A stretch of 64,000 bases of DNA, from contig JBDRKE010000023.1 in assembly GCA_043814315.1 (NCBI GenBank), forward strand, positions 15,576-79,575. The letters are read 5' to 3'. Below are positions 1-64,000 of the stretch, piece by piece. The notes under the pieces were generated by a model. That model worked only from the letters and a program-made list of their open reading frames with translations. It searched no databases and had not been told where the DNA came from. How positions within the stretch are numbered: the first letter of the stretch is position 1; every line of letters starts with the position of its first letter. Origin of the DNA: Candidatus Omnitrophota bacterium (GTDB taxonomy: Bacteria; Omnitrophota; Gorgyraeia; Gygaellales; Profunditerraquicolaceae). The position numbers were made by a program, and so were the translations under genes.

Positions 1-148
1 CAAAACCTGTATAAAAATCTCTTCCTGTACGCGACGTCTGCCCCTTGCTCCCTCGCGTGGAGGTCTTTCCATGACCTGTACCAGAACCTCGCCCCAATAT
101 TTTCCTTCGTTTATGAGACCCTTCCGGCGGCTTAAGACTGGAAAGCAT
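1..148 (-). CDS. rplO: 50S ribosomal protein L15, N-terminal part (gene continues past window start)
   Basis: Manual minus-strand translation from ATG 148-146 gives [42 protein letters not shown], the Gly/Lys-rich L15 N-terminus. It follows rpsE as in spc operons. The frame stays open upstream to 253, so the start is uncertain. Confidence 0.7.
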
Positions 149-254
149 ACTCACGAAAGGCGCTTTCTTCTCCTTAGGAGCCGGGGGTAAGGCCCTGGGT
201 ATTTTCTTCTTGGCTACCAAAGAAGCAGCTTTCGTGACTTTTTCGGCTGTCTTT

Positions 255-731
255 TTAGGCCTTAGTATCCTGTTTTTCATTATCTTTTAGTTCCTTCAAG
301 CCTTCTATCGTTGCCTTGATGACATTCACGGGGTTATTGGACTTAAGGCATTTGGTTAAAATATCCTTGATACCTGCGGCTTCACACACGGCTCTTACGG
401 GGCCGGCTGCGATAACGCCCGTCCCTTCGGAAGCAGGCTTCAATAAAACCTTTGCTGCGCCGAAGTGCCCCAATACTGTATGGGGGATCGTAGACCCTTC
501 CATCGTAACCCGCATAAGGTTTTTTTTTGCTTTAGTCAAAGCCTTACGTATGGCATTGGCGACCTCGTTGGCCTTATCCTGGGCAAAACCGACCCTGCCC
601 TTCGTGTCTCCCACAACCACCAGCGCACTGAAATGCAGCTTCTTGCCGCCTTTGGTGACTTTGGTCACACGGTTAATGCTTATAACTTTCTCTATGAGTT
701 CCTGCTGCTGTTCGGTTCTGATTTCTCGCAT
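255..731 (-). CDS. rpsE: 30S ribosomal protein S5
   Basis: ORF-track protein ([24 protein letters not shown]...) recognised as uS5; GGAG 8 nt upstream; spc operon order. Confidence 0.95.
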
Positions 732-733
732 TT

Positions 734-1093
734 TTAAAACTCCAATCCGCCTTTTCTTATCGCATCGGCAAATGCCCTGACCCTTCCGTGATATAGATAC
801 CCTGCACGGTCAAAGATAACCCTGCCAAATCCTTTTTCTTTGGCCCTGCGGGCAAAAACTTCTCCGAAAAACACCGCACCCTTAATATTGCCCGCGCAAG
901 GATATTGGCTCTTGACTTCCTTATCCAGGGTCGTCATGGTAAACAATACCTTGTTGCGTGCATCATCTACGATTTGCGCGCTAAAGTGCTTGAGGCTGCG
1001 ATGGATAATCAGCCGGGGCTTGGCGTTATCGCCGTGCATGCGTAATTTTATGCGGCGATGCCTTTTGATTCTTAGAAGCTCTTTTTTGTTCAC
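734..1093 (-). CDS. rplR: 50S ribosomal protein L18
   Basis: uL18-like protein ([18 protein letters not shown]...[11 protein letters not shown]); GTG start with AGGAAG upstream; operon order. Confidence 0.95.
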
Positions 1094-1157
1094 CCCGTTC
1101 TTCCTTTCTTGAAACTTATCCCACCCTCTTATGGAAGGGTGCGGTTCCTATAGGATT

Positions 1158-1703
1158 TTACTTAGTGGCTACCTGAGCCTTGCCAACTTTCTTCTTAACG
1201 TATTCTCCCACAAAACGGATTCCCTTGCCTTTATAAGGCTCAGGGGGATAGGCGCTGCGTATTTCCGTAGCCATGCGGCCTACCTTCTCTTTATCAATGC
1301 CCCTGATTACAATATGTGTGGGCTTAGGAGTCTCTATCTTAATGTCTTGGGGGATAAGGAAATTAACGGGATGAGAAAATCCCAATTGCATATTCAGGCT
1401 GTTGCCTTCTACGGATGCCTTAAACCCGACCCCAACGATCCCCAGTTCCTTAACATAGCCTATTGTGACGCCTGTGATCATGTTGGCAATCAGGGCACGA
1501 TAGAGACCATGCAAGGACCTGTCAAGCTTTGTAGCGAGGTTTCGCTTGACAAGAACCTCGCCGTCTTTAATCTCGATTGTGATCCTATCAGAAAAAGGTT
1601 GAACCAGTTTTCCCTTGGGACCCTCCACAAAAACTGAACCATCCCTGACTTCGACTTTTACGCCATTAGGTATAGGTATGGGTTTTTTTCCTATTCGCGA
1701 CAT
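1158..1703 (-). CDS. rplF: 50S ribosomal protein L6
   Basis: MSRIGKKPIPIPNGVKV... typical uL6; junction TAA-ATGAGGGC-ATAAGTT-ATG supplies the SD. Confidence 0.95.
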   Translation of the reverse strand: MSRIGKKPIPIPNGVKVEVRDGSVFVEGPKGKLVQPFSDRITIEIKDGEVLVKRNLATKLDRSLHGLYRALIANMITGVTIGYVKELGIVGVGFKASVEGNSLNMQLGFSHPVNFLIPQDIKIETPKPTHIVIRGIDKEKVGRMATEIRSAYPPEPYKGKGIRFVGEYVKKKVGKAQVATK

Positions 1704-1718
1704 AACTTATGCCCTCAT

Positions 1719-2114
1719 TTACCACACATAACCGATGACTTCTCCACCCATCCCCTGTTCTTTGGCCTGCTTATCGGTCATAACTCCTTTAGAGGTTGAG
1801 ATGATGGCTAATCCTCTGCCTCTTAATACAGACGGCACCTTCTTGTGTTTTACGTAAACGCGCAATCCCGACCTGGAAATGCGCTTGAGATTTCTTATAG
1901 CCGGCTTATGGGCAACGTATTTCAGGTAGACTCTCGCCGTGCCTTGCTTGTTATCTTCCATCAATTTAAAATTCTCGATATAGCGCTCATTCTTTAAGAT
2001 ATCCAGAATAGACTTTATCGTATTGGAAGACGGAACATCCACCGTGTCCTTGCGGACCATGATGGCATTGCGTATGATGGTAAACGTATCTGCAATTAAA
2101 TCCGTGCGCGACAT
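1719..2114 (-). CDS. rpsH: 30S ribosomal protein S8
   Basis: uS8-like (DLIADTFTIIRNA ... GGEVIGYVW); operon order. Confidence 0.95.
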   Translation of the reverse strand: MSRTDLIADTFTIIRNAIMVRKDTVDVPSSNTIKSILDILKNERYIENFKLMEDNKQGTARVYLKYVAHKPAIRNLKRISRSGLRVYVKHKKVPSVLRGRGLAIISTSKGVMTDKQAKEQGMGGEVIGYVW

Positions 2115-2156
2115 ATATACTCCTTTTAAAATAATCTTTTTACGCAGATTTTCGCA

Positions 2157-2176
2157 CCTGCCTGGCGCCAGGCAGG
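2157..2176. repeat. Perfect 20-bp palindrome cctgcctggcgccaggcagg in the rpsN|rpsH gap
   Basis: Flanked by direct repeats cgcagattttcgca (2143-2156) and cgcggattttcgcagat (2184-2200). Confidence 0.85.
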
Positions 2177-2223
2177 AATCTAACGCGGATTTTCGCAGAT
2201 TTTTATCTGCGCCGATCTTTGCC

Positions 2224-2409
2224 TTACCAGCTTGCTTTTTTAACGCCGGGGATCAAGCCCTGCCAGGCCAGCTCCCTGAAGCATATCCGGCAAAGCATGA
2301 ACCTTCTTAAGAAACCTCCGGACCTGCCGCAAATATTACAGCGGTTGTATTTACGCGAAGAAAATTTTGGAGCCCTTTTCCATCTTGCTAACTGTGAATT
2401 TTTAGCCAT
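2224..2409 (-). CDS. rpsN: 30S ribosomal protein S14, short zinc-ribbon (type Z) form
   Basis: 61 aa with CNIC...CRIC cysteine pairs; located between rplE and rpsH. Confidence 0.9.
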
Positions 2410-2414
2410 AGTGC

Positions 2415-2969
2415 TTAACGTTCCTCGGTGCTGAATGGCATTCCGAATAATTTCAATAATTCTTTTGCCTGTTGCGCTGTCCTTGCGTTCTTAATGACAA
2501 TGGTAATGTCCATCCCTTGAGGACGGGATATCTTATCGTATTCAATTTCAGGGAATATAACCTGCTCATTCAATCCTAACGAATAATTGCCTGCCTGGTC
2601 AAAAGAGTCCAGCGGCACACCCCTAAAATCACGTATGCGCGGCAGTGCCACGTTCACCAGCCTATCGAGAAATTCGTACATCATGGCGCGCCTGAGCGTA
2701 ACCTTGCAACCCACGGGCAGTCCTTTTCTGATCTTGAAATTGGAAATGGCTTTTTTGGCTCTTCTTATAATGGGCCTCTGGCCCGTAATAGCACCCAGCT
2801 CCTGCATAGCCTTCTCTAAGATTTTAATATCTCCGATGGCCTCCCCCACTCCCATATTGACCACAATCTTCTCCAAATGCGGAACCGCCAGCCTGTTTTT
2901 CAGACTAAAGGCCTGCATTAACTGGGTGACAATGACTTCTTTGTATTTTTCCTGTAATCTTGGCTTCAT
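2415..2969 (-). CDS. rplE: 50S ribosomal protein L5
   Basis: uL5-like ([15 protein letters not shown]...); operon order. Confidence 0.95.
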
Positions 2970-2970
2970 G

Positions 2971-3288
2971 TTAAATCGTTTCTTTGCAACTCTTGCAGAA
3001 TCTTACCTTGGCTTGATCTTTTAAGACTGTAAAGCCCAACCGTACCGGCCGGTCGCATTTTTTACAAAAAACCATGAGGTTGGATACATTTATGGGAGCC
3101 TCAATAGAAACAATCCCTCCCTGCTGATCCTGACGGGTCTGGCGTTTGTGTTTTTTGACCAGATTGGACCCTTCGACAATGGCGCGGCGGGAGCGTTCCT
3201 GAATTATAATCTCTAACACCCTGCCTTTTTTGCCGGCATCCTTGCCTTTAATAATCTGTACCGTGTCTCCCTTTTTTATTTTTTGCAT
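2971..3288 (-). CDS. rplX: 50S ribosomal protein L24
   Basis: KOW motif [22 protein letters not shown]; C-terminal CKKC...CKSC pairs; operon order. Confidence 0.9.
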
Positions 3289-3385
3289 TTCTACTATGAA
3301 CTCCGAACTTTTCCCGCCCTACTCTCTAATAGCTGGTGGGATCCCGTCTTGAATTTAACCGCGTGACGGGAGAACTCTGAACTAA

Positions 3386-3754
3386 TCAAATAACTTCGGG
3401 TGCCAAGGAAATAATCTTGGTAAAATTTTTTTCTCTTAACTCTCTCGCTACAGGGCCAAACACGCGTGTTCCCCTGGGGTTGGATTGAACATCAATAAAT
3501 ACAATGGCATTGCGGTCGAATCTCAATATGGAACCGTCGGGCCGCCTTATACTTGACTTTGTTCTTACGACAACAGCCCGGCCGACCTCCCCCTTCTTGA
3601 CCAAAGCGTCCGGAGAAGTCTCTTTGACGTTCACGTTGATGACATCACCGACTTCCGCAAAAAACTTGCCTTTTCTGCCTAAGACGCTGATTAAAGAGGC
3701 ACGTTTGGCTCCGGTATTATCCGCAACATCTAAGATGCTACGTAATTGAATCAT
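3386..3754 (-). CDS. rplN: 50S ribosomal protein L14
   Basis: [17 protein letters not shown]... typical uL14. Confidence 0.95.
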
Positions 3755-4035
3755 TGTGCCTCTTTCTCTTTTTCAATAGGGTGGGCGGTTTGGGCTTTTT
3801 TGACAATCTGCACGACCCTGAAACGCTTATCCTTTGACAGGGGCCTGGTTTCGACAATGCGTACCGTATCTCCTAACTTAGCCGTGCCCTTTTCATCGTG
3901 CACTTTATATTTATTAGATTTCTTGATCATTTTTCCGTATTTCTTGTGCTTGCTCAATATGGCAATGCGCACGATTATGGTTTTCTGCATCTTGTCGCTG
4001 ATTACCATCCCTGTAAATTCTTTCTTCTTTCCCAT
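3751..4035 (-). CDS. rpsQ: 30S ribosomal protein S17
   Basis: uS17-like (KTIIVRI...[14 protein letters not shown]); 4-nt overlap with rplN. Confidence 0.9.
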
Positions 4036-4073
4036 TTGCTCTTACTCCGTTCGTAAGTTTACAGTTACCTCAC

Positions 4074-4268
4074 TCACTGCAAACTCTTTTTCTCATTTAA
4101 TAGTGTTTTTATTCGTGCGATATCTTTCCTGGTCACCCGAAACTCATGCGGTTTTTCCACGCGCCCCCCATATCGCTGGGCGTTCAGTTTAAAGAGGTGC
4201 TCTTTGAGCGACTTTTCTTTTTCCCGTAGTTCTTCTTTGGATAGACTGCGCAACTCTTTGATTTTCAC
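4074..4268 (-). CDS. rpmC: 50S ribosomal protein L29
   Basis: MKIKELRSLSKEELREKEKSLKEHLFKL typical uL29. Confidence 0.9.
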   Translation of the reverse strand: MKIKELRSLSKEELREKEKSLKEHLFKLNAQRYGGRVEKPHEFRVTRKDIARIKTLLNEKKSLQ

Positions 4269-4286
4269 GTCCGTGCTTCCCCTCTT

Positions 4287-4703
4287 TTATCTATGAATCC
4301 TGGTGACGAACTTCGTTTTCATCGGCAACTTATAGGCAGCCAACCTGAAGCATTGACGCGCATACTCCTCATGTACCCCGGCTAACTCAAACAGGATGCG
4401 GCCTCTTTTGACCACGGCTACCCAATGATCCAACTCTCCCTTACCTTTACCCATGCGCACTTCCGCGGGTTTTTTGGTTATGGATTTATCCGTGAAAACC
4501 CTGATCCAAAGTTTCCCCCCTTTGTGCAGCTGCCTTGACAAGATGACGCGCACAGCCTCAATTTGCGTATTCTTCAGCCACCCGTTCTCCAGCGACTTCA
4601 ACCCAAACTCTCCGAAGGCTAATTCGCTGCCGGTCGTTGCAATCCCGCGCCGATGGCCTTTCTGTAATTTCCTGTATTTAACCCTTTTGGGCATCATCAA
4701 CAT
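4287..4703 (-). CDS. rplP: 50S ribosomal protein L16
   Basis: [17 protein letters not shown]... typical uL16 (start may be the 2nd-4th Met). Confidence 0.95.
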
Positions 4704-4724
4704 TTGAACAAATCTCCTTAAGAA

Positions 4725-5423
4725 TTATTGCCCTTTAGATGAATCCTTGGCTACGGCCTCACTCACAGGGCTCTCAACGGTGCGTACTTTTTTTTTGATA
4801 AGGATATCTCCTTTGTAAATCCATACTTTGACTCCGATCAGACCGTAAGTGGTTAAGCTTTCGGCAAAACCATAATCAATATCCGCGCGTATAGTCTGCA
4901 GGGGCACTTTACCCTGTTTATAAGTCTCCTTGCGGGACATTTCAGCACCGTTAAGGCGGCCCGCGCAACTGACTCTTACCCCTTTGGCCCCTGCGTTCGT
5001 TGTCTGCTCCATGGCACGCTTCACCGCACGCCGAAAGGCCACTCTTTTCTCTAATTGAAAGGCAATGTTCTCCGCCACTAACTGAGCGTCCAAAGCAGGG
5101 TTCTTGACTTCTTCTATATCGATGGATATTTCGGTCTTGACCATATTATTCAGGTCTTCGCGCAGGCGCTCTATATCGGCTCCGTGACGGCCGATAACGA
5201 TCCCGGGGCGCGCCGTCAGTATTCGGATCTTTAATTTCCCAGCTAATCTCTCAATAATGATGCGGGAGACCGCGGCCTGTTTGAATCTTTTTTTGATGAA
5301 TTTCCTGATCTTATAATCCTCAAAGATAAACTCAGAAAACTCCCTCGGCTTTGCAAACCACCGGCTGTGCCAGGTTTTAATATAACCGACTCTGAACAAA
5401 AACGGATGCACCTTCTGTCCCAT
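4725..5423 (-). CDS. rpsC: 30S ribosomal protein S3
   Basis: [24 protein letters not shown] typical uS3; AAGGAG SD. Confidence 0.95.
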
Positions 5424-5449
5424 TATTTTAACTCCTTGAAATAAAGTTT

Positions 5450-5551
5450 AAAATTCCGAATTCCAAACGCCAAATTCCAAACACAGAGCTTCGGACATTG
5501 GGATTTGTTTGGGATTTGTTTGGGATTTGTGATTTGTAATTTGGGATTTTT
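5450..5551. repeat. Word-built imperfect hairpin (ccaaa / tttggg words), rplV|rpsC gap
   Basis: A/C-rich arm aaattccgaattccaaacgccaaattccaaacac opposite the tandem ttgggatttgt x3 arm. Confidence 0.85.
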
Positions 5552-5564
5552 CGTGTCATTATAT

Positions 5565-5897
5565 CTATTTTTTTAAGTCCAGCTCTATCTTTATATGGCA
5601 CGTCCTCTTCCTGATGGGCGCAGCCCTTCCAAAGGCGGCGGCTTTAAATCTTTTCCATGCGGGCCCAGGATTACAGATGATTTTGGATATGTATAAGTCT
5701 TGCGCATTAAAGCCTTTAACTTTCGCATTAGCGCGAGCTGACCTCAACAATTTTATCAGGTACTCTTTGGGCCGCTTGTTTAGATTGACCAGAATACCCT
5801 CCGCCATCAAGACATCCTTATGGCGTACCAGGTCCAAGACCTGCCTCACTTTTGCCGGTGAAATCCGTAAAAACTTTCCTTGCGCTTTGGATATCAT
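5565..5897 (-). CDS. rplV: 50S ribosomal protein L22
   Basis: uL22-like (FLRISPAKVRQVLDLVR...); operon order; no SD, preceded by the family-1 element. Confidence 0.93.
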   Translation of the reverse strand: MISKAQGKFLRISPAKVRQVLDLVRHKDVLMAEGILVNLNKRPKEYLIKLLRSARANAKVKGFNAQDLYISKIICNPGPAWKRFKAAAFGRAAPIRKRTCHIKIELDLKK

Positions 5898-6157
5898 TTA
5901 ATGAGCGCTAAACTTACGAAAGCACGAAGTGCAACGTAAGTTTATGCGCGAATTAACCCCCCACCACTTTTTAAATACACTTGAGATATCTTACGGTATT
6001 GCTCCCCCTCCTACCCCATTCTGTAAATCACACGCTTGTTACAAAAAGTGGTGGGGGGTAAGTTCAGACATAAATTTATGTTCGCTTGCCGCACAAGCGG
6101 CACACCGGCTGTTCCGATACAGCCGGGTGCTCGCTCCATAAATTTAGTCCTCACTTA
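5898..6157 (-). repeat. Junction element family 1, full copy (modules C-B-A), rpsS|rplV
   Basis: Shares TAAGTGAGGAC..., the ACCCCCCACCACTTTTT/AAAAAGTGGTGGGGGGT stem, and GCGCAT-AACTTACG..CGTAAGTT-AGCGCTCATTAA with the other copies. Confidence 0.9.
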
Positions 6158-6159
6158 CA

Positions 6160-6447
6160 TTATGTCTTCTCAACCGCTTTCTTCGCCTTAACGCCACCAT
6201 GTTTTCTGAAGATGCGCGAAGGAGCGAACTCCCCCAGTTTATGGCCCACCATGTTTTCGGTGACAAAAACTGGCGCGTGTTTTCTGCCGTCGTGAACGGC
6301 AAAAGTCAAACCTACAAAATCGGGAATGATGGTCGAGCGCCTGGACCAGGTCTTGATGGCCTGGCGGCTACCGCTTCGGCTGACCTTTTCCACTTTCTTC
6401 AGTAATTTTTCATCAACAAACGGACCCTTTTTTAAAGAACGGGGCAT
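6160..6447 (-). CDS. rpsS: 30S ribosomal protein S19
   Basis: [19 protein letters not shown] typical uS19; SD GTGAGGAG. Confidence 0.95.
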
Positions 6448-6467
6448 ATCTCCTCACTTTCACTCGT

Positions 6468-6596
6468 CAAAATCCAAATGTCAAAGCACAAAGCTTAAAA
6501 TGCGCACAAAACACAAAATCCAAAACAATCAGGCTTTTATTAGGATTTTGAATTTTGAATTTATTTTGTGCTTTGAATTTTGTCATTTGAATTTAT
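6468..6596. repeat. Word-built imperfect hairpin (caaaat / attttg words), rplB|rpsS gap
   Basis: caaaatccaaatgtcaaagcacaaa... opposite ...tttgtgctttgaattttgtcatttgaattt. Confidence 0.85.
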
Positions 6597-6598
6597 TC

Positions 6599-7429
6599 TT
6601 ACTTTCTTCTCTTAATGATAAATTTATCCGAAAAACGAATCTTCCTCGTTTTATAGCCTTTCGTGGGCATTCCCCAGCGGCTCACCGGATGGGGATTTCC
6701 TTGCCCGGATTTGCCTTCGCCTCCCCCGTGCGGATGATCCACCGGATTCATGGCCAGGCCTCTTACCGTAGGCCTGATACCTAACCAGCGCTTTTTCCCG
6801 GCTTTTCCCAAGATAACAGCCTCATGCTCAATATTGCCTACCTGGCCAATAGTGGCATGGCAATCAAGATTCACGAGCCTGACTTCCCCTGAGGGCATTC
6901 TCAGATGGGCGAAATCTCCTTCTTTTGCCATTATCTGAGCACTGCCCCCCGCAGACCTGACGATCTGGCCTCCTTTTCCTTTATTGATTTCAATGTTATG
7001 GATAAGGGTTCCGGAAGGTATGTGCCTTAGAAGAAGGCAATTGCCGATTTTGAGTTCCGTATCTTTCTGATTACTTGAGACAACCAAATCCCCGACACTT
7101 AACCCCAAAGGAGCTAAAATATACCTTTTTTTTCTGTTAGGATATTCAATCAAGGCAATCCTTGCCGAACGGTTGGGATCATATTCTATTGCCTGGACTT
7201 TTCCCGGCACGTCAAACAGATCCCTTTTGAAATCAATAAGCCTTAACATCCTCTTGTGGCCGCCACCGCGATGCCAGACCGTAATCCTGCCGTAAACGTT
7301 CCTGCCCCCCTTTTTCTTAAGAGGAATGATCAGGGATTTTTCGGGCTTGGCCTTAGTGATCTCCGAAAAATCAGGCCCGCTCATATGGCGCCGGGAGGGT
7401 GTTGTGGGTTTAAACTTTATAAGTCCCAT
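6599..7429 (-). CDS. rplB: 50S ribosomal protein L2
   Basis: uL2-like ([18 protein letters not shown] ... [10 protein letters not shown]); no SD, preceded by the family-1 element. Confidence 0.95.
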
Positions 7430-7430
7430 G

Positions 7431-7637
7431 TTTAATGAGCGCTTAACTTACGAACACAATAGTGTTCGTAAGTAAATGCGCGAATTAACCCCCCACCACT
7501 TTTGCTATAACCTATGCTATATTGAAAGTGGTGGGGGGTAAGTTCGGGCATAAATTTATGTTCGCTTGCCGCACAAGCGGCACACCGGCTGTTCCGATAC
7601 AGCCGGGTGCGCGCTCCATAAATTTAGCCCTCACTTA
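7431..7637 (-). repeat. Junction element family 1, copy with short module-B loop, rplW|rplB
   Basis: Same modules; the module-B loop is only about 20 nt; overlaps the rplW 3' end. Confidence 0.9.
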
Positions 7638-7902
7638 TCTTCTGCCCTTCTCTTAACCTAACGACTGCCTTTTTTAAATCTGGTGTTTTACCTAATTGAT
7701 ACCTGACTTTTTTTAATTTTCCTAAAGAAATAAACGTGTTGACCGATTTCACCTTGACTTTATAGATGCTTTCGACCGCCTTCTTAATCTGAATCTTGTT
7801 GGCAGCGAGGTTTACCAGAAACAAATACTGCCCCTTTGGCTCTGAGAGCGTCGATTTTTCCGTGCGTATTAAAGCTTTAATAATGTCCACATGGTCTAGC
7901 AT
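7624..7902 (-). CDS. rplW: 50S ribosomal protein L23
   Basis: uL23-like (IRTEKSTLS...KKAVVRLREGQ); the last codons and the stop lie inside the family-1 element. Confidence 0.9.
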   Translation of the reverse strand: MLDHVDIIKALIRTEKSTLSEPKGQYLFLVNLAANKIQIKKAVESIYKVKVKSVNTFISLGKLKKVRYQLGKTPDLKKAVVRLREGQKISEG

Positions 7903-7914
7903 GGCTTAAATTCC

Positions 7915-8610
7915 TTAGGCGGCTTTGGGCTTAGCCCTATCTGCAGAAGGCCCCTTTTTGACATGCAAGCGATCCGTAAGGCTGTGTAAGGCTGCCTTCG
8001 TAATAATTAACCTACGATGACTGAGCACCTCGTAGGCATGGGTATTACGGACGAGGTTAAAATTAAGAAAACTGATGTTACGCATGGACAATCTTAAAGG
8101 CGTGTCAATCTTTTCCAGTAATACCAGCATAAGATTACGGTTTTTCTTTCGATCAACTTTTATTTTTAAATTAGAAAATACCCTGGATGCTTCTTTCGTC
8201 TTAGGCTGTTCGAATGTTATGCCATCCAGGACAATCAAATTCTTTTCTTGCACTTTCGCGTTGAGCGAAGATTTTAAGGCAATATTTTTTATCCTATTTG
8301 ACAACCGATACGAGAAATCTCTGGGATGAGGGCCAAAAACAACGCCACCATGACGCCAAAGGGGCGAACGCGAAGAACCGACTCTGGCACGGCCCGTACC
8401 TTTTTGCCTCCAGGGCTTACGGCCGCCGCCTGAAACTTCCCCTCTTGTTTTTGTGGAGGCAAGGCCACTTCTTTGATTCGCCCTGTAAGCCGTTACAGCC
8501 TGGTGAAGGACGGCCTTATTCACCGTGCCATCGAAAACCTTGGGATCCAGTTTTACCGTATCCACTTCCTTGCCTTCCATGTTATATATAGGTAACGTTA
8601 TCGCTTCCAT
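7915..8610 (-). CDS. rplD: 50S ribosomal protein L4
   Basis: uL4-like (GGGRKPWRQKGTGRAR); operon order. Confidence 0.93.
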   Translation of the reverse strand: MEAITLPIYNMEGKEVDTVKLDPKVFDGTVNKAVLHQAVTAYRANQRSGLASTKTRGEVSGGGRKPWRQKGTGRARVGSSRSPLWRHGGVVFGPHPRDFSYRLSNRIKNIALKSSLNAKVQEKNLIVLDGITFEQPKTKEASRVFSNLKIKVDRKKNRNLMLVLLEKIDTPLRLSMRNISFLNFNLVRNTHAYEVLSHRRLIITKAALHSLTDRLHVKKGPSADRAKPKAA

Positions 8611-8633
8611 TTATTTTGAGGTTTTACTATAAA

Positions 8634-9251
8634 CTACTTTGCCTTCTTCTTTTTTGCGTTTGCAATGACGACGTAGCTATTCTTATGCCCGGGCACATTC
8701 CCTTTGACCAGCAAAATATTTTTTTCGGTGTCTATCTTGACCACGCGCAAATTCTGGACGGTTGTCGCATGATGGCCCATGTGGCCGGGTAAATGGTGCC
8801 CTTTCCAGACCCTTCCTGGCGTGGTACTTGAACCCAGGGAGCCGATTCTCCGATGAGACGTGGAGCCATGCGTCTGGGGCCCGCCCTGCCAATGCCAACG
8901 CTTCATGCCTCCCTGAAATCCTTTCCCGATGGAAGTACCGCGGACATCCACAAAATCTCCGGGTTTAAACACGTCCACTTTGAGCTCTTCCCCGACCTTG
9001 TATTCCTTAGAGGCATCTTTTAGAAACTCTTTCATGATCTTGCGCGGAGCAATATTGATCTTCTTGAAATAACCCATCAAGGGTTTCTTGACGCGGCTTT
9101 CCTTGATAAGATCAAATCCGATCTGGATGTTCTTTTCTTTTACGGCCAATATCGGACAAGGGCCGGCTTCAATGACCGTGACGCAAACCATCTTCCCATC
9201 TTCAGAGAAGATATGCGTCATTCCTATTTTTTTCCCAAGCAAACACGCCAT
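8634..9251 (-). CDS. rplC: 50S ribosomal protein L3
   Basis: uL3-like (GKKIGMTHIF...GFQGGMKRW); operon order. Confidence 0.93.
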   Translation of the reverse strand: MACLLGKKIGMTHIFSEDGKMVCVTVIEAGPCPILAVKEKNIQIGFDLIKESRVKKPLMGYFKKINIAPRKIMKEFLKDASKEYKVGEELKVDVFKPGDFVDVRGTSIGKGFQGGMKRWHWQGGPQTHGSTSHRRIGSLGSSTTPGRVWKGHHLPGHMGHHATTVQNLRVVKIDTEKNILLVKGNVPGHKNSYVVIANAKKKKAK

Positions 9252-9311
9252 GATTATTTTCCAGTTGTCCTGTTCGCCGGCTGACCTGTTTTGAACCGGC
9301 TCACAGGCTAA

Positions 9312-9369
9312 TCCTTCGACGGACTCAGGACACTTCGAAGAAGTACACTGAACGAAGCCGAAGTGCCGG
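9312..9369. repeat. Palindromic repeat family 3 (cttcg words), diverged copy, rpsJ|rplC gap
   Basis: tccttcgacggactcaggacacttcgaagaagtacactgaacgaagccgaagtgccgg; about 85 percent match to the reverse complement of 14656-14713 by eye. Confidence 0.75.
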
Positions 9370-9387
9370 AAAACCGGCTAACTTATT

Positions 9388-9687
9388 TTACTTAATCTCC
9401 GCGTCCACCCCCGCGGGCAGATTCAGTTTTCTTAAAGAATCTATCGTCTTGGATGTCGGATCACAGATATCGATAAGACGCTTGTGCGTGGATAACTCAA
9501 ACTGCTCCCGCGACTTTTTATCGATGACAGGCGAGCGCAAAACCGTATAAACCTCCCTCTTCGTAGGAAGGGGAACCGGCCCCCTGATACGCGCACCGGT
9601 GCGTCGAGCGGTTTCAACGATTTCCTCAACCGCCTGATCCAAAAGACGATGATCGTAGGCTTTTAATTTGATGCGAATCTTTTGCAT
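9388..9687 (-). CDS. rpsJ: 30S ribosomal protein S10
   Basis: [17 protein letters not shown] typical uS10; no SD, preceded by module A of family 1. Confidence 0.95.
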
Positions 9688-9742
9688 TCAATGAGCGCTT
9701 AACTTACGGAACACTAGTGACGTAAGTTAATGCGCGAATTGA
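9688..9742 (-). repeat. Junction element family 1, module A only, upstream of rpsJ
   Basis: aatgagcgcttaacttacg-loop-cgtaagttaatgcgcgaatt directly abutting the rpsJ ATG. Confidence 0.85.
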
Positions 9743-9773
9743 CTTCACACGAAAAGGAACTTTTCGTGTGAAG
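9743..9773. other. Perfect 14-bp hairpin after tuf
   Basis: cttcacacgaaaag-gaa-cttttcgtgtgaag; no U-tract follows in the mRNA sense. Confidence 0.8.
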
Positions 9774-9784
9774 CACTCTTGTTA

Positions 9785-10990
<1,206 letters not shown>

Positions 10991-11085
10991 ACTGATCCTC
11001 CTTCAATTTGCCCGTGTTTTACGGGCCAGCAAATTGATCCTTGACACGAAACATCCCATTACAACTCTCGCTTTCGTGTCAAGGA
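10991..11085 (-). repeat. Leader repeat family 2, upstream of tuf
   Basis: mRNA sense: 14-bp hairpin TCCTTGACACGAAA..TTTCGTGTCAAGGA, then TCAATTTGC-hairpin-GCAAATTGA, then AGGAGGA and ATG. Confidence 0.75.
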
Positions 11086-11173
11086 TAACTTCGGACATAT
11101 AAGTTATGTCGCTATCATCTTTTATAACTTGGTAAATATTTCGATATGGCCCCATAACTTATGTCCCCGCTTA
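11086..11173 (-). repeat. Family 1-related short form after fusA
   Basis: TAAGCGGGGAC-ATAAGTTATG-45-nt loop-CATAACTTAT-ATGTCCGAAGTTA; the fusA stop is its first TAA. Confidence 0.7.
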
Positions 11174-13270
11174 AAAACTTTTTCTTATGCCTGCCGCGGA
11201 AAATCCTCCGATAATTTTTTCTGCTATATGTGAAGGCACCTCGGCATAAAATGAGGGCTCCATTGTATAGGATGCGCGTCCCTGTGTCAAGGATCTTAAA
11301 GCCGTTGCGTAATTAAACATTTCACCTAAGGGGAGATAGGCGCGGATGACGCGGACATTGCCGCGCTGAATCAAGGAAACGATTTTTGCGCGCCTAGCGT
11401 TTAAATCACCGATCACCGTTCCCATATACTCCTCGGGCACAATCACCTCTATGTCCATAATCGGCTCCAATAAAATTGAGGCTGCTTTTTTTATGCCTTC
11501 GTTGAACGCCATTGCCGATGCCATCCGAAAGCTCATCTCCGAAGAATCCACCTCGTGATAAGAGCCGTCGGTCAGGACGACCTTGACATCCGTGACCGGG
11601 TAACCTACCAGACAACCGCTCTTGGAGGCCCCCCTGATTCCTTCTTCTACGGAACGTATAAATTCGCGGGGGATGGCTCCGCTCTTTATTTTTTCCTCAA
11701 AAGTGATTCCTAGCCCCGGCATCTCCTGCGGCTCCATTTCTAAAACTACGTGGCCGTATTGGCCGTGGCCGCCGCTTTGCTGGATGAATTTTCCCGTAGC
11801 TATAACCTTCTTGGTGATGGTTTCCCGATAAGCCACCTGAGGCGAGCCGACCTGCGCCTCAACATTAAATTCCCGCATAATCCTATCAATGGCTATCTCT
11901 AAATGCAACTGGCCCATCCCAGCGATAATCGTTTCCCCTGTCTCATGATTGTAGGTAACCCTGAAAGAAGGATCCTCCTCCGCCAATTTATGCAAAGACA
12001 TTCCTAAGCGCTCCTGGTCCTGCTTGGATTTCGGTTCAATGGCCTGCTGGATGACCGGCTCGGGAAAACGCATGGACTCTATTAGTATAGGATTGTCCTG
12101 CGTACACAGCGAATCCCCTGTTTTGGTTTCTTTGAGGCCCACGAAAACCGCGATATTTCCCGTATGCACGCTTTCAATAACCTCTTGGCGGTTGGCGTGC
12201 ATCCTCAGCAGTTTTGATACGCGCTCCTTAACCCTCTTAGAGGCATTCCACACATAATCTCCGGAGTTTAAAATTCCTGAATAAACCCGGACGTAATTGA
12301 TCCTTCCGACGTAAGGGTCGGTGGTGACCTTAAAACATAAGGCACAAAACGGAGCCTCATCTTCGGCCTGAATCTCTTCAAATTCACCGGTATCGGGATT
12401 TGTCCCTTTGATAGGAGGCACATCATACGGAGAAGGCAGGTAATCGCATATCGCATCCAGCAGAAGCTGTATGCCTTTGTTTTTAAGAGATGCCCCGCAT
12501 AAAACAGGAACGAATTTATTCTGGATAACGGTTCTGCGTATGGCCGCCTTGATATCGGCCGTATCTATCTTTTTCGCGTGGACAAAACTATCCATGATCA
12601 ACTCATCCACTTCGGCGATCTTTTCCAACAACACATCTCGTTCTTTTTGTACTGCTCCCCTAAAATCATCGGGGATCTCTTTGACTTCCCTTTGCGCGCC
12701 GACATCATCTTTATAGACGATTAATTTCATTTCTAAGAGATCAATGATGCCCTCTAAATACTCATTCTGGAGAAAAGGTATCTGGAGTGCCGCGGCATGC
12801 ACCCCTAGTTTTTTATGCATTTGGGTAATGGCATCCGAAAAATTGGCGCCGACTCTATCCATTTTATTTATAAAGGCTATGCGGGGAACTCCGTACCTGT
12901 CTGCCTGGCGCCAGACCGTTTCTGACTGCGGCTCTACCCCTCCCACGCCGCAAAAAACCACCACAGCGCCGTCTAAAACCTTTAACGATCTTTCCACTTC
13001 AATGGTAAAATCCACATGGCCGGGAGTATCGATAATATTAATATTAAAACCGCGCCATTGGCAGGTAGTGCAGGCAGCTGTTATGGTGATGCCTCTTTCC
13101 TGCTCCTGAACCATCCAGTCCATCGTGGCCGTGCCTTCGTCCACCTCTCCGATTTTATAGGTCCTGCCCGTGTAATAAAGGATACGCTCGGTGGTTGTGG
13201 TCTTACCGGCGTCGATATGCGCGATGATACCGATATTCCTAATTTTGTCTAATGCTATTTTGCGGCTCAT
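11171..13270 (-). CDS. fusA: Elongation factor G
   Basis: AHIDAGKTT, DTPGHVDF; 699 aa; str operon order; no SD, preceded by the family-1 element. Confidence 0.97.
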   Translation of the reverse strand: MSRKIALDKIRNIGIIAHIDAGKTTTTERILYYTGRTYKIGEVDEGTATMDWMVQEQERGITITAACTTCQWRGFNINIIDTPGHVDFTIEVERSLKVLDGAVVVFCGVGGVEPQSETVWRQADRYGVPRIAFINKMDRVGANFSDAITQMHKKLGVHAAALQIPFLQNEYLEGIIDLLEMKLIVYKDDVGAQREVKEIPDDFRGAVQKERDVLLEKIAEVDELIMDSFVHAKKIDTADIKAAIRRTVIQNKFVPVLCGASLKNKGIQLLLDAICDYLPSPYDVPPIKGTNPDTGEFEEIQAEDEAPFCALCFKVTTDPYVGRINYVRVYSGILNSGDYVWNASKRVKERVSKLLRMHANRQEVIESVHTGNIAVFVGLKETKTGDSLCTQDNPILIESMRFPEPVIQQAIEPKSKQDQERLGMSLHKLAEEDPSFRVTYNHETGETIIAGMGQLHLEIAIDRIMREFNVEAQVGSPQVAYRETITKKVIATGKFIQQSGGHGQYGHVVLEMEPQEMPGLGITFEEKIKSGAIPREFIRSVEEGIRGASKSGCLVGYPVTDVKVVLTDGSYHEVDSSEMSFRMASAMAFNEGIKKAASILLEPIMDIEVIVPEEYMGTVIGDLNARRAKIVSLIQRGNVRVIRAYLPLGEMFNYATALRSLTQGRASYTMEPSFYAEVPSHIAEKIIGGFSAAGIRKSF

Positions 13271-13539
13271 TTTTAATGAGCGCTTAACTTACGAATCCCG
13301 AAACTTCGGGATGAGTAAGTTAATGCGCGAATTAACCCCCCACCACTTTTTAAATACACTTGAGATTAAATCTTACGGTATATCTACCCCTCCCACCCCA
13401 TCTAACAAATCACGCGTTTGTTACAAAAAGTGGTGGGGGGTAAGTTCGGACATAAACTTATGTTCGCTTGCCGCAGGAGCGGCACACCGGCTGATCCGAT
13501 AAAGCCGGGTGCGCGCTCCATAAGTTTAGTCCTCACTTA
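13271..13539 (-). repeat. Junction element family 1, full copy, rpsG|fusA
   Basis: All three modules; the rpsG stop TAA is the first triplet of TAAGTGAGGAC. Confidence 0.9.
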
Positions 13540-14007
13540 CCACCTAAAGTGCGCAAAGGCCTTATTGGACTCTGCCATCTTATGCGTATCGTCTCTTTTT
13601 TTGATGACGGAACCTTCCCCCTTATGCGCGGCAATGATCTCATCCGCCAATTTTTCCTTCATGGAGCGGCCCTTCTTGTTTTTGGCAAAATCCCTGATCC
13701 AGCGCAAGGCAATAGAAGTTCCCCGCTCCTGACGCACCTCAATAGGAACCTGATAGGTTGCTCCCCCCACGCGCCGGGGCTTCACTTCCAATCGTGGCCT
13801 GGCATTATCCAGGGCCTTATGGAAAATCTTCAGCACATCGGGCTCATTAAGCTGTTTCTTGACTAAATCTAATGCCCCGTAAACCATCCTTTCGGCGATG
13901 GACTTCTTGCCTTCCAACATTACCATATTGATAAATTTGGCGACTATTTTACTGTTGAATATCGGATCAGGTAATAGTACTTTTTCTTGCGCTTTTCTTC
14001 TTCTCAT
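13537..14007 (-). CDS. rpsG: 30S ribosomal protein S7
   Basis: uS7-like (LPDPIFNSKIVAKFIN ... AFAHFRW); the stop TAA is the first 3 nt of the next element copy. Confidence 0.95.
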   Translation of the reverse strand: MRRRKAQEKVLLPDPIFNSKIVAKFINMVMLEGKKSIAERMVYGALDLVKKQLNEPDVLKIFHKALDNARPRLEVKPRRVGGATYQVPIEVRQERGTSIALRWIRDFAKNKKGRSMKEKLADEIIAAHKGEGSVIKKRDDTHKMAESNKAFAHFRW

Positions 14008-14267
14008 TTTTAATGAGCGCTTAACTTACGCACACAATAGTGTGCGTAAGTTAATGCGCGAATTAACCCCCCACCACTTTTTAAATACACTTGAGATATC
14101 TTACGGTATTGCTCCCCCTCCCACCCCATTCTGTAAATCACACGCTTGTTACAAAAAGTGGTGGGGGGTAAGTTCGGACATAAACTTATGTTCGCTTGCC
14201 GCAGGATCGGCACACCGGCTGATCCGATAAAGCCGGGTGCGCGCTCCATAAGTTTAGTCCTCACTTA
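14008..14267 (-). repeat. Junction element family 1, full copy, rpsL|rpsG
   Basis: All three modules; near-identical to the 5898 copy in the module-B loop. Confidence 0.9.
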
Positions 14268-14636
14268 TTTAGGCCTTTTGGCTCCGTATTTAGACCGTGA
14301 CTGTCTCCTTTGGTTCACTCCGGATGCATCCAGCGTCCCTCGCACAATGTGGTACCTGACGCCAGGCAGATCTTTGACGCGCCCCCCCCTCACTAAAACA
14401 ATAGAGTGTTCCTGTAAATTATGCCCTTCACCCGGAATATAAGACGTTACTTCTATCCCTGTGGTCAAACGCACCCTGGCAATCTTCCTTAAAGCGGAAT
14501 TCGGTTTCTTGGGCGTCATCGTGCGCACCTGAAGGCATACCCCGCGTCGTTGGGGACATGCTTTTAAAGCCGGCGATTTGGTCTTTTTCTTTTTTGAAAT
14601 TCTTCCTGATCGGATTAATTGAGCAATCGTTGGCAT
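14265..14636 (-). CDS. rpsL: 30S ribosomal protein S12
   Basis: MPTIAQLIR...[13 protein letters not shown] typical uS12. Confidence 0.95.
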
Positions 14637-14655
14637 ATTTTTGTTTGCTGATTTG

Positions 14656-14713
14656 CCAGCACTTCGCTTTCGCTCAGTGTCCTTCGGCGAAGTGTCCTGA
14701 GCCCGCCGAAGGA
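14656..14713. repeat. Palindromic repeat family 3, diverged copy, rpoC|rpsL gap
   Basis: Reverse-oriented relative to 9312-9369. Confidence 0.75.
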
Positions 14714-14758
14714 TTTTCCGGTTTGCCGGTTTAACCGGCTCATCGGCGAACTGGCTAA

Positions 14759-17700
14759 CTATTTATTCTCTTTCTCTTCCTTTTTTCCCTCTTTGGCTTT
14801 TGCGCTTTCAATCGTCTTGATGACTTCGATGTCGAGATGGTCGCGAAAACCGGTTCCCGCAGGGATAAGATGCCCGACAATCACGTTCTCTTTCAGTCCG
14901 AACAAATCATCGCGTTTTCCCGAAGCTGCCGCATCCGTCAGAACTCGAGTGGTCTCCTGGAAACTAGCCGCGGAAACAAAACTCTCCGTGGTCAAAGAGG
15001 CCTTTGTAATCCCCAAAAGCAACGGTGTCGCCTGAGCGGGTTTTTGTCCCTTCTTGATAACCCTAGTATTCTCTTTTTGGAATTTCCATTTATCTACCTG
15101 CTGCGTAACCAGGAATTCCGTGTCCCCTGAGTCTTCAATCCTGACCTTTTTTAACATCTGTCTGATGATCAATTCGATATGTTTGTCGTTGATGCGCACA
15201 CCTTGCAAACGATAGACTTCCTGTACCTCATTAACTAAATATTCCTGCAGCACCTTATCCCCGCAGACTCTTAAGATGTCCTGCAAAACCACGGGGCCGT
15301 CGGTCAATTGCTGACCGGCAATAACCTTATCCCCTTTGTAGACATTAGGGTGCTTGCCGTGAGGAATCACATATTCTTGCTGCATACCCGTGGTGGATTT
15401 GACGATAATGACGCGCTGAGCCTTTTTGGTCTCGCCGAATTCGACAAAACCGTCGATCTCGCTGATCACGGCAGGGTCTTTGGGACGCCTAGCCTCGAAT
15501 AATTCCGCTACACGAGGAAGGCCGCCGGTAATATCCCTCGTTTTAAAGACGAGGCGCGGAATCTTTCCTAACAGGTCACCGGCTTCAACTTTCTGGCCGT
15601 CTTTAACCAAGATGTGGGCACCCATGGGAATAGGATAAATCCCCAGGACTTCTTTTTGCTCATCCAGGATCAATATCTGAGGATGATACTCCTGCTTATG
15701 CTCGACGACGACCCGTTCCGTTAATTTCGTAACGGGGTTTAACTCCTCCCGTACCGTGATATCTTCTCTCAGGTCTTCATATTTGACCTGGCCGCTGACC
15801 TCTGTAAGAACGGGGAACGTGTAGGGGTCCCAGCGGGCAAAAGCAACCCCCTTGGCGATTTCTTCGCCGTCGGCTATGCTTAAGAAAGCCCCCTGAGTCA
15901 AAAGATAACGCTCCAGCTCGCGCCCCTGCTTATCGTTGATACTAACAGAGCCATTCCTATTCAAGACAATAAATTCCTTATTTTTTGCCGTAACCCTGAG
16001 GCCATGGTATTTAATGAAACCTTTATTCTTGGATTTTATAAACGACTGCTCGACAATCCTGGAGGCGGTTCCACCGATATGGAACGTCCTCATGGTGAGC
16101 TGCGTGCCGGGCTCGCCGATGCTCTGAGCGGCAATAACCCCTACGGCCTCTCCCACCTCAACCAGCCTCCCCGTCGCCAGATTTCTTCCGTAACATTTCG
16201 TGCAGACGCCTTTTCCGGATTCGCAGGTTAAGGCACTGCGGATACGAATCTTTTCAATGCCGAGCCTCTCGATCATATCCGCCTTTTCTTCGCTGATATC
16301 GGTGCCTGACTCCACGATCACCTCATCCGTAATAATATCGACGATATTATCCAAAGCCACCCTTCCTACGATACGGTCCTTCAGGCTAACCACAACCTCA
16401 TCCCCTTCAATAATCGCAGAAACCGTTATACCATTGAGGGTCCCGCAATCCAGTTCGCAAACAATGACTTCCTGGGCCACATCAACAAGCCGGCGGGTCA
16501 GATACCCTGCATCTGCGGTCTTCAGGGCCGTATCCGCCAGACCTTTACGCGCACCGTGAGTAGAAATAAAATACTCTAAAACATTGAGGCCCTCTCTGAA
16601 GTTAGCGGTTATCGGGTTTTCGATGATCTCCCCTGAAGGCTTAGCCATCAAGCCTCTCATGCCTGCCAGCTGCCTTATCTGGAGCCGCGAACCGCGGGCG
16701 CCGGAATCCGCCATCATGAATATGGGGTTAAAAGGATCCATCCCCTTGAAAAGCAGGTCAGAGACCTTATCCGTCGCATGCGTCCAAATATCAATCACCT
16801 TGGATTTACGCTCGCTTTCCGTAATAATGCCCCTTCTATACTGCTCTTCGACTTTGGCAACTTCCGCTCGAGATTCTTTCAGGACTTCAATCTTTTCTTC
16901 CGGAATATTTAAATCATTAATACCAATAGAGATACCCCCTGCCGTTGCCATATCAAACCCCAGCATTTTTATATCATCAAGCAATTTGACGGTAGCGCTG
17001 TGGCCGAATCGCTTATTACAGTCAATCACGATGTCGCCAACCTGGCTTTTGTTCAGTTCCCTGTTGACAAAACCAAAACCTTTGGGCAGGTGTGAATTGA
17101 ATAAAACGCGTCCCACGGTGGTCTCAACGAGCTGCTTTCCGGGTAGTATTTTCTTCTCCTCTAAATCAAAAACATCCTCAATCCTTACCTTGATCTTAGC
17201 ATGCAACTTAACGACCTTATCCTCATAGGCCACTAAGACTTCATCCGTGCCGGAGAAAACTTTGCCCTCCGTCTTGGCACCCGGTTTTATTTTGGTCATA
17301 TAAGAAACGCCTAAGATGATATCCTGGGTTGGCGTGCTTATGGGCCGACCGTCCGCCGGAGAAAATATATTGTTAACGGAGAGCATAAGAATCTTAGCTT
17401 CCAGCTGTGATTCCAACGATAAAGGCACATGGACGGCCATCTGGTCTCCGTCAAAGTCTGCGTTGAATGCGGTGCAGACGAGCGGGTGTATTTTGATGGA
17501 TTTGCCTTCGATAAGGACCGGTTGAAAAGCCTGGATTCCCAAACGATGCAGCGTCGGGGCGCGGTTAAGAAGCACAGGGTGGTCTTTGATGACTTCGTCC
17601 AGGATATCCCAGACTTCGATTTTACCGCGCTCCACCATCCTGCGCGCGCCCTTAATCGTATGCACAAACCCTTTTTCTCTCAACTTCTTTATGATAAACG

Positions 17701-18805
17701 GCTCGAATAACTCCAGGGCCATCTGTTTGGGAAGACCGCATTCATGGAGTTTTAACTCCGGACCCACCACAATAACCGAACGGCCAGAATAATCCACGCG
17801 CTTACCCAAGAGATTCTGCCTGAACCGGCCCTGTTTTCCTTTAAGCATATCAGAAAGAGATTTCAAAGGCCGGTTATTAGCGCCTATGACGGGCTTACCG
17901 TGCCTGCCGTTATCTAAAAGCGCATCCACCGCTTCCTGAAGCATCCTTTTCTCATTGCGGATGATAATCTCGGGAGCCGCCAATTCTATGAGTTTCTTCA
18001 GGCGGTTGTTGCGGTTGATGACCCTGCGGTAGAGATCGTTCAAATCCGATGTGGCAAAGCGGCCTCCGTCAAGGGGGACCAGGGGCCTTAAATCCGGAGG
18101 GATAACCGGCAATATTTCCAAAATCATCCATTCGGGCCTGTTTTTAGATTTCTTAAAATCTTCGACGATCTTTAAAGCCTTCAAAACCTTGCGGTTGCCC
18201 AGGGCGTCTTTTGATTTTTCCAGATCCCTGTGCAATTTACGGCACTGACTGTCCAGTTCCAACTCTTTTAATAAATCCCTGATCGCCTCTGCACCTATCT
18301 TGGCTTTAAAAGTCCCTTGGTATTTGCTGAGGGCTTCCTGATATTTCTCTTCGCTCAGAAGCTCTTTCTTCTTTAAAGGAGATGTCCCGGGGTCCACGAC
18401 CACATATTCCTCATAATAGATGATCTTCTCCAAATCCCTGAGGCCTATATCCAATAAAGCGGCCATACGGCTGGGCACGGCCTTAAAAAACCAGATGTGG
18501 GTTACCGGCGTAGCCAAATCTATATGTCCCATGCGCTCGCGCCTCACCGAAGAGCGATCTACCGTTACAGCGCAGCGGTCACAGGTAATCCCCTTAAATT
18601 TGATTCCTTTGTATTTGCCACAGTTACACTCCCAGTCCCGCACCGGGCCAAAGATCTTTTCGCAGAACAAACCGTCTTTTTCCGGTTTTAAGGTGCGATA
18701 GTTAATGGTCTCGGCCTTTCTCACTTCACCCTTTGACCAGGACTTAATGATCTGGGGGTTGGCGATCTTTATCGATATACTGTCGAAGGTAATGGCTTCT
18801 TCCAT
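14759..18805 (-). CDS. rpoC: DNA-directed RNA polymerase subunit beta'
   Basis: 1348 aa with catalytic NADFDGD and N-terminal Zn-binding cysteines; follows rpoB. Confidence 0.97.
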
Positions 18806-18836
18806 AATTCGTTAATCTCGTTAGGTTCCTTATTGT

Positions 18837-18872
18837 CGTTATTTTCGTTAAACAACCTCAACGAAAATAACG
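18837..18872. repeat. 13-bp perfect hairpin in the rpoB|rpoC gap
   Basis: cgttattttcgtt-10 nt-aacgaaaataacg, embedded in cgtta/taacg word repeats. Confidence 0.85.
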
Positions 18873-18898
18873 AACAAAACGAAAGTAATCTTACAACT

Positions 18899-21800
18899 CT
18901 ATTTACCCTTTTCGGTACGAATGTCCAAGCATAAACCCTGCAATTCTTTTATCAAAACATTGAATGACTCAGGAGTTCCGTGGGATAAGCGCTGTTCCCC
19001 CTTTACGATCGCTTCATAAATACGCGTCCTTCCTGAGACATCATCGCTCTTAACCGTAAGCATCTCCTGCAAGGTAAACGCCGCCCCGTAAGCCTCTAAA
19101 GCCCAAACCTCCATTTCTCCTAATCTCTGGCCGCCAAACTGAGCTTTTCCGCCCAGGGGCTGCTGTGTCACTAAAGAATAAGGCCCTATGGAACGGGCGT
19201 GGATCTTCTCATCCACGAGATGTATCAGCTTCATTATATATAGGTAACCCACGGTCACTTTCTGGTCAAACGGCTCTCCGGAGTAACCATCGTAAAGCGT
19301 GATCTTGCCTTCTTCTGGTAATCCTGCTTTCTCCAGCATCTCTTTGATCTCTGATTCTTTGGCACCGTCAAAAACAGGACAGCTGACATTCAGGCCCAAA
19401 ACCCTGGCTGCCCAGCCCAGATGCGCTTCCAGAAGCTGGCCGACATTCATACGCGAGGGTACCCCCAGGGGATTGAGGACAATCTCTACGGGAGTGCCAT
19501 CCGGCATAAAAGGCATGTTCTCTGCAGCGATGATCCTTGCCACGACGCCTTTATTCCCGTGCCTTCCGGCTAATTTGTCTCCTTCTGAGAGCTTGCGTTT
19601 TGTGGCGACATAGACCACCACTCGTTTTAATACGCCTGCCGGAAGCTCATCGCCCCTGCGCACCTTTTCAATCTCCTGCTCTTCCTCGGCCATTAATTCC
19701 TGAATCTGTTCGTCAAAAGAAGCGGCAAGAATCTTTGCTTCCTCGTTATCGCTAAAATTCAGCTTTTCTATTTTTCTGCTATCCACGCCTAAAAGGCTTG
19801 CCAACCGCGCGATCTTTTCCCCGCGCACGAACTCAATCTCCTGTTTGTAGTACGCCTTTAATTCCTTGATCTTAACCAACTCTTTTGTTTTTTCTTCCTT
19901 GGATTTCCTGCCGCGCTCCTTGCGCGAGAATACGTGTACGTCTATCACCACGCCCTCAACGCCCGGAGGAGCGATTAACGACGTATCCCTGACATCCCCG
20001 GCCTTCTCTCCGAATATGGCGCGCAGGAGCCTCTCTTCCGGAGAAGGCTCAGAATCTGTTTTGGGAGTAATTTTTCCGACAAGGATGTCTCCGGGGCCAA
20101 CCTCTGCGCCGATACGTATGATACCGGTCTCATCCAAATTCCTCAAGGCCTCTTCGCTAACATTGGGGATATCGCGGGTGACTTCCTCATTACCGAGCCT
20201 TGTTTCCGTAGCTTCTAACTCAAATTCCTCCACATGGATAGAGGTGAACTGATCCTCCCGGATTAATTTTTCGCTGACGAGAATGGCGTCTTCAAAATTA
20301 TAACCTCGCCAGGGCATAAAGGCGCATAAAATGTTTTTGCCTAAAGCCAACTCACCGTGTTTCGTACTCATGCCGTCAGCAATAATCTGCCCCTTATCAA
20401 CGTGCTCTCCTAATGTAACCAAGGGCCTCTGGTTCAAGCAGGTATCGGCATTGGTACGCAGGAACTTCTTTAAATGATATATTCTCTTGCCTACGGTAAT
20501 GGAGGAGGAATCCACGCTATTGACCTTTCCGGATTCTTCCGCGACAACCACGGTGCCCGAATCGCGAGCCACTTTTTCTTCTATCTGGGTGCCGACGATG
20601 GGCGATTCCGTTATCATAAGAGGCACGGCCTGGCGCTGCATATTGGAACCCATAAGCGCACGGTTTGCATCGTCGTGCTCCAAGAAAGGAATCAAGGACG
20701 CCGCCACAGAAACCAATTGCTTGGGAGAAACATCCATGTATTCGACTTGCTTGCCGGCGACTTTCGGAAAATCGTCTTTATACCGACAGGAGACTTCCCG
20801 CTCCAGGAAACATCCGTTTTCATCCAGAGGAACACTGGCCTGAGCGATAACCTTCTCTTGCTCTATATCCGCGGTCAAATAATCAATCTTCTTAGTCACG
20901 CGGCCGTCTTCGACTTTTCTGTAAGGAGTCTCCAAGAGCCCCAGGGGATTGACGCGCGCATACGTGCTTAAGGAGGCGATCAATCCGATATTCGGCCCTT
21001 CCGGAGTTTCTATGGGGCAGACCCTGCCGTAATGCGAAGGATGAATATCGCGCACCTCAAAACCAGCGCGTTCACGGGATAATCCGCCGGGGCCAAGGGC
21101 GCTTAACCTTCGCTTATGCGTCATCTCCGCCAGAGGATTCACCTGATCCATGAACTGAGACAGCTGGCTCCTAGAAAAGAAATCACGGATCTGGTTGGAT
21201 AATAACTTTGAATTGATGAGGTAATGGACGTTGAGATTATCAAATTCGCCTAAGATGCTCAACCGCTCTCTGATGGAACGTTCCACGCGGCTCATGCCGA
21301 TTCTCACCTGGTTCTGAACCAATTCTCCCACAGTCTTGACGCGGCGGTTTCCCAGATGGTCTATATCGTCGATTTTGCCCACGCCTTCCTGAAGCTTGAT
21401 AAGGTACTCGATCACCTTGATCACCGTATCCGAATCAAGGATTCTTTTTTCCAAGGACACGTTCATCCCCAGCTTTCTATTAAGAATAAATCTTCCCGCC
21501 CTCTCCAGGTCATATCGGGCAGGGTCAAAAAATAATCTATAGAACAAGCCTTCGGCTGCCTCTTTGGTGATAGGCTCCGTGGGCCGCATTTTGCGATAAA
21601 AATCAAGGTAGGCCTCATCCTTATTCTTTGTATAATCTTTTTTCATAGTATTGATGATTTCGGGATACTCTTTTTGAAAGGCATTATGGATCTGGGCGTC
21701 TTGCGAAAATCCAAGGATCCTGAGGATCTGTGTGGCGGGAAAGTTCCTTCGTCTGTCTACGTAGGCAATGATGGTTTCAGTAAGGTCGTATTTGAATTCC

Positions 21801-22303
21801 AGCCATGCCCCCCTGTAAGGGATGACTCTGCCGTAAAAAATCTTTTTTCCCGTAGGATGCAGCTCTTCTTCAAAAGAGACTCCGGGAGACCGCTGCAGCT
21901 GGCTCACCACCACGCGCTCGTCTCCGTTGATGATAAATGTTCCTGTCTCGGTCATCAGGGGCATCTCGCCAAAATAGGCATCCTGTTCCTTGGTTTCGTG
22001 GGGCGTGGTCAATCTAAACTTTACCTTTAACGCAGAGGCATAGGTTAAAGCCCTGATCCTGGACTCAGCGATAGAGTATTTTGGTTTTCCCAGAGAATAG
22101 CTGATGAACTCTAACTTCACGGAACGGTTGGCATTCTCTATCGGAAAAATGTCTTCAAAGACCTCCTGAAGCCCTTGACGCTGCCTCTCTGTCCAGGGGA
22201 CATCCATCTGTAAAAAATCATAATAGGGCACAAGCTGCACGTCTAAAAGGTTAGGCAGGTGGTAAACTTCTTTTAACTTAGCAAAATTTTTGCGCTTAAT
22301 CAT
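18899..22303 (-). CDS. rpoB: DNA-directed RNA polymerase subunit beta
   Basis: 1134 aa, conserved beta-subunit blocks (e.g. [25 protein letters not shown]). Confidence 0.97.
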
Positions 22304-22373
22304 AATATTTAGTTTCCCAGTTTTCCGGTTGGCCTATTTGCCAATTAAACTGGCTAACCGGCGAACTGGCTAA

Positions 22374-22760
22374 CTATTTAAGTTCAACAGTAGCACCCGC
22401 CGCTTCCAGCTTCTTCTTCAACTCTTCTGCTTCTTCTTTCGGAACGCCTTCTTTAACGGGTTTGGGCGCAGCATCAACCAGGTCTTTGGCTTCTTTTAAG
22501 CCAAGGCTGGTCATAGATCTCACCTCTTTAATCACCGAGATTTTATTAGGTCCTACGCTGGCTAAAACCACGCTAAAAGTGGTTTTTTCTTCTGCGGGGC
22601 TAGCTGCGCCAGCCTGGCCAGCTCCGGCAGCGGCAACCGCCATCATTGGCATATTCGCCTTGACGTCGAATTTCTCCTCCAGCGCTTTCACAAGGCCCGA
22701 AAGCTCTAAAACCGTCATGCTCTCAATAGATTTGATGAGTTCCTCTAATTTTTCTGCCAT
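22374..22760 (-). CDS. rplL: 50S ribosomal protein L7/L12
   Basis: Ala-rich hinge and C-terminal KEAKDLV...[13 protein letters not shown]. Confidence 0.95.
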
Positions 22761-22834
22761 ATCTTTCTCCTTTCAGTCAAAAAAGTTTACAGTGTGCAGC
22801 TTATAATATGCGGCGTTATGCTGTTAATTGTAAA

Positions 22835-23365
22835 CTATTTTTCCTTCTTTTTTTGTTGAATCTGATCCAGGCAATAAACGAGCTTGCTCAAGATCTGGTT
22901 TAACGCAAACACCAATCCCGAAATCGGTGCATTTAACGTCATGACGACCTGCGCCCTGAGGGCCTCTCTCGAAGGCAGCTTTGACATGAATTCGATATCT
23001 TTGACCTCAAGGAACTTATCATTTAAAATTCCCCCTTCTAATTTCAATTGTTCATGATCTTTGGAGAAACCGCATAAGACTTTAGAGGTGGCGACCGGCT
23101 CTTCTTTGACAAACACCATACCGCAAGGCCCCTGGATCATCTTAACCAAAGGCTCTAAGCCAACTGACGCAAGCGCTCTGCAGGCAACACTGTTTTTGAC
23201 GACAAAGAGGGAGGCGTTTGAATTCCTTAAATTCTGCCTTAAAGAACTTAAGTCCGGGCTGGATAAACCGGAGTATCTCAGGATTATAACGGCACTGGAA
23301 TCTTTAAGGTAATTCTTGATGCGATTCTGTGATGCCTCTTTAAATAGAATGCCGAGTTTCTTCAT
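22835..23365 (-). CDS. rplJ: 50S ribosomal protein L10
   Basis: uL10-like, located between rplA and rplL; only 3 nt after the rplA stop. Confidence 0.9.
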   Translation of the reverse strand: MKKLGILFKEASQNRIKNYLKDSSAVIILRYSGLSSPDLSSLRQNLRNSNASLFVVKNSVACRALASVGLEPLVKMIQGPCGMVFVKEEPVATSKVLCGFSKDHEQLKLEGGILNDKFLEVKDIEFMSKLPSREALRAQVVMTLNAPISGLVFALNQILSKLVYCLDQIQQKKKEK

Positions 23366-23368
23366 GCG

Positions 23369-24049
23369 TTATATCGCTATCCTCAGTCCAGGGTTCATCG
23401 ATGATGAAATCGCCAATGTCCGGATAAACTTGCCTTTTACCGTAGCGGGCTTGGCTTCATTGAGCGCCTCGATGACCTTGGTAGAGTTATCGAACAGTTT
23501 GTCTTCTTCAAAAGAACTTTTCCCTATAGAGAGATGGATTCCTCCCTGCTTGTCCACGCGGAATTCTACCTTGCCTTTTCGTACCTCATCCAAGGCTTTG
23601 ACGACATCATTGGTGACCGTGCCGGTTTTAGGGCTGGGCATGAGTCCGCGCGGCCCAAGGACCTTCCCCAGTTTACTTAAGTCCTTCATCATCTCGGGCG
23701 TTGCCAGACACACATCAAAATCCATGAATCCTGCGGCGATTTTATCCATCAAGTCATTGGCGCCCACGTAATCCGCATGGGCCTCGCGAGCCATCTTCTC
23801 CTGCTCGCCTTTGCAAAAAACCGCTACCTTCAACTTTTTACCTGTTCCGTGCGGCAGGAGCACTGTGCCGCGGACCATCTGTTCCGATTTCTTCGTATCC
23901 ACATTCAAATGAAAATGCAGATCCACCGAGCCGTCAAATTTAGGAGGGGCCATCTTTTTAATAACCCCGATTGCCTCTTTAAGCTGGTAGAAGTTATCCT
24001 GCTGAACCTGCTTACTCGACTCTTTATGTCTCTTGCTTCTGGTCTTCAT
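23369..24049 (-). CDS. rplA: 50S ribosomal protein L1
   Basis: uL1-like (LPHGTGKKLKVAVF ... GPRGLMPSPKTGTVT). Confidence 0.95.
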   Translation of the reverse strand: MKTRSKRHKESSKQVQQDNFYQLKEAIGVIKKMAPPKFDGSVDLHFHLNVDTKKSEQMVRGTVLLPHGTGKKLKVAVFCKGEQEKMAREAHADYVGANDLMDKIAAGFMDFDVCLATPEMMKDLSKLGKVLGPRGLMPSPKTGTVTNDVVKALDEVRKGKVEFRVDKQGGIHLSIGKSSFEEDKLFDNSTKVIEALNEAKPATVKGKFIRTLAISSSMNPGLRIAI

Positions 24050-24068
24050 AAGAGCTTAAAAGTTGTTT

Positions 24069-24494
24069 TTATCCTTCCACGACAATGCCCATGCTTCTGG
24101 CTGTGCCTTCGATAATCTTGGATGCCATCGCCAAGTCTGAAGTGTTAAGATCCTGCATTTTCTGCTTAGCGATCTCTTCTACCTGCTTTTTGGTAACTTT
24201 GCCGATGACCTCTTTCCCGCTTATTCCTGAGGCCTTGGCAAGATTCGCTGCGCGCTTGAGCAAAATCGATGAAGGCGGACTCTTGATAATAAAACTGAAT
24301 GTCCTATCCTCATAGACGCTGATAACAACGGGCAAGATCAGGCCTTCGCGGCTCTTGGTCTGGTCGTTAAATTGTTTGCAGAACTGCATGATATTAACGC
24401 CGTGCTGGCCTAAAGCAGGCCCGACCGGCGGCGCAGGATTGGCCTGGCCGGCAGGAACGTGCAATTTAATCTGTGCGTTTATTCTTTTGGCCAT
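24069..24494 (-). CDS. rplK: 50S ribosomal protein L11
   Basis: uL11-like ([30 protein letters not shown]). Confidence 0.95.
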
Positions 24495-24495
24495 T

Positions 24496-25023
24496 TCAAA
24501 CCTTCTCCACTTGCCAGTACTCTAATTCCACGGGCGTAGACCTTCCAAAAATGGAAACGCTCACCTTGACTTTTCCTTTTTCAGGATGAATTTCTTCAAT
24601 CGTTCCGTTGAAATTCAGAAAGGGGCCTTCGGTGATGCGGACCTGTTCTCCCTTTTCAAAAATGACCTTGGGGCTGGGCTTGACCTGCGTTTCTTCTGTT
24701 TTCTTCAGGATACTATCAACTTCAGATTGAGGCAGGGGCATGGGTTTTCTACCAGGGCCAATAAATCCCGTTACTCCGGGAACAGTTTTAATAAACAGGT
24801 AGGTTGCCTCATTAAGCTCCATTTCCAGGAGGAGGTAACCGGGGAAAAATTTCCTCTGTGTTATCTTCTTTTTTCCGGAACGCACTTCCGAAACCTGCTC
24901 TGTGGGAATGATCACTTTGGAAATCAGCTCCTGCATTCCGTCTCTGGTTATTTTATACTCAATGGATGTTTTAACCTTTTCCTCAGAACCTGTTTGCGTA
25001 TGGACAACGTACCAGCGCTTCAC
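24496..25023 (-). CDS. nusG: Transcription termination/antitermination factor NusG
   Basis: [17 protein letters not shown] domain and C-terminal KOW; GTG start; secE-nusG-rplK order. Confidence 0.93.
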
Positions 25024-25071
25024 CCCGTTAGAAACTCCTCTCTCCCCGTTAAAAATAAGTTTCTAACGGGG
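25023..25071. repeat. 13-bp perfect inverted repeat filling the secE|nusG gap
   Basis: ccccgttagaaac ... gtttctaacgggg; termini similar to the pilin MITE TIR. Confidence 0.85.
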
Positions 25072-25072
25072 C

Positions 25073-25264
25073 TCATCTCAGTAACAGACTTAGCCCTTTA
25101 GAAAGAAAGATATCTACCGCCCCGATAAATGCGGCCATAAGAGCCGTGACGGTGATAACGACGATTGTCGAATCAATCAATTCCTGCCGGGAGCTCCAGG
25201 CGACTTTCCCTAATTCGGCTTTGACCTCTTTAATAAAACCAATCGGTTTTTGAATTAACTTCAT
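25073..25264 (-). CDS. secE: Preprotein translocase subunit SecE
   Basis: 63-aa single-TM protein immediately upstream of nusG. Confidence 0.85.
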   Translation of the reverse strand: MKLIQKPIGFIKEVKAELGKVAWSSRQELIDSTIVVITVTALMAAFIGAVDIFLSKGLSLLLR

Positions 25265-25312
25265 GCGGCGCCTTTACAGGGGGCGCAGGAACCTATCCTG
25301 CACTCTTTTCTG

Positions 25313-25383
25313 CAGGAGCGGCAGGAGTCGAACCTGCAGTCACGGTTTTGGAGACCGTTGGTTTGCCATTAACCGACGCTCCT
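25313..25383 (-). tRNA. tRNA-Trp (anticodon CCA)
   Basis: Hand-folded cloverleaf: acceptor AGGAGCG/CGCTCCT, D stem GGTT/AACC, anticodon stem ACGGT/ACCGT with loop CTCCAAA, T arm GCAGG-TTCGACT-CCTGC. 71 nt, CCA not encoded. Confidence 0.85.
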
Positions 25384-25401
25384 ATCCTTCTCCCGCAAGC
25401 T

Positions 25402-25551
25402 TCACTTAATCTCCTTATGCAAAGTGTGCTTTTGACACATCCTGCAAAACTTACTAGTTTCCAGCCTATCCTGATGCTTCTTCTTGTTTTTTTTCGTGGT
25501 ATAGTTTCTGTTTTTACAAACCGTGCACTCTAATGTGATGATTTCACGCAT
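25402..25551 (-). CDS. rpmG: 50S ribosomal protein L33
   Basis: Not in the ORF track (49 aa). Manual translation gives [49 protein letters not shown], with the CxxC...CxxC pairs typical of L33. Confidence 0.85.
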
Positions 25552-25633
25552 AGCTTAATAGTTTTATTGGGTTAAGATGCGTATTAATTCAGCACTTATT
25601 TGATAATTATTCTGTCAAACAAATAAGCGCTGA

Positions 25634-25691
25634 ATAAGTTCGGGCTTATAAGTTACGTCGCCTCCGGCTCCGTAACTTATGCCCTCACTTA
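25634..25691 (-). repeat. Family 1 short form (module-C hairpin only) directly after tRNA-Thr
   Basis: mRNA sense TAAGTGAGGGC-ATAAGTTACG-loop-CGTAACTTAT-AAGCCCGAACTTAT. Confidence 0.8.
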
Positions 25692-25764
25692 AGCTGGAGA
25701 CGAGAATCGAACTCGTGACCCCGTCCTTACCAAGGACGTGCTCTACCGACTGAGCTACTCCAGC
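25692..25764 (-). tRNA. tRNA-Thr (anticodon GGT)
   Basis: Hand-folded cloverleaf: acceptor GCTGGAG/CTCCAGC, D arm GCTC-AGTCGGTA-GAGC, anticodon stem CGTCC/GGACG with loop TTGGTAA, T arm ACGAG-TTCGATT-CTCGT. 73 nt. Confidence 0.88.
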
Positions 25765-25897
25765 AATATGGATTTGCTCTGTCGAGCGCAAAAAAATCCC
25801 ACAAAGAATTTCTCAAAAATTCTTTATAACCCTATGCAATAACAATCTATTGGTGGAAACTGATGAACTGGTTACTTAGGTAGATTGTAAATAATAG

Positions 25898-25926
25898 AAT
25901 ATATACTATAAAACCTATTTTGTCAA
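25898..25926 (-). promoter_or_regulatory. Sigma70-type promoter upstream of tRNA-Thr/rpmG/tRNA-Trp/secE
   Basis: Minus strand reads TTGACA-17 nt-TATATT (-35 at 25926-25921, -10 at 25903-25898). Confidence 0.6.
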
Positions 25927-25933
25927 TAGTTTT

Positions 25934-26722
25934 TTAAACTATTTTCGATAAATTCATAAAATCTTCCAGGGTAAGGTATTCGGGCCGGATATTCCTGTCT
26001 TTTGAAGAGAGGCTAAAAAAGCGTTCCAGAGACTCTTCCGGGACCAATCCAGCCAAACTATTCCTCAATGTCTTCCTGCGCTGGCCAAAGGCGGTGCGGA
26101 TGATTAGAAATAACAGCTTTTCGCCTTCTGGTTGCAGAATGGGCTTTGGACGGATTTTTAATCGGATGAAACTGGAATCCACTTTAGGGACGGGAAAAAA
26201 GCAGCCCTTGCTGATCGTAAACAGGACTTCGGGGTGCGCGTAGTACTGCACAAAACAACTCAGGCTTGCGTACGCCTTGGAGCCCGCAGAAGCCACCAGT
26301 CTCTCGGCAAACTCCTTCTGGACTGTCATAAAAATACAATCGATCTTTTCCCGGCAGTTAAACAGATACTCAATGATGGGCGTAGAAATATAATACGGGA
26401 TATTCCCCAGAACTTTTATCTTACTTTTCAATCTTTGAAAATGTTTATTAAAATCAAATTCCAATATATTCTGCTGGATCACTTTGATATTGGGGAGCTC
26501 CCCCGCAAGATTCCTTAACACGCTGCATAGCTGCGCATCAATTTCTAACGCATAAACCCGCTTTGCCTTCTTAGCCACCCATCGCGTGAGCTCTCCCCTT
26601 CCCGCACCGATCTCTAAGTAAACTTCCTTGCCGTCAAGTTCCAGATACTCGAGGATCTTTCTCTGAATATTCTTATCTACCAGGAAATTCTGGCCGAGTC
26701 TCTTCTTTGGTTTAAAGTGCAT
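25934..26722 (-). CDS. rsmA: 16S rRNA (adenine1518/1519-N6)-dimethyltransferase
   Basis: KKRLGQNFLVD and the SAM-binding block EIGAGRGELT. The ORF extends to a GTG at 26758, but ATG 26722 (MHFKPKKRLGQNFL) is more plausible. pdxA-rsmA synteny. Confidence 0.88.
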   Translation of the reverse strand: MHFKPKKRLGQNFLVDKNIQRKILEYLELDGKEVYLEIGAGRGELTRWVAKKAKRVYALEIDAQLCSVLRNLAGELPNIKVIQQNILEFDFNKHFQRLKSKIKVLGNIPYYISTPIIEYLFNCREKIDCIFMTVQKEFAERLVASAGSKAYASLSCFVQYYAHPEVLFTISKGCFFPVPKVDSSFIRLKIRPKPILQPEGEKLLFLIIRTAFGQRRKTLRNSLAGLVPEESLERFFSLSSKDRNIRPEYLTLEDFMNLSKIV

Positions 26723-27681
26723 TTTATGGCCAACCGAATGGCTTCGATTAATGAACACGGATCCGCCAGATGCCTTTTTTTAGCAATATCGAAGGCCGTT
26801 CCGTGCAAAGGAGAAGTCCGCACAAAGGGAAGGCCCAGCGTCATGTTGACCCCAAAGTTTTCTCTGAATAATTTCAGGGGGATGAGGGCCTGGTCATGGT
26901 ACATAGCAATCACGGCATCGTAAGAGCCTTGAAAAGCCCTGGCAATGGCAACATCCGAAGCCAAGGGGCCCTCTAAATCTTTTATTTTGTTTTTTAACTT
27001 TTTTAAGACGGGCTTTACGAGCTTATTCTCTTCCCAGCCGATAACTCCGTTATCGGAGGCATGGGGATTTAATCCGCAAACGACCAGCCTTGGGTGCTTT
27101 AGTAAAAACAATATTCTTAAAGCATGATACGTCATCAAAATGGTCTTGGATAACCTTGCGGCGGCTAAGGCCTGGGAGACGCAGGACAACGGTATGTGGC
27201 GGGTCGCCAGACTAAATCTTATCCGCCTATTTAAAAGCATCATCACTAAATCTTTGGTATGGGTCTTTTCGGAAAAATACTCTGTGTGCCCCGCATATCG
27301 CAAAGACGCCCTTTTCACTGCCTCTTTGGAAATAGGGCAGGTCACCAGGCAATCTAGTTCTTTGTTTCTTAAAAGCTCTAAGGCCTTGTCCAGATATTCT
27401 ATAGACGCCCAGCCGTATTCCGCCCTGACCTTTCCAAACTCGAAACCCACTCTATTGACATTCTTCAGATCTACAAAATTGAATTTTTTGGATTTTGGAT
27501 TTTGCCTGCCTGCCGGACAGGCAGGGATTTTGGATTTTTCAAAAACCCATGCATCCCCTATCACCGTGAACTCTGCCTCGGGCTTCAGATAACTAAGGGC
27601 TTTGGCCGTGATGGCCGCTCCGATCCCGGAAGGATCGCCCATCGTAATTCCGACTCTTATCTTTCCTTTCTGTTTACTCAT
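26677..27681 (-). CDS. pdxA: 4-hydroxythreonine-4-phosphate dehydrogenase
   Basis: GITMGDPSGIG N-terminus and HTEYF, PHASDNG, HGTAFDIA blocks. Start taken at ATG 27681; the ORF-track start 27738 is a TTG inside repeat DNA. Confidence 0.85.
   Translation of the reverse strand: MSKQKGKIRVGITMGDPSGIGAAITAKALSYLKPEAEFTVIGDAWVFEKSKIPACPAGRQNPKSKKFNFVDLKNVNRVGFEFGKVRAEYGWASIEYLDKALELLRNKELDCLVTCPISKEAVKRASLRYAGHTEYFSEKTHTKDLVMMLLNRRIRFSLATRHIPLSCVSQALAAARLSKTILMTYHALRILFLLKHPRLVVCGLNPHASDNGVIGWEENKLVKPVLKKLKNKIKDLEGPLASDVAIARAFQGSYDAVIAMYHDQALIPLKLFRENFGVNMTLGLPFVRTSPLHGTAFDIAKKRHLADPCSLIEAIRLAIKCTLNQRRDSARISW
27485..27540. repeat. cctgcctg-ccgga-caggcagg hairpin flanked by ggattttgg direct repeats, inside pdxA
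   Basis: Hairpin at 27505-27525; direct repeats on both sides; read in frame as KSKIPACPAGRQNPKSKK. Confidence 0.8.
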
Positions 27682-27786
27682 CTGCCATAACGAATGATTA
27701 ACATGAAAAATCCCAAATCCAAATATTTCCAAATCCAAAATAAATCCCTAATCCAAAACTATTTGGGATTTTGAAATTGGGATTAC
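27682..27786. repeat. Word-built hairpin spacer (aaatcc / ggattt words), surA-like|pdxA gap
   Basis: aaaaatcccaaatccaaat...aaatccctaatccaaaac opposite tttgggattttgaaattgggatt. Confidence 0.8.
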
Positions 27787-28851
27787 TCATGAGTTATCCT
27801 GAAGTATCTTGATGTACGCCTTCTTTTTGAGCCCATCAAGCCAATTCGAAAACTGCTCCTGCATTTTTAAATCGAAGAGATAGGCCTGGATTCTCACCTG
27901 GGCCTCTGAAAGGGTAAGTTGTCGCGGAGGTGTTATCTTGAGTAGTTTGAAAATGTAAAATTTGTTGTTGACTTTTAAGGGCTGAGAGTATTCGCCCGGA
28001 TTTAAGCTGCAGACCTTCTCTTCTATATCCTGGCGAAGCCCTCCATCGCGCTTAGCCACAATCTTATCGACTGTAAGAGGGAATCTTTTCTGTAAATCCT
28101 CCAATTTCTGTCCGGATCTAAACAGATTCTCGAACTCTCTGGCTGAGTCTTCCCTGTCTGTGTCCAGTATAACGATGTCGCATTCACGCTCTTCTCCAGT
28201 TACAAATTCCTTCATGTTTTTGTTATAAAAGGTCGTGACTTCATCGGGCCTGATCATGATTTTATCCTGGACGCTTTGCTCTACTATCATATACATAAGC
28301 ATTTGCTCCCGTATCTTCCTCTCCAGATCCGCCTGAACCAGGCCTTGTTTGGCTAAGTCATTCTGAAAATCTGCCTCCGAGGAGTAATGCCTTCTGATCT
28401 CGTTGATCTTTGCCTTGATCCTATTATCGTCTACCTTCACGTTTATGGCCTTGGCTTCCTGCAAAATAAGACGGTCCTCGATCAATTTCTCCAACAGATC
28501 CTTCCTTGTGGCCTCAATGCGTTTTTCGGCCTCGGCTTCATTATATTCCCTGGACAGCTGCAGCTGTGTAAAATTGAAAAAATCATTCAGGTCCCTCTGG
28601 GTAATTGCCTCGTTATTGACGACGGCAACGATTTTATCCTGCGCATAAACGGTAGAAATTCCAAATACAAAATTCCAAATAAGCACCAATACCCAAATGA
28701 CCAAAAAACGAAACTTAAAATAATGAAAAATTGGGATTTGGGTACCTCGACTCCGCTCGATACCAATGGTGAACGAAGTCGATCCATTGGAATTGGCATT
28801 TGTTTGGGATTTGGGATTTGGAAATTTGGATTTTAAGAAGTGATTAGTCAT
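27787..28851 (-). CDS. surA: SurA-like periplasmic chaperone / parvulin-type PPIase
   Basis: Signal-peptide-like VIWVLVLIWNFVFGISTVYA, SurA-N-like helical region and one parvulin-like domain; surA-pdxA-rsmA synteny. The first ~45 codons are repeat words, so the true start is probably downstream (e.g. TTG 28704). Confidence 0.6.
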   Translation of the reverse strand: MTNHFLKSKFPNPKSQTNANSNGSTSFTIGIERSRGTQIPIFHYFKFRFLVIWVLVLIWNFVFGISTVYAQDKIVAVVNNEAITQRDLNDFFNFTQLQLSREYNEAEAEKRIEATRKDLLEKLIEDRLILQEAKAINVKVDDNRIKAKINEIRRHYSSEADFQNDLAKQGLVQADLERKIREQMLMYMIVEQSVQDKIMIRPDEVTTFYNKNMKEFVTGEERECDIVILDTDREDSAREFENLFRSGQKLEDLQKRFPLTVDKIVAKRDGGLRQDIEEKVCSLNPGEYSQPLKVNNKFYIFKLLKITPPRQLTLSEAQVRIQAYLFDLKMQEQFSNWLDGLKKKAYIKILQDNS

Positions 28852-30751
28852 ATTTTTCTTTCTTACTTTTACTGAAGCTACCGACCGCCTCTCTTAGGAG
28901 CCTGCAATAAAGGTCAAATCCTACGGCAGCGATGAACCCATGCTGTTCGGCCCCCAAAAGATTGCCGGCGCCTCTGATCTCTAAATCTTCCATGGCAATA
29001 TTAAAGCCTGAACCCAGATACGCATACTCCTGGATAGCGTTTAATCTTTTTCTTGCGTCTGTATCCAGAATTTCATTCCTGGGGGTGAGAAAATAGGCAT
29101 AGGCCGGACGGTCAAACCGGCCGACCCTGCCCCTCAATTGATGTAAATCCGATAATCCAAACCGGTGTGCCTGGTTAACGATGATGGTATTGACATTGGG
29201 GATATCAATACCTGATTCTATGATCATGGTGCATATCAAACAATCGCTCTTTCCTGTTAAAAAGTCAAACATGGCCTTTTCCAGCAGCTTAGGATGCATC
29301 TGTCCGTGGGCTACGGCACAACGGATGGAACCGGGCAAAAGCCGGGAGAGTTTCTCTTTGACTTTTTCTATATCGTTAACACGATTATGTAAAAAGAACA
29401 CCTGGCCTTTTCTATCTACCTCTCTTAAGATAGCCTGCCTTACCAGATCGTCATCATATTCTATCACAATGGTTTTTATAGGCAACCGATTTTGTGGCGG
29501 CGTGTTGATCACGGATAAATCCTTGGCGCCCATCAGGCTCATGTACAAAGTCCTGGGGATGGGTGTGGCTGTAAGAGTCAGAACATCCGTGGTCAGGCGC
29601 AGTTTTTTTAGCTTCTCCTTGTGCTTGACGCCGAAACGCTGCTCTTCGTCAATAATCACGAGGCCTAAGTTTCTGAAGGCAACGTCATCGGAGAGAAGCC
29701 GGTGGGTCCCGATAACGATGTCAACGCTGCCGGCAGCCAGACCATCAAGAATATGCCTTTGTTCGGCGCCGGTCTTAAAACGGCAAAGCAACTGCAGTTG
29801 AACGGGAAATTCCTTGAGCCTTTGGGCAAAGTTCTGGTAATGTTGTTCGGCAAGAATCGTAGTCGGCACAAGATAGGCGACCTGCCCGTTATCCATCACG
29901 GCTTTAAAAGCGGCGCGCATGGCAACTTCGGTCTTACCGTACCCCACATCTCCGCAAAGCAGCCTGTCCATGGGGCGAACGGACTCCATGTCCTCTTTGA
30001 CTTCAAGGGTTGCCTTTAACTGGTCAGGTGTTTCCTTAAAAGAGAATGTCTTTTCGAAATCAGCCTGCCAATCCGTATCCGCAGAAAAAGCAAACCCCGC
30101 AGAGCCCAGGCGCACGGCCTGTAAAGATAAGAGCTCCCATGCCAATCTTTGGATGCCCTTACGCGCTCTTTCTTTGGTCCTCTGCCACTCTTTGCTTCCC
30201 AGGCGGTAAAGTTTAGGCCTGCGGATATGAAAAGCAATATATTTCTGCACCAGGTGCATAGCGTCCATCGGCACATACAGTTTCTCCTGGCGGTCATACT
30301 CAATGACCAGATGGTCTTTAAATCTGTCCTGCACCTTGATTTTTTCTATCCCCAGGTATCTGCCGATCCCGTGCTGGTTATGGACAATGAAATCGCCAGT
30401 CTTTAAGTCAACGAAGTTCGACAAAGGAAATTCTTCGCTGAAGTTCGTTCTCTTGGATACGCCGGCCGCCGGCTTCTTAATCGGCAGGATAATAACCATC
30501 CGGTGATCCCATGCCGCCTCCCCTGTTGCCGGCAGGTAGGTCTTGATAGAAACAAGGGCATCATCTTCCCATTCCATGCGGATGGGTAATTCGAAGGAAA
30601 ACGGGAAGATGTCTAGGATGCCTCCCCTTCGGGAGAAATCCCCCTCTTCACAAACGCACTCCTGCCGTTTGTAGTTATACTCCACCAGCGCGGACATAAG
30701 ATCATCCAAATCCCTATGTAAACCAACATATAATTTCAGGGCCTTAAACAT
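28844..30751 (-). CDS. mfd: Transcription-repair coupling factor, compact form
   Basis: CarD/TRCF RNAP-interacting block (FVDLKTGDFIVHNQHGIGRYLGI) followed by a DEAD/H helicase core (GDVGYGKTEVA, DEEQRFG, QLRGRVGR). Only 635 aa. Confidence 0.75.
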   Translation of the reverse strand: MFKALKLYVGLHRDLDDLMSALVEYNYKRQECVCEEGDFSRRGGILDIFPFSFELPIRMEWEDDALVSIKTYLPATGEAAWDHRMVIILPIKKPAAGVSKRTNFSEEFPLSNFVDLKTGDFIVHNQHGIGRYLGIEKIKVQDRFKDHLVIEYDRQEKLYVPMDAMHLVQKYIAFHIRRPKLYRLGSKEWQRTKERARKGIQRLAWELLSLQAVRLGSAGFAFSADTDWQADFEKTFSFKETPDQLKATLEVKEDMESVRPMDRLLCGDVGYGKTEVAMRAAFKAVMDNGQVAYLVPTTILAEQHYQNFAQRLKEFPVQLQLLCRFKTGAEQRHILDGLAAGSVDIVIGTHRLLSDDVAFRNLGLVIIDEEQRFGVKHKEKLKKLRLTTDVLTLTATPIPRTLYMSLMGAKDLSVINTPPQNRLPIKTIVIEYDDDLVRQAILREVDRKGQVFFLHNRVNDIEKVKEKLSRLLPGSIRCAVAHGQMHPKLLEKAMFDFLTGKSDCLICTMIIESGIDIPNVNTIIVNQAHRFGLSDLHQLRGRVGRFDRPAYAYFLTPRNEILDTDARKRLNAIQEYAYLGSGFNIAMEDLEIRGAGNLLGAEQHGFIAAVGFDLYCRLLREAVGSFSKSKKEKYD

Positions 30752-30827
30752 ATTATACTTTAGGTTGCGTTATGCGGTTACGAGACCCCTATTAGTTAAA
30801 GCTTAGGAAAAATAGATTTGATTTCCT

Positions 30828-30943
30828 GTGTAATGTGTAATGTGTAATGCGGGTGGAATGTATCTATGTGGAATGGAAAAGGATTTACCATTACACAATG
30901 AAACATTACGCCAACATTACACTTTACACATTCAACATTACAC
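30828..30943. repeat. Word-built hairpin (gtgtaat / attacac words), secDF|mfd gap
   Basis: gtgtaat x3 tandem (30828-30849) opposite cattacac-type words repeated 5 times (30889-30943). Confidence 0.85.
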
Positions 30944-30974
30944 AGATAATATGACGGCGATCGTGACGTAACCC

Positions 30975-33176
30975 TTATCCATTTTTTCGACGCGACCAGG
31001 CAAGAATTAAAGGCGAGGCAATGTAGATTGTAGAATAGGCGCCGGAAATGAAACCCACCAATAAAGCAAAGGCAAAATTACTTAGAACCTCTCCTGCGTA
31101 AAATAAAATTGCAAAAACCACCAGCAGCGTAACGGCCGACGTAAGAAGAGTCCTCGCTAACGTCTGATTGACGCTTAAGTTGATGAGTTCATACATCGTC
31201 AACTTTCTGTAAATCCTGCTGTTTTCTCTGACGCGGTCGTAAATAACGATGGTGTCGTTGATGGAATAACCGGCGATGGTGAGAAAGGCGGTGACGCTTA
31301 AGAGATCGATCTGCCTGCCTGTAACGACCAGGAATCCTAAGGTCACTAAGACGTCGTGAATAAGCGCAATAACGCCCGCCATGGCAAAATTAAAATGCTT
31401 AAAGCGAAACGCCACATAGATCAGGATACCCACCAACGACCAAATCAGTGCATAAACGGCTTTAGCCTGCAGGTGCTTTCCTGCGACTGGACCCACGCGC
31501 TCGATCCGAAGGACCTGGATATCCTGGTCAGGAAATTGTTCTTTTAATTTTTCCGTTAAAATGCGGCTCTTATCTTCAACCGTGCGGATGAGCACGACAC
31601 GAGGGTTATCTTTAAACTGCTGAATGGAGGCATCAGCCATGCCCGCTTCTTTTAAAATCTGCCTCAGCTGGTCAATCGGTGCAGGCGACTTAAAGCTATA
31701 CTCCTGCAGCTGGCCGCCCGCAAAATCGATTCCATAAGCCTGCTTGCCCTTTTTAAAATAAAATGCCAACCCCACAACGATAACGATGAGAGAAAGGGCA
31801 TAGAAAATCCTGCGTTTACCGATAAAGTCAAGCTTTGTTTCCCTGATAAACTTAAGCATAGGCAGGGATTTCAACACCCCCCACCCCAGCAAGACCTCAA
31901 AAATCGTTCGCGTGACGACAATGGCCGTAAACATGCTCGCCAGCAGACCGATCGTCAATGTCACGGCAAATCCCCTTATGGGGCCGGTCCCGAACTGAAA
32001 AAGCAGGAAAGCAGCGATAAGGGTCGTTAGGTTGGAATCCAGGATAGCCGTAAAAGCCCTGTTGTAACCGCTGATGACAGCCGATCGTAAATTCTTACCC
32101 GTTTTTATCTCTTCACGGATACGTTCATTAATCAACACGTTGGCATCCACGGCCATGCCTAAAGATAAAACAATACCGGCGATACCGGGCAGCGTCAACG
32201 TGGCGGAGACACCGGGAAACAGTAGGGGCAGGAGACCTAATCCCCCTAAAATCATCAACAGGTTAAGCAGTAGCGCAAAATCACTTATCAAGCCGGCTAA
32301 AAGATAGTAAACAGCCATAAAAATAAAAACAAGGGCACTGCCCACAATAGTAGCCTTGATCCCTTTATTTATGGAATCCTGTCCCAGCAAAGGACCGATG
32401 GTCCTCTCTTCCTCTATATACATAGGAGCTGGCAATGCGCCGACCCTTAAAACAAGGGCTAAATCCTGCGCCTCCTCAACTGAAAAACGGCCTGTGATGA
32501 CAGCCTCTCCGGAAGGAATCGCTTCTTTGATGCGGGGAGCGGACTGAACCTTGCCATCAAGAACAATAGCCAACCTTCGGCCGACATTGCCGGTAGTAAT
32601 CTGGGCGAACTTTTCAGCTCCCTGTGCATTAAACCTTAAGGAAACCACAGGCTCATTAAACTGGCTCTGGCTGAAATTAACCCTGGCATCCGTAAGGGCA
32701 TCGCCCACGAGAACGGCCTGTTTTTCCAAAAGCAAGGGCTCATTGTCCTCCTGCGCATACTTCAACTCAGAATCCTCAGGCACTGTGCCGGCTAAAGCCT
32801 GCTTTAGTTTTTCCGCGTCATTTGACACAAGCTTGAATTCCAGCAAAGCGGTTTTGCCAATGATATCTATGGCGCGATCCCTGTCGGTGACCCCGGGCAG
32901 CTGCACAACGATTTCATCCAGGCCCTGCCTTTGTATGGAAGGCTCCCTGACGCCAAACTCATCTATTCTGTTTCTGATGACTTCAAGGGCCCTGTCCGCC
33001 GCATCCTCCCTGTCTTCTTGCTTCAGATGCGAGGTATCGACCTTAAGCAAAAGGTGCATGCCGCCTTTTAAATCCAACCCCAGATTGATTCTTTTATCTA
33101 ACGGAAAGGCAAAATAGGCACATACAGCCAAAAGTCCTAAAATGAGTAACGATTTGTAGGCTATCCGACGCTCCAT
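30975..33176 (-). CDS. secDF: Protein translocase subunit SecDF (fused)
   Basis: 733 aa with two 6-TM SecD/SecF-type halves and a periplasmic domain (GLDLKGGMHL...). Confidence 0.9.
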   Translation of the reverse strand: MERRIAYKSLLILGLLAVCAYFAFPLDKRINLGLDLKGGMHLLLKVDTSHLKQEDREDAADRALEVIRNRIDEFGVREPSIQRQGLDEIVVQLPGVTDRDRAIDIIGKTALLEFKLVSNDAEKLKQALAGTVPEDSELKYAQEDNEPLLLEKQAVLVGDALTDARVNFSQSQFNEPVVSLRFNAQGAEKFAQITTGNVGRRLAIVLDGKVQSAPRIKEAIPSGEAVITGRFSVEEAQDLALVLRVGALPAPMYIEEERTIGPLLGQDSINKGIKATIVGSALVFIFMAVYYLLAGLISDFALLLNLLMILGGLGLLPLLFPGVSATLTLPGIAGIVLSLGMAVDANVLINERIREEIKTGKNLRSAVISGYNRAFTAILDSNLTTLIAAFLLFQFGTGPIRGFAVTLTIGLLASMFTAIVVTRTIFEVLLGWGVLKSLPMLKFIRETKLDFIGKRRIFYALSLIVIVVGLAFYFKKGKQAYGIDFAGGQLQEYSFKSPAPIDQLRQILKEAGMADASIQQFKDNPRVVLIRTVEDKSRILTEKLKEQFPDQDIQVLRIERVGPVAGKHLQAKAVYALIWSLVGILIYVAFRFKHFNFAMAGVIALIHDVLVTLGFLVVTGRQIDLLSVTAFLTIAGYSINDTIVIYDRVRENSRIYRKLTMYELINLSVNQTLARTLLTSAVTLLVVFAILFYAGEVLSNFAFALLVGFISGAYSTIYIASPLILAWSRRKNG

Positions 33177-33281
33177 GCTTACTCCTTAATTTTAAGAAAA
33201 TATAATAATACGTGCAACCTCAAATCCCAATGACTAAAACTTACTGTTTGTGCTTTGGAATTTGTTTGTAATTTGAAGCTT

Positions 33282-33334
33282 GCCCCGTTAGAAATTTTGA
33301 ACGACAATTGGTTAAGAAAATATTTTTAACGGGC
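33282..33334. repeat. Related gccccgttagaaa ... tttttaacgggc hairpin in the secDF|yajC gap
   Basis: Imperfect inverted repeat sharing the cccgtta core. Confidence 0.7.
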
Positions 33335-33374
33335 TTGGGGCTTGATGCTTAAACTCTTTTTTGTGTGACTTATG

Positions 33375-33659
33375 TTAAGCCTGCAGTTTCTTGACGTACG
33401 CCACACAATTCTTCTCTATTTCTATTTTGACGTTTTCGTCTATCCTTAATGTTACCGTTTTTTCTTTCACATTCACAATCGTGCCATGGATGCCGCTTGA
33501 AGTCACGATATCGTCATTCTTGTTTAAATTTTCAAGCATCTTCTTGTGCTGTTTTTCTTTTCCCTTTTGCGGCCGGATGAGTAAAAAGTAGAAAATGGCG
33601 AATATCGCAATAATGGGAAAAAGACTGGCTAACGGGTTAACGACTTGGGATTGCGGCAT
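33375..33659 (-). CDS. yajC: Preprotein translocase subunit YajC
   Basis: 94 aa, single TM then LIRPQKGKEKQHKKMLENLNKNDDIVTSSGIHGTIV, typical YajC; adjacent to secDF. Confidence 0.85.
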   Translation of the reverse strand: MPQSQVVNPLASLFPIIAIFAIFYFLLIRPQKGKEKQHKKMLENLNKNDDIVTSSGIHGTIVNVKEKTVTLRIDENVKIEIEKNCVAYVKKLQA

Positions 33660-33906
33660 TATTTCCCTCCTTTTTAAGATTCTTCATCAGACTTTTTACG
33701 GTGGAAGAAAGCTGGGCTCCTCTCTTCACCCAGAATTCAACGCGTTCTATGTCAATCTTTTTTGAACCATCGACGGCATTATAAAACCCTAATTCTTCGA
33801 GGGGCTTGCTATCTCTGCCCTTCCGATCATCAAAAACGCAAATCCTAAAATGCGGCCTTCCTTTGGGATTATTACCAAACCTTTTTAAACGTACATGCAC
33901 TGCCAT
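33637..33906 (-). CDS. rpsP: 30S ribosomal protein S16
   Basis: MAVHVRLKRFGNNPKGRPHFRICV typical bS16; AAGGAGGA SD. Confidence 0.92.
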   Translation of the reverse strand: MAVHVRLKRFGNNPKGRPHFRICVFDDRKGRDSKPLEELGFYNAVDGSKKIDIERVEFWVKRGAQLSSTVKSLMKNLKKEGNNAAIPSR

Positions 33907-34030
33907 TGTAATCCTCCTTCAATGAGCCCCGCTGCATTCTTGCATTCGCAAGAATGCAAGAAGCGGGGCGAATTGATCCCGAGCCTGCGAAGAAAATTTC
34001 TTTGAAATTTTCGAGCGTTTAGGCGAGGGA
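33907..34030 (-). repeat. Leader repeat family 2, upstream of rpsP
   Basis: TCCCTCGCC..GAAAATTTC/GAAATTTTC hairpin..GGCTCGGGATCAATT-CGCCCCGC..GCGGGGC-TCATTGA-AGGAGGA. Confidence 0.75.
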
Positions 34031-35521
34031 CTACATGTTAATCGCCTCTATCAGCGCTTTAGCCTTATTCACCGATTCAAGATATTCCTTTGCGGGAACC
34101 GAATCCGCAACAATCCCCGCTCCCGCCTGCACGTAGGCGAAACCGCCTTTGACCACGATAGTCCTAATCGTGATACATGTATCCATATTATGCGAAAAAC
34201 TGAAATACCCCACGCAACCCGCATAAACCCCGCGCCTTAAGTTTTCTAACTCGTCAATAATCTCCATGGCCCGGATTTTCGGGCTGCCGGTCACGGTGCC
34301 GGCGGGAAACGCGGTACGCAACACATCATAGATATCGAATCGCTTTTTGTCAAGTGTTCCTCGAACTTCACTGACCAGATGCATGACATGGGAATATTTT
34401 TCTATGTTCATAAATTCGCTTATTTTCACAGTGCCGGCTAAACTGACCCTGCCCAAATCATTCCTGCCCAGGTCCACCAGCATGATATGCTCTGCTTTCT
34501 CTTTCTCGTCTTTAATCAATTCTTCTGCCAGTTTTCTATCTTCTTCTTCTGCGGCCCCTCTTTTACGCGTGCCTGCAATGGGCCTTGTCTGAATAAACCC
34601 CCCCTCGCAGCGCACCAGCATCTCGGGAGAAGACCCTATCAAAGAAACGTCTTTAAACTGAAGAAAATACATGTAAGGCGAAGGATTCAGGCTCCTTAAA
34701 TTTCTGTAAATTTCAAATTCTTCGCACGCTATCTTGGTTTTAAAACGCTGGGATAAAACAACCTGAATGACATCCCCTTTTCTAATGTAACCTTTGGCCT
34801 CCTTTACCATATTTTGAAATTCGGATTTAGTGACATTGGGGGAAATTTTCGATTTACCGGCTCTTTTCTTGCCCGCCTGGGCCTCAGGGCCCAAGGAAGC
34901 GCTAAATAGTTTTTGAATAGCCTTTATCTTTCTAACGGCGCGCTCATAAATTTTCTTTTTCATGGCGTACCTTGCGCGGAGCGACTTCGGCAATAGCGTA
35001 TTGGCGACGATCTTTATGGTGTGATTGACATGGTCAAAAATCAAAATGGTGTCCGTCAGAATAAAAATACAATCGTCTAACCCCAGGTCGTCCGGATTTT
35101 TGTCGGGGATATTTTCAAAAAAACGCGCCGTATCGTAACTCATAAAACCGACCAGCCCGCCATAAAAACGCGGCAATCCGGGGACAGGGGTGGCCTTAAA
35201 GCCTTTCATGATGCGCTTAATCTCCTCTAATGGCGTATCCTCAGTAATGAAACGCCTCACGGATTTACGGTGGGGAAAGTGTATCTCAATGGACCTTGCC
35301 TTGCTTCTGAATATCAAGGAAGGGTCGCTTCCCAAAAAAGAGTAACGCGCTAACTTTTGCTGCCCCTCCACCGATTCAAGCAAAAAGGCATAGTCGCTTT
35401 TCTTCATTCTTAAAAAGGCAGACACCGGCGTATCCAGATCCGCGTTGATCTCGCTATAGACGGGAATCACATTTGCTACTTTTGTAAGTTTTAAGAATTC
35501 CTTTAATGACGGTTTAACCAT
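34031..35521 (-). CDS. trpE: Anthranilate synthase component I
   Basis: Chorismate-binding enzyme with the N-terminal YAFLLESVEG..ARYSFLG TrpE signature; 496 aa. Other MST-family enzymes not excluded. Confidence 0.75.
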   Translation of the reverse strand: MVKPSLKEFLKLTKVANVIPVYSEINADLDTPVSAFLRMKKSDYAFLLESVEGQQKLARYSFLGSDPSLIFRSKARSIEIHFPHRKSVRRFITEDTPLEEIKRIMKGFKATPVPGLPRFYGGLVGFMSYDTARFFENIPDKNPDDLGLDDCIFILTDTILIFDHVNHTIKIVANTLLPKSLRARYAMKKKIYERAVRKIKAIQKLFSASLGPEAQAGKKRAGKSKISPNVTKSEFQNMVKEAKGYIRKGDVIQVVLSQRFKTKIACEEFEIYRNLRSLNPSPYMYFLQFKDVSLIGSSPEMLVRCEGGFIQTRPIAGTRKRGAAEEEDRKLAEELIKDEKEKAEHIMLVDLGRNDLGRVSLAGTVKISEFMNIEKYSHVMHLVSEVRGTLDKKRFDIYDVLRTAFPAGTVTGSPKIRAMEIIDELENLRRGVYAGCVGYFSFSHNMDTCITIRTIVVKGGFAYVQAGAGIVADSVPAKEYLESVNKAKALIEAINM

Positions 35522-35540
35522 AAGTTAAAATTCCAAATAT

Positions 35541-35626
35541 CACTACACAAATTACAAACAATATACAATAATCAAATCAAAAAAAAAGTGTATTGTGATT
35601 TGTCTGTATATTGGTATTTGTGATTT
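35541..35626. repeat. Word-built hairpin (acaaat / atttgt words), hisI|trpE gap
   Basis: cactacacaaattacaaacaatatacaataatcaaatc opposite gtgtattgtgatttgtctgtatattggtatttgtgattt. Confidence 0.8.
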
Positions 35627-35630
35627 ATCT

Positions 35631-35966
35631 TTATTTGATCTTTCTATAAAAACAACTGCGATGGCCTGTGTGGCAGGCCACTCCTACCTGCCTGACCCTG
35701 ATGAGAAGCGTATCCCTATCGCAATCATAGGACACAGACTTTAGTAATTGATAGTGCCCGGAGGTCTCGCCCTTAATCCAATATTTCTTTCTTGAGCGCG
35801 ACCAGAAACAGGTCTTTCCTGATTTTAGAGACCTGGCCAGCGACTGTTTGTTCATATAAGCCAGCATGAGCACATCGCCTGTTTTATAATCCTGAATGAC
35901 CGCGGGGATCAAGCCTGCTTTATCAAAAGTCAAATCTTTTAAATTGAACTCCTTCTTTTTTTTCAT
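35631..35966 (-). CDS. hisI: Phosphoribosyl-AMP cyclohydrolase
   Basis: [22 protein letters not shown]...CHTGHRSCF. Start at ATG 35966 forms an ATGA overlap with the hisF stop; the ORF-track N-extension is unlikely. Confidence 0.88.
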
Positions 35967-36718
35967 AGCCGCACCGGCACTCCTTTGCCATTTAAATATT
36001 CCTTGACCTGCCTTACGGAGAATTCTTGATAATGAAAAATCGAAGCCGCCAAAGCCGCATCCGCACATGTCTCTGTAAAACAATCATAAAAATGCTCTAA
36101 TGTGCCGGCACCTCCTGAGGCGATGACCGGAACAGGCACAGCATCGGCGACGGCTTTGGTTAAAGCCAAATCAAAACCATCTTTAGTGCCGTCGGTATCC
36201 ATGCTGGTCAAAAGGATTTCTCCGGCTCCGAGGCGAGCGGCCTCTTTCGCCCATGCCACGGCCTCCAGTTCCGTCGGAGTCCGTCCTCCGTTGATATACA
36301 CCTGCCAGCCGCCTTCTGCCTTCTTGGCATCAATAGCCACCACGATACACTGGCTGCCAAACCGCCGTGAAGCCAGAGCGATCAACTCGGGGTATTTGAC
36401 GGCCTGGGTATTGACGGAAACCTTTTCCGCGCCCGCGTTTAAAAGATTCCTTATATCGTCAAGGTCTGCGATTCCGCCCCCCACCGTAAAAGGCATAAAA
36501 ATATTCTGGGCAATTTTTTCTACCAGATTAATGAGCGTCTTTCTTTTTTCAAAACTTGCGGTGATATCCAGAAAAGTCAATTCATCCGCCTGTTCGCGAT
36601 CGTAAATCTTAGCTACTTCTACCGGGTCGCCAGCATCTTTCAGCTGTAAGAATCTGACGCCCTTCACCACCCTGTTATCTTTGATATCCAGGCAGGGAAT
36701 AATGCGCTTAGTTAACAT
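35963..36718 (-). CDS. hisF: Imidazole glycerol phosphate synthase cyclase subunit
   Basis: [20 protein letters not shown]... typical HisF; start taken at ATG 36718 (ORF track extends to 36739). Confidence 0.92.
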
Positions 36719-36724
36719 GGTTAG

Positions 36725-36845
36725 AAATTCAAATGACAAAATCCAAAATTCAAAACAAATCCAAAATTCAAAACAAAAGATTTTCGATTTTTGATTTTGT
36801 GCTTTGTGCTTATTTTGTGCTTTGTTATTTGTTATTTGGATTTAT
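36725..36845. repeat. Word-built hairpin (caaaat / ttttg words), lipoprotein|hisF gap
   Basis: aaattcaaatgacaaaatccaaaattcaaaacaaatccaaaattcaaaac opposite gattttgtgctttgtgcttattttgtgctttgttatttg. Confidence 0.8.
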
Positions 36846-36850
36846 GTTCT

Positions 36851-37306
36851 CTACTTAACTTTCTTATAAAGATAATCTTTAAGCACTCCCCATGTCTTTT
36901 TCCCCACCTTGCCATCCACCGCCAGGTTATGGGCTGCCTGGAATTGCCTGATAGCGGCACGTGTCTGTTTGCCCATACGGCCGTCGATAAGCCCTGGGTT
37001 GTAGCCAGCGTTTTGCAGAGCCATCTGAATCTGTTTTACTTTAGGCCGGGATTTTACCTCTACTGTGGCCTTTTTAGAAGCCCGTATTCTTGGGCTTGCC
37101 TGAAACTCTCCACCCCTTGTTAGTGCTTCCACAGGGCTATAAATCCCTTCATCTTTAGCCTGAAGCTGCCCCTCTAAAAGTGAAATCTGGTTCTTCAAGC
37201 TCTCGATTTCAACGTCCGAGTGCTTGCGGGTCGTAGTGCAACCGCTTAAAGAAATAACAAAAAACCCCGCGCAGGATAACATCAATAACTTTCTTAACAT
37301 ATCCAC
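36851..37306 (-). CDS. Lipoprotein with C-terminal peptidoglycan-binding (PGB_1-like) domain
   Basis: Lipobox LSGC after a hydrophobic leader; C-terminal IQMALQNAGYNPGLIDGRMGKQTRAAIRQFQ resembles the PG_binding_1 repeat. Confidence 0.6.
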   Translation of the reverse strand: MDMLRKLLMLSCAGFFVISLSGCTTTRKHSDVEIESLKNQISLLEGQLQAKDEGIYSPVEALTRGGEFQASPRIRASKKATVEVKSRPKVKQIQMALQNAGYNPGLIDGRMGKQTRAAIRQFQAAHNLAVDGKVGKKTWGVLKDYLYKKVK

Positions 37307-37322
37307 CTCCTCCCCTTATCTC

Positions 37323-38039
37323 TCATATTTTTAAGGCCTGAGACAAAGTCAATTTACCATCATACAGGGCCTTACCTATGATAATCCCCTCTAATCCTTG
37401 TTTCTCTAATTTAGTCAGTTTATATATATCATCCAAAGAGGATATCCCGCCCGAAGCGATACATTTCAGGCCTGTTTTAGCCAAAAGGTTTTTAATCCCT
37501 TTGATATTGGGCCCGGTCAAGGTGCCATCCTTGAGGGTATCCGTATAAACAATGCGCTTAAAACCAACCTCTTTCAGATAGAGGCACCAGGTTATCAGAT
37601 CCATTCCTTTTTTGGAACTTTTCCAGCCAAAGATCTGCACGGAGTTTTGTTTAGCATCAACGCTGACAATTACCTTTTCCTTGAATTTAGAAAAGCCGTC
37701 TTTCAAAAAATGTTTATCCGTAACCGCTTTTGTGCCCAAAACAACGCGATAGAATCCGCAACCCAACAGTTCTTTTATGGTCTTTAGGGTTCTGACGCCA
37801 CCACCAAACTCTACAGGCACCGACACATTTTTGACTATCTCCTTGGCCAGATGCAGATTCTTAGGAATCCCGCTCATCGCTCCGTCCAGATCAACGACAT
37901 GCAGCAGGGATGCCCCTAATTTTACCCAGTGCTTGGCTGTCTTAACAGGATCTTTAGAGTATATCTTCTTGTTAAACCTGCCCTGAACAAGCCTCACCAC
38001 ACAACCGTCCTGGATATCGATAGCGGGGATAATTAACAT
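37323..38039 (-). CDS. hisA: ProFAR isomerase
   Basis: MLIIPAIDIQDGCVVRLVQG typical HisA; his cluster context. Confidence 0.9.
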   Translation of the reverse strand: MLIIPAIDIQDGCVVRLVQGRFNKKIYSKDPVKTAKHWVKLGASLLHVVDLDGAMSGIPKNLHLAKEIVKNVSVPVEFGGGVRTLKTIKELLGCGFYRVVLGTKAVTDKHFLKDGFSKFKEKVIVSVDAKQNSVQIFGWKSSKKGMDLITWCLYLKEVGFKRIVYTDTLKDGTLTGPNIKGIKNLLAKTGLKCIASGGISSLDDIYKLTKLEKQGLEGIIIGKALYDGKLTLSQALKI

Positions 38040-38060
38040 ATAGCAAGCGTCAATTCAGGT

Positions 38061-38124
38061 AAATTCCAAATCCCAAGCAAATCCCAAATCAAAAACTATT
38101 TTGGGATCTTGACATTTGGATTTA
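38061..38124. repeat. Word-built hairpin (aaatccc / gggat words), hisH|hisA gap
   Basis: aaattccaaatcccaagcaaatcccaaatc opposite ttttgggatcttgacatttggattt. Confidence 0.8.
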
Positions 38125-38127
38125 TCA

Positions 38128-38742
38128 CTACAATTCAACAAAATTTTTTAAGATTTTCAACCCTACGCTCTGGCTCTTTTCCGGATGAAACTGTACCCCA
38201 TAGAGGCCATCCTGCCAGACCATAGCAGCAAAATCCAGACCATAAGGCGTAGTCGCCGCCACTACATCAGTTTCCCTCGGCTGGGGATAATACGAATGAC
38301 AAAAATAAACAAAGGAATTATCTTCAATGCCTTTTAATAAAGGGCACTCCTTTTGGATTTTGGATTTCTTTAATTGGTTCCACCCCATATGCGGTACCTT
38401 AAGCCCATCCGCTTGCTTAAATTTTTTGACCTTGCCTTTTATGAATCCCAGGCCTTTTGATTCCCTGGCTTCTTCACTCTCCTCGAAGAATAGCTGCATA
38501 CCCAAGCAGATCCCTAAGAGGGGTTTATGGTTGCTGACGTATTGACGTAAACAACTGATGAGATTCCGCTTTTTCAATTCACGCATAGCATCCTCAAAGG
38601 CGCCTACACCCGGAAGCACGCACTTTTTTGCTGATGCTATAGCCTCAGCCTTATTGGTAACAATCGTCTTGGCACCGGTAAACTCCAAGGCTTTATGAAC
38701 GCTGTGAATATTCCCCATGCCGTAATCAATAATTGCAATCAT
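38128..38742 (-). CDS. hisH: Imidazole glycerol phosphate synthase glutaminase subunit
   Basis: MIAIIDYGMGNIHSV ... GICLGMQ ... FHPEKS triad motifs. Confidence 0.92.
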   Translation of the reverse strand: MIAIIDYGMGNIHSVHKALEFTGAKTIVTNKAEAIASAKKCVLPGVGAFEDAMRELKKRNLISCLRQYVSNHKPLLGICLGMQLFFEESEEARESKGLGFIKGKVKKFKQADGLKVPHMGWNQLKKSKIQKECPLLKGIEDNSFVYFCHSYYPQPRETDVVAATTPYGLDFAAMVWQDGLYGVQFHPEKSQSVGLKILKNFVEL

Positions 38743-38761
38743 GTGTCATATAATTCAGAAT

Positions 38762-38820
38762 CCAGAAACCAGTCCTTCGACTACGCTCAGGACTGGCACT
38801 GAGCAGAGTCGAAGTGCCAG
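38762..38820. repeat. Palindromic repeat family 3, hisB|hisH gap
   Basis: 59 nt identical to the reverse complement of 42618-42676 (checked base by base). Confidence 0.9.
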
Positions 38821-38854
38821 TAACCAGATAGCGGTAATTATTTTCAACAGTAAC

Positions 38855-39460
38855 TCAGTCGATAACGCCTTTGGTCGAAGGAATCCCTTTTCTGCGCGGG
38901 TCGATCTGAGTGGCCTCATCTAAAGCCTTTCCTAAAGCCTTAAAGATAGGCTCCAGGGTGGTATGGATATCAGGGCTCGAGCCGCTGATCGCGATATTCA
39001 GGTTCATGCCTAACCTTTTCGAAAAAGAATCAAAAAAGTGCTTGGCATATTCAAGTTCATAACCTTCTTTTTTATCAGGAGCGCACCCCCCACCCTCCAG
39101 GGGCCATGCCAAATAACCCCTCCCGCTAATATCAACAGCTACGCTAGCGGTGACATTTTCCATAGGCACCGAGGCAGAACCAAACCTCTTAATGCCTTTC
39201 ATGTCAGCCAATGCGTCTTTGAACGCCTGGCCTAACACGATACCGACATCCTCATTGGTGTGATGAATATCCACTTTTAAATCGCCTTTGGCCGCAATCT
39301 CCAGATCGAATAAACCGTGAAAGGCAAATAATTCCAGCATGTGATCCAGAAAACCTATCCTTGTCTTGATTTTGGATTTACCAGTACCGTCAATATCCAG
39401 CTTTACCCTAATATCTGTCTCTTTCGTTTTTCTTTTTATTGTTGCCGTTCTTTTTCCCAT
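38855..39460 (-). CDS. hisB: Imidazoleglycerol-phosphate dehydratase
   Basis: RKTKETDIRVKLDIDG and HHTNEDVGIVLG blocks. Confidence 0.9.
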   Translation of the reverse strand: MGKRTATIKRKTKETDIRVKLDIDGTGKSKIKTRIGFLDHMLELFAFHGLFDLEIAAKGDLKVDIHHTNEDVGIVLGQAFKDALADMKGIKRFGSASVPMENVTASVAVDISGRGYLAWPLEGGGCAPDKKEGYELEYAKHFFDSFSKRLGMNLNIAISGSSPDIHTTLEPIFKALGKALDEATQIDPRRKGIPSTKGVID

Positions 39461-39501
39461 CCGTTCTTCCTTTCAATTTAGCGGGCGCTGCCTTGAAATA
39501 C

Positions 39502-39525
39502 CAAGATCGGGTCTTGTAACTCATT
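39502..39525. repeat. 24-bp repeat caagatcgggtcttgtaactcatt in the hisD|hisB gap
   Basis: Identical to the reverse complement of 46924-46947. Confidence 0.85.
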
Positions 39526-39559
39526 GCCTATCAATCTGTTTCAAGTCCCGGTCTTGAAT

Positions 39560-40786
39560 TTATTGAAACCTTACCTTGACCGAATCCAGATGCTTGCTTA
39601 ATCCTTCGATACCAGCGATTTTCTCCAAAGGCTCTCTTACTTTCTCCAGCGCTCTTTTCGTATAACTGATGATATGGCTGCTTTTGACAAAGTCATAGGC
39701 GGATAGCCCGGAAAAAAACCTCGCCGTGCCATGCGTAGGCAACACATGGCTAGGGCCCGCCACATAATCACCGACAGCCGCAGGGCTATAAGGCCCTAAA
39801 AAGATGGCGCCGGCGTTTTTTATGCCTTTAAGTAACCTTTGCGGATTCTTAACCATGATCTCAAGGTGTTCGGGTGCGATCTGATTGGCGATCTCAGTTG
39901 TCTTCTCCAAATTTTTAGTCAAAATAATAAAGCCGTCCACATTTTCTAATTGTGCCTTGACCTCGCGCGCCAGGCTTTTGGAATTCGTAATCAATACCGC
40001 AAGCCCTTTAGAGTGCTCAGCCTGTGCCCGCAGGTCTGCGGTTACAAATCGGGGGTCGCTGTGGCGGTCGGCAATAATAACAAGTTCCGTAGGGCCGGCT
40101 ATCATATCGATATCCACCTGCCCGAAGACCTGCCGTTTGGCCTCGCTCACGTAGATATTGCCGGGCCCGACGATCTTATCGACGCGCGGGATGGTTTTTG
40201 TCCCGTAGGCCAAGGCCGCGATACCTTGGGCTCCGCCCACGCGGTAAATCTCATCCACTTTTAAGAGGTCCGCAACCACAAGGATATGCGGGTTGATCTG
40301 ACCGTGTTTATCCGGAGGGCTAACCAGTATAATTCTTTTCACCTGCGCGATCTTTGCCGGAAGGACCGTCATATAAACCGTAGAAACCAAAGGTGCCGTG
40401 CCCGCCGGTATATACACGCCGACCTTATCTAACGGGACATAGTTTTCACCCAGCACCGCTGCATCGGCATCTTTTATTCTCCAGGATTTCCTAATGCTTT
40501 TGCGGTAAAACTTATTCACATTTTCAATGACAACCTTGAGGCTGGATACAAAATTAGGGCTGATATTCTGATAGGCAGCGCTGATATCGATTTGAGAAAC
40601 CTTGATCTGTCTTAACGATAACTTGACTCCGTCAAACTTCCTGGTGTACTTAAGCAATGCCTCATCCCCAGCCACGCGCACATCCTCAATAATCTCCCTG
40701 ACCCGCTCTTCAATGCGCTTGTTTCTTGTGAGGCCCCGGTTATAAATCTTATCTAATTTTTTGCTGCTAAAACGGATTATTTTCAT
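39560..40786 (-). CDS. hisD: Histidinol dehydrogenase
   Basis: 408 aa, HisD-like (IDMIAGPTEL, AQAEH, GDYVAGPSHVLPT). Confidence 0.9.
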   Translation of the reverse strand: MKIIRFSSKKLDKIYNRGLTRNKRIEERVREIIEDVRVAGDEALLKYTRKFDGVKLSLRQIKVSQIDISAAYQNISPNFVSSLKVVIENVNKFYRKSIRKSWRIKDADAAVLGENYVPLDKVGVYIPAGTAPLVSTVYMTVLPAKIAQVKRIILVSPPDKHGQINPHILVVADLLKVDEIYRVGGAQGIAALAYGTKTIPRVDKIVGPGNIYVSEAKRQVFGQVDIDMIAGPTELVIIADRHSDPRFVTADLRAQAEHSKGLAVLITNSKSLAREVKAQLENVDGFIILTKNLEKTTEIANQIAPEHLEIMVKNPQRLLKGIKNAGAIFLGPYSPAAVGDYVAGPSHVLPTHGTARFFSGLSAYDFVKSSHIISYTKRALEKVREPLEKIAGIEGLSKHLDSVKVRFQ

Positions 40787-43455
40787 CTTGGGATTTGCCT
40801 GATAGCCGCTTTTAATTTTTCGAGTGCATTTTTGTAATTTTGAGGCTTACTGCCTCCTGCCTGCGCAAAATCCTTTCTTCCCCCGCCGCTGCCCCCGATC
40901 TCGGACGCTACCTCTTTAATAAGCCTTGAGGCATCCACACCTTTGGCGCATAAGTCCTGCGTCACCCCTATAGCCAACCAGATCTTGGCTTCTGCGCAAG
41001 TGCTTGAAATAATAATCGCATTCGTGGTTTTCTCCTTCGCTAAATCTACGCTTTGGCGTAAGGTATTCATGTCTAAATCCGGCTCATTTTGCTCAATCAA
41101 TTTTATGCCATTGATCAACTCGGCTTTTTGAATCGATTCCTCAAGGGATAAGCGTACCGTATTAAGGCGCTGGGCGCTTAATTGTTTCTCCAGTTCCTTT
41201 AAGCGAACCATTCTCTTCTCGATCTCCTGGGATAAATTCGGCTCAGGGACGCTTAATCTCTCGGCGATATCTCTGACAACACGCTCCTCTTCTTTGATAA
41301 TCTTATAGGCGGTTTTTCCCGTAACCGCTTCGATTCTTCTTATGCCGCTGGCCACAGACCCTTCCTGGGTTATCTTAAACAGGCCGATTGAGCCCGTAGA
41401 GTCCAGATGGGTTCCGCCACACAGTTCCTTAGAGAAGTCTCCGACACTCACCACACGCACCTTATCTTCGTATTTTTCGCCGAAGAAAGCCAATGCCCCT
41501 GACTTCTTGGCTTGCGCTAAAGCCATTGGCTTGACAGAAAGCTGATGGTTATTCAGGATATAATCATTAACCACTTCTTCAATTCTGTCCAGCTCTTCTT
41601 TTTTGATATCCTTAAAGTGCGTGAAGTCAAAACGCAATCTGTCGTGGGCCACCAGAGAGCCCCGCTGTTTGACGTGCGAGCCTAAAACCTTTCTTAAAGC
41701 CGCCTGCAAAAGGTGGGTTGCCGTATGGTTTCTGGCTATGGAGAGCCGGCGTTCGACATCGGCTTTTGCCAAGATGGTATCATTTTTTTTGAAGCTGCCG
41801 GATTTGACTTTTCCGATATGGACGAAGCAAGAGCCGAACCTCTTCGTATCAAAAACCTCAAAAACATTCCTTCCCTTAATAATCTCACCCGCATCTCCTA
41901 CCTGGCCGCCTGACTCTGCATAGAAAGGAGTCTTATCCAATACCAGGACTGCTTCATCCTGTTGGCTGATCTTTTTTGTTTCAGTATCGCCCTTGACTAT
42001 TTTCAATATCTTTGTTTTTAGAGCCATCTCCTTATAGCCTGAAAATTGAGTCGCTTTGACGTGGTAAAGCAGGTCCTTATCGCTAAAGACATCCCCTTTC
42101 ATGGCGCTTTGCAGCTTGGAGCGCTTTTTCTGCTCTGAAAGTTCCTTTTCTAGTATGTCTTTAGAAATTTGAATGCCTTTTTTTTCTAGCCAATTCAACG
42201 TCAAATCTAAAGGCATCCCATGGGTATCATATAGCTGAAAAGTAATCCTGCCAACCTCCTTGGGGTTGGGGCTGTCCTGAAACCCTTTAAATTTTTCATG
42301 CAAAAGGGCTTCGCTGGAATTTAATGTTGCCAGAAAACTCTTCTCTTCCGCCTGGATAATCTCAGAGATATTCTCCTGCCGGCCCCTGAGTTCGGGATAA
42401 TAAGATTTCATGGTCTCCGCTACGACAGGCACCAATTTATACAGAAAGGCATGCGCCCACCCCATGGCCCTTAAATGCAGGGTGCACTTACGGATCAGTT
42501 TTCTTATCACGTAACCCCTGGCTTCATTGGAAGGCAGGACTCCGTCATAAATGGCAAACACTATGGCACGGATATGGTCGGTTACTGCATAAATCAATTC
42601 TTTCTGGTTCCTGGTTCCTGGCACTTCGACTCTGCTCAGTGCCAGTCCTGAGCGTAGTCGAAGGACTGGTTTCTGGTTTCTGGCTATTTCTTTTATAATC
42701 GGGATAAACAAATCCGTCTCAAAATTATTCGCTACCCCCTGCATGACCGCAGCCAGCCTCTCTAAACCCATACCGGTGTCTATATTCTTCCTGGGCAAAG
42801 GCTCTAATACGCCTCCTTCTTTGCGGTTAAACTGGGTAAAGACGAGGTTCCAGACTTCCACAAAACGCCCGCAGCCGCAGGCAGGAGAACAATCCGGCTT
42901 CCCGCATCCGGCGCCTGAGCCTACATCATAAAATATCTCCGAGCAGGGGCCACAGGGGCCATTAGGCCCTTTTGCCTTAGCCTCTGAAGGCCAGAAATTT
43001 TCTTTATCCCCTAATCTGATGATTTTGTTTTCCGGAATCTCAATGGAATCGCGCCATATCTTATAGGTTTCGTCATCGTCTTTATAGACCGAGACCCAAA
43101 GCTTCTCGGACGGAATACGTAGTTCCCGGGCCAAAAATTCCCAGGCGTAGAGAATCGCTTCTTTTTTGAAATAGTCTCCGAAGGAAAAGTTTCCCAGCAT
43201 TTCAAAAAACGTGTGGTGACCGCTGGTCTTGCCGACTTTATCCAGGTCATCGGTGCGCAGGCACCGCTGGCTGGAGGAAGCACGCTTCAAGCCTCTGCCT
43301 ATCCCCAGAAATTCTTTCTTGAATTGATTCATTCCCGCAGGCGTAAACAATACCGTAGGGTCATCCCCGGGGATCAAAGAGCCACTCTCGATAATCTTGT
43401 GATTTTTTGATTTAAAAAAATCTAAAAACTTTTTTCTTAAGATATCTGCCTGCAT
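40783..43455 (-). CDS. alaS: Alanine--tRNA ligase
   Basis: 890 aa with class II core (FTPAGMNQFK, RCLRTDD), editing-domain HTATHLL and C-terminal DHHA1-like region. Contains an in-frame repeat insertion at 42604-42684. Confidence 0.95.
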   Translation of the reverse strand: MQADILRKKFLDFFKSKNHKIIESGSLIPGDDPTVLFTPAGMNQFKKEFLGIGRGLKRASSSQRCLRTDDLDKVGKTSGHHTFFEMLGNFSFGDYFKKEAILYAWEFLARELRIPSEKLWVSVYKDDDETYKIWRDSIEIPENKIIRLGDKENFWPSEAKAKGPNGPCGPCSEIFYDVGSGAGCGKPDCSPACGCGRFVEVWNLVFTQFNRKEGGVLEPLPRKNIDTGMGLERLAAVMQGVANNFETDLFIPIIKEIARNQKPVLRLRSGLALSRVEVPGTRNQKELIYAVTDHIRAIVFAIYDGVLPSNEARGYVIRKLIRKCTLHLRAMGWAHAFLYKLVPVVAETMKSYYPELRGRQENISEIIQAEEKSFLATLNSSEALLHEKFKGFQDSPNPKEVGRITFQLYDTHGMPLDLTLNWLEKKGIQISKDILEKELSEQKKRSKLQSAMKGDVFSDKDLLYHVKATQFSGYKEMALKTKILKIVKGDTETKKISQQDEAVLVLDKTPFYAESGGQVGDAGEIIKGRNVFEVFDTKRFGSCFVHIGKVKSGSFKKNDTILAKADVERRLSIARNHTATHLLQAALRKVLGSHVKQRGSLVAHDRLRFDFTHFKDIKKEELDRIEEVVNDYILNNHQLSVKPMALAQAKKSGALAFFGEKYEDKVRVVSVGDFSKELCGGTHLDSTGSIGLFKITQEGSVASGIRRIEAVTGKTAYKIIKEEERVVRDIAERLSVPEPNLSQEIEKRMVRLKELEKQLSAQRLNTVRLSLEESIQKAELINGIKLIEQNEPDLDMNTLRQSVDLAKEKTTNAIIISSTCAEAKIWLAIGVTQDLCAKGVDASRLIKEVASEIGGSGGGRKDFAQAGGSKPQNYKNALEKLKAAIRQIPR
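42618..42676. repeat. Palindromic repeat family 3 copy inside the alaS coding sequence
   Basis: 59/59 match to the reverse complement of 38762-38820; read in frame by alaS. Confidence 0.9.
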
Positions 43456-43467
43456 GGAAACGCACCC

Positions 43468-43932
43468 TTAAAACTGATTCATGACATCTGCGACTGTTTC
43501 CGGTGGGAAACCGCGGCGTAAAAGATAGCCCATCACCCGCCTCCTGGCTATACGCGGGTCTAGGCGTTTACTTTTATCTAATCTTGTTTTTACTAACTTC
43601 TTGATTATCTCTTCCTCGGAATAATCCTTCTTTATTTCACGTACCTGGCTCTCAATAATCTCTTCATCAACGCCCTTGGCCTTTAATTCCTGCCTGATTC
43701 TCCTTAAGCCTAAAGGCCTCTTAAGGCGCGAGGCTAACCACATCCTGGCAAAGGCATCATCGTTGATGAAACCCTTTTCCTTTAAAAAGGAGATGGTCTC
43801 TTTAATGGCCGGTTCTTTAAAACTCTTCTGTTTAAGCCGCTGAGTAAGTTCTCGTTCGCTACGTAATCGGAACTTAAGCAAAAGGAAAGCGTAGTTTCTG
43901 GCTTTTTCCGGGCAATCTTCTCTATTCCTCAC
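43468..43932 (-). CDS. recX: Regulatory protein RecX
   Basis: 154-aa helical-repeat protein of RecX type; recA neighbourhood. Confidence 0.8.
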   Translation of the reverse strand: MRNREDCPEKARNYAFLLLKFRLRSERELTQRLKQKSFKEPAIKETISFLKEKGFINDDAFARMWLASRLKRPLGLRRIRQELKAKGVDEEIIESQVREIKKDYSEEEIIKKLVKTRLDKSKRLDPRIARRRVMGYLLRRGFPPETVADVMNQF

Positions 43933-45388
43933 CTTTTACCAAAAAGTAACCGCGCCGGGTCTTAATTAATGCGTTCCCCTTCAAATCTTTAGCCACCTTA
44001 TTGAAATCCAAGATGCCGGAAATAGGCCTTTTATTGATTTCACAAATCACTTCTCCCCGCAACAGGCCTGCTTCCTCTGCAGGGCTATTGGGTTCAACAT
44101 GAACCACCGCAACACCTTTATTTTCTTTAGTATCCTCTACTTTCAATCCGCGCCAGTTCTCTGCGGTTTGCAATCTTTCATACCCTGCCTCAGCTTCTTC
44201 CAGGCTCTCAGGACGCGCGCTAATCTTCACCGTAAGATTCCGTTCTTTTTTATCGCGCACAACCACGACTTTTACTCTTCGGCCCACTTCCGTCTTGGAA
44301 ACCCGCGTTATCAACTCTTTAACATTGGCCACGGGTTGATTATCAAATATCTTTATCACGTCCCCTTCTTTTATCCCTGCGGCCTTGGCAGGACTATCTC
44401 TGAAAACCCTGGCTACCAGAGTTCCATTTTTATCTGCAAGCCTCAGATGTTGAGCCATGTCTTGCGTAAGGTTTTGTACCTGTACCCCCAACCAGCCGTA
44501 CATTATTTTTTTACCTTCAATAAGCCTGGAGATTATCCTTCTGGCGCTATTGACAGGTATGGCAAAGCCCACACCCTGATAACCTCCGCTGGTGGAGAAT
44601 ATAGCCACATTGATACCTACGATTTCTCCTTTGAGGTTTACCAGGGGGCCTCCGGAATTACCGGGATTAATGGCAGCATCCGTCTGAATGAGGTCATTGT
44701 AATCCCTATCGCGCGACAGCATGCTTCCCAGAGAACGGTGTAGTGCGCTGATCACGCCGACTGTTACGGTCGGTTCAGGACTCTGCATGGCAAAACCAAA
44801 GGGATTTCCTATAGCTACCACCCATTGTCCGATCTTTAAGCTGTCTGAATCACCTAAGGGAGCTACCGGAAGGTTACGGGCATTTATCTTAATAACCGCC
44901 AGGTCTGAACGAGGGTCAGTGCCTTTGACTTCTCCCTTAAAGTCTCTACCGTCAGGCAACGTCACGGTAATCTTATCCGCATCGCTGATGACGTGTTCAT
45001 TTGTCAGAACATACCCTTGCGTATCGATAATCACGCCCGAGCCTAAACCCACGGACTTATATTCCCTGTCAGGTGCCTCGCCGAAAAAATCATCAAAGAA
45101 CCTGCGAAAGAACTCATCTTCCGGAAACGGTGACCCTGCGGAGGGAGGGCGAAAATAGTATCTTTGCCCTCCTCTGATCCTGGTCGTGTGCTCTGTGCTT
45201 ATGGACACGACCGCCTGTCCTGCCGTATCCGCCACATGGATGACCGCATTTTCGATGCTTAGGCTACCCTCTTTCATATCCTGGCTTTCTGCCAAGGCAA
45301 ACTTATACGTTCCCGCCGATAAAACAAAACTCAGGATGTAACCCACGGCCAAGAAACCTAACCAGGATAATATTTTCTTTCTTTTCAT
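43922..45388 (-). CDS. htrA: HtrA/DegP-family serine protease with two PDZ domains
   Basis: Catalytic GNSGGPL, TNEHV and DLAVIK blocks; signal anchor. Start taken at ATG 45388 (MKRKKILSW...). Confidence 0.88.
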   Translation of the reverse strand: MKRKKILSWLGFLAVGYILSFVLSAGTYKFALAESQDMKEGSLSIENAVIHVADTAGQAVVSISTEHTTRIRGGQRYYFRPPSAGSPFPEDEFFRRFFDDFFGEAPDREYKSVGLGSGVIIDTQGYVLTNEHVISDADKITVTLPDGRDFKGEVKGTDPRSDLAVIKINARNLPVAPLGDSDSLKIGQWVVAIGNPFGFAMQSPEPTVTVGVISALHRSLGSMLSRDRDYNDLIQTDAAINPGNSGGPLVNLKGEIVGINVAIFSTSGGYQGVGFAIPVNSARRIISRLIEGKKIMYGWLGVQVQNLTQDMAQHLRLADKNGTLVARVFRDSPAKAAGIKEGDVIKIFDNQPVANVKELITRVSKTEVGRRVKVVVVRDKKERNLTVKISARPESLEEAEAGYERLQTAENWRGLKVEDTKENKGVAVVHVEPNSPAEEAGLLRGEVICEINKRPISGILDFNKVAKDLKGNALIKTRRGYFLVKGEE

Positions 45389-45410
45389 ACCAAAAACGCT
45401 TTCCCCTGCC

Positions 45411-46466
45411 CTAAATGCTAAGTTTTTTCCTGACTTCTTTCTCAATTTCTTCCTGTAATTTAGGGTTATCTTTTAAGTATTTTATAGCCGCATCCCTTCC
45501 CTGGCCCAATTTCTCATCCTTGAAGAATATCCACGTTCCGGATTTAGTTACGATTTCCTTATTGAGCCCAGCATCCAATATAGCCCCTGCCTTGGAGATC
45601 CCCTCGTTATGCAGGATTTCAAACTCTCCTTCTCTAAAAGGAGGCGCAACCTTGTTTTTTACGACCCTGACCCTCACCCTATTGCCCACCACCACATCAT
45701 GCTCTTTCAAAGTCGCAATTCTTCTTACATCAAGCCGAACGGAAGAATAAAATTTTAGGGCCCTGCCTCCGGGTGTCGTCTCCGGCGATCCGAACATCAC
45801 GCCGATCTTTTCCCTGAGCTGATTGATAAAAATCACGGTGGTGCGTGACTTACTGATAGCTCCTGTCAGCTTTCTTAAGGCCTGCGACATGAGGCGAGCC
45901 TGAAGTCCCACGTGAGAATCCCCCATTTCACCCTCTATCTCTGCGCGCGGGGTGAGAGCTGCGACAGAATCAATGACCACCACGTCGACAGCATTGGAGC
46001 GTACCAGCGTCTCGGCAATCTCCAGGGCCTGTTCTCCTGTGTCCGGCTGAGAGATAAGAAGATCATCAAGGTTAACCCCGATGATTTTGGCGTACGTGGC
46101 ATCAAAGGCGTGTTCTGCGTCAATAAAAGCAGCCACGCCACCCTTTTTCTGCATCTCTTTAATGGCACTTAAAGTCAGGGTCGTTTTTCCCGATGCCTCA
46201 GGCCCGAATATTTCGACCACTCTTCCCCGCGGAAGGCCTCCTACGCCCAAAGCTAAATCCAGGGTAAGAGCGCCTGTAGGTATTGTCTCCACATCCGCTT
46301 TGACCTCACCCCCTAACTTCATAATCGAGCCCTTGCCAAACTGCTTTTCTATTTGGGCCAGCGCCAATTCCAAGGCCTTCTGCCGATCCGTGAGGCTATG
46401 CGAATCATCTTTAGTCCCAGATGCCGAAGCTGATGCTTTATGAACTGTTATCTTTTCCTTGTTCAT
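45411..46466 (-). CDS. recA: Recombinase RecA
   Basis: GPEASGKTT Walker A, canonical RecA blocks. Start at ATG 46466 with GGAGGG SD; the ORF-track TTG 46505 is unlikely. Confidence 0.95.
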
Positions 46467-46512
46467 CTTAACCCTCCACAGTGAATTAAACTTGTTTAAA
46501 TTCAAGAAATTA

Positions 46513-46541
46513 ATTATAGCCCACTAATATAACCCTGTCAA
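46513..46541 (-). promoter_or_regulatory. Consensus sigma70-type promoter of recA
   Basis: Minus strand reads TTGACA-17 nt-TATAAT (-35 at 46541-46536, -10 at 46518-46513). Confidence 0.65.
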
Positions 46542-46544
46542 CAG

Positions 46545-46743
46545 ATTCGTATCCATGATTCCATACCATTAAGCACAGATGATCACAGATAGAAATCCGC
46601 ATAAAACCTTCCTTTAGAAACGGCAGATGACCACAGATAAAGGTAGCTTTAAAGGCGTATCTGCGATCATCAGTGTCTTTTAATCAGCGATCATCTGTGC
46701 ATATAGTGTTCCATAACTGTGAAAATAACACATTCGTATCCAT
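46545..46743. repeat. Palindromic segment bounded by 12-bp direct repeats upstream of the recA promoter
   Basis: attcgtatccat at 46545-46556 and 46732-46743; internal inverted repeat gcacagatgatc (46573-46584) / gatcatctgtgc (46689-46700). Confidence 0.75.
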
Positions 46744-46796
46744 AAGCCACCCCTCCTTTCTATCATAATCCCTCCTGCGCCTTTGGAGGACGCGGG

Positions 46797-46853
46797 ATAA
46801 GTTCGGACATAAATTTACGGAACGCCAGTGAGCGTAAATTTAGTCCTCACTTA
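46797..46853 (-). repeat. Family 1 short form in the recA/GGDEF divergent region
   Basis: TAAGTGAGGAC-TAAATTTACG-loop-CGTAAATTTA-TGTCCGAACTTAT. Confidence 0.8.
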
Positions 46854-46892
46854 ATAGACGCAGGAATAAAGCAAATCTAACGAAAAAATTTT

Positions 46893-47002
46893 CAAGATCG
46901 GGTCTTGACATCGCTTGGTAAACAATGAGTTACAAGACCCGATCTTGACATAACTCTAAAGACCCGGTCTTGACATAACTCTACGATCTTGACATAACTC
47001 TA
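46893..47002 (+). repeat. 15-bp inverted repeat followed by three tandem cttgacataactcta units
   Basis: caagatcgggtcttg (46893-46907) / caagacccgatcttg (46933-46947). TTGACA occurs at 46905, 46945, 46970 and 46989. Confidence 0.85.
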
Positions 47003-47017
47003 AAAATATGTTAAAGT
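46989..47017 (+). promoter_or_regulatory. Promoter of the GAF-GGDEF gene, probably giving a leaderless mRNA
   Basis: TTGACA (46989-46994)-17 nt-TAAAGT (47012-47017). Only 7 nt separate the -10 box from ATG 47025, and there is no SD. Confidence 0.5.
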
Positions 47018-47024
47018 CACCGCT

Positions 47025-48203
47025 ATGGAAGATTTAACCAAAATCAAGCAAGAGCTGGAACGCACCAAGACAGAGCTGGGCATTCTTTATGAAATCTCCA
47101 ATGCCATGCGCACGACTCTGAGGCTGGAGGAGATCCTCTATATCATCCTGACAGGCGTCACAGCCCATATCGGACTGGGCTTTAACCGAGCTCTTCTGTT
47201 TCTGGTTAATGAGCGGGAAGGCCTCGTGGAAGGCAAAATGGGGATTGGCCCGGAAACCGGAGAAGAAGCCAACCGTATCTGGAAACAGATAGAACAGGAA
47301 AAGATGGACCTAGATGACCTGATCAGCGTCTCTAAATCTTCCAACTCCACCTTAGGCTCCAATTTTAACCGGCAGATCCAGCATTTAAAATTCTCGCTTC
47401 AGGACAAAAACGAAAACCTGCTGGCTATGGCTATTTTGGAAGGCATGCCCCTGCATCTGACCAAAGAAACAATGGCAAACTACCAGGATTACCCCATCAT
47501 TAAAATTCTTAAAAGTGAAGAGATAGTCTTAATCCCCTTAAAAGCAAAAGATAAAATTAACGGCATTATCGTGGCAGATAATTTTATTACCCAAGAACCC
47601 ATAACCAAAGACGATATCCGGATGCTTGCGATGCTGGCGAACCAGGCGGGCCTGGCCATTGAGAATTCCCAGCTTTACGAAAAAACCGTAATGCTGGCGC
47701 ACATGGATTCCCTTACGCAACTTTGGCACCATGGCCACTTCCATCACCTTCTTCAGACGGAATTAGAAAAATCCAAAGCCATGAACTCATCCTTAAGCCT
47801 CATTATGCTTGATATTGATGACTTTAAAATCTACAATGACTCACTCGGCCATCAGTCGGGAGACAGGATGTTAAAGGAATTAGCGAATTTGCTCAAGAAT
47901 CAATCCCGGAAGATGGATTATGTCTGCCGTTACGGCGGAGAGGAATTTACGATTATCCTACCGCAGACCGATAAAAAAGAGGCTTTTTTGATTGCGGAGC
48001 GGCTCAGGTTAGATATCGAAAGGCATCCCTTTATAGGCGAGGAGAATCTGCCTAAGAAAAAATTTACGGCGAGCCTGGGATTGGCCACCTATCCTGAAGA
48101 CGGAAACTCTCCCGCCGAACTTATTGAAGCAAGCGACAAGGCGCTTTACCAGGCAAAAAACAAAGACAAAAACAACACCTGCTGCTCAACCCCCTCGCTC
48201 TAA
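47025..48203 (+). CDS. GAF domain-containing diguanylate cyclase (GGDEF)
   Basis: C-terminal GGDEF domain with an RYGGEEF active site; N-terminal GAF-like region; only plus-strand gene in the window. Confidence 0.85.
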   Translation: MEDLTKIKQELERTKTELGILYEISNAMRTTLRLEEILYIILTGVTAHIGLGFNRALLFLVNEREGLVEGKMGIGPETGEEANRIWKQIEQEKMDLDDLISVSKSSNSTLGSNFNRQIQHLKFSLQDKNENLLAMAILEGMPLHLTKETMANYQDYPIIKILKSEEIVLIPLKAKDKINGIIVADNFITQEPITKDDIRMLAMLANQAGLAIENSQLYEKTVMLAHMDSLTQLWHHGHFHHLLQTELEKSKAMNSSLSLIMLDIDDFKIYNDSLGHQSGDRMLKELANLLKNQSRKMDYVCRYGGEEFTIILPQTDKKEAFLIAERLRLDIERHPFIGEENLPKKKFTASLGLATYPEDGNSPAELIEASDKALYQAKNKDKNNTCCSTPSL

Positions 48204-51200
48204 ACCGGTTCGGGAACCAAACTCTTTGGCTCCTTTTCTTTATCTTTCTTTCCTAAATTCTTCGCAAACTTAACGGATACAATCTTAGATATGCCCGATT
48301 CCTCCATAGTGATCCCGTACATCACATCCGCGTTCGTAATGGTTTTCTTGTTGTGGGTGATCACGATAAACTGCGAATAGGAGGCGAATTCCTGCAGCAG
48401 GCAGGCAAAGCGGTCCACATTAGCCTCATCCAGGGCTGCATCAATCTCATCCAATATGCAAAAAGGCGCAGGTTTCACTTTAAATATGGCAAAAATAAGC
48501 GCTATCGCTGACATGGCTTTTTCCCCGCCTGACAGCAACAGAACGTTCTGCAGCTTCTTTCCCGGAGGCCTACAAATGATCTCAATCCCGGACTCTAAAG
48601 GGTCCTGTTCATCCACCAGGAAAATCTGCGCATCTCCTCCGTTGAACAATAACCTGAAGTAATTGCGAAACTCCAGTTTTACTTTTTCAAAAGTCTCTAA
48701 AAACATCTGCTTGGTGATGCGATTGACCTTCAGAATCGCCTGGTGCAAAGACTCTTTGGAACTGTGCAGGTCATTCTGCTGCTCAATCAGGAAGTCATAA
48801 CGCTTCTTTAACTCATCATACTCCTCAATAGCCACAAGGTTTACGGTGCCGTAGGAATCTATTTTGGCTTTCAGGCTTTCTATCTCCCGGAGAAGCTCCT
48901 CTCGGCTTTTTTCCTCGTTAGCAGAGAAATCCTGTGCATTTTCCAGATCCACCTTATAGGATGCCGACATCCTTTCTCTTATGCTGCCATATTTGTATTC
49001 GATATCTTTAAGTTGCATCTGGCATTCGTAAAGGCTGTTTTTGATGATATCCAGTTCTGATTTATGCGATTCTATTTTTTTCACGGTGTCGCTGGCTCCC
49101 GCTGAGGCCTCCATGAACTGGGCTTCAATCTCCTGCAGGCTCTTTTTTTGCTTTTCAATCTCCTGAGTGAATTGATCCATCTGGTTGTGGCAGTTTACAA
49201 TCCCTGATTCCATGGATTCCTTTTTGACTTGAGCCTGCCTGAACTGTTCTTCTATATTGGAAAAGTTATTTTTATCCTGAGAAAATGAATCCTGCAGAAT
49301 CCCCAGGGTCACCTCATCCGAAATCAGCCTTTTTTGCAGGGAATCCAGCTCTGTTTTTATCTGGGTGATAAACACCAGAGCCTCTTCTCTTAACTTGGCG
49401 TTCCTGGATATGTTATTTTCTTCGGCCTGGATCAGGTCCTCGACTTTCCGGTGGTCGCTGTTATAACCCTCCCATTGCGCCTGAGCCACCTTCAGATTAT
49501 CCTCCAAAACAGCAATCTCTTTTTGCACATCCGCCAATTCCATTACGATGAGGTCCTCTTCGTCTTTTATCTTATTAAATTGTTCCCATATGGTGGCCAA
49601 TGTGCTTTCTTTATTTGCCAAAGATATCTCACTGCTGCGTAAAACTTCCTGCAGACGGAAGGCCGTTGTTCCATGCTCCTCAATCTTAAGCTCTTTCTGA
49701 CTCTTCTGTGCCTTTAAAATATCTAAACCGGCCTGGATACCGGCCAATTTTTCATCAAGGGTATGCGTATCCAGCTCTACGGGCTTAGCCTCCCCCGAAA
49801 ATTTAAATTGAGCCTCCTGAAAAACAACCTTATCTTCCAGGCCCATGCTCATCCTATTCTTTATTTTCACCACCAGGCCGCTCAAGTCCCCTGTAGGCAT
49901 TTTATCCAGATAGATAACGGCATTAGAGGCTTCAGCGATGTCTTCGTATTTGGTTTTTAGTTTTTCCAGGAATTCCTTATGGGATTCCAGGGTGAGCTTT
50001 TCTTTTTCCAGGACATCCTTACTGGCATTCATTTGAGCCAAAGCGCTTTTTTCCTGTTCCAGTTCGCTTTTGGCGCAGGCTATCTTAAGATTTAACTCCT
50101 CCACTTCCTGCTTGATAGCGTTGACCTCCTTTGTCACGACATTAAGGCTCTCTTCGGTTGAGGCCCTTTCTTCAAACACCTTGGCCTTTTCGATTTCCAA
50201 TCTTTTTTTTCGGGCAAGATGGATTTCGCGCTTGGCACTAAAGTCAGAAATCTCATTCTTGGCATGGGCGATTCTGGACACCAGTTCCAGGATGTTCTTT
50301 TTCGAATGGGAGATCAGATCCAGGGAATTCTTGATCGCCAAAGAAATATCGTTAATCTTGGTTTCTTTCTCGCTTAAGATGGCGGATTTAGAGGCTATAG
50401 TGTTTTCCAGTCCCGCAAACTCCTGCCTTAAACCATTCAATTTCTCTTCGTCTACAGCCATCCTATTTTTTATCTGCTCGCTTTGCTTTTCCAGATATTT
50501 TAAGTTTTCAACCAATTCCGCAATCCTCTCTATGTTAAAACGCGCCTGCTCCCTGCTCCTGATGACCTGATTCTCTAAGTTTAAAATCAGATTCCGAATG
50601 GAAATCTTATTCTCCTCATGAGCCTTTAATTCGGATTGACGGCTGGCAATGGCCTGCTCGAGCTGGCAAACATCTTCCTGAAGGGCGAGTTTTCTGGATT
50701 CCAAATCATTGCTTTGCCCGCAGAGAGCATCCTTTTGATGAAAAAGCTCGATTTTTTGTAGAACGGATAAGTGAATTTCTTTATTCTTCAGTTGCTCAAA
50801 GACCTCTTTGTATTTTCTAGCTTTGTTGGCCTGGCGCTCGAGGCTGCCGATCTGACGCTTGACCTCCGTAATGATATCATTAACCCTTAACAGATTCTGC
50901 TCTGTCTCTTGCAGCCTCCTCATGGTTTCTCTTTTTTGCGCCTTGTATTTGGTAATGCCGGATGCCTCATCAAATACCAGACGCCTGTCCTCGGGCCTGG
51001 AGCTTAAAACCAGGTCAATCTTGCCCTGCGCCACAATGGAATAACTTTCTGCGCCGATTCCGGTCCCTAAAAGCAGGTCCAGGATATCTTTGAGGCGCAC
51101 AGAGGTCTTGTTCAGCATGTACTCGCTTTCACCGGAACGAAAAAGCCTGCGGGTGATGTTGACCTCGGGATGATCCACGTTGAAAAACCTCTTTTCATTG

Positions 51201-51454
51201 TCAAAAGTCAAAGTGACTTCAGCCATGCCCAAAGGTTCTTTGGCATCCGTGCCGTTGAAAATAACGTCCTGCATATCCGAACCACGCAGGGACCTAGCGG
51301 ATTGCTCTCCCAGGACCCAGCGGATACTATCAAATATATTCGATTTTCCACAGCCATTCGGGCCGACCACAGCCGTAACCCCGGGCTCGAAATGCAAAAT
51401 TGTCTTATCGAAAAACGACTTAAACCCGATGAGTTCTAACCTTTTAAAATACAT
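48200..51454 (-). CDS. smc: Chromosome partition protein Smc
   Basis: 1084 aa with N-terminal Walker A GPNGCGKSN, long coiled coils and hinge, C-terminal LSGGEK signature and Walker B. Confidence 0.93.
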   Translation of the reverse strand: MYFKRLELIGFKSFFDKTILHFEPGVTAVVGPNGCGKSNIFDSIRWVLGEQSARSLRGSDMQDVIFNGTDAKEPLGMAEVTLTFDNEKRFFNVDHPEVNITRRLFRSGESEYMLNKTSVRLKDILDLLLGTGIGAESYSIVAQGKIDLVLSSRPEDRRLVFDEASGITKYKAQKRETMRRLQETEQNLLRVNDIITEVKRQIGSLERQANKARKYKEVFEQLKNKEIHLSVLQKIELFHQKDALCGQSNDLESRKLALQEDVCQLEQAIASRQSELKAHEENKISIRNLILNLENQVIRSREQARFNIERIAELVENLKYLEKQSEQIKNRMAVDEEKLNGLRQEFAGLENTIASKSAILSEKETKINDISLAIKNSLDLISHSKKNILELVSRIAHAKNEISDFSAKREIHLARKKRLEIEKAKVFEERASTEESLNVVTKEVNAIKQEVEELNLKIACAKSELEQEKSALAQMNASKDVLEKEKLTLESHKEFLEKLKTKYEDIAEASNAVIYLDKMPTGDLSGLVVKIKNRMSMGLEDKVVFQEAQFKFSGEAKPVELDTHTLDEKLAGIQAGLDILKAQKSQKELKIEEHGTTAFRLQEVLRSSEISLANKESTLATIWEQFNKIKDEEDLIVMELADVQKEIAVLEDNLKVAQAQWEGYNSDHRKVEDLIQAEENNISRNAKLREEALVFITQIKTELDSLQKRLISDEVTLGILQDSFSQDKNNFSNIEEQFRQAQVKKESMESGIVNCHNQMDQFTQEIEKQKKSLQEIEAQFMEASAGASDTVKKIESHKSELDIIKNSLYECQMQLKDIEYKYGSIRERMSASYKVDLENAQDFSANEEKSREELLREIESLKAKIDSYGTVNLVAIEEYDELKKRYDFLIEQQNDLHSSKESLHQAILKVNRITKQMFLETFEKVKLEFRNYFRLLFNGGDAQIFLVDEQDPLESGIEIICRPPGKKLQNVLLLSGGEKAMSAIALIFAIFKVKPAPFCILDEIDAALDEANVDRFACLLQEFASYSQFIVITHNKKTITNADVMYGITMEESGISKIVSVKFAKNLGKKDKEKEPKSLVPEPV

Positions 51455-51506
51455 GCCATGCTCCTTTCAGCCGCAAGAGTTTACAGTGGCTATGGTAACT
51501 TTATTC

Positions 51507-51683
51507 TCAATGAAGAGTCTTGTTTTCGATCCAAGCATCGATTTTATCTTTTTTGAAACGCCATTGGCCCACAAGCTTTATCGCGGGGATCTTATTATGT
51601 TTCAACCATTCATAGATAGTCCTGCGCGTAACCCTCAGGTAGCCTGCTATATCCTCGATTGTCATCAATTCGCTTTTTACCAT
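51507..51683 (-). CDS. Excisionase/MerR-like helix-turn-helix DNA-binding protein
   Basis: MTIEDIAGYLRVTRRTIYEWLKHNKIPAIKLVGQWRF matches the excisionase-family HTH pattern. Start placed at ATG 51683 (AGGTGA SD); the ORF stays open up to TTG 51743. Confidence 0.65.
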   Translation of the reverse strand: MVKSELMTIEDIAGYLRVTRRTIYEWLKHNKIPAIKLVGQWRFKKDKIDAWIENKTLH

Positions 51684-51776
51684 ATTCTTCACCTGTTGAT
51701 ACGTACGCGGCTTAAAAAAACCGCGTTTTTTATGCGCATTCAATAAGCTTTAGCTTAGAGAAATTTAATGTCACTC

Positions 51777-51805
51777 ATTATAAACAGAGAATCAAAATTT
51801 GTCAA
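51777..51805 (-). promoter_or_regulatory. Consensus sigma70-type promoter upstream of the HTH gene/smc
   Basis: Minus strand reads TTGACA-17 nt-TATAAT (-35 at 51805-51800, -10 at 51782-51777). Confidence 0.6.
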
Positions 51806-51948
51806 GGAGAATATTTACATTCTTTGACATATATATGCAATAAGAATAATTATATCACTTAAAGATGAATAATGATGAAAAATCTTGAGATTGGATTTCT
51901 AACTTTTTTAGTGGGGATTAGTTACTTTGGAAGGGCAGGGGGAGAGAT

Positions 51949-52467
51949 TTAATTCTGGGTAAATACACTTCCCGTTGATGCCGTGTATACGATATTGCCT
52001 GTTACCCCGGGCGTTAGCGGCTCAGCTGAAAAGGCGTAGCCGGAGGCATCAGAAACGCAGGAGTAGCTGTATCCTTTAACCTCTGATTTTGCTCCGTCAA
52101 GATCTGAACAGTAAACAGAAACAGGGTTCAAGAATTCCTGGAACTCACTGACCGTGACAGGATAATGGGCCCGGGAGGCCATTAAGGTTTCCGCAGCCAC
52201 AGAAAGAATCCGAATGTTGCTTCTTGCAGCTGTCTCATTGGCTGCCCTTTTCATGGTAATCAGGCTAGGAATAGCTATCGCCGTCAGAATGGCGATAATG
52301 CTGACCGTAATCATGATTTCGACTAAAGTAAACCCCGTTACACCCCGCCCTAAAGGTCGGGTCCCGTTACAAAGCCATTCATCCGCGGCCTGAAGACCGC
52401 GGCTTTCTGGGTGTAACGGGGTAAAGGCTTCAGATAATTTTTTATTAAAAGGTACGATTTTAGGCAT
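51949..52467 (-). CDS. Type IV pilin / type II secretion pseudopilin-like protein (prepilin N-terminal motif)
   Basis: G|FTLVEIMITVSIIAILTAIAIPSL class III signal motif; unusually long 45-aa leader that contains a MITE-like insertion. Confidence 0.75.
   Translation of the reverse strand: MPKIVPFNKKLSEAFTPLHPESRGLQAADEWLCNGTRPLGRGVTGFTLVEIMITVSIIAILTAIAIPSLITMKRAANETAARSNIRILSVAAETLMASRAHYPVTVSEFQEFLNPVSVYCSDLDGAKSEVKGYSYSCVSDASGYAFSAEPLTPGVTGNIVYTASTGSVFTQN
52333..52421. mobile_element. MITE-like 89-bp element in the prepilin leader region
   Basis: Perfect 13-bp terminal inverted repeats ccccgttacaccc/gggtgtaacgggg, flanked by TAAA on both sides (52329-52332 and 52422-52425). Confidence 0.75.
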
Positions 52468-52489
52468 GATCGGAATAATTTCAATTACT

Positions 52490-52517
52490 ATTATATTACC
52501 CTTATTTATTATGTAAA
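52490..52517 (-). promoter_or_regulatory. Candidate promoter of the prepilin gene
   Basis: Minus strand reads TTTACA-16 nt-TATAAT. Confidence 0.4.
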
Positions 52518-52572
52518 CAGAATTTTTTAAAGAAACCGTAGAATAGGATTGGTGAATTACAAAATGGGAGGA

Positions 52573-52953
52573 TTAATATTTTCTTTGAGATTTTAAGACC
52601 CTTAGAACAATCGAGATAGGTTTTAGTTGAGTGCCTATCAGTTGAATACCGACTCTCTGCTTATCACAAACAAACAGGCCCGACCAGGCGACCCTGCCTT
52701 TTAAATTAATCATCTCTGCGTTATCCACCATCTGTAGGCAGATATCTATGTTTTCTCCCGGCGTTAACTTTTCTTTTGTATCTACAATAATACACAAGCC
52801 TTGCGCACTGATATCGCGCGTGAGCGCACAAGCTGTTTGCTGAGAATTAACTTGTGAGTGGGTTAAAGGTATATTGATCGGAAATCTTGTAAAGGTTCGT
52901 TTTTCTATAAAAGGAGAGCCTTCCATCGTGGACCCTTTTCCATAAACCTCCAT
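52573..52953 (-). CDS. PilZ domain protein (putative c-di-GMP receptor)
   Basis: RTFTR (RxxxR) followed by DISAQG (DxSxxG) at PilZ spacing. Confidence 0.7.
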   Translation of the reverse strand: MEVYGKGSTMEGSPFIEKRTFTRFPINIPLTHSQVNSQQTACALTRDISAQGLCIIVDTKEKLTPGENIDICLQMVDNAEMINLKGRVAWSGLFVCDKQRVGIQLIGTQLKPISIVLRVLKSQRKY

Positions 52954-53093
52954 CGATAATCACCTATCCTATAAAGACGCACCTACCTCAAACTCTTATT
53001 TTTAAAGACTCATCCTATTTCAAATTTACCTTATCTTTTTGCTGATTTCAAGAGGGTTCCGGGGGTTTGCGGAAAGCGCTTTCTTGGCGGGTG

Positions 53094-54290
53094 TTAGCGT
53101 ATTTCTTTGAATTTTTTTGTCAGGGCCGGAACAATTTCAAAAAGGTCCCCCACGATGCCATAGGTGGCTACTTTAAATATGGGGGCGTCGGGGTCTTTAT
53201 TGATGGCAATGATGATCTTTGATGATTGCATGCCCACCAGATGCTGAATCTGCCCGGAAATGCCGCAGGCGATATAAATCTTGGGGGCTACGGTCCGGCC
53301 TGTCTGGCCTACCTGATGCGAATACGGCATCCATCCGGCATCCACGGCTGCGCGCGAAGAACCCACAGCCGCTTTCAATACGTGGGCAAGTTCCTCCAGG
53401 AGCTTAAAATTCTGCGGGCCTCGCATGCCTCTGCCGCCGGAGATAATGATATCCGCTTCAGCTAAATTGACCAGCGCCTCTACCTCTTCAACGATATCCA
53501 AAAGTTTTGTGCGCGAGGCATACAAACGGCTATTAAAACTTTCTTTAATTATCTTGCCCTTGCGATGCTTATCGGGGAACAAAGGCTGCATAACTTTATG
53601 ACGGACGGTCGCCATCTGCGGACGGTAATTAGGGCTGATAATGGTAGCCATGATATTGCCGCCGAAGGCGGGCCTCGTCTGCAAAAGAATCTTCTTCTCA
53701 GGATCAATATCCAGGCCCGTGCAATCCGCGGTTAAGCCTGCGGTAATCTTAATCGCCACGCGGGAGATTAAAGAACGGCCGATAGCCGTTGCTCCGCAGA
53801 GCACGATTTCGGGTTTGTACTTTCGGATAAGCTCAACCAGAATATGGGTATAAGGCTCGTCCTGGAAATGGAATAATTCCGGGGCTTCGACTAAATAAAT
53901 TTTTTCCGCGCCATGCCGGATAAGCTCATCCAGCTGGTCCTCTAGATTGTTTCCGATAAGAACGCCTGCCACCTGACATTTGAGTTTCCCGGCTAACTCC
54001 TGCGCCTTCCCCAGGAGTTCATAGGAAACAGACTGGACCTTTCCTTTCTTCTGCTCGATAAACACCCACACGTCTTTGTAGCCTGAAATATCAGGGGTGA
54101 CGCAGGAGGCCTTTGGCTTTTCCAAAAGAATCGCCTTGAGCTTGCAGACAGGGACGCACGCCCCGCAGAGATTGCACTTGCCAAGGTCTATGACGGCTTT
54201 CTTGTCTTTCAGGCTTATCGCGCCGAAGGGACAGGCCTTTAAGCAAAGTGAACAACCGGTGCATTTATCTAATATAATTTGAATAGGCAT
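53094..54290 (-). CDS. etfA: Electron transfer flavoprotein alpha subunit with N-terminal 2x[4Fe-4S] ferredoxin domain
   Basis: CTGCSLCLKACP and CNLCGACVPVC cluster motifs followed by an EtfA FAD-binding domain. Start at ATG 54290 (MPIQIILDKC). Confidence 0.88.
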   Translation of the reverse strand: MPIQIILDKCTGCSLCLKACPFGAISLKDKKAVIDLGKCNLCGACVPVCKLKAILLEKPKASCVTPDISGYKDVWVFIEQKKGKVQSVSYELLGKAQELAGKLKCQVAGVLIGNNLEDQLDELIRHGAEKIYLVEAPELFHFQDEPYTHILVELIRKYKPEIVLCGATAIGRSLISRVAIKITAGLTADCTGLDIDPEKKILLQTRPAFGGNIMATIISPNYRPQMATVRHKVMQPLFPDKHRKGKIIKESFNSRLYASRTKLLDIVEEVEALVNLAEADIIISGGRGMRGPQNFKLLEELAHVLKAAVGSSRAAVDAGWMPYSHQVGQTGRTVAPKIYIACGISGQIQHLVGMQSSKIIIAINKDPDAPIFKVATYGIVGDLFEIVPALTKKFKEIR

Positions 54291-54401
54291 CTTAGCAAAT
54301 TCCAAGTACCAAGCTCCAAACTCCAAACTTTTATTTCGGTCATTGAGATTTCGGTTATTGGAGCTTGTTTGGGATTTGGAATTTGAAATCTGGGATTTAA
54401 C
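54291..54401. repeat. Word-built hairpin (ctccaaa / tttggag words), etfB|etfA gap
   Basis: caaattccaagtaccaagctccaaactccaaac opposite ttggagcttgtttgggatttggaatttgaaatctgggattt. Confidence 0.8.
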
Positions 54402-55184
54402 TTATACAATTTCATTTTTTAACAATGTTGCTAACTTTTCTACTACTTCCTGAGTCTCGCCGCGAAGCATCTGCCCGCCGGTTCTGGGCGCAGGAGAAAA
54501 TATTTTTAAGACCTGTGTCGGAGAACCGCAGAGGCCGATTTTCCGGGGGTCCAGATCAAGTTCTTTCTGCGACCATAAAATGATTTTGGCGGATTTTGAT
54601 CGCATCAAACCTTTGAGGGAAGGCAGCCTCGGTTCATTGATCTCCTTAACCACGGTAAGCAAAGCCGGCAATGGCGTCTCAATGATTTCAAAGCCCTCTT
54701 CCATCATCCTTTCCACGCGCATACTTTTATCCTTAACCTCTTCTATCTTTTTGACATACGTAACCTGAGGGATATCCAGATGCGTTGCAATACCCGGGCC
54801 CACTTGTGCCGTATCTCCGTCAGAGGCTTGCTTACCGCAGACAATCAGATCAAAAGAGCCTATTTTCTTGATAGCTCCGGATAGCGTATAACTCGTAGCC
54901 CACGTATCGCTTCCTGCAAAGGCACGGTCGCAGATAAGAATCCCCTCATCCGCTCCTATGGAAATGGCTTCCCTTAAAGCCGCCTCTGCCTGGGGAGGCC
55001 CCATGGTCAAAACCGTAACCTTTCCCCCCCATTTCTCCTTCAGGCGTACTCCTTCTTCAATGGCATACATATCAAAAGGATTGATGATAGACTTCACCCC
55101 TTCGCGGACCAGGGTGTTGGTCTCGGGATTGATTTTGACTTCGGTTGTTTCGGGAACCTGTTTAATGCAGACGATTATGTTCAT
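54402..55184 (-). CDS. etfB: Electron transfer flavoprotein beta subunit
   Basis: MNIIVCIKQVPE... and GKQASDGDTAQVGP block; no SD, preceded by the family-1 element. Confidence 0.9.
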   Translation of the reverse strand: MNIIVCIKQVPETTEVKINPETNTLVREGVKSIINPFDMYAIEEGVRLKEKWGGKVTVLTMGPPQAEAALREAISIGADEGILICDRAFAGSDTWATSYTLSGAIKKIGSFDLIVCGKQASDGDTAQVGPGIATHLDIPQVTYVKKIEEVKDKSMRVERMMEEGFEIIETPLPALLTVVKEINEPRLPSLKGLMRSKSAKIILWSQKELDLDPRKIGLCGSPTQVLKIFSPAPRTGGQMLRGETQEVVEKLATLLKNEIV

Positions 55185-55435
55185 TAATGAGCAGATAACT
55201 TATATCGTTCTTAAGAACGATATAAGTTATAGCGTCCCTTATTTTATTTGTTTATCAGCGTCTGCGAATTAACCCCCCACCACTTTTTGAACAGACGCTT
55301 GAGATAAAATTTACGGTATGGCTTTTCCCCACGCCATATTTAACAAAACCCTCACTAGCTACAAAAAGTGGTGGGGGGTAAGTTCGGCCAGACAACTTAA
55401 CTTCACTATCGTTCGTTAAGTTGTGGCCTTACTTA
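55185..55435 (-). repeat. Junction element family 1, divergent full copy, acyl-CoA DH|etfB
   Basis: Same module-B stem; modules A and C have different sequence but the same hairpin positions. Confidence 0.85.
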
Positions 55436-56584
55436 CTTCGCCATTTCCTTGATTAATTGTAGGGCGATGATGTTGCGCTGAATCTGATTTGTCCCTTCGT
55501 AGATCTGGGTGATTTTGGCATCGCGCATGTATTTTTCTGCCGGGTACTCCTTCATATAACCGTAACCGCCCAGAATCTGCACCGCATCGGTCGTAACCTT
55601 CATGGCAACGTCAGAGGCATACATTTTAGCCATCGCCGAATCCTTAGCCACATCCTTGACCCCCGCATCAATTTCTCTCGCGCAGGCATAAACCAGAGAA
55701 CGAGCTGCTTCAACCTGTGTGGCCATATCCGCCAGCATCCATTGGATGCCCTGAAAACTGGAAATGGATTTTCCGAATTGGTGCCTTTCCTTGGCGTATT
55801 TGACAGCCACTTCGAGCGAGCCCTGTGCAATGCCCAGCGCCTGAGCAGCTACACCCGGCCTTGACATATCAAAGGTTTTCATAGTCACGATAAAACCCAA
55901 GCCTTCTTTAGACAACAGATTTTCTTTGGGAATTTTGCAATCCGTAAATATCAATTCCCGGGTGGAGGAAGCACGAATCCCCAGCTTCTCTTCTTTTTTT
56001 CCGAAGGTAAACCCCGGCGTGCCTTTTTCTACGATAAAAGCCGAAGCGCCCCTGGCTCCCCTGGTTTTATCCGTCATGACAACCACAACGTAAGTTTCGG
56101 CGTCTCCTCCGTTTGTAATGAAGTGTTTCAGGCCGTTAAGAATATAATGGTCTCCTTCTTTTTTAGCCGTGGTCTTAATGGCAGAGGCATCAGAACCTGC
56201 CTCAGGCTCGGTGATGCCAAAGGCGGCGATTTTTTTACCGCTGGCCAGATCCGGAAGATATTTCTTTTTCTGCTCTTCATTTCCAAAAAGTATAATCGGA
56301 AACGTGCCTAAGGCTGAGGCCGCATAGCAGACCGCAATACCGCCGCAGGCACGGGATAACTCTTCTGTCACCAGGCATAATTCCAATACGCCGGTGCCAG
56401 TTCCGCCGTATTCGCTGGGCACAAATATGGAAAACAAATCGGACTGCGCTAAGATTTTAATGATATCCCAGGGATATTCTTCGGATTCGTCATATTTGGC
56501 GGCGGCAGGCTTCACCTTTTCTTCGGCAATCTTACGCGCGAGCGCCTGAATCATCATTTGTTCGTCAGTCAGTAAATAATCCAT
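55433..56584 (-). CDS. Acyl-CoA dehydrogenase (butyryl-CoA dehydrogenase-like)
   Basis: 383 aa, ACAD family blocks (GITEPEAGSD, catalytic-base region YEGTNQIQ); upstream of etfBA. Confidence 0.88.
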   Translation of the reverse strand: MDYLLTDEQMMIQALARKIAEEKVKPAAAKYDESEEYPWDIIKILAQSDLFSIFVPSEYGGTGTGVLELCLVTEELSRACGGIAVCYAASALGTFPIILFGNEEQKKKYLPDLASGKKIAAFGITEPEAGSDASAIKTTAKKEGDHYILNGLKHFITNGGDAETYVVVVMTDKTRGARGASAFIVEKGTPGFTFGKKEEKLGIRASSTRELIFTDCKIPKENLLSKEGLGFIVTMKTFDMSRPGVAAQALGIAQGSLEVAVKYAKERHQFGKSISSFQGIQWMLADMATQVEAARSLVYACAREIDAGVKDVAKDSAMAKMYASDVAMKVTTDAVQILGGYGYMKEYPAEKYMRDAKITQIYEGTNQIQRNIIALQLIKEMAK

Positions 56585-56755
56585 TGAACCTCCTCAATTT
56601 GCCCTCTATAGCAGATTCAACAAATTGATCCCGAGTATCCAGCTACTGCTTCTGTGATACGAGGGACTAATTTGCCCGCATCCAGAGGTTCGTAAAATTG
56701 ATCCCGAGCTTACGAATAAAATTTCACTGAAATTTTCAAGTGTTTAAGCGAGGGA
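56585..56755 (-). repeat. Leader repeat family 2, two tandem units upstream of the acyl-CoA dehydrogenase gene
   Basis: Two units, each with TCCCTCG..CTCGGGATCAATT..GGGCAAATT. The distal unit is close to the rpsP copy in the GAAAATTTCA..GAAATTTT segment. Confidence 0.75.
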
Positions 56756-56765
56756 TTTCAGTTCG

Positions 56766-57215
56766 TTATAATATCTTGACCATGGCGATTTCCTTACAAT
56801 TGGGGAATTTGCAACAGTTGATGCACTCGGCCCAGATCTTATGAGGCAGGTCGGAATTCTTGACCCTCACAAATCCAAATTTCTTAAAATAGCTGGGTTT
56901 GTAGGTAAGCACAAAAACTCTTCCCGCCCCCATCCGCAGGGCTTCATCTAAACAGGCACAAACCAGATCCCTGCCGATTCCTTTTTTCTGTTTTGACCTC
57001 TCCACGGCCACGGATTTGATTTCAGCCAGATCATCCCAGGATAAATGCAAGGCCGCGCAACCTACGACTTTTCTGCCCTCTTTGGCTATCCAGAAATCGC
57101 GCAGGTTTTCGTAAAGCTCATTAAGCGATCTGGGCAGCATCAGATCCTTCTTGGCAAAATAATTGATGAGCCCCTGAATCTCCTTGATATCCTGAATCTT
57201 CGCCTTCCTAATCAT
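56766..57215 (-). CDS. GNAT-family N-acetyltransferase
   Basis: Acetyl-CoA binding block RSKQKKGIGRDLV; 149 aa; ATGA overlap with the glgC stop. Confidence 0.75.
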   Translation of the reverse strand: MIRKAKIQDIKEIQGLINYFAKKDLMLPRSLNELYENLRDFWIAKEGRKVVGCAALHLSWDDLAEIKSVAVERSKQKKGIGRDLVCACLDEALRMGAGRVFVLTYKPSYFKKFGFVRVKNSDLPHKIWAECINCCKFPNCKEIAMVKIL

Positions 57216-58438
57216 TTAATCTCCGTCCCCTTCGCTACCACCACAATTCCCGACTCCGTAACATGAAAGCGCTTTTTATCCTGCTCCGCATCGTAACCAA
57301 TAACCATTCCCTGCGGTATCTGAACGTCCTTGTCAATGATGGCCCTTTTGACTTTGGCGTGCCTGCCGACATCAACCCCTTCCATAAGGATAGAATCGAT
57401 GACCTGGCTGTAGCTGTTAATCCTCACATTACAAGAAAGGATGGAACGTTGAATCCTGCCACCGCTGACTATACAGCCGTTAGAAACCACGGAATCAAGC
57501 ACTAGCCCGACCCTGCCCGTTACTTCCTCGCCGCTAAATACGGTTTTAGCCGGAGGAAACTGTTCCTGATAGGTCCTGATGGGCCAATCCTTATCGTAAA
57601 GATTGAATACGGGATGCACCTGAATCAGGTCCATATTCGCTTCATAATAAGCATCAATGGTCCCTATATCGCGCCAGTATTTGGCTTCTTTTTTATTTTC
57701 GTCAATAAAATTATAAAGGGATATCTTTAATCCTTTTTTAAGCAGCGAAGGGATGATATCTTTGCCAAAGTCATGGTGGGTGGAGCGTCTTTTAGAATCC
57801 TCCTGCAATTCTCTTTCCAGGATGCTGCGCTTAAACACATAGATACCCATGGAGGCGTAAACCTTATCGGGATCAGAGGGAATTGTTTTTGGCTTGGGAG
57901 GTTTTTCCTGAAAGCCGATAATCCTGCCAAAATCGTCTGACTCCACAATCCCCAGATTCACTGCCTTATCCTTGCTGACCTCAACCACCCCCACGGTCAT
58001 ATCCGCATCCTGTTCTCGATGAAAATCCAGCATGGAATAATAGTTCATCTTGTACACATGGTCTCCGGCAAGAATCAGGACTTCTTCGGGATGATCAATC
58101 TCCAGGGTATAAAGGTTCTGGTAGATCGCATCCGCAGTCCCCAGGTACCAGGAATCACCGACCCTCTGCTGGGCAGGCAGTATTTCAATGAACTGGCCTA
58201 ACTCAGAAGGCAGGATATTCCACCCTAAACGAATGTGCCTCTGCAAAGACGCTGACTTATACTGGGTCAGCAAATATATTTTACGCAAGCCGGAATTGAT
58301 GCAATTACTCAACGTAAAGTCTATGATTCTGTGGATTCCGCCGAAGGGCACAGCAGGCTTGGTCCTGTCCCGGGTCAAAGGGTATAACCGCTCTCCCTTG
58401 CCACCGGCCATGATGAATGTCAAAACCTGGTGCGTCAT
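57212..58438 (-). CDS. glgC: Glucose-1-phosphate adenylyltransferase
   Basis: [26 protein letters not shown] N-terminus and a C-terminal left-handed beta-helix region. Confidence 0.92.
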   Translation of the reverse strand: [408 protein letters not shown]

Positions 58439-59034
58439 TGGAAAAACCCTCCCATAATCCCTTTGCGGATCATCATCACGCCTATTGCCGCAAGCAAAAT
58501 ATATACAATCTTAGAGAATGCCCTGGTACCGCTTGTTCCCATGACTTTCATAATGGTATCCGCCTTAGCCAGCGTCACCCAGACAATCAGCATATTGAGC
58601 AGCAATGATACGGTTGTCGGTAATAAGCCAAAGGCGTTATGCATCATCAGGGTGGTGGTCAATACGGCAGGGCCCGTAACCAGGGGCGTGCCTAAAGGGA
58701 ATACGCCGATATTTTTTTCATGGCCGTTAGCCAAAAGGCTCTTGGCGGTTCCCGGCATAAGCAGCCGCACGGAGATAATGAATAAAAGTGCGCCTCCGGC
58801 TATCTGGAAATCGGAGATCGTAATTCCGATAAAAGCTAAAATCCACTTGCCGATCAACACAAAAAGAATGGCCACGGCTGTGGCGGTAGCAACCGTATCC
58901 AAGATAACCTTGCGCCTCTGTTTTTTGCCTAAGGAATCTACCAGGGAAATAAACAAAGGAATGTTGCCTATAGAATCCACCGCCACAAATATGGGGATAA
59001 ATGTAAGTATGTAAGGCTCTAGGGCTTTAAGCAT
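58435..59034 (-). CDS. MarC/UPF0056-family integral membrane protein
   Basis: 199 aa, about 6 TM, N-terminus FIPIFVAVDSIGNIPLFISL typical of the MarC family. Confidence 0.7.
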   Translation of the reverse strand: MLKALEPYILTFIPIFVAVDSIGNIPLFISLVDSLGKKQRRKVILDTVATATAVAILFVLIGKWILAFIGITISDFQIAGGALLFIISVRLLMPGTAKSLLANGHEKNIGVFPLGTPLVTGPAVLTTTLMMHNAFGLLPTTVSLLLNMLIVWVTLAKADTIMKVMGTSGTRAFSKIVYILLAAIGVMMIRKGIMGGFFQ

Positions 59035-59042
59035 AGTTTTAT

Positions 59043-59070
59043 ATTATACTCCTCATTTTTTTTGCTTCAA
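59043..59070 (-). promoter_or_regulatory. Candidate start-proximal promoter of the MarC-like gene
   Basis: Minus strand reads TTGAAG-16 nt-TATAAT, with only 8 nt to ATG 59034. Confidence 0.35.
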
Positions 59071-59298
59071 GTACTTTTTAGCGGGATGCACTATCAAGAT
59101 AAAAATGTCCTATTCCTTGAAAATTTTCCAGGCTATTTTATGGGGCGGGCAGAAACGAAGCCTTACCTCGGGGATTAGAGTAACTTCAGGTGGGCGAGGT
59201 TTCTTGCGGGGAAAAAAATGATCGTTATTTCGCAAAACTTTTTCGAATTGGGATGTAATAGGGCCCGAGGGGAAACCTCTCGCTATTTACTAGTATGT

Positions 59299-59327
59299 AT
59301 TATAAGGCTATATAGAGTGATTATCAA
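59299..59327 (-). promoter_or_regulatory. Candidate distal promoter in the 444-nt gap
   Basis: Minus strand reads TTGATA-17 nt-TATAAT. Confidence 0.45.
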
Positions 59328-59478
59328 GGAAATTCAGGCTTTAGAGAGAACTATTCCTCGCCAAAAAATGTCCGTTTTGTCCGGTAATTTTTGTCCTTAA
59401 ATCTCATAACTCTTTTGGAAGTAAAGAGATATACGATGCCTGATCAGGACTAGCGGACATTCTGTCTCTAGGCAGCCT

Positions 59479-60231
59479 TTAATTTGATACTTCCTTCTTA
59501 ATTTTACTGATCTTAGAAGGCAATATGACAATTTCAACTCTGCGGTTTTTCTGCATGTTCTCCTTTGTGTCATTTGCCACAACCGGCCGGAATTCTCCAT
59601 AGCCATTAGCAGAAAGCCTTGTCGGTTTTACCTTGCACTCATCAATAAGATAATGCAATACTGCTAATGCCCGCGCCGACGAAAGTTCCCAGTTTGACTT
59701 CCAACCCGAATATTTTATCGGCTGGTTATCCGTATGGCCTTCAATGGCAACATTGGAATTAGGGACATCGCGGTTTAAAACTCCAGCTACTTTCTGAAGT
59801 AATTCATTGCCGTCTCCACGGATTATGTCTTTTCCTGAATCAAAAAATACCTCAGACAAAAAAGTAATCACCAGCCCCCGCTCCGTCATCTCCAGCTTAG
59901 CTTTATAGTTTCCGATTTCTTTCTTAAGGGCATCTTCTAGCTCAAGTTTTGCTTTTTCAAGCTCGGAAAGCTCTCTATCCTTCTCTCTAACTACCTGCTC
60001 AACTTCTTTTGCCTTCTCTTTCTGAAGTTGTGCAATCCAAACCCGTAAATTCTGATTCTCGGCCTCCAGTTCATCAGCTCTTTCAGCTTTTTGAATATAG
60101 GCACATCCGGACATTGTAGATACTGCAAAAAACATGATAATTACAAATTTAATCTTCGTGGGTAAACCTCCTTTATTATAGCTGTTCGAAATATTTATAG
60201 GCATGTAATGACACCTTTGCAATAAATTCAT
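59479..60231 (-). CDS. OmpA/MotB-domain protein with coiled-coil region
   Basis: C-terminal OmpA-like block GHTDNQPI...NWELSSARALAV...NRRVEIVI; N-terminal lipobox-like MSGC; GGAGGA SD 7 nt upstream. Confidence 0.8.
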   Translation of the reverse strand: MNLLQRCHYMPINISNSYNKGGLPTKIKFVIIMFFAVSTMSGCAYIQKAERADELEAENQNLRVWIAQLQKEKAKEVEQVVREKDRELSELEKAKLELEDALKKEIGNYKAKLEMTERGLVITFLSEVFFDSGKDIIRGDGNELLQKVAGVLNRDVPNSNVAIEGHTDNQPIKYSGWKSNWELSSARALAVLHYLIDECKVKPTRLSANGYGEFRPVVANDTKENMQKNRRVEIVILPSKISKIKKEVSN

Positions 60232-60268
60232 AAGACTTTCCTCCTTTTATACATTCAAAATTATAATT

Positions 60269-61267
60269 TCATTTTGAATCTGTTTTAACTTTAAAAACAG
60301 ATTCCTTTTCATCATAAATCTCACCAAAAAGTTCTTCAAGCACATCTTCCATAGTTAAAACTCCCATATTTTGCCTTCGGCTATTCTGAACAATAAAAAG
60401 ATGCTGATGGTAAGCCTGAAACTTCTCTAAAAGCTTATCTGCCTTTTCATTCTCATCTACAAATATGGGTCTGGACATAAAATCTTGTACTTTTGCCTCG
60501 TAATTATCTTTGGCAATCTCTCTTAACAGAACTCTTTGTTGACATATTCCCGCAATATCGGAGATATCCTTTCCATAAACAACGATTCTACTGTATGGGG
60601 AATTAACTATCGCTTCTCTAACTTCAGAAAGTGACTTATCAGCTTGGAGGGCATATATATTTTCTATGGGCTTCAACATTTGGAATGCCCTTAAGTCGTT
60701 GAGCTTAAATACTCTGTTACACAGAGTTTCCTCATCAGTCTCAACGGTGCCTGCCGCCCTACCCAATTGAAGCATAATCTTTATCTCTTCTTCGGTTACT
60801 TTTGGTAGTTTAGATCCCCTTTTAAAGGGATTGGTGGCTAAAACTAAAATCCCAACCAGTGGCCTAAACAACCACATCAAGCCCTGCAATGGCTTTGCGC
60901 TTGCTAAACAAATCTCAACTTTGTAATGCTCCCCAACAGTCTTAGGTATTACTTCAGAGATAACTATGATAGCAAAGGTGATAACCGCAGAAGCAATGCC
61001 TAACCAATGCCTGCCGAATAAGTAAGTTACTCGCTGACCAACAAATATCGAACCAATTATATTAATACTGTTATTAAGTATAACGATTGTAGCAACAGCC
61101 AGATGGATATTCTCTTTAATAGAAAGGAGTGTTTTTGAGCCTTTGCGCTTTTGTTCAAATAGAATCCTTGCTTTTACCAGTGGAAGACTTAAAATAGCCG
61201 CCTCTACCATAGAGCAGATACCAGAAAGAAAAAGTATGCTTATGACTAATATTATCAGCGTTAACAT
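60269..61267 (-). CDS. CNNM/DUF21 transmembrane domain protein with CBS pair (HlyC/CorC-type divalent cation transporter)
   Basis: N-terminal 4-TM DUF21-like domain with EVIPKT, followed by a CBS pair; lacks the CorC_HlyC C-terminal domain. Confidence 0.75.
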   Translation of the reverse strand: MLTLIILVISILFLSGICSMVEAAILSLPLVKARILFEQKRKGSKTLLSIKENIHLAVATIVILNNSINIIGSIFVGQRVTYLFGRHWLGIASAVITFAIIVISEVIPKTVGEHYKVEICLASAKPLQGLMWLFRPLVGILVLATNPFKRGSKLPKVTEEEIKIMLQLGRAAGTVETDEETLCNRVFKLNDLRAFQMLKPIENIYALQADKSLSEVREAIVNSPYSRIVVYGKDISDIAGICQQRVLLREIAKDNYEAKVQDFMSRPIFVDENEKADKLLEKFQAYHQHLFIVQNSRRQNMGVLTMEDVLEELFGEIYDEKESVFKVKTDSK

Positions 61268-61288
61268 AGGATAATCTTTACTTTAATC

Positions 61289-61480
61289 TTAACCTCTCTT
61301 AATGAGGGGGGTTATCCATCCAATAATTATACCTATGAAAAGTGTCGAGAATATCACAATAGCCCTGCTCGTCCGGAATGACCAGAATAAAAATTGAATC
61401 TTAACAATTTCATAATTCTGCACAGCAAAAATTACTAAATGTAACAACAATATCAGAACAAGTATCCATTTCCAATTCAT
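61289..61480 (-). CDS. Small 2-TM membrane protein, LapA/DUF1049-like (tentative)
   Basis: 63 aa; paralogue of the partial ORF at 63853-64000 (QNYEIVKIQFLFWSFRTSRAIVIFSTLFIG vs QNYEVVRIKFLFWSFQTSRAIIIFSTLFIG). Confidence 0.55.
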   Translation of the reverse strand: MNWKWILVLILLLHLVIFAVQNYEIVKIQFLFWSFRTSRAIVIFSTLFIGIIIGWITPLIKRG

Positions 61481-61501
61481 TTATACAACTCGCATTATAT
61501 C

Positions 61502-62584
61502 TTAAAACCACCGTTTCCTTTTAAAATAAATTACCATCGTCAATACCACAAGAAACATTATGCCCCATGCAAATATATAGCCAAACCGCCAGGTAAGTTC
61601 AGGCATGTTTAGCTTTGAAAGACTAGGATCAAAATTCATTCCGTATATTCCGGCAATGAATGTTATGGGAATAAATATTGTCGCGATAATTGTAAGAACT
61701 TTCATTACCTCATTCATCTTGTTGCTTATGCTGGACATATAAATATCAAGCATTCCTGAAACCATATCCCGCAAAGATTCTATAGTGTCAATAACCTGAA
61801 TAGTATGGTCGTATAGGTCCCGCATATATACTGTTGTAGAATCCTGAAGCAAATCCGACTCTGTCCTTTGTAGCCCGCTAATTATCTCTCTCAATGGCCA
61901 TACGGATTTACGCAAGAATATCATATCTCTTTTTAAGCCTTGAATTATCTGTAATTTTTCAGTGCTCGGGTTCGCCACTAATTCGTCTTCCATATTTGCT
62001 ATTTTTTCACCCAGTTTTTCCAGTATTATAAAATAATTATCAACAACGGCATCCACTAAAGCATAGGCAAGATAATCCGCTCCGCTTTTTCTTATACGCC
62101 CTTTATTATCTCTAATCCTTCCTCTAATAGGATTGAATACGTCTCCTTCTTTTTCCTGGAATGAAATAACAAAATTTGCCCCAAGGATAAGGCTTACCTG
62201 TTCGGCTTTTGTCTCATCTTCCTTTTCGTCAAAATATAACATCTTCAAAACAATAAAAATATATTTGCCTGACTCCTCGAATTTGGGGCGTTGCAAAGTA
62301 TTCACTATATCTTCCAGAATAAGATGATGGATGTCAAAATGGGTACCAATTTTGCTGATAATATCTGTATCATGAAGGCCATCAATATTGATCCATGTTA
62401 TTGTAGGTGACTCTTTAAACGGAAAACATTCCTCAGCCTTCTTTAATTCTTTCTCCTGGAAATTCTCCTGATCGTAATCAATAATAGATATACGTGGCTT
62501 TTCAATTTTCTTCTCACCTACATATACAACGCTACCGGGAGCAAGACCAATTGTATTTGATATTTTTTTAACAAAATCTGACAT
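61502..62584 (-). CDS. corA: Magnesium/cobalt transporter CorA
   Basis: C-terminal two TM helices with the YGMNF signature; AGGAGG SD. Confidence 0.9.
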   Translation of the reverse strand: MSDFVKKISNTIGLAPGSVVYVGEKKIEKPRISIIDYDQENFQEKELKKAEECFPFKESPTITWINIDGLHDTDIISKIGTHFDIHHLILEDIVNTLQRPKFEESGKYIFIVLKMLYFDEKEDETKAEQVSLILGANFVISFQEKEGDVFNPIRGRIRDNKGRIRKSGADYLAYALVDAVVDNYFIILEKLGEKIANMEDELVANPSTEKLQIIQGLKRDMIFLRKSVWPLREIISGLQRTESDLLQDSTTVYMRDLYDHTIQVIDTIESLRDMVSGMLDIYMSSISNKMNEVMKVLTIIATIFIPITFIAGIYGMNFDPSLSKLNMPELTWRFGYIFAWGIMFLVVLTMVIYFKRKRWF

Positions 62585-62902
62585 ATGATCGCCTCCTACA
62601 AATATATTCGTTATCGAAAAAATACATGATTATAAAATTAAGACAGCCCCCCTCTGCTTTATCACTTAGGTAATCTTTTCTCCTATATGCTCTAGCGTAA
62701 AAGCAGTGCTACCTAACAACAAAAATATCATTATGAAAAGAATACTTCTTTTCATAATAAGGCCTTTTTGGCTCTTCTTTTTTTATAAACCACAGGGCCA
62801 GGAAATAAAAAATTACACCACAGATCAGTCCTCCGATTATGCTTCCGATAATAACAAGTCATAAAATTCTTAAAATCAGAACAATTGAAAGCAGAACAGT
62901 CC

Positions 62903-63103
62903 TTACCGAGCAGAAATCTGGATAAGATTTGCGAACATAGGAAGCGCTGCCAGTATGCCAATCTGTGCAGGATTTAAATTTAGAATCTTTAAAGCCAAGC
63001 CCATTAGAAAAATTCCGCCAGCCAATGAACCCATGACTACGAAAAATGCTCCATCGATAATTAAAAAATTAAGTGCTCTATCTTGTAGTTTTTTATCCAT
63101 CAT
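62903..63103 (-). pseudogene. Short membrane-protein fragment (MFS-like N-terminus), probably a gene remnant
   Basis: 66-aa ORF with 2 TM-like segments that ends abruptly. The next 150 nt contain further hydrophobic segments in other frames. Confidence 0.3.
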
Positions 63104-63825
63104 TATTTAGGAATTACGCATAATTCCTTTCTAATATTCTCTAATTTACCAAAACAAATAAGAGTGTCACCTAACATAATTTTGGTTTCCGCTGCAGGAT
63201 TAGGAGTTATCTCCTCTTTCCTTTCTACTGCTAAGACTGTTATATCATGGATTCTTAGGTCAGATTCAAATAAGGTTTTTTCTAGTATGAGGCTATCTTT
63301 GCATACCTCGATACTCGATACACCATAACCGCCGGTGGTAACTAGTAGTTCCTCAAAGGTTACCGGTTTAATAATTTCCTTCTTTACAATCCTTGCTCTT
63401 AATGCATCTGTTAGTTTTTTGGTAATGTTTGTGTGGGTAAAAAACCGGTAAATTGCATATATAGAGACTACAATAATTAACAAATTTATCCACGGTAATA
63501 AATTTGACGGAAAAACTAAATGCACAAATGGAATGGTAAACTTTGGCATAATAGTAGACGGCCTTAACGAATTAGCAAATGTTGCAATTACTGTAATAAG
63601 GCCTGCGTTTCCTAATACCATAAGGACCGAGGCAATGCGCCGCCTTTGAGGATTCCCGGTAATTAACTCTGCCTCTTTTGTAGTAAAACCTGTGCCGGAA
63701 AAACAAGATAAGGCCTGGAATTTTGCCAAAGACCATTCAAGACCGGTCAATTGAAACGCTATAGCACCGATTCTGACCACTATAAATGAGACTATAATTG
63801 CGAAAAGGAATAATAGTAAATTCAT
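63103..63825 (-). CDS. Membrane protein with C-terminal RCK_C (TrkA-C) domain, putative ion channel/transporter component
   Basis: N-terminal TM region with SGTGFTT; C-terminal ITVLAVERKEEITPNPAAETKIMLGDTLICFG matches the TrkA-C pattern; GGAGGA SD. Confidence 0.65.
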   Translation of the reverse strand: MNLLLFLFAIIVSFIVVRIGAIAFQLTGLEWSLAKFQALSCFSGTGFTTKEAELITGNPQRRRIASVLMVLGNAGLITVIATFANSLRPSTIMPKFTIPFVHLVFPSNLLPWINLLIIVVSIYAIYRFFTHTNITKKLTDALRARIVKKEIIKPVTFEELLVTTGGYGVSSIEVCKDSLILEKTLFESDLRIHDITVLAVERKEEITPNPAAETKIMLGDTLICFGKLENIRKELCVIPK

Positions 63826-63852
63826 GAGAATCCTCCTCTATTCACAATATTT

Positions 63853-64000
63853 TTATTGTCTTTTTATTAAAGAGATAAACCAGCCGATAAGGATGCCGAT
63901 AAAAAGGGTTGAGAAAATAATAATCGCTCTGCTTGTCTGAAAAGACCAAAAAAGAAATTTAATCCTAACCACTTCATAGTTCTGCGTAGTGAAAATAACT
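63853..64000 (-). CDS. Small membrane protein, LapA/DUF1049-like paralogue (C-terminal part; gene continues past window end)
   Basis: Manual translation ...TTQNYEVVRIKFLFWSFQTSRAIIIFSTLFIGILIGWFISLIKRQ*, closely similar to 61289-61480. Confidence 0.55.
   Translation of the reverse strand, partial: VIFTTQNYEVVRIKFLFWSFQTSRAIIIFSTLFIGILIGWFISLIKRQ

Follow-up and report, generated by a model that had tools for sequence, protein, structure and literature searches.

The reading proposed below has several precedents in the literature (PMC4692102, PMC4679880, PMC2700814). The GGGAATC repeats of Xanthomonas (Rehm et al. 2015, PMC4692102) are tandem arrays of 7-nt units. Most of them are intergenic, with co-directional genes on either side in the majority of cases, and they lie near the stop codon of the upstream gene or overlap it. 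Their positions are conserved between related species, length and sequence vary, and each genome has 70-75 sites at which convergent pairs are able to form stem-loops (PMC4692102). The cyanobacterial STRR include GGGGA(C/T)T in Nostoc/Anabaena, where heptamers occupy spacers, also within operons such as at pecE-pecF, and few of the Anabaena repeats are paired in inverted orientation (PMC4692102). The TAACTGA direct repeats of Beggiatoaceae, cyanobacteria, and Bacteroidetes (MacGregor 2015, PMC4679880) often stand immediately before start codons without a Shine-Dalgarno sequence, occur inside ribosomal-protein operons, have occasional in-frame copies at the periphery of ORFs, and are suspected of mobility (PMC4679880). 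Two further systems lack the heptamer theme and share other traits with the elements described below. REPINs and REP sequences are mobilized by RAYT transposases (Bertels and Rainey 2011, PMC3116915). The Rickettsia palindromic elements (RPEs) insert into spacers and also, in frame, into unrelated housekeeping genes, which survive the insertion (PMC10969869); with a length of about 150 bp, they code for a conserved peptide and lack any tandem-heptamer architecture (PMC10969869).

Here we describe a 64-kb stretch of an Omnitrophota genome (the window), which we compared with related loci, designated by L numbers; copy numbers for the whole source genome are extrapolations from these 64 kb. Our search of the literature on Omnitrophota repeats or hairpins found nothing. 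An initial annotation had listed eleven gaps built as long imperfect hairpins, and 10 of the 11 span the interval between the stop codon of a minus-strand gene and the ATG of the gene that follows, with the downstream ATG checked in each of the ten; the exception is 28690-28851. We propose, with a probability of roughly 0.6, that these spacers hold about five families of dispersed, fast-turnover, non-coding palindromic elements of ∼60-190 nt whose arms are degenerate tandem heptanucleotide arrays (Table 1). Bacterial repeats of this kind are already known from other phyla. An exact-match look-up of the S19 protein returned no record. An assembly artefact was considered and rejected: the design recurs in independent NCBI, JGI, ENA, and Logan assemblies. 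Three P0004-encoding contigs from different samples have identical called-gene coordinates (L081 and L082 from his to secDF, L083 around secDF).

Table 1. Hairpin elements and in-frame copies in the window (z, folding score against shuffles; TRF, tandem repeat call).
Feature	Position	Strand	Location	Basis and remarks
Family A (AAATCCC / GGGATTT heptamers) hairpin	5450..5552		L22-S3 spacer	RNA z -3.8 (+ strand), DNA z -2.1; TRF units TTGGGATTTGT x3, TTTGGGA x6.4
Family B (CAAAATC / CAAAGCA heptamers) hairpin	6467..6596		L2-S19 spacer	Arms 55 nt, 73% complementary; z -3.3 to -3.6
CGTTA/TAACG-family hairpin	18815..18893		rpoB-rpoC spacer	Ends 2 nt before rpoC ATG; z -3.2 to -4.3; G/T-rich arm first on + strand
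In-frame insertion	27460..27525	-	pdxA	(AAAATCC)2, mini hairpin CCTGCCTGTCCGGCAGGCAGG, (AAAATCC)2
Family A hairpin, apex AAATAGTTTT	27702..27791		surA-pdxA spacer	Arms 22 nt, 82% complementary; DNA z -2.8
Compound element	28690..28851	-	5' end of surA ORF	AAATCCC direct arrays around TCGAC...GTCGA core hairpin; translated as KSKFPNPKSQTNANSN...
Inserted ∼185-nt block with GTGTAAT-family hairpin (30821-30950)	30752..30974		secDF-mfd spacer	Arms 54 nt, 78% complementary; z -5.8 to -7.8
Weak word hairpin (CAAATCCCAAT / TTTGGAATTTG)	33215..33278		yajC-secDF spacer	
Unrelated CCCGTTAGAAA hairpin	~33283-33340		yajC-secDF spacer	Adjoins the weak word hairpin
ACAAAT/ATTTGT-flavour hairpin	35525..35630		hisI-trpE spacer	RNA z -3.8 (+ strand), DNA -2.75
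Family B hairpin, apex GAAAATCTTTTG	36725..36848		PGb (peptidoglycan-binding-domain gene)-hisF spacer	TRF 18-nt unit x2.8 and several 7-nt units; z -1.9 to -2.45
Family A hairpin	38058..38127		hisH-hisA spacer	RNA z -5.15 (+ strand), DNA -3.8
In-frame AAATCCAAAATCCAAAA array	38351..38367	-	hisH	TRF
In-frame insertion	42600..42690	-	alaS	(AGAAACC)n, hairpin TCCTTCGAC..GCTCAGGAC..CTGAGC..GTCGAAG, (AGGAACC)n
Family A hairpin	54294..54401		etfB-etfA spacer	z -4.4; TRF 7-nt units TCCAAGC, CCAAACT, TTTGGAA

The predicted hairpins were evaluated against shuffled controls. With the + strand folded as RNA and compared with 200 dinucleotide shuffles, seven of the 11 stretches give z scores of -3.6 to -6.1, and those at 27682 and 36719 give about -1.9; folded as DNA, nine give -2.1 to -7.8. 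Coding controls have a mean z of -0.30, with 1 of 40 below -2. When the arms are shuffled separately, z is still -1.9 to -10.2 in 10 of the 11 stretches, and independent inverted-repeat detection returned hairpins at 6470, 18821, 27702, 30827, 36730, and 54296, with arms of 17-55 nt and 73-88% complementarity. The shared hairpin design is thus borne out within the window for nine of the eleven gaps, which fold below their shuffled controls. It does not extend to 33177-33374, where folding is not significant (z -0.4 to -1.2; arm-shuffle -0.4; DNA -0.5 for the word hairpin), nor to 28690-28851, which lies inside the surA ORF and as a whole is not significantly folded (z -0.9 to -2.2; DNA -0.9). 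The order of arms proposed at the same time, A/C-rich first and G/T-rich second, is reversed at 18806 and 30752. We note that scanning for G-free or C-free runs proved too noisy to locate the arms.

The closest relatives have the same gene order and SecDF proteins 85-90% identical to that of the window. Co-directional gaps have a median of 90 nt in the window versus 0-25 nt in most relatives, which agrees with the initial annotation that long structured spacers inside the S10, his, and etf operons are unusual; the corresponding junctions in relatives are overlaps or spacers of ≤39 nt. L236 (85% SecDF) has overlaps or 1-18 nt spacers at the hairpin junctions of the window, the surA-pdxA junction in relatives is an overlap or a 15-nt spacer, and hisH and hisA overlap in L081, L084, and L236. 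The secDF-mfd spacer measures 20-21 nt in L081, L084, and L087 (88-89% SecDF), and the junction in other relatives is 20-21 nt or an overlap. L235 (90% SecDF) has an empty site for the ∼185-nt secDF-mfd block: the 16-mer GGTTACGCAACCTAAA is contiguous there and is split in the window, as GGGTTACG, the block, and CAACCTAAAG. At this single empty/filled pair, the only sign of a target-site duplication is a 3-5 nt imperfect repeat (TTACG / TAACG) that flanks the block; in a comparison with MITEs, it is the whole element that is palindromic. This lineage acquired the elements at junctions where its close relatives are compact, in at least one case as a discrete block, and they explain the 90-nt median spacer where sister genomes show gene overlap.

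At hairpin junctions of the window, the closest relatives have overlaps or 1-39 nt spacers, and four gaps (PGb-hisF, hisI-trpE, trpE-S16, and yajC-secDF) keep a hairpin in several genomes while its sequence turns over. The hisI-trpE gap holds TTCGTAG-family hairpins in L081 and L087 and a family A/B hairpin in L084, and measures 1 nt in L236; the yajC-secDF gap in relatives holds TTCGTAG-family hairpins. Paralogues within a genome are more alike than orthologues: the trpE-S16 and yajC-secDF copies of L081 share the right arm CTCCGAGCTYCGAGCCACGAACTCCGGACTA, which is absent from the orthologous copies in L087, L235, and L084. Within-genome copies are thus homogenized relative to orthologous copies, that is, they show concerted evolution.

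The elements also occupy permissive in-frame sites in surA, pdxA, hisH, and alaS. In the window, L081, and L087, the start ATG of surA overlaps the stop codon of mfd. At the surA site, an in-frame array homologous to that of the window (86% over 65 nt) is present in L081 and absent from L087 and L236, and L235 has a TTCGTAG-type hairpin in the place of the element. The pdxA insertion amounts to seven extra residues relative to relatives, and the same site holds (GCTCGGA)x3 in L081 and (GCTCAAA)x3 in L087, a case of array-wide homogenization in place at one site. The site of the hisH array shows a 5-residue expansion in L081 and a 12-residue expansion in L084 (which includes SLAGRQA). The alaS insertion adds ∼16 residues relative to L081, and the same element fills the hisB-hisH spacer at 38743-38854. 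A mini hairpin of ∼20 nt, CCTGCCTG-N4-CAGGCAGG, is embedded in arrays or in hairpin arms in all eight copies found.

A long structured spacer between operon genes could be of use to the host, and the initial annotation had suggested RNase punctuation, mRNA stabilization, or insulation between cistrons. That the hairpins are beneficial RNA structures, be it REP-like barriers to 3'-exonucleases, RNase III/E processing sites, or insulators that set cistron ratios, appears unlikely to us. The hairpins do fill nearly the whole stop-to-start spacer, are present in highly expressed operons from which they have not been purged, and are retained at the four gaps named above despite complete sequence turnover. 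In two-sequence comparisons, to which covariation was limited, stem positions are conserved between distant copies and the differences fall in unpaired positions; the periodic arms give ambiguous alignments, however, and consensus structures favor conserved pairs, so that this conservation is partly built into the method. The same junctions are overlaps or 1-39 nt spacers in the closest relatives, and the hairpin structures are therefore dispensable. Nor is folding of the mRNA strand favored: the sense strand is the more stable in 33 and the antisense strand in 35 of 68 heptamer-periodic gaps, and folding of the mRNA strand is the weaker in 8 of the 11 stretches of the window. G-U pairs, used as a test of selection on RNA, show no bias (220 vs 207), and the proposed asymmetry of G-U pairing by transcript orientation has no consistent direction. 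Both arm orders occur, and the same elements stand in frame within ORFs. A scan of the window from 27 to 39 kb found no enrichment of terminators or promoters, with counts at the shuffle expectation; no sense-strand word hairpin was called as an intrinsic terminator there (12 calls vs 13.1 expected), and the stems are A+T-rich. Rfam 15, searched at the gathering threshold over the whole window, returned two tRNAs only. The suggested RNA functions consequently gain no support from the strand comparison, the terminator and Rfam searches, or the in-frame copies. We note that the four hairpin-keeping gaps and the conserved paired positions also fit selection for structure, which weighs against our reading of the spacers as dispersed elements.

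That reading draws on the composition of the arms and on the families they form. The arms are tandem arrays with TRF periods mostly of 7, also of 11 and 18; period 7 was called in 9 of the 11 stretches, with period 9 at 18806 and period 11 at 33177. Identity at lag 7 is 0.436 versus 0.25 in coding DNA and other gaps, and at lag 14 it is 0.373 versus 0.25 in controls. The window and related loci, 1.37 Mb combined, contain 123 heptamer tracts versus 4 in shuffles, and 68 of 363 co-directional gaps are heptamer-periodic. The gaps had been described as each having words of its own flavor; instead they fall into about five families with interchangeable arms and similarity over their full length. 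Within the window, the 5424 and 54291 stretches are 76% identical over 103 nt (5450-5552 vs 54297-54398; taken from the etfB-etfA hairpin, the similarity covers 5451-5549), 6448 and 36719 are 76% identical over 125 nt (6470-6594 vs 36725-36843), and 27682 and 38040 are 83-85% identical (27702..27791 vs 38064-38122). Arm-swap chimeras pair as well as or better than native arms, as in the combination of the 38040 left arm with the 5424 right arm (-41.2 kcal/mol vs -23.6 native).

The families are dispersed rather than locus-specific. A blastn search returned 41 matches at non-orthologous positions versus 1 for 110 shuffled queries. BLAST overstates the significance of periodic, low-complexity sequence, and common descent, which these homologues suggest, is argued here only by the conserved order of variant units and by the non-periodic parts. 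Homologues in non-orthologous gaps of other Omnitrophota genomes keep the same idiosyncratic order of variant heptamers, and the order AAATGACAAAATTCAAAGCACAAAATAAATTCAAAAT is common to the window (L2-S19), L012 (two gaps), and L090 (L22-S3). The family B element at L2-S19 has homologues at L012 546-656, L012 5701-5817, and L090 3186-3234, all in other gaps, and that at PGb-hisF is homologous to sequences in L012, L084, and L090. The CGTTA element matches L005 9173-9246, directly upstream of the mfd ATG (80% over 74 nt), with the same flavor also present in the tuf-S10 gap of L088, and the GTGTAAT element matches L006 9162-9288 in the trpE-S16 gap (78% over 127 nt). Elements were also seen in Kiritimatiellota and in metagenome contigs without assignment. 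In viral contigs, a scan for the family B signature gave 0 matches, a scan for a CGTTA-family 16-mer gave 55 scattered single matches that are plausibly chance, and a scan for (GTGTAAT)3 gave 12, of which five fall in contigs that carry a giant-virus MAG label; all three scans are uninformative.

These homologues bear directly on the growth of palindromes in place, which the initial annotation had offered as a unifying mechanism. In the strict form of that idea, each palindrome would have grown from a seed by tandem duplication and template-switch inversion, with the words reflecting a shared mutational bias. Tandem duplication of short units is evident, since every arm holds 7-nt tandem arrays, and arms are homogenized singly: in L081, the arm opposite (TTCGTAG)n is (CTCCGAA)n, and each unit carries one systematic mismatch. 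The in-place homogenization at the pdxA site points the same way, as does the over-representation of heptameric simple-sequence repeats in many bacteria, for which polymerase slippage has been proposed (PMC4692102). A purely local origin nevertheless seems improbable to us, and it is here that the earlier proposal finds no support. It does not account for families within the window, for full-length homologues that occupy different gaps in different genomes and keep the same order of variant units, for paralogous copies closer than orthologous ones, or for the insertion of a block at the split 16-mer. Hairpins also arise where the relatives' genes overlap, which leaves no seed sequence for local growth. 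A role for the G-runs of the GGGATTT arrays as functional G-quadruplexes or i-motifs, as proposed for the GGGNATC heptamers of Xanthomonas/Nostoc, is very improbable and was rejected as largely refuted by the sequences, because most flavors (TTTTGGA, TTTGTGC, GTGTAAT, TTCGTAG, and CGTTA units) have no G3 runs and the GGG runs that do occur number fewer than four or are separated by loops of 8-20 nt, even though family A GGGATTT resembles GGGAATC and GGGGATT (PMC4692102) and the 5424 stretch holds four GGG runs.

Taken as dispersed heptamer-array palindromes, the elements can be placed among the known systems. They have the 7-nt head-to-tail units and the many, mainly intergenic sites, far above chance, of the dispersed tandem heptanucleotide class. 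With Xanthomonas they share these tandem units, their siting in spacers near stop codons and mostly between co-directional genes, positions conserved in related species with varying length and sequence, and convergent pairs able to form stem-loops, evident here from the inverted repeats and folding z scores; family A GGGATTT is similar to the unit type GGGNATY. In each Xanthomonas genome a single G-rich unit predominates, and it has been interpreted through G-quadruplexes, whereas at least five unrelated flavors, mostly free of G-runs, occur in these 64 kb; one characteristic heptamer per genome, a trait of Xanthomonas and Beggiatoaceae, is therefore not found. Unlike in Xanthomonas, the inverted arrangement is the rule, full-length elements are shared across genomes at different loci, and close relatives often lack the element entirely. 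The multi-flavor situation of cyanobacteria is the closer match. There, too, many heptamer flavors occupy spacers, and very small hairpins are nested in arrays, as the mini hairpin is here. Elhai et al. 2008 (Genome Res) is said to describe cyanobacterial small dispersed repeats embedded in heptanucleotide repeats. The likeness is one of architecture and concerns a different phylum; inverted arrays dominate here, unlike in Anabaena.

Dispersed tandem heptamers, starts without Shine-Dalgarno motifs, a presence in ribosomal-protein operons, in-frame copies, and suspected mobility are all shared with TAACTGA. That single heptamer, a proposed protein-binding site, occurs almost solely as direct repeats (one indirect among 170 sets), and the TAACTGA system therefore has no hairpins. 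Like REPINs, which are inverted doublets, the elements have inverted arms that would form hairpins in single-stranded DNA or mRNA, and they comprise several extragenic, non-autonomous families disseminated within a genome. The arms of REPINs are unique REP palindromes of 20-40 nt, whereas the inverted arms here are periodic heptamer arrays; REPINs also occur in large numbers of near-alike copies, whereas within-genome copies here are only 76-88% identical. A linked RAYT gene defines REPINs; a scan of 30 window proteins detected no transposase. Several observations stand against our reading: the scanned proteins include no transposase or mobilizing gene, no target-site duplication is clear, and the identity between copies is unlike that of recently active REPINs or MITEs. 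The resemblance to RPEs is one of behavior only, namely in-frame integration into housekeeping ORFs, with in-frame pieces that are shorter here (∼17-160 nt) and of varied flavor.

Under the dispersed-element reading, arms would lengthen, shorten, and change flavor by slipped-strand mispairing in 7-nt steps, and copies would spread or homogenize between loci by copying, either by ectopic conversion or by transposition in trans. The hairpin would then be a property of the element and not a requirement of the operon. We also entertain, tentatively and with less confidence than the dispersed-element reading itself, that Omnitrophota and neighboring phyla carry a self-propagating system of heptamer-array hairpins, with a mini hairpin that inserts specifically into the arrays, and that both would move between spacers and permissive in-frame sites of essential genes without an element-encoded protein. 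If so, it would parallel the heptamer and small dispersed repeats of heterocystous cyanobacteria and point to a general way for heptamer repeats to arise and spread in bacteria. The heptanucleotide-repeat phenomenon, which is poorly understood, is extended here to an uncultured phylum, and the clade offers unusually clear empty and filled sites, contrasts between paralogues and orthologues, and in-frame insertions with which the spread of repeats can be traced.

The effective spacer at the window junctions is 13-40 nt, and 7 of the 10 downstream genes have no Shine-Dalgarno motif. By leaving 13-40 unpaired nt from stop to start, folding would preserve translational coupling, and the elements are probably tolerated in essential operons because stop and start stay this close. 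A second reason for tolerance would be that pairing hides the C-rich, G-poor arm, which would otherwise resemble a Rho loading site. If hairpins do preserve coupling across 100-200 nt, they would be a useful design principle for synthetic operons. The elements also matter for gene calling: the start codons of surA, pdxA, hisF, and etfA are easy to misplace, and peptides encoded by the repeats enter protein databases.

The hairpins in the intercistronic gaps of the window are real, and they are members of dispersed families of heptamer-repeat elements, recent colonizers of this lineage. When folded as plus-strand RNA, 7 of the 11 stretches proposed as hairpins in the initial annotation give z of -3.6 to -6.1 against 200 dinucleotide shuffles, two further stretches give about -1.9, and those starting at 28690 and 33177 give -1.5 and -1.15. 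DNA folds are given in the table; z averages -0.30 in length-matched coding segments, with z < -2 in 1 of 40. Shuffling each arm separately is a harder control because the composition of each arm is kept, and here z is -1.9 to -10.2 in 10 of 11 stretches. Independent inverted-repeat finding recovered arms of 54-55 nt at 30827 and 6470 and of 17-29 nt at 18821, 36730, 27702, and 54296. The proposal of eleven gap hairpins stands for most of them, with two exceptions. The fold of 33177-33374 is insignificant by each measure (arm-wise z -0.4). Every stretch other than 28690-28851 spans the interval between a stop codon and the ATG that follows (the ATG was checked for ten); 28690-28851 lies inside the surA ORF, where it translates as KSKFPNPKSQTN..., and relatives, too, have a surA ATG that overlaps the mfd stop. 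The A/C-rich array there encodes a Lys/Asn/Pro/Ser-rich segment before the hydrophobic signal-peptide core. An A/C-rich arm was also said to come first, which fails at 18806 and 30752, where the G/T-rich arm leads; arm order is a real property because reverse complementation leaves it unchanged, and both orders exist. Among 21 co-directional spacers outside the list, 15 fold with z < -2, so nearly every long intercistronic spacer of the window is some hairpin repeat.

The arms consist of short units in tandem: TRF finds 7-nt units (TTTGGGA, CACAAAA, ATTTTGA, TGTGTAA, CAAAATC, TTTGTGC, TCCAAGC, TTTGGAA) as well as 11- and 18-nt units, and pooled identity is 0.436 at lag 7 and 0.373 at lag 14, whereas coding DNA and the remaining gaps of the window give 0.25. 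Each gap had been thought to carry its own word flavor. However, arms swapped between gaps match or beat the native energies: the left arm of 38040 with the right arm of 5424 gives -41.2 kcal/mol versus -23.6 and -30.6 for the native elements, and 6448-left with 36719-right gives -51.2 versus -32.9 and -25.7. Within the window, blastn links 5424 to 54291 (76% over 103 nt), 6448 to 36719 (76% over 125 nt), 27682 to 38040 (83-85% over ∼60 nt), and the 28690 array to 5424 (88% over 42 nt). Because arms interchange and whole elements are linked, the eleven stretches reduce to about five families (see table).

The families extend to other loci. Against all related loci fetched for comparison (L-numbers), the eleven stretches gave 41 blastn matches at E ≤ 1e-3 and 110 shuffled queries gave 1; since periodic sequence inflates blastn scores, homology was judged by whether variant units recur in a conserved order and by the segments that are not periodic. 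The family B run AAATGACAAAATTCAAAGCACAAAATAAATTCAAAAT is shared by the L2-S19 gap of the window, two gaps of L012 (one of them yajC-secDF), and the L22-S3 gap of L090. The GTGTAAT element of the window's secDF-mfd gap matches L006 9150-9290 (trpE-S16) at 78% over 127 nt, both copies containing GCGGGTG, CTATGTG, and CAATRAAACATTA; L006 has a further, short copy between rpmG and a tRNA. The CGTTA copies of the window and L005 (80% over 74 nt) end 2 nt before the ATG of rpoC and mfd, respectively, and this flavor precedes S10 in L088. Over 1.37 Mb (window plus related loci) there are 123 heptamer tracts versus 4 in shuffles. Of 363 co-directional gaps, 68 show heptamer periodicity, some of them in Kiritimatiellota and in unassigned contigs. 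Hairpins of the same layout, array-short loop-complementary array, occur with the units TAGGGNT, CTAGTGG, CAGAGGT, GCAGAAT, and CACAGCA in Kiritimatiellota, a high-G+C Omnitrophota genome, and metagenome contigs with L2 only ∼60% identical.

The window's SecDF is 55-80% identical to that of many other Omnitrophota genomes; the closest available are L235 (90%), L081 and L084 (89%), L087 (88%), and L236 (85%), and all five have the same alaS-to-rsmA gene order as the window. Most of their junctions overlap or are shorter than those of the window (see table), so the elements are gains on a compact ancestral layout. The initial annotation offered palindrome growth in place. At secDF-mfd, the L235 spacer is GGTTACGCAACCTAAA, whereas that of the window is GGGTTACG, a ∼185-nt block including the GTGTAAT hairpin, and CAACCTAAAG, a discrete insertion rather than stepwise growth. 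Hairpins in the relatives' matching gaps are mostly of a different family: (TTCGTAG)n-AAAATCTTTT-(CTACGAA/CTCCGAA)n occupies up to four gaps in each of L081, L087, and L235, and is mixed with family A/B in L084. The trpE-S16 and yajC-secDF copies of L081 have in common an idiosyncratic right arm; L087, L235, and L084 lack it in their orthologous copies at yajC-secDF. Such greater likeness among paralogues than among orthologues is the mark of copying or conversion from one locus to another.

In-frame repeat elements in four housekeeping genes add ∼7-46 residues relative to close relatives. Seven extra codons in pdxA consist of (AAAATCC)2, the CCTGCCTGTCCGGCAGGCAGG mini hairpin, and (AAAATCC)2; the relatives have (GCTCGGA)x3 (L081) or (GCTCAAA)x3 (L087) at this site, three heptamers being 21 nt, or seven codons. 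The in-frame AAATCCAAAATCC array of hisH is expanded in L081 and L084. A ∼16-codon insertion in alaS, (AGAAACC)n-hairpin-(AGGAACC)n, is identical in design to the hisB-hisH spacer element. At the 5′ end of surA, the window and L081 carry a family A element and L235 a TTCGTAG-type hairpin; L087 and L236 have no element there.

Repeats of this kind are already known. Heptameric simple-sequence repeats are reportedly over-represented in many bacteria; Xanthomonas has ∼185 GGGAATC arrays near stop codons, conserved in position and variable in length and sequence, of which 70-75 convergent pairs can form stem-loops, and Anabaena has GGGGATT arrays, one within the pec operon (PMC4692102). In Beggiatoaceae, 169 TAACTGA arrays lie directly upstream of start codons, mostly without a Shine-Dalgarno motif; ribosomal-protein operons hold some of them, and a few are in-frame parts of ORFs (PMC4679880). 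A four-heptamer element is present 49 times in Geobacter metallireducens, at intergenic as well as genic positions (PMC2700814). REPINs are hairpin-forming inverted REP doublets spread by RAYT transposases (PMC3116915), and the palindromic elements of Rickettsia integrate in frame in housekeeping genes (PMC10969869). Our literature search turned up no description of such repeats in Omnitrophota. What is new is the phylum, how many flavors coexist, and how clean the comparative evidence is.

The hairpins are neither gap-specific constructions nor demonstrable regulatory RNAs. Several mismatches were said to become G-U pairs in one transcript orientation only, but over the 68 heptamer-periodic gaps the more stable strand is sense in 33 and antisense in 35, with 220 versus 207 G-U pairs; the mRNA strand is the weaker folder in 8 of 11 window stretches. 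No terminator-like signature appeared in the scanned 27-39 kb, and the hairpins matched no Rfam family. A passive effect is plausible, as closing the main helix leaves 13-40 nt between stop and start. A Shine-Dalgarno motif is missing from the last 22 nt before seven of the ten genes that follow word hairpins, in line with expectation for genes overlapping their upstream neighbor in relatives. Folding may preserve translational coupling, and pairing may conceal the C-rich, G-poor arm from Rho; together these effects would account for the persistence of the inverted arrangement in operons.

Positions of repeat elements and genes (window coordinates unless an L-number is given; listed stretches by start), and spacer lengths
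Feature	Position	Detail
Family A, AAATCCC-type	5424	DNA fold z -2.1
Family A	27682	z -2.8
Family A	28690	z -0.9
Family A	38040	z -3.8
Family A	54291	z -4.4
Family A, weakly	33177	z -0.5
Family B, CAAAATC/CAAAGCA-type	6448	z -3.3
Family B	36719	z -2.3
ACAAAT family	35522	z -2.75
CGTTA family	18806	z -4.3
GTGTAAT family	30752	z -7.8
secDF-mfd spacer		window 223 nt; L235 39; L081/L084/L087 20-21; L236 overlap
hisH-hisA spacer		window 88 nt; L081, L084, L236 overlap
surA-pdxA spacer		window 105 nt; L081, L236 overlap; L087 15
PGb-hisF spacer		window 111-132 nt; L081 78; L084 82; L236 18
hisI-trpE spacer		window 109 nt; L081/L084/L087 70-159; L236 1
trpE-S16 spacer		window 124 nt; L081 94; L087 101; L084 4; L236 16
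In-gene copies	27460-27525; 38351-38367; 42600-42690	pdxA; hisH; alaS
S10 operon	4725-5423; 5565-5897; 6160-6447; 6599-7429	S3; L22; S19; L2; minus strand; Pfam
Other-unit hairpins	L165 4248-4348, 7536-7709; L155 357-452; L076 7561-7702; L077 4545-4655; L055 19978-20108	
TCCCTCG spacer family	33907-34030; 56585-56765; 10991-11170; L087 2599-2699	
Composite repeat	5898-6159; 7430-7623; 9688-9784; 13271-13536; 14008-14264; 55185-55432	9688-9784 partial
Mini hairpin	2158-2180; 27506-27526; L008 14360; L084 4755, 5952; L091 1616, 2004; L235 632	
CCGGTT/GCCAGTT-word spacers	9252-9387; 14637-14758; 22304-22373; 38743-38854	
CCCGTTAGAAA...TTTCTAACGGGG hairpin	25024-25072; ~33283-33340; L062 14559-14690; L091 1993-2059	

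Other spacers hold further repeats. A distinct composite repeat, 190-265 nt long and far better conserved, TAATGAGCGCTTAACTTACG-hairpin-..CGAATTAACCCCCCACCACTTTT..AAAAGTGGTGGGGGGTAAGTTCG..GCCGCA..CACCGGCTG..CAGCCGGGTG, occupies other S10, str, and acyl-CoA dehydrogenase/etf spacers with sense-strand RNA z of -8 to -13, and shorter relatives occur in five loci (L001, L062, L089, L091, L093). The spacer family TCCCTCG..hairpin..CTCGGGATCAATT..hairpin..AATTGA-GGAGG (mRNA sense) includes the Shine-Dalgarno motif at its 3′ end, and the window and L087 both conserve it in the trpE-S16 gap. In another group of spacers, CCGGTT/AACCGG and GCCAGTT/AACTGGC words surround a core hairpin, TCCTTCGAC..GCTCAGGAC..CTGAGC..GTCGAAGG (z -3.2 to -5.0); this core is also found within alaS, and a variant within the surA 5′ element. 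The CCCGTTAGAAA...TTTCTAACGGGG hairpin recurs across several genomes (z -4.9 at 25024). The ∼20-nt mini hairpin CCTGCCTG-N4-CAGGCAGG has 8 copies in 1.87 Mb, all embedded in a heptamer array, hairpin arm, or apex and one within the pdxA coding sequence; the L235 yajC-secDF hairpin contains it, and its counterparts in L081, L084, and L087 do not. In its behavior it resembles a tiny insertion element with other repeats as targets, and its embedding in arrays resembles the small dispersed repeats of Nostoc.

Nearly all window genes lie on the minus strand, including, by Pfam, rpoC, rpoB, etfA, etfB, and the block pdxA-surA-mfd-secDF-yajC-S16-trpE-hisI-hisF-PGb-hisA-hisH (PGb, peptidoglycan-binding domain). 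G+C is 0.35-0.36 at 60001-64000 (CNNM, CorA, and TrkA-C domain genes) versus ∼0.45 before. The 519 nt upstream (46506-47024) of the sole long plus-strand gene, encoding a GAF-GGDEF protein (47025-48203), contain AAGACCCGATCTTGACATAACTCTA, a 25-nt unit in three tandem copies, and TCAAGATCGGGTCTTG, a perfect inverted repeat of 16 nt; words related to these, GACCCGATCTTG and CCGGTCTTGAA (reading both strands), also occur in the hisD-hisB spacer (39461-39559).

Follow-up and report, generated by a model that had tools for sequence, protein, structure and literature searches.

The intergenic element that recurs across the window (the whole 64,000-nucleotide stretch of Candidatus Omnitrophota DNA analyzed here) is an inverted pair of hairpin units around a variable central hairpin, an architecture like that of REPINs and BIMEs. 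The full element is 160 to 270 bp long and contains three hairpins, C, B, and A. Modules C and A are one imperfect hairpin unit of about 58 nt (H) in opposite orientations: the A-hairpin model matches short C modules on the opposite strand with 42 to 64 bits, and adjacent H pairs are GA-TC in 67 cases, TC-GA in 7, and tandem in 1. A preliminary description of the window had presented C, B, and A as three modules; the modular build stands, but C is an inverted A, and B is only one of several interchangeable hairpins, with at least six central-hairpin types and no universal conservation among them. We consider it probable that the element is a mosaic palindromic intergenic repeat of REPIN/BIME-like kind, that is, a recombining repeat rather than a dedicated regulatory RNA.

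Five full copies are present in the window, all on the minus strand and all in the order TAAGTGAGGNC, hairpin C, GNCCGAACTTA, hairpin B (arms ACCCCCCACCACTTT.. and ..AAAGTGGTGGGGGGT), TTAATTCGCNN, hairpin A, NNGCTCATTAA, and ATG. The copy at the rpsS/rplV junction (5898..6157; C at 6059-6157, B at 5956-6058, and A at 5898-5955) has a C of the long type with two apical subhairpins and a B loop of about 70 nt; the rpsS stop codon lies 2 nt upstream of the element, and the rplV ATG is at 5897-5895. The rplW/rplB copy (7431..7637; C at 7539-7637, B at 7488-7538, and A at 7431-7487) has a short B loop, CAATATAGCATAGGTTATAGC. Here the rplW stop codon (7626-7624) falls inside C, 11 nt into the element, so that the terminal residues of L23 are encoded by element sequence and its C terminus has been rewritten. 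At the rpsG/fusA junction (13271..13539; C at 13441-13539, B at 13335-13440, and A at 13271-13334) and the rpsL/rpsG junction (14008..14267; C at 14169-14267, B at 14066-14168, and A at 14008-14065), the first TAA of the element is the stop codon of rpsG and rpsL, respectively, and the next ATG is found at 13270 (fusA) and 14007 (rpsG). The fifth copy, between an acyl-CoA dehydrogenase gene and etfB (55185..55435), combines a short C (55379-55435), which is matched by the A-hairpin model on the plus strand with 63.9 bits, with B at 55272-55378 and a long A containing an extra insert (55185-55271). A partial element occupies the tuf/rpsJ junction (9688..9773, minus strand). It had been taken for a one-module version at 9688-9742; the A hairpin is indeed there, with a compensatory change (TCAAT/ATTGA) in its outer helix, but a separate B-like hairpin at 9743-9773, with arms CTTCACACGAAAAG..CTTTTCGTGTGAAG, precedes it.

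All of these copies had been listed previously with the same positions, strand, and module order, and the compensatory changes quoted at that time are present in them. The list was nevertheless too short, as five more related elements lie in the window, likewise on the minus strand. A divergent three-module element at the fusA/tuf junction (11003..11173; model match at 11091-11168 on the plus strand, E = 7e-4) consists of C' (TAAGCGGGGAC..GTCCGAAGTTA, 11086-11173), B' (TCCTTGACACGAAAG..CTTTCGTGTCAAGGA, 11038-11085), and A' (TCAATTTG..CAAATTGA, 11003-11037), followed by AGGAGG and the tuf ATG (10990). Upstream of rpmG, the element at 25583..25691 has a C-type H hairpin (25635-25691; A model, 60.7 bits, plus strand) that begins at the 3' end of a tRNA gene (25692-25764), and then a different central hairpin at 25588-25634 (TTCAGCGCTTATTTG..CAAATAAGTGCTGAA) and TTAAT. 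A lone C-type H hairpin, TAAGTGAGGAC..GTCCGAACTTA (46797..46854; A model, 42.5 bits, plus strand), is located in a divergent region upstream of a minus-strand gene starting near 46742. At 33918..34028, an A-type H hairpin (33918-33977) with an apical stem of the CCCCGCTTCTTGC type is preceded by a different module (TCCCTCGCCTAAACGC..GCAGGCTCGGGAT) and followed by AAGGAGG and the start of an S16-like gene. The fifth, a related mosaic of hairpin modules at 56585..56765, contains two TCCCTCG..CTCGGGAT hairpins and two CAATTT..AAATTG hairpins, lies upstream of an acyl-CoA dehydrogenase gene, and ends with AGGAGG and ATG.

The window contains 10 occurrences of the B-arm 15-mer, where 0.12 would be expected by chance, and RNA folding of the elements gave three independent hairpins (z = -8.4 and -10.1). 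The flanking genes had full-length NCBIfam matches (S19/L22, L23/L2, S7/EF-G, S12/S7, acyl-CoA dehydrogenase/EtfB, and S10), which confirmed the location at junctions of essential operons. Since these matches are full length, the ATGs adjoining the elements are true gene starts, and the element does end directly at the next ATG, as had been proposed.

The H unit has an A/U-rich outer helix of 5 to 6 bp, a 2x2 internal loop that does not vary, a G/C clamp of 4 bp, a one-sided bulge of 2 to 3 nt, an inner helix with the conserved sequence AUAACUUAYG/CRUAAGUUAU, and a variable tip. Read on either strand, the 5' unit has GA/GA loops (module C) and the 3' unit has UC/UC loops (module A), and these unpaired bases are invariant. 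Pairing in H, previously argued from the compensatory changes, was borne out by strong covariation in an independent set of 50 hairpins: 96.3% of the alignment cells were paired, versus 82.2% in shuffles; double changes were found in 12 of the 20 base pairs; and the covariation score (0.396 versus 0.124) was reached by none of 500 shuffles. Besides, an outer-helix pair that was not selected by the search pattern was paired in 85%, versus 44%. Outside H, L4 covaries with L3 and not with L1 (TAAGT), which is constant while L4 varies. This rules out a closing stem that would pair the 5' end UAAGUGAG with the 3' end CUCAUUUA in a four-way junction. Long-range pairing between C and A, as in a REPIN-type hairpin, was ruled out by inspection, the clamps of C and A being mismatched.

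Using an exact 20/21-mer from the element against genomes and metagenomes, we recovered 100 further loci (10 from genomes and 90 from metagenomes), with none in viral contigs. Nine of the 10 genome loci are labeled Candidatus Omnitrophota, and the remaining one is unclassified; the repeat family has so far been seen only in Omnitrophota. The H covariance model had 256 matches at E <= 1e-3 in 640 kb, essentially all of them intergenic. As the preliminary description had suspected, no known family was recognized: none of the 4227 Rfam models matched the element, whether at E <= 10 or at the gathering threshold, the window as a whole gave two tRNAs only, and the best matches in a subthreshold scan of 13200-14350 had E >= 1.1. 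No match to the element was obtained in plasmids and phages, nor by blastn in 5,426 E. coli genomes (20,395 records). The Omnitrophota genome papers that we consulted do not mention intergenic repeats, and we could not find a published description of the family.

The copies are dispersed and cleanly inserted at stop codons of co-directional genes. The nusG/rplK junction is empty in three genomes (ATA TAG T ATG; GTT TGA A ATG; ACG TAA AAGCTCG ATG) and filled in locus L004 (ATA TAA[GTGAGG..CTCATTTAA]T ATG), and this single comparison of filled and empty junctions reveals an element inserted cleanly at the stop codon. Which junctions are occupied varies between the window and syntenic loci of about 70% identity, and also between genera; many junctions of the same operons are without an element, and the rpsL/rpsG, rplW/rplB, rpsS/rplV, rpsD/rpoA, and rpmG/tRNA-Trp junctions carry an element in different genera. 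The closely related strains compared showed no presence/absence polymorphism. Spread and homogenization of the repeat might involve recognition of single-stranded hairpins by a putative enzyme (HUH/RAYT-like or other), gene conversion from copy to copy, or both. No ORF with the HUH..Y..NP motif of a RAYT-like transposase was detected in 704 kb (1- to 14-kb fragments per genome), and the ORFs in these genome fragments that have elements on both sides are housekeeping genes, with no transposase candidate among them. No target-site duplication was demonstrable. Duplication of TAA is contradicted by copies whose left triplet is TAA and whose right triplet is TGA (the two triplets are unlike in at least 12 copies) and by the L3:L4 covariation, in which the TAA/TGA at the 3' side changes together with the internal L3 arm. 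The co-orientation with genes, the invariant GA/UC loop bases, and the junctions shared across genera are also compatible with an RNA or DNA function under selection.

The placement relative to coding sequences is precise. The upstream stop codon is the first TAA of the element in 45 of 71 copies and a TGA at +4 in 7, and the downstream ATG lies 1 to 6 nt past CTCATT in 47 of 73 copies, with a peak (n = 27) at 4 nt; the few antisense copies have the same punctuation pattern as the sense copies. Starts adjoining the element tend to be without a Shine-Dalgarno (SD) sequence, with 9% reaching <=-6 kcal/mol versus 38% of generic starts. Elements also adjoin the 5' and 3' ends of tRNA genes within 0 to 2 nt. 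The common orientation with the genes, earlier regarded as invariable, holds at about 9:1 across the 100 loci (54:5 and 45:6 for the canonical element) and is not absolute. Co-directional junctions are not enriched (about 89%, versus a base rate of 91%). Since 94% of the genes at each locus are on one strand, gene orientation and replication orientation are inseparable.

We infer that a recombining repeat could survive within essential operons by supplying stop codons of its own, TAA and then TGA 4 nt on. Once transcribed, the three self-contained hairpins would loop out the 160 to 270 nt and might thereby keep the upstream stop codon and the downstream AUG (or SD plus AUG) about as near to each other in space as they were in the original TAA-N-ATG junction. 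Any influence on mRNA stability or processing, which is known for REP, ERIC, and Correia elements, would likely be a secondary consequence. The same geometry, which re-creates the TAA-N-ATG junction, has been considered as a structure-bridged translational coupling ("shunt"), in which terminating ribosomes would be passed to the distant AUG and the SD-like 5' end UAAGUGAGG might help. Indeed, the essential genes rpsG, fusA, rplB, rplV, and rplK start 1 to 4 nt past a stable hairpin without an SD sequence, and L1 pairs with the anti-SD at -7.3 kcal/mol. However, antisense copies, which are without the SD-like end (-1.9 kcal/mol), still have SD-less starts, and the anti-SD affinity of L1 is ordinary in comparison with shuffles (7%). 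SD use is modest in these genomes anyway, a strong SD of their own follows about a quarter of the copies, no gene start follows about a fifth, and the same elements flank tRNA genes. Nor does a relay ORF cross the element. We thus regard coupling of this kind as very unlikely. Two more specific candidates were rejected: a split SD sequence supplied by L1, as the antisense copies without the L1 SD behave alike, and a relay ORF running from an AUG in C to the UAA of L4, as only 2 of 49 end there.

At the DNA level, elements are reshuffled in two ways: the B loop is inverted within its arms, and whole hairpin interiors are exchanged, the latter between near-identical strains. With the direction from C to A as reference, B loops are found both ways round (ratios of 19:7 and 10:1, and of about 15:11 for short loops), in some cases within a single contig. 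Between L069 and L085, which are 84% identical overall with mostly matching flanks near the element, the B loop is inverted; between L041 and L052, which are 91% identical overall with nearly identical immediate flanks, the interior of A has been replaced, with borders sharp at the clamp. Moreover, the folding energy is nearly strand-symmetric (difference of -1.8 kcal/mol; p = 0.026), and the numbers of G-U pairs on the two strands (4.09 versus 3.65) are not significantly different. The element does form three stable hairpins, but because its structure is strand-symmetric and its dynamics are at the DNA level, the structured-RNA reading of the preliminary description is not the best supported one. 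Any coding function, including that of plus-strand ORFs, is disfavored by the B-loop inversion and the differing frames.

A rival idea is that of a dedicated RNA punctuation, in which the hairpins would serve the processing and insulation of polycistronic transcripts. Cuts at the hairpin bases would be made by an endonuclease, either RNase III-like or specific for the conserved internal loops, leaving C as a protective 3' hairpin on the upstream mRNA and A as a protective 5' hairpin downstream, or else a near-leaderless mRNA with its AUG at 1 to 4 nt. Bacterial RNase III substrates are duplexes of about 20 bp, and the element stems, about 20 bp long, are predicted to fit the duplex of RNase III sites of the T7/Correia type. 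The boundaries of the element coincide with functional ends, the stop codon lying in the first helix, the AUG 1 to 6 nt past the last one (47/73), and tRNA ends directly alongside. Invariance of the unpaired loop bases, the orientation bias, several junctions kept across genera, and the scarcity of SD sequences at adjoining starts (9% versus 38%) are also in its favor. Against it are the strand symmetry without a sense-strand excess of G-U pairs and the flipping of B loops and swapping of modules, which imply that most of the RNA sequence is free of sense constraint. Antisense copies are tolerated with identical punctuation, occupancy is patchy even within one operon, and co-directional placement does not exceed its base rate. 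On balance we think this reading rather unlikely. A bolder form, that mobile structured RNA modules are excised at the hairpin bases and represent a bacterial counterpart of mitochondrial "tRNA punctuation," is an analogy to which we give a low probability. If true, upstream mRNAs would have a 3' hairpin cap and downstream mRNAs would be leaderless or nearly so, with the AUG 1 to 4 nt from the new 5' end, which would explain both the SD-less starts of essential genes directly past the element and the abutted tRNA genes. In a weaker version, terminating ribosomes may be passed over the looped-out hairpins to the next AUG.

Strand symmetry is also what would be expected if the elements were sites where proteins bind the chromosome, a role proposed for BIMEs (gyrase, IHF, and Pol I); palindromes in double-stranded or cruciform DNA would then serve supercoiling or nucleoid organization in highly transcribed operons. 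The B-loop families are conserved in sequence independently of orientation, and the conserved motifs of the element could be binding sites. This leaves the nucleotide-precise stop/start punctuation and the 9:1 orientation bias unexplained, however, and no binding motif, such as that of IHF, was recognized on inspection of the B loops; we see little chance that it is correct. Least credible of all are transcription attenuators, terminators, or promoters that would set the stoichiometry of operon products. UUAAAUU comes after the G+C-rich stem of B, one subtype of B has TTGACA on both strands, and a TTGACA-like sequence follows some copies, but the element strand has no terminator- or promoter-like sites above shuffle expectation, and an intrinsic terminator or a sigma-70 promoter was ruled out on this basis. 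In addition, there is no U tract, the long B loops are atypical of intrinsic terminators, and the essential downstream genes must be expressed.

The recombining-repeat reading can be compared with known systems, and the inverted H pairs support the likeness to BOX and BIME mosaics noted in the preliminary description. In the mosaics known as BIMEs in E. coli, REP units alternate in orientation and are joined by conserved linkers. The element resembles them in being a combinatorial mosaic built from few palindromic modules and cotranscribed inside operons; the resemblance is limited to architecture, namely H-B-H with several types of B and additional modules. Sequence similarity is absent, and the element is not an enterobacterial Y/Z REP (blastn, 20,395 E. 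coli records); its modules are larger, its H-B-H polarity is fixed, and it abuts coding sequences, whereas BIMEs lie in 3' UTRs. BIMEs can act as attenuators (PMC3049150). REPINs are inverted REP doublets mobilized by RAYT transposases in Pseudomonas and Enterobacteria (PMC3337134, PMC3116915). They share with the element a short imperfect palindrome whose polarity comes from internal asymmetry, the inverted doublet around a spacer, extragenic location at high copy number, and vertical persistence with within-genome homogenization. However, H is about 58 nt long with 20 bp, versus 20 to 40 nt for the REP unit, and while REP palindromes have a conserved GTAG or CGTC tetranucleotide at one end (PMC3733652), H ends in TAAGT/ACTTA or TTAAAT/ATTTAA, with no GTAG/CGTC at either end in the alignment and end profiles. 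The two H units also fold separately, without covariation between clamps, the spacer is a long interchangeable hairpin, the placement between stop and start codons is nucleotide precise, the phylum is a different one, and no RAYT, which in REPIN systems is a Y1 HUH transposase encoded by a single-copy gene with repeats on both sides, was found in the 704 kb of fragments.

BOX elements of Streptococcus pneumoniae have the structure boxA-boxB(n)-boxC (PMC3049150) and, compared by build and not by sequence, are similar in their three-module order, self-folding variable middle, inverted-symmetric terminal modules, and transcription within operons. In contrast to the single middle hairpin with a flip-flop loop described here, boxB forms tandem direct repeats, and BOX shows no systematic supply of stop codons or abutment of start codons; a relation in sequence is not expected. 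Correia (CREE/nemis) and ERIC elements are MITEs of Neisseria and Yersinia; Correia RNA is cleaved by RNase III, and ERIC alters transcript stability in an orientation-dependent manner (PMC2649163, PMC10969869). They too are palindromic, cotranscribed, and form long RNA hairpins, and by analogy RNase III cleavage or transcript-stability effects of the Omnitrophota elements are plausible as secondary effects. Nevertheless, those MITEs are single long hairpins made from terminal inverted repeats with a TA target duplication, whereas the Omnitrophota element has three separate hairpins without a closing stem (L1 and L4 do not covary), and no duplication could be demonstrated. The ends of IS200/IS605-family elements and of their nonautonomous derivatives (PATEs) likewise have subterminal imperfect hairpins, no target duplication, and strand-specific behavior, and a further possible likeness is that a flanking triplet is read by an internal "guide," as L3 here pairs with the TAA/TGA beside the downstream gene. 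This is a resemblance only, as no TnpA/TnpB or cleavage motifs were identified and the element is pseudosymmetric, in contrast to the asymmetric IS200/605 ends. Integron attC sites, in which R''/R' core sites (RYYYAAC..GTTRRRY) enclose an imperfect hairpin behind each cassette ORF, do not fit: there is no GTTRRRY core at the element ends, and the neighboring genes belong to the syntenic core rather than to cassettes.

This large repeat family, for which no description was found, belongs to a phylum known almost only from metagenomes and is a possible lineage marker for Omnitrophota. Its presence implies that the str/S10, rpoA, and nusG-rplK operons tolerate a very stable structure of 160 to 270 nt exactly between stop and start codons. 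It thus offers a natural test case for translation start beside a strong hairpin without an SD sequence, for how palindromic repeats choose and survive at stop codons, and for module exchange and inversion within a genome. Two incidental observations concern assembly and annotation: many contigs terminate inside elements, where the assemblies are broken, and spurious ORFs of 70 to 110 amino acids span elements and inflate ORF calls.

The five intervals first described as full copies (5898-6157, 7431-7637, 13271-13539, 14008-14267 and 55185-55435) share one modular build on the minus strand, reading in mRNA sense TAAGTGAGGNC, hairpin C, GNCCGAACTTA, hairpin B with arms ACCCCCCACCACTTT / AAAGTGGTGGGGGGT, TTAATTCGCNN, hairpin A and NNGCTCATTAA, with the ATG of the next gene 0 to 4 nt past NNGCTCATTAA in all five. 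The claimed one-module copy (9688-9742) is indeed an A hairpin, directly preceded by another hairpin. The flanking genes had been named correctly (S19/L22, L23/L2, S7/EF-G, S12/S7, acyl-CoA dehydrogenase/EtfB and S10), and the ATGs touching the element are real starts, because NCBIfam matches begin at residue 1. RNA folding gave three independent hairpins (z = -8.4 and -10.1), and a 15-mer of the B arm occurred 10 times against a chance expectation of 0.12. All six copies of the preliminary description are present, but that count was too low: the window also holds a divergent three-module element at the fusA/tuf junction (11003-11173), C-type hairpins at 25635-25691 (directly after a tRNA) and 46797-46854, an A hairpin that follows a different module (33918-34028), and a related hairpin mosaic (56585-56765).

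Every module is a self-contained hairpin, and the hairpins extend to the element's ends. The consensus is TAAGT-GA-GGNC[inner stem]GNCC-GA-ACTTA for C and T(T/C/G)AA(A)T-TC-GCNN[inner stem]NNGC-TC-ATT(T)(A/G/C)A for A. We found that the stems are kept by compensatory change, as proposed earlier, using an alignment of 50 A-type hairpins from loci other than the window: paired cells amounted to 96.3% versus 82.2% in shuffled alignments, both sides had changed in 12 of 20 pairs, and the covariation score (0.396 versus 0.124) was matched by 0 of 500 shuffles, while pairing dropped to 21 to 41% in slid controls. Four clamp pairs were preset by the search pattern, and the inner helix and outer pairs were free of that selection; one unselected outer pair was 85% paired versus 44% shuffled (A-T 52, T-A 41, C-G 15). 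A closing stem between the element's two ends was excluded, because the 3' end covaries with an internal arm while the 5' end is constant. Besides, when searched with a covariance model for hairpin A, the minus strand gave the A modules and the plus strand the short C modules, the latter at 42 to 64 bits. Thus, C and A, both present as hairpins as described, are not separate modules but one unit (H) in opposite orientations, and owing to this symmetry the element reads "GA hairpin, B, UC hairpin" from either strand. Across all loci, adjacent H units were GA-type then TC-type in 67 cases, the reverse in 7 and tandem in 1. The outer helix of the 5' unit also covaries, since a second subfamily has CAAAT-GA-AGCC..GGCT-GA-ATTTG there. 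H is a covarying hairpin, and the element is an inverted H-B-H build.

The B stem was present in the full window copies, as claimed, but it has no one conserved sequence among loci, where we identified the types CCCCCCACCAC.., CCCTTGACA.., CCCCACACCCAG.., CCCAGCACT.., CCCGCCATG.. and two-hairpin versions, all starting (A/T)CCC and finishing GGG(T/A). Counted relative to the C-to-A direction, the two loop orientations stood at 19:7 in one long-loop family, 10:1 in the other and about 15:11 among short loops, and single contigs can hold both orientations. A comparison of loci L069 and L085 (84% identity overall, element-adjacent flanks mostly matching) shows an exact inversion of the loop enclosed by the B arms. 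Between L041 and L052 (91% identity overall, immediate flanks nearly identical), an unrelated hairpin of a type present in other copies has taken the place of the interior of hairpin A, and the exchange is sharply bounded at the clamp. The modules are interchangeable and invertible. One element (L019 6462-6650 / L044) has a 183-nt B module with the long loop and one arm tandemly duplicated (..CCCACCACTTTTAGAGACAAACG.. twice). Both strands of the B subtype (A/T)CCCTTGACA...TGTCAAGGG contain the -35 hexamer TTGACA (L009, L017, L018, L021, L060 and L088; window 11038-11085), and a TTGACA-like sequence follows several canonical copies; promoters were assessed by a consensus scan of one region.

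We counted gene punctuation in 74 nonredundant canonical copies. The element's first TAA was the stop of the upstream frame in 45 of 71 copies, and the TGA four bases on served in 7. The claim that the element ends directly at the next ATG held for 47 of 73 copies, with the ATG 1 to 6 nt after CTCATT (27 at 4 nt, i.e., TAA-N-ATG, and 10 at 2 nt), but not for 12 copies with the ATG at 10 to 17 nt and 14 with none within 20 nt. Immediate starts lacked a Shine-Dalgarno sequence, only 9% reaching -6 kcal/mol, whereas 94% of the more distant starts had a strong one (mean, -11.9). In the collected loci, 38% of generic gene starts and 22% of random positions reached -6, and Shine-Dalgarno use in these genomes is therefore modest. 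Elements also adjoin tRNA genes, with a gap of 0 to 2 nt. After the L29 stop at the rpmC/rpsQ junction (4036-4075), TGAGTGAGGTAACTGTAAACTTACGAACGGAGTAAG combines a start like the element's 5' end with a CTTAC/GTAAG mini-hairpin, and resembles a degenerate or miniaturized C module.

The orientation, said to be always that of the genes, is strongly biased at about 9:1 (54:5 with the downstream gene and 45:6 with local genes), but antisense copies exist. These punctuate alike, with the upstream stop within TTTAATGAGC and the downstream start 1 to 6 nt past CTCACTTA; stop/start abutment is precise in both orientations. Strand bias is extreme: in each locus one strand has the majority of genes (94%), and 91% of neighboring pairs are co-directional, so that placement between co-directional genes is the base rate, and the bias likewise makes gene and replication orientation of the elements inseparable. 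GC skew of the plus strand is negative throughout the window. The orientation bias, together with invariant unpaired GA and UC bases and junctions common to different genera, favors selection of some kind. As a rival reading, an RNA signal dedicated to punctuation or processing seems rather unlikely to us. Folding is nearly strand symmetric, which fits behavior at the DNA level, the sense strand being favored by only 1.8 of about 100 kcal/mol (P = 0.026), and the difference in G-U pairs (sense 4.09 versus 3.65) is not significant.

Insertion is clean at the stop codon, and nusG/rplK offers the cleanest filled/empty comparison. Empty junctions read ATA TAG T ATG (L082), GTT TGA A ATG (window) and ACG TAA AAGCTCG ATG (L001), whereas the filled one reads ATA TAA[GTGAGG...CTCATTTAA]T ATG (L004), indicating that the element entered at the stop codon and that no flanking base was lost. 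The last four codons and stop of L23 (...KISEG*) are encoded by the element's first 14 nt (7624-7637), whereas the orthologue in L093 ends ...KIEVK*; thus, insertion rewrote the L23 C terminus. Occupancy is patchy: rpsG/fusA is filled in the window and a 44-nt spacer in L093, rpsJ/rplC has an element in L093 and none in the window, and rpsL/rpsG, rplW/rplB and rpsS/rplV have one in both. A long C variant common to four window copies is absent from orthologous copies in another genus, implying either within-genome homogenization or repeated insertion. No transposase was found in a motif scan of 704 kb of genome fragments and on inspection of element-flanked open reading frames, no target duplication was found at element copies, and the close strains compared showed no filled/empty polymorphism. 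We infer that the family may have spread and been homogenized at the DNA level by hairpin-specific transposition by a putative enzyme, gene conversion, or both. It could persist in essential operons since it brings stop codons in two frames and since its three hairpins would loop out once transcribed, keeping stop and start about as near as in the ancestral TAA-N-ATG junction. Effects on transcript stability or processing, known from REP/BIME, ERIC and Correia elements (PMC3049150, PMC10969869, PMC2649163), would plausibly be by-products.

The dispersed repeat family spans the phylum Omnitrophota. A 21-mer across the C/B junction occurred in 10 stretches of a species-representative genome collection, 9 labeled Candidatus Omnitrophota and 1 an unclassified bacterium, and a 20-mer occurred in 90 metagenome contigs and matched no viral contig. 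Several element-bearing loci are syntenic with the window at about 70% identity, which places the window in an Omnitrophota genome; its L22 protein has no identical database entry. Many metagenome and MAG contigs stop inside or beside an element (L002, L003, L006, L013, L014, L033, L043, L064, L079, L086 and others), and the repeats are a probable cause of breaks in short-read assemblies of these genomes.

The suggested likeness to BOX/BIME mosaics, with no recognized family, agrees with the architecture: REPINs and BIMEs are closest (polar imperfect palindromes, inverted pairs and a mosaic build), and BOX likewise consists of three ordered modules, the middle one independent. However, the element lacks the GTAG/CGTC tag of REP/REPIN, sequence similarity to E. 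coli REPs, the paired terminal repeats and TA duplication of Correia/ERIC-type elements, and the core sites of integron attC. It also matches no Rfam family: at gathering thresholds, Rfam gave two tRNAs only in the window, and the best match over two element copies was no better than E = 1.1. Blastn against plasmids, phages and E. coli genomes gave no element match, and in a literature search Omnitrophota genome papers did not mention intergenic repeats. Its most unusual traits are that it punctuates coding and tRNA genes with nucleotide precision, whichever way it is oriented, and that it sits in the genome's most conserved operons.

Other structured spacers occur in the window. Other intercistronic gaps (rplV/rpsC, rplB/rpsS and further ones; 5424-5564, 6448-6598, 28783-28835, 36793-36845 and 54347-54399) hold a different filler, in which runs of CAAAUCC-type repeats precede complementary repeats of the GGAUUUG type, and the two can pair into long imperfect hairpins (fold z, about -2 to -4). 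A third kind, the AGCCGG/CCGGTT-rich repeat family D9, lies at rpoC/rpsL (14637-14758), upstream of rpoB (22304-22373) and at rpsJ/rplC (9252-9387), with fold z of -3 to -5. A short hairpin repeat, CAAGATCGGGTCTTG / CAAGACCCGATCTTG, without sequence kinship to the H unit, occurs at 39502-39557 and 46893-47000, several in tandem near 46900-47000. Besides, G+C content falls from about 0.46 to 0.35-0.36 over the window's final 4 kb (60001-64000).

Follow-up and report, generated by a model that had tools for sequence, protein, structure and literature searches.

A self-folding repeat family of Candidatus Omnitrophota supplies the inserts of about 260 bases that lie between rpsL and rpsG and between rpsG and fusA, and the window (the whole stretch of 64,000 nucleotides that was analysed) carries at least ten of its copies or remnants, 60-270 nt in size and with no coding frame. 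With a probability of roughly 0.6, the family is taken to be a new group of foldback, MITE/BIME-like, non-autonomous elements inserted into compact gene junctions. The computed basis of this reading consists of the structure, the covariation, the inverted homology of the ends, the distribution among genomes, the presence/absence polymorphism and the compact ancestral state of the junctions; the mechanism of mobilisation and the mode of translation are what we infer from it. As in MITEs, many dispersed, small and non-coding copies were found, with terminal inverted repeats and with presence/absence polymorphism.

Three parts follow one another in a long copy, namely the 5' hairpin module P1/P2, which has a tandem G.A internal loop, a middle hairpin P3 that varies between copies, and the 3' hairpin module P4, in which tandem U.C/C.U mismatches occur. 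Helix P1 has the form UAAGU-GA-GGNC / GNCC-GA-ACUUA, in which the N position shows all four Watson-Crick pairs by covariation (pair 10-91 is AU in 8 copies, CG in 5, GC in 3 and UA in 2). The 5' module as a whole is paired at 98.5% over 19 copies from 11 contigs with double changes at seven pairs, the observed value being attained by none of 500 shuffles, and slid controls were paired at 19-42%. Five covarying pairs are present in helix P2. The basal pair of P4 is U-A in 34 copies, A-U in 15 and C-G in 2, T-to-A changes in one of its arms are offset by A-to-T changes in the other, and its apical stem covaries as well. A covariance model of P4 matched the 5' modules on the opposite strand with 31-47 bits, so the two modules are homologous to each other in inverted orientation, and the ends of the inserts are indeed imperfect inverted repeats, as an earlier note on this DNA had described. 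These ends read TAARTGAGSNC..TWAACTTAYG and its inverse.

The four long copies are mutually 87-92% identical and fold far better than shuffles, with z-scores of -7.9 to -9.4. Their three hairpins abut, flush from stop codon to AUG, leaving 5 exterior unpaired nt out of 263-272 in the rpsL/rpsG and rpsG/fusA copies and 8 out of 200-268 in the other two, compared with about 12-13 in shuffles. The pattern TAAGTRAGGNC of the SD-like box occurs 7 times in the window for 0.24 expected from shuffles, and GCTCATTRA 12 times for 1.3 expected. Sense-strand G.U pairs amount to 157, against 100 on the antisense strand, an excess that is only suggestive of a strand-specific signal because the copies are related by descent and because the antisense strand also folds better, by 2.4 kcal/mol, owing to the G.A loops.

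The copies described below are all on the minus strand, and the layout strings reported by the earlier note were recovered on that strand at every junction it had listed (rpsL/rpsG, rpsG/fusA, rpsS/rplV, rplW/rplB, tuf/rpsJ, acd/etfB and rpsH/rplF). The long copy of the rpsL/rpsG junction occupies 14010..14267 (strings at 14267-14008) and is divided into P1/P2 (14267-14169), P3 (14168-14067) and P4 (14066-14010); the first three bases of P1 are the UAA stop codon of rpsL, and the rpsG AUG (14007-14005) is found 2 nt past P4. At the rpsG/fusA junction the long copy extends over 13273..13539 (strings at 13539-13271), with its 5' module at 13539-13441, P3 at 13440-13336 and P4 at 13335-13273, the rpsG stop codon falling within P1 and the fusA AUG being 13270-13268. 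The remaining long copies are those of rpsS/rplV (5898..6157), where the base of the helix is flush against the rplV AUG, and of rplW/rplB (7432..7637), which has a short P3 and into which the rplW frame enters by four codons, so that the protein ends in ..GQKISEG* instead of the ..GQKIEVA* of relatives.

Shorter and more diverged copies complete this set. The short copy between tuf and rpsJ (9688..9774) consists of an unrelated hairpin (9774-9744) followed by a canonical P4 (9742-9688), with the AUG 1-2 nt past the helix and neither the 5' box nor an SD present. Between the acyl-CoA dehydrogenase gene (acd) and etfB, a diverged copy (55184..55435) has GGCC/GGCC in P1 and AACUUAAC/GUUAAGUU in P2, both changes being compensatory, and carries a P4 of a second subfamily (AAUUCGCAG...CUGCUCAUU) that is present in L071 too. 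The diverged fusA/tuf copy (10991..11173) comprises a 5' module, P3 and a degenerate 3' hairpin (CAAUUUGC..GCAAAUUG), followed by the native GGAGG SD of tuf. Another copy runs from tRNA-Thr to rpmG (25560..25691), beginning 1 base past the tRNA gene with a 5' module (25691-25635) and continuing with other hairpins, and the same position is occupied in L041. Upstream of recA, a 5' module with a small hairpin (46770..46853) lies away from any stop codon and is followed by an ordinary GGAGG SD. Upstream of the SD and AUG of rpsP, a variant 3' hairpin of the form AAUUCGC-hairpin-GCUCAUUGA was found (33913..33977), and L033 has a canonical P4 at the same gene. Finally, the rpsH/rplF junction, ATGAGGGCATAAGTT (1704..1718), which had been regarded as an ordinary element-free junction, turned out to be a truncated solo 5' arm, and the rpmC/rpsQ junction, which measures -1 to 3 nt in relatives, holds a decayed mini copy of 38 nt (GUGAGG..UAAACUUACGAAC; 4036..4073).

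The exact P4 19-mer was found at 55 loci in about 29 species-level genomes, mostly labelled Candidatus Omnitrophota, as is the recorded S7 protein of the window, with a few uncultured Planctomycetales. Four matches came from other phyla, all of them without the 3' arm, and the P4 arm had no match in viral contigs. Exact-sequence searches with the S7, S12 and S10 proteins of the window returned nothing. Genomes with only about 69% identity in their fusA DNA have identical P4 arms. Junctions that are filled in the window mostly measure -4 to +15 nt in 23 relatives, and relatives at 62-94% S7 identity mostly show ATGA overlaps or 0-15 nt at these places (L143, a frameshift-ridden assembly, was left out of the comparison). 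Presence/absence polymorphism was observed at orthologous sites, since the window, L141, L142, L144 and L060-L072 differ in the junctions occupied. L141 (SM23_72; 94% S7 identity) has zero elements in 20 kb; L142 (JAZDOJ01; 92%) has the element at rpsL/rpsG, tuf/rpsJ and rpsJ/rplC and lacks it at rpsG/fusA, rplW/rplB and rpsS/rplV; L144 (Ga0129287; 90%) shows yet a different set. Comparison of the filled rplW/rplB site with the empty one reveals a 9-nt replacement. Most copies are flanked on both sides by TAA or TA, which may be a target-site duplication, but these bases coincide with the stop codon and the basal helix, and comparison with relatives at 90-94% S7 identity did not tell them apart. 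Copies are also present in non-genic contexts and beside convergent gene ends. No cognate transposase or autonomous partner was visible in the window when the start of each ORF translation was read, and viral contigs yielded none either.

Placement relative to genes follows a rule, the G.A-type module following stops, directly so in nearly all cases, and the U.C-type module P4 preceding starts, usually just ahead of the start codon. In 26 P4 copies the AUG lies 1-6 nt past CUCAUU without an SD, in about 12 a canonical SD is present and the AUG is 11-18 nt away, and two precede tRNA genes. Relative to the downstream gene, canonical P4 is in the sense orientation in about 56 cases and in the antisense orientation in roughly 4-8. 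Copies seem to be enriched beside translation genes. Ahead of the six genes that follow the 3' hairpin, the final 20 nt contain no purine-rich SD, as the earlier note had observed and the junction table bears out, and GGAG/GAGG-like boxes are found at about two thirds of the other ribosomal-protein genes of the cluster. Matches to consensus promoters and terminators in the region are no commoner than in shuffles, and on the coding strand no element contains one. For the last 7 nt of P4, the energy needed for opening is 0.3 kcal/mol.

On the reading as an inserted foldback repeat, copies would have entered ribosomal-protein junctions that were ancestrally overlapping (ATGA) or a few nt long, each insert bringing stop codons at its 5' end and terminating 0-5 nt ahead of the native AUG. 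The element would be co-transcribed with the operon and its RNA folded as three abutting hairpins, which would keep stop codon and AUG a few unpaired nt apart and leave the A/U-rich start region accessible. The downstream gene would then be translated as in element-free relatives with no dedicated SD, by re-initiation after termination and/or by SD-independent initiation, and initiation would be aided by the last 7 nt of P4, which open at almost no cost. Most likely, the downstream genes start without an SD or by re-initiation. It is tentatively proposed, as a possibility well short of even odds, that the element acts as a portable device in which the three-hairpin fold, or just P4, whose base opens freely and which has an A/U tail, carries ribosomes from the upstream stop codon over 100-266 nt to an AUG that lacks an SD (hairpin-bridged re-initiation or shunting) or recruits ribosomes without an SD. 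Such a device would explain why more than 25 independent genes, some of them essential, have their AUG 0-5 nt from the base of P4, with no SD and in a locked orientation.

The hairpins could instead be cis-acting RNA modules selected by the host, recognised by a lineage-specific protein or nuclease and having a role in intercistronic processing, stability or translation start, with their spread being secondary. The RNase III sites between the early genes of phage T7 provide a comparison for such modules, and the imperfect stems of 20-25 bp would be plausible RNase III substrates. This explanation, which is considered rather unlikely, accords with the extreme conservation of the hairpin arms despite the divergence of fusA, with the rule of position and orientation, with the many copies ahead of ribosomal-protein, translation-factor and tRNA genes and with the sense-strand G.U excess. 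It is at odds, however, with the patchy occupation of orthologous junctions even at 90-94% S7 identity, the closest relative having none in 20 kb, as well as with the decay and truncation of copies, the rewriting of the rplW C-terminus by one insertion, the copies in non-genic contexts and beside convergent gene ends, and the zero Rfam family matches. The orientation bias is strong and unusual for a purely selfish MITE, and it weighs against the preferred reading as an inserted repeat; the G.U excess, the failure to establish a target-site duplication and the lack of a visible transposase in the window were counted on the same side. Together, orientation bias, conserved P4 arms and the enrichment beside translation genes fit host-level RNA selection as well.

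The split-SD model of the earlier note, whereby a MITE with a TAAA duplication parted an ancestral GTGAGGAC SD from its AUG and compact folding rejoins the two, is very unlikely. In its favour are the GAGG in the box directly after the stop codon, the proximity into which folding brings the two ends of the element and the rpsH/rplF remnant, where the same box, 9 nt from the AUG, could serve as an SD. What is supported is that a repeated, MITE-like sequence was inserted at a gene junction, and compact folding holds for both copies, with the 5 exterior unpaired nt from stop codon to AUG. The re-approximation of SD and AUG, on the other hand, is not supported, as the box itself is paired: GTGAGGAC is the 5' strand of P1, paired at 97.7% over 19 copies and with full covariation, and the note was right to caution that the box might belong to the element. 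Box to AUG, moreover, spans three hairpins and not one, and short forms without the box lie ahead of the same SD-less genes, namely fusA (L006, L027), rplB (L024), rpsG and rpsJ (L142) and rpsJ in the window. The TAAA strings exist, but the 5' one lies within the covarying helix P2 and is missing from the copies of other genomes, which read ATAAGTT, ATGACTT or CAGACTT there; therefore, TAAA does not represent a 4-bp target-site duplication. The empty site predicted by the model, TAA-GTGAGGAC-TAAAA-ATG, occurs in 0 element-free relatives, most of which have an ATGA overlap or 1-15 nt with no such box, and this is the comparison by which the note had itself proposed to refute the model. Upstream genes of compact relatives carry SD-like strings in their final codons, such as AGGTGG in rpsG, and a weaker remnant of the split-RBS idea is that the insertion has displaced such strings from the AUG. 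Also very unlikely is a DNA-level repeat with a chromosomal role (REP-like binding sites of gyrase or of nucleoid proteins, or DNA-uptake sequences in pairs) and an incidental RNA fold, for although the repeats are palindromic, intergenic, high-copy and conserved across species with modules in both orientations, complementarity between their arms is imperfect, the conserved mismatches and bulge vary with orientation and gene-relative position, the transcribed strand has an excess of G.U pairs, and placement is locked to stop and start codons.

If the preferred reading as an inserted MITE/BIME-like repeat holds, the family has spread into the cell's most conserved operons. A full-text search of a paper library returned nothing on repeats or mobile elements in Omnitrophota, nor on MITEs in ribosomal-protein operons, and, with no Rfam match either, the family appears to be undescribed in this poorly known, uncultured phylum. 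In relatives, these gene pairs either overlap (ATGA) or have 1-5 nt between them, which is the classic layout of translational coupling, and here the same pairs are parted by very stable RNA of up to 266 nt without an SD; rpsG, fusA, rpsJ, rplB and rplV must still be made. These junctions would thus serve as a natural test bed for the reach of, and the structures permitting, re-initiation or SD-independent initiation, and for the evolution of translationally neutral mobile DNA. Annotators should note that the elements contribute stop codons and are able to alter the ends of proteins.

Several known identities were rejected. No Rfam family was matched at gathering score or at permissive E-values, the window yielding only two tRNAs, and the best sub-threshold match in the region was RAGATH-17 (25 bits for a gathering score of 102). 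The tail GCUCAUUAA resembles a boxA (GCUCUUUAA-like), but boxA must be single-stranded, beside a hairpin in an rRNA leader, and this tail is paired with AAUUCGC, the basal pair covarying, so boxA/boxB (nut-like) antitermination was dropped. Integron attC sites have R''/L''..L'/R' boxes with extrahelical bases and stand in cassette arrays beside intI; here only GTTAAGC fits GTTRRRY and the neighbouring genes are not cassettes but belong to the syntenic ribosomal core; no intI was visible in the window from the start of each ORF translation. Ends of the IS200/IS605 type do not apply, the end hairpins being inverted and not direct.

In phage T4 genes 38 and 25, one short hairpin is flanked by a single-stranded SD and the AUG and brings these two mRNA signals effectively closer together. 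The present element likewise places hairpin structure between two functional mRNA signals, but its SD-like box is itself paired (in P1) and probably dispensable, box-less forms occurring at the same genes, and 100-266 nt in two or three hairpins intervene; the identity as a hairpin-bridged split RBS was consequently rejected. Chunjie reportedly has defined terminal inverted repeats and direct repeats, and we know of no report of its flush placement from stop to start in coupled junctions. As described in a paper citing it (PMC10969869), Chunjie is a MITE of about 235 bp between operon genes, and in this it resembles the present family. REP/BIME mosaics and RAYT-mobilised REPINs are imperfect intergenic palindromes in alternating orientation, with a mobile unit of two inverted units and a spacer and a long persistence in the lineage (PMC3337134, PMC3116915), and the family resembles them in its imperfect intergenic palindromes, mosaic combination and alternating orientation. 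REP sequences are palindromes of 20-40 nt with a GTAG or CGTC tag at one end (PMC3733652), whereas the modules here measure 55-100 nt, have no such tag and end in TAAGTGAG and CTCATTA, so that they do not fit this description; each module here folds on itself, unlike REPIN modules, which pair with a partner, and no RAYT gene was seen in the window. Correia/NEMIS (Neisseria) and ERIC (enterobacteria) are small, non-coding, multicopy MITEs with inverted-repeat ends that are co-transcribed and form long stems, ERIC having orientation-dependent effects and Correia RNA being an RNase III substrate (PMC2229807, PMC2649163). The family is like them in being small, non-coding, gene-adjacent and folding, with many copies and inverted-repeat ends, and has no sequence similarity to them. 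Here, each end forms its own hairpin of 55-100 nt with a third in the middle, instead of one end-to-end stem, no TA duplication was demonstrated, stop and start codons fix both orientation and position, and the copies reside within essential ribosomal-protein operons, with arms conserved over many species.

The genes of interest are all encoded on the minus strand and run rpoB-rpoC-rpsL-rpsG-fusA-tuf-rpsJ...rplW-rplB-rpsS-rplV; region 13271-14267 covers rpsG with the junction on each side, each holding an insert of 257-266 nt. Further long copies of this self-folding element were found at rplW-rplB and rpsS-rplV, a short copy at tuf-rpsJ, diverged copies at acyl-CoA dehydrogenase-etfB and fusA-tuf, partial copies after tRNA-Thr and upstream of recA and rpsP, and remnants at rpsH-rplF and rpmC-rpsQ. 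The long copies share 87-92% pairwise identity and have fold z-scores of -7.9 to -9.4, and the box TAAGTRAGGNC occurs 7 times in the window for 0.24 expected. Every string quoted in the earlier note is present at its stated place. The minus strand carries all but one of the ~70 window genes, so that gene-relative and replication-relative orientation of the repeats are inseparable in the window.

The long copy is composed of three hairpins in succession, namely a 5' module (helices P1 and P2), a middle hairpin P3 and a 3' module P4. In P1, which encloses P2, UAAGU-GA-GGNC pairs with GNCC-GA-ACUUA around a tandem G.A internal loop, and in P2 (A/U)AACUUAUG pairs with CAUAAGUU(U/A). Across 19 copies from 11 contigs, 98.5% of cells in the 5' module were paired, with both-side changes in 7 of the 18 pairs; none of 500 shuffles matched these values and slid partner columns gave 19-42% paired. 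The third base of GGAC was found as A-U (8), C-G (5), G-C (3) and U-A (2). Because of this pairing and of the covariation of its positions, the SD-like box is a strand of P1 and not the ribosome-binding box proposed in the earlier note. The 5' TAAA, previously taken as a flanking repeat, is the start of P2, and other genomes read ATAAGTT, ATGACTT or CAGACTT there. The 5' module carries a stop codon in every frame (UAA, UGA, UAA) within its first 14 nt.

P3 is variable in length and sequence (CCCCCCACCAC...GUGGUGGGGGG in the long copies of the window), and P4 reads N-AAU-UC-GCGC-A-UUAACUUAC-[UC-apical stem-UC]-GUAAGUUAA-GCGC-UC-AUU-N'. Among 58 copies the basal pair N-N' is U-A in 34, A-U in 15 and C-G in 2, four pairs of the apical stem covary, and in 5 copies T-to-A in one arm is compensated by A-to-T in the other. 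On the opposite strand, the 5' modules score 31-47 bits with a covariance model built from P4; the ends of the element are therefore inverted homologues, which accounts for the imperfect inverted repeats noticed there earlier. In the minimum-energy fold from stop to AUG the three helices abut, leaving 5 exterior unpaired nt out of 263-272 in the two copies flanking rpsG and 8 out of 200-268 in the other two long copies, compared with about 12-13 in shuffles. The long form carries in the P2 loop a nested insert of ~46 nt forming a three-way junction (CGCACCCGGC..GCCGGTGTGCCG..CGGCAA), present at 14169-14267, in the three other long copies and in a close relative (L142:14217-14325), and not in family members elsewhere. 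Since this form occurs at rpsJ-rplC of L142 and at four other junctions, all in the window, the composite moves as a unit.

Junctions were compared in 80 metagenome loci picked solely for coding an S7 relative and in 4 loci of the closest S7 relatives, a sample drawn blind to the presence of the element. The junctions occupied in the window mostly measure -4 to +15 nt in relatives at 62-85% S7 identity, for example AAATGAGA (overlap) at rpsL-rpsG, TAA-A-ATG or TAA-TATAAT-ATG at rpsG-fusA, TAA-A-ATG at tuf-rpsJ, TAA-TT-ATG at rplW-rplB and TAA-T-ATG at rpsS-rplV. The ancestral TAA-GTGAGGAC-TAAAA-ATG junction, expected if an insertion with TAAA duplication had separated an SD from its AUG, occurs in none of the relatives, the outcome named in that proposal as refuting it. 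The rpsH-rplF junction (1704-1718, minus), cited there as ordinary, is a truncated solo 5' arm: its 15 nt (ATGAGGGCATAAGTT), taken together with the flanking TAA and ATG, agree at 20 of 21 positions with the start of the 5' module of locus L008. Its GAGGG is now 9 nt ahead of the rplF AUG and could act as a real SD.

Even the closest relatives do not share the pattern of the window, nor do they agree among themselves. L141 (SM23_72, 94% S7 identity) has zero P4 copies in 20 kb, L142 (JAZDOJ01, 92%) has copies at rpsL-rpsG, tuf-rpsJ and rpsJ-rplC and empty sites at rpsG-fusA (1 nt), rplW-rplB (-1 nt) and rpsS-rplV (3 nt), and L144 (Ga0129287, 90%) shows yet another occupancy pattern. At rplW-rplB (7624-7637, minus) the L23 frame continues into the element and terminates at an in-frame UAA there, giving ..GQKISEG(stop) versus ..GQKIEVA(stop) and similar, nine relatives having ..KIE(V/T/S)(A/T/I)(stop); L23 of L144 (16237-16251) likewise ends in the element, as ..SEA(stop). 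The last three codons have been replaced at this junction, the element supplying the last three residues and the stop codon of L23. The element is a structured, repeated insertion into junctions that were compact ancestrally, and its gain or loss takes place over short evolutionary times.

The ribosomal-protein clusters of L061-L065, L141 and L142 are extremely compact, with mostly ATGA/TAATG overlaps or TAA plus 1-5 nt. Compact relatives hold SD-like strings at the very end of the preceding coding sequence (AGGTGG in the last codons of rpsG, GAGGT in those of rplW), and it is only in the sense that insertion displaced such strings that the binding site was split. In L069 (rpsG-fusA) and L075 the apparent fusA start is a GTG right after the rpsG TAA; the L069 string TAAGTGAAGAC, identical to the 5' box of the element at 10 of 11 positions, may be what remains of a lost copy or may point to where the box came from.

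The element keeps a regular position towards genes. In 26 canonical P4 copies the AUG lies 1-6 nt past CUCAUU and no SD is present (genes including rpsG, fusA, rpsJ, rplB, rplV, rpsL, rpsI, rplR, rplU, rplI, infA, secY and hisF), and in ~12 others a canonical AAGGAGG follows with the AUG at 11-18 nt (including tuf, rpsP, rplS, rpoA, acpP and gap); tRNA genes lie downstream of two copies, and about a dozen have no nearby gene start. Box-less short forms precede the same SD-less genes, namely fusA in L006, L027 and L053, rplB in L024, rpsG and rpsJ in L142, and rpsJ in the window. Orientation to the downstream gene is sense for ~56 canonical P4 copies versus roughly 4-8 antisense. Nearly all G.A-type 5' modules directly follow a stop codon, the exceptions including the copy that precedes recA in the window and the post-tRNA copies of the window and L041. 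In the latter (25635-25691; L041:6077-6134) the module starts at the tRNA-Thr 3' end, or no more than a few bases from it, and runs to rpmG; CCA is not encoded, and the insertion position is conserved in the two genomes with no stop codon there.

No consensus promoter or terminator was found on the coding strand within the element. It would be co-transcribed, its self-contained hairpins preventing interference with the operon, and the upstream stop and downstream AUG would remain spatially close. The AUG region would stay open, since opening the 7 nt of P4 beside the AUG costs only 0.3 kcal/mol; the corresponding 2.4 for the inverted module and 4.6 for the 5' module offer a reason for the orientation rule. 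For genes with a native SD (tuf, rpsP) the element would be placed upstream of the SD, and for coupled genes between stop and start. The interest of the element lies in the translational question that it raises and not in the split-site model.

The P4 19-mer AATTCGCGCATWWACTTAC was found at 59 loci of a species-representative genome collection. Fifty-five belong to ~29 genomes, most labelled Candidatus Omnitrophota (as is the S7 protein of the window) and a few uncultured Planctomycetales, and in all 55 the 3' arm and tail, which were not part of the query, are conserved too; the four matches in other phyla are without the 3' arm. Genomes whose fusA shares ~69% DNA and 68-77% protein identity have identical P4 arms. 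The orientation bias, the arm conservation between divergent genomes and an apparent concentration of copies beside translation genes exceed what a plain selfish MITE predicts, which leaves room for a host-level function such as processing, stabilisation or a portable start context. G.U pairs number 157 on the sense versus 100 on the antisense strand; the excess points to selection acting on the transcript or the top strand, though only weakly, given the common descent of the copies.

Other repeats share the neighbourhood. Unrelated hairpin repeats of 7-8-nt units (GTTAGCCA.., GGGATTTG.., AATTCAAA..) fill junctions measuring 0-5 nt in relatives (14637-14758, 22337-22380, 9252-9387, 6448-6598, 5424-5564, 28783-28835, 36793-36845, 54347-54399); a strong SD comes after those adjoining rpsS and rpsC, and the same kinds occur in L060, L064, L066, L069, L141 and L144. 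Direct and inverted CAAGAYCGGGTCTTG repeats (39502-39557, 46893-47000) adjoin the sole plus-strand gene of the window (47025-48203) and precede the recA region. A third module type (AUCCCUCGC...GCUCGGGAU) occurs at 33971-34035 and 56585-56765, with two units in tandem ahead of the acyl-CoA dehydrogenase gene; after it come a degenerate 3' hairpin (CAAUUUG..CAAAUUGA) and an ordinary SD.

No Rfam family and no viral contig matched the element, and a full-text search of a paper collection returned nothing relevant. The element lacks what defines a hairpin-bridged ribosome-binding site, and likewise the size and tag of REP (PMC3733652). The element is filed as a variant of the intergenic foldback-repeat kind; strict MITE membership would take a proven duplication. 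In behaviour it is closest to the co-transcribed MITEs Correia/NEMIS and ERIC (PMC2229807, PMC2649163) and Chunjie (as cited in PMC10969869), and in architecture to BIME mosaics and REPINs (PMC3337134, PMC3116915).
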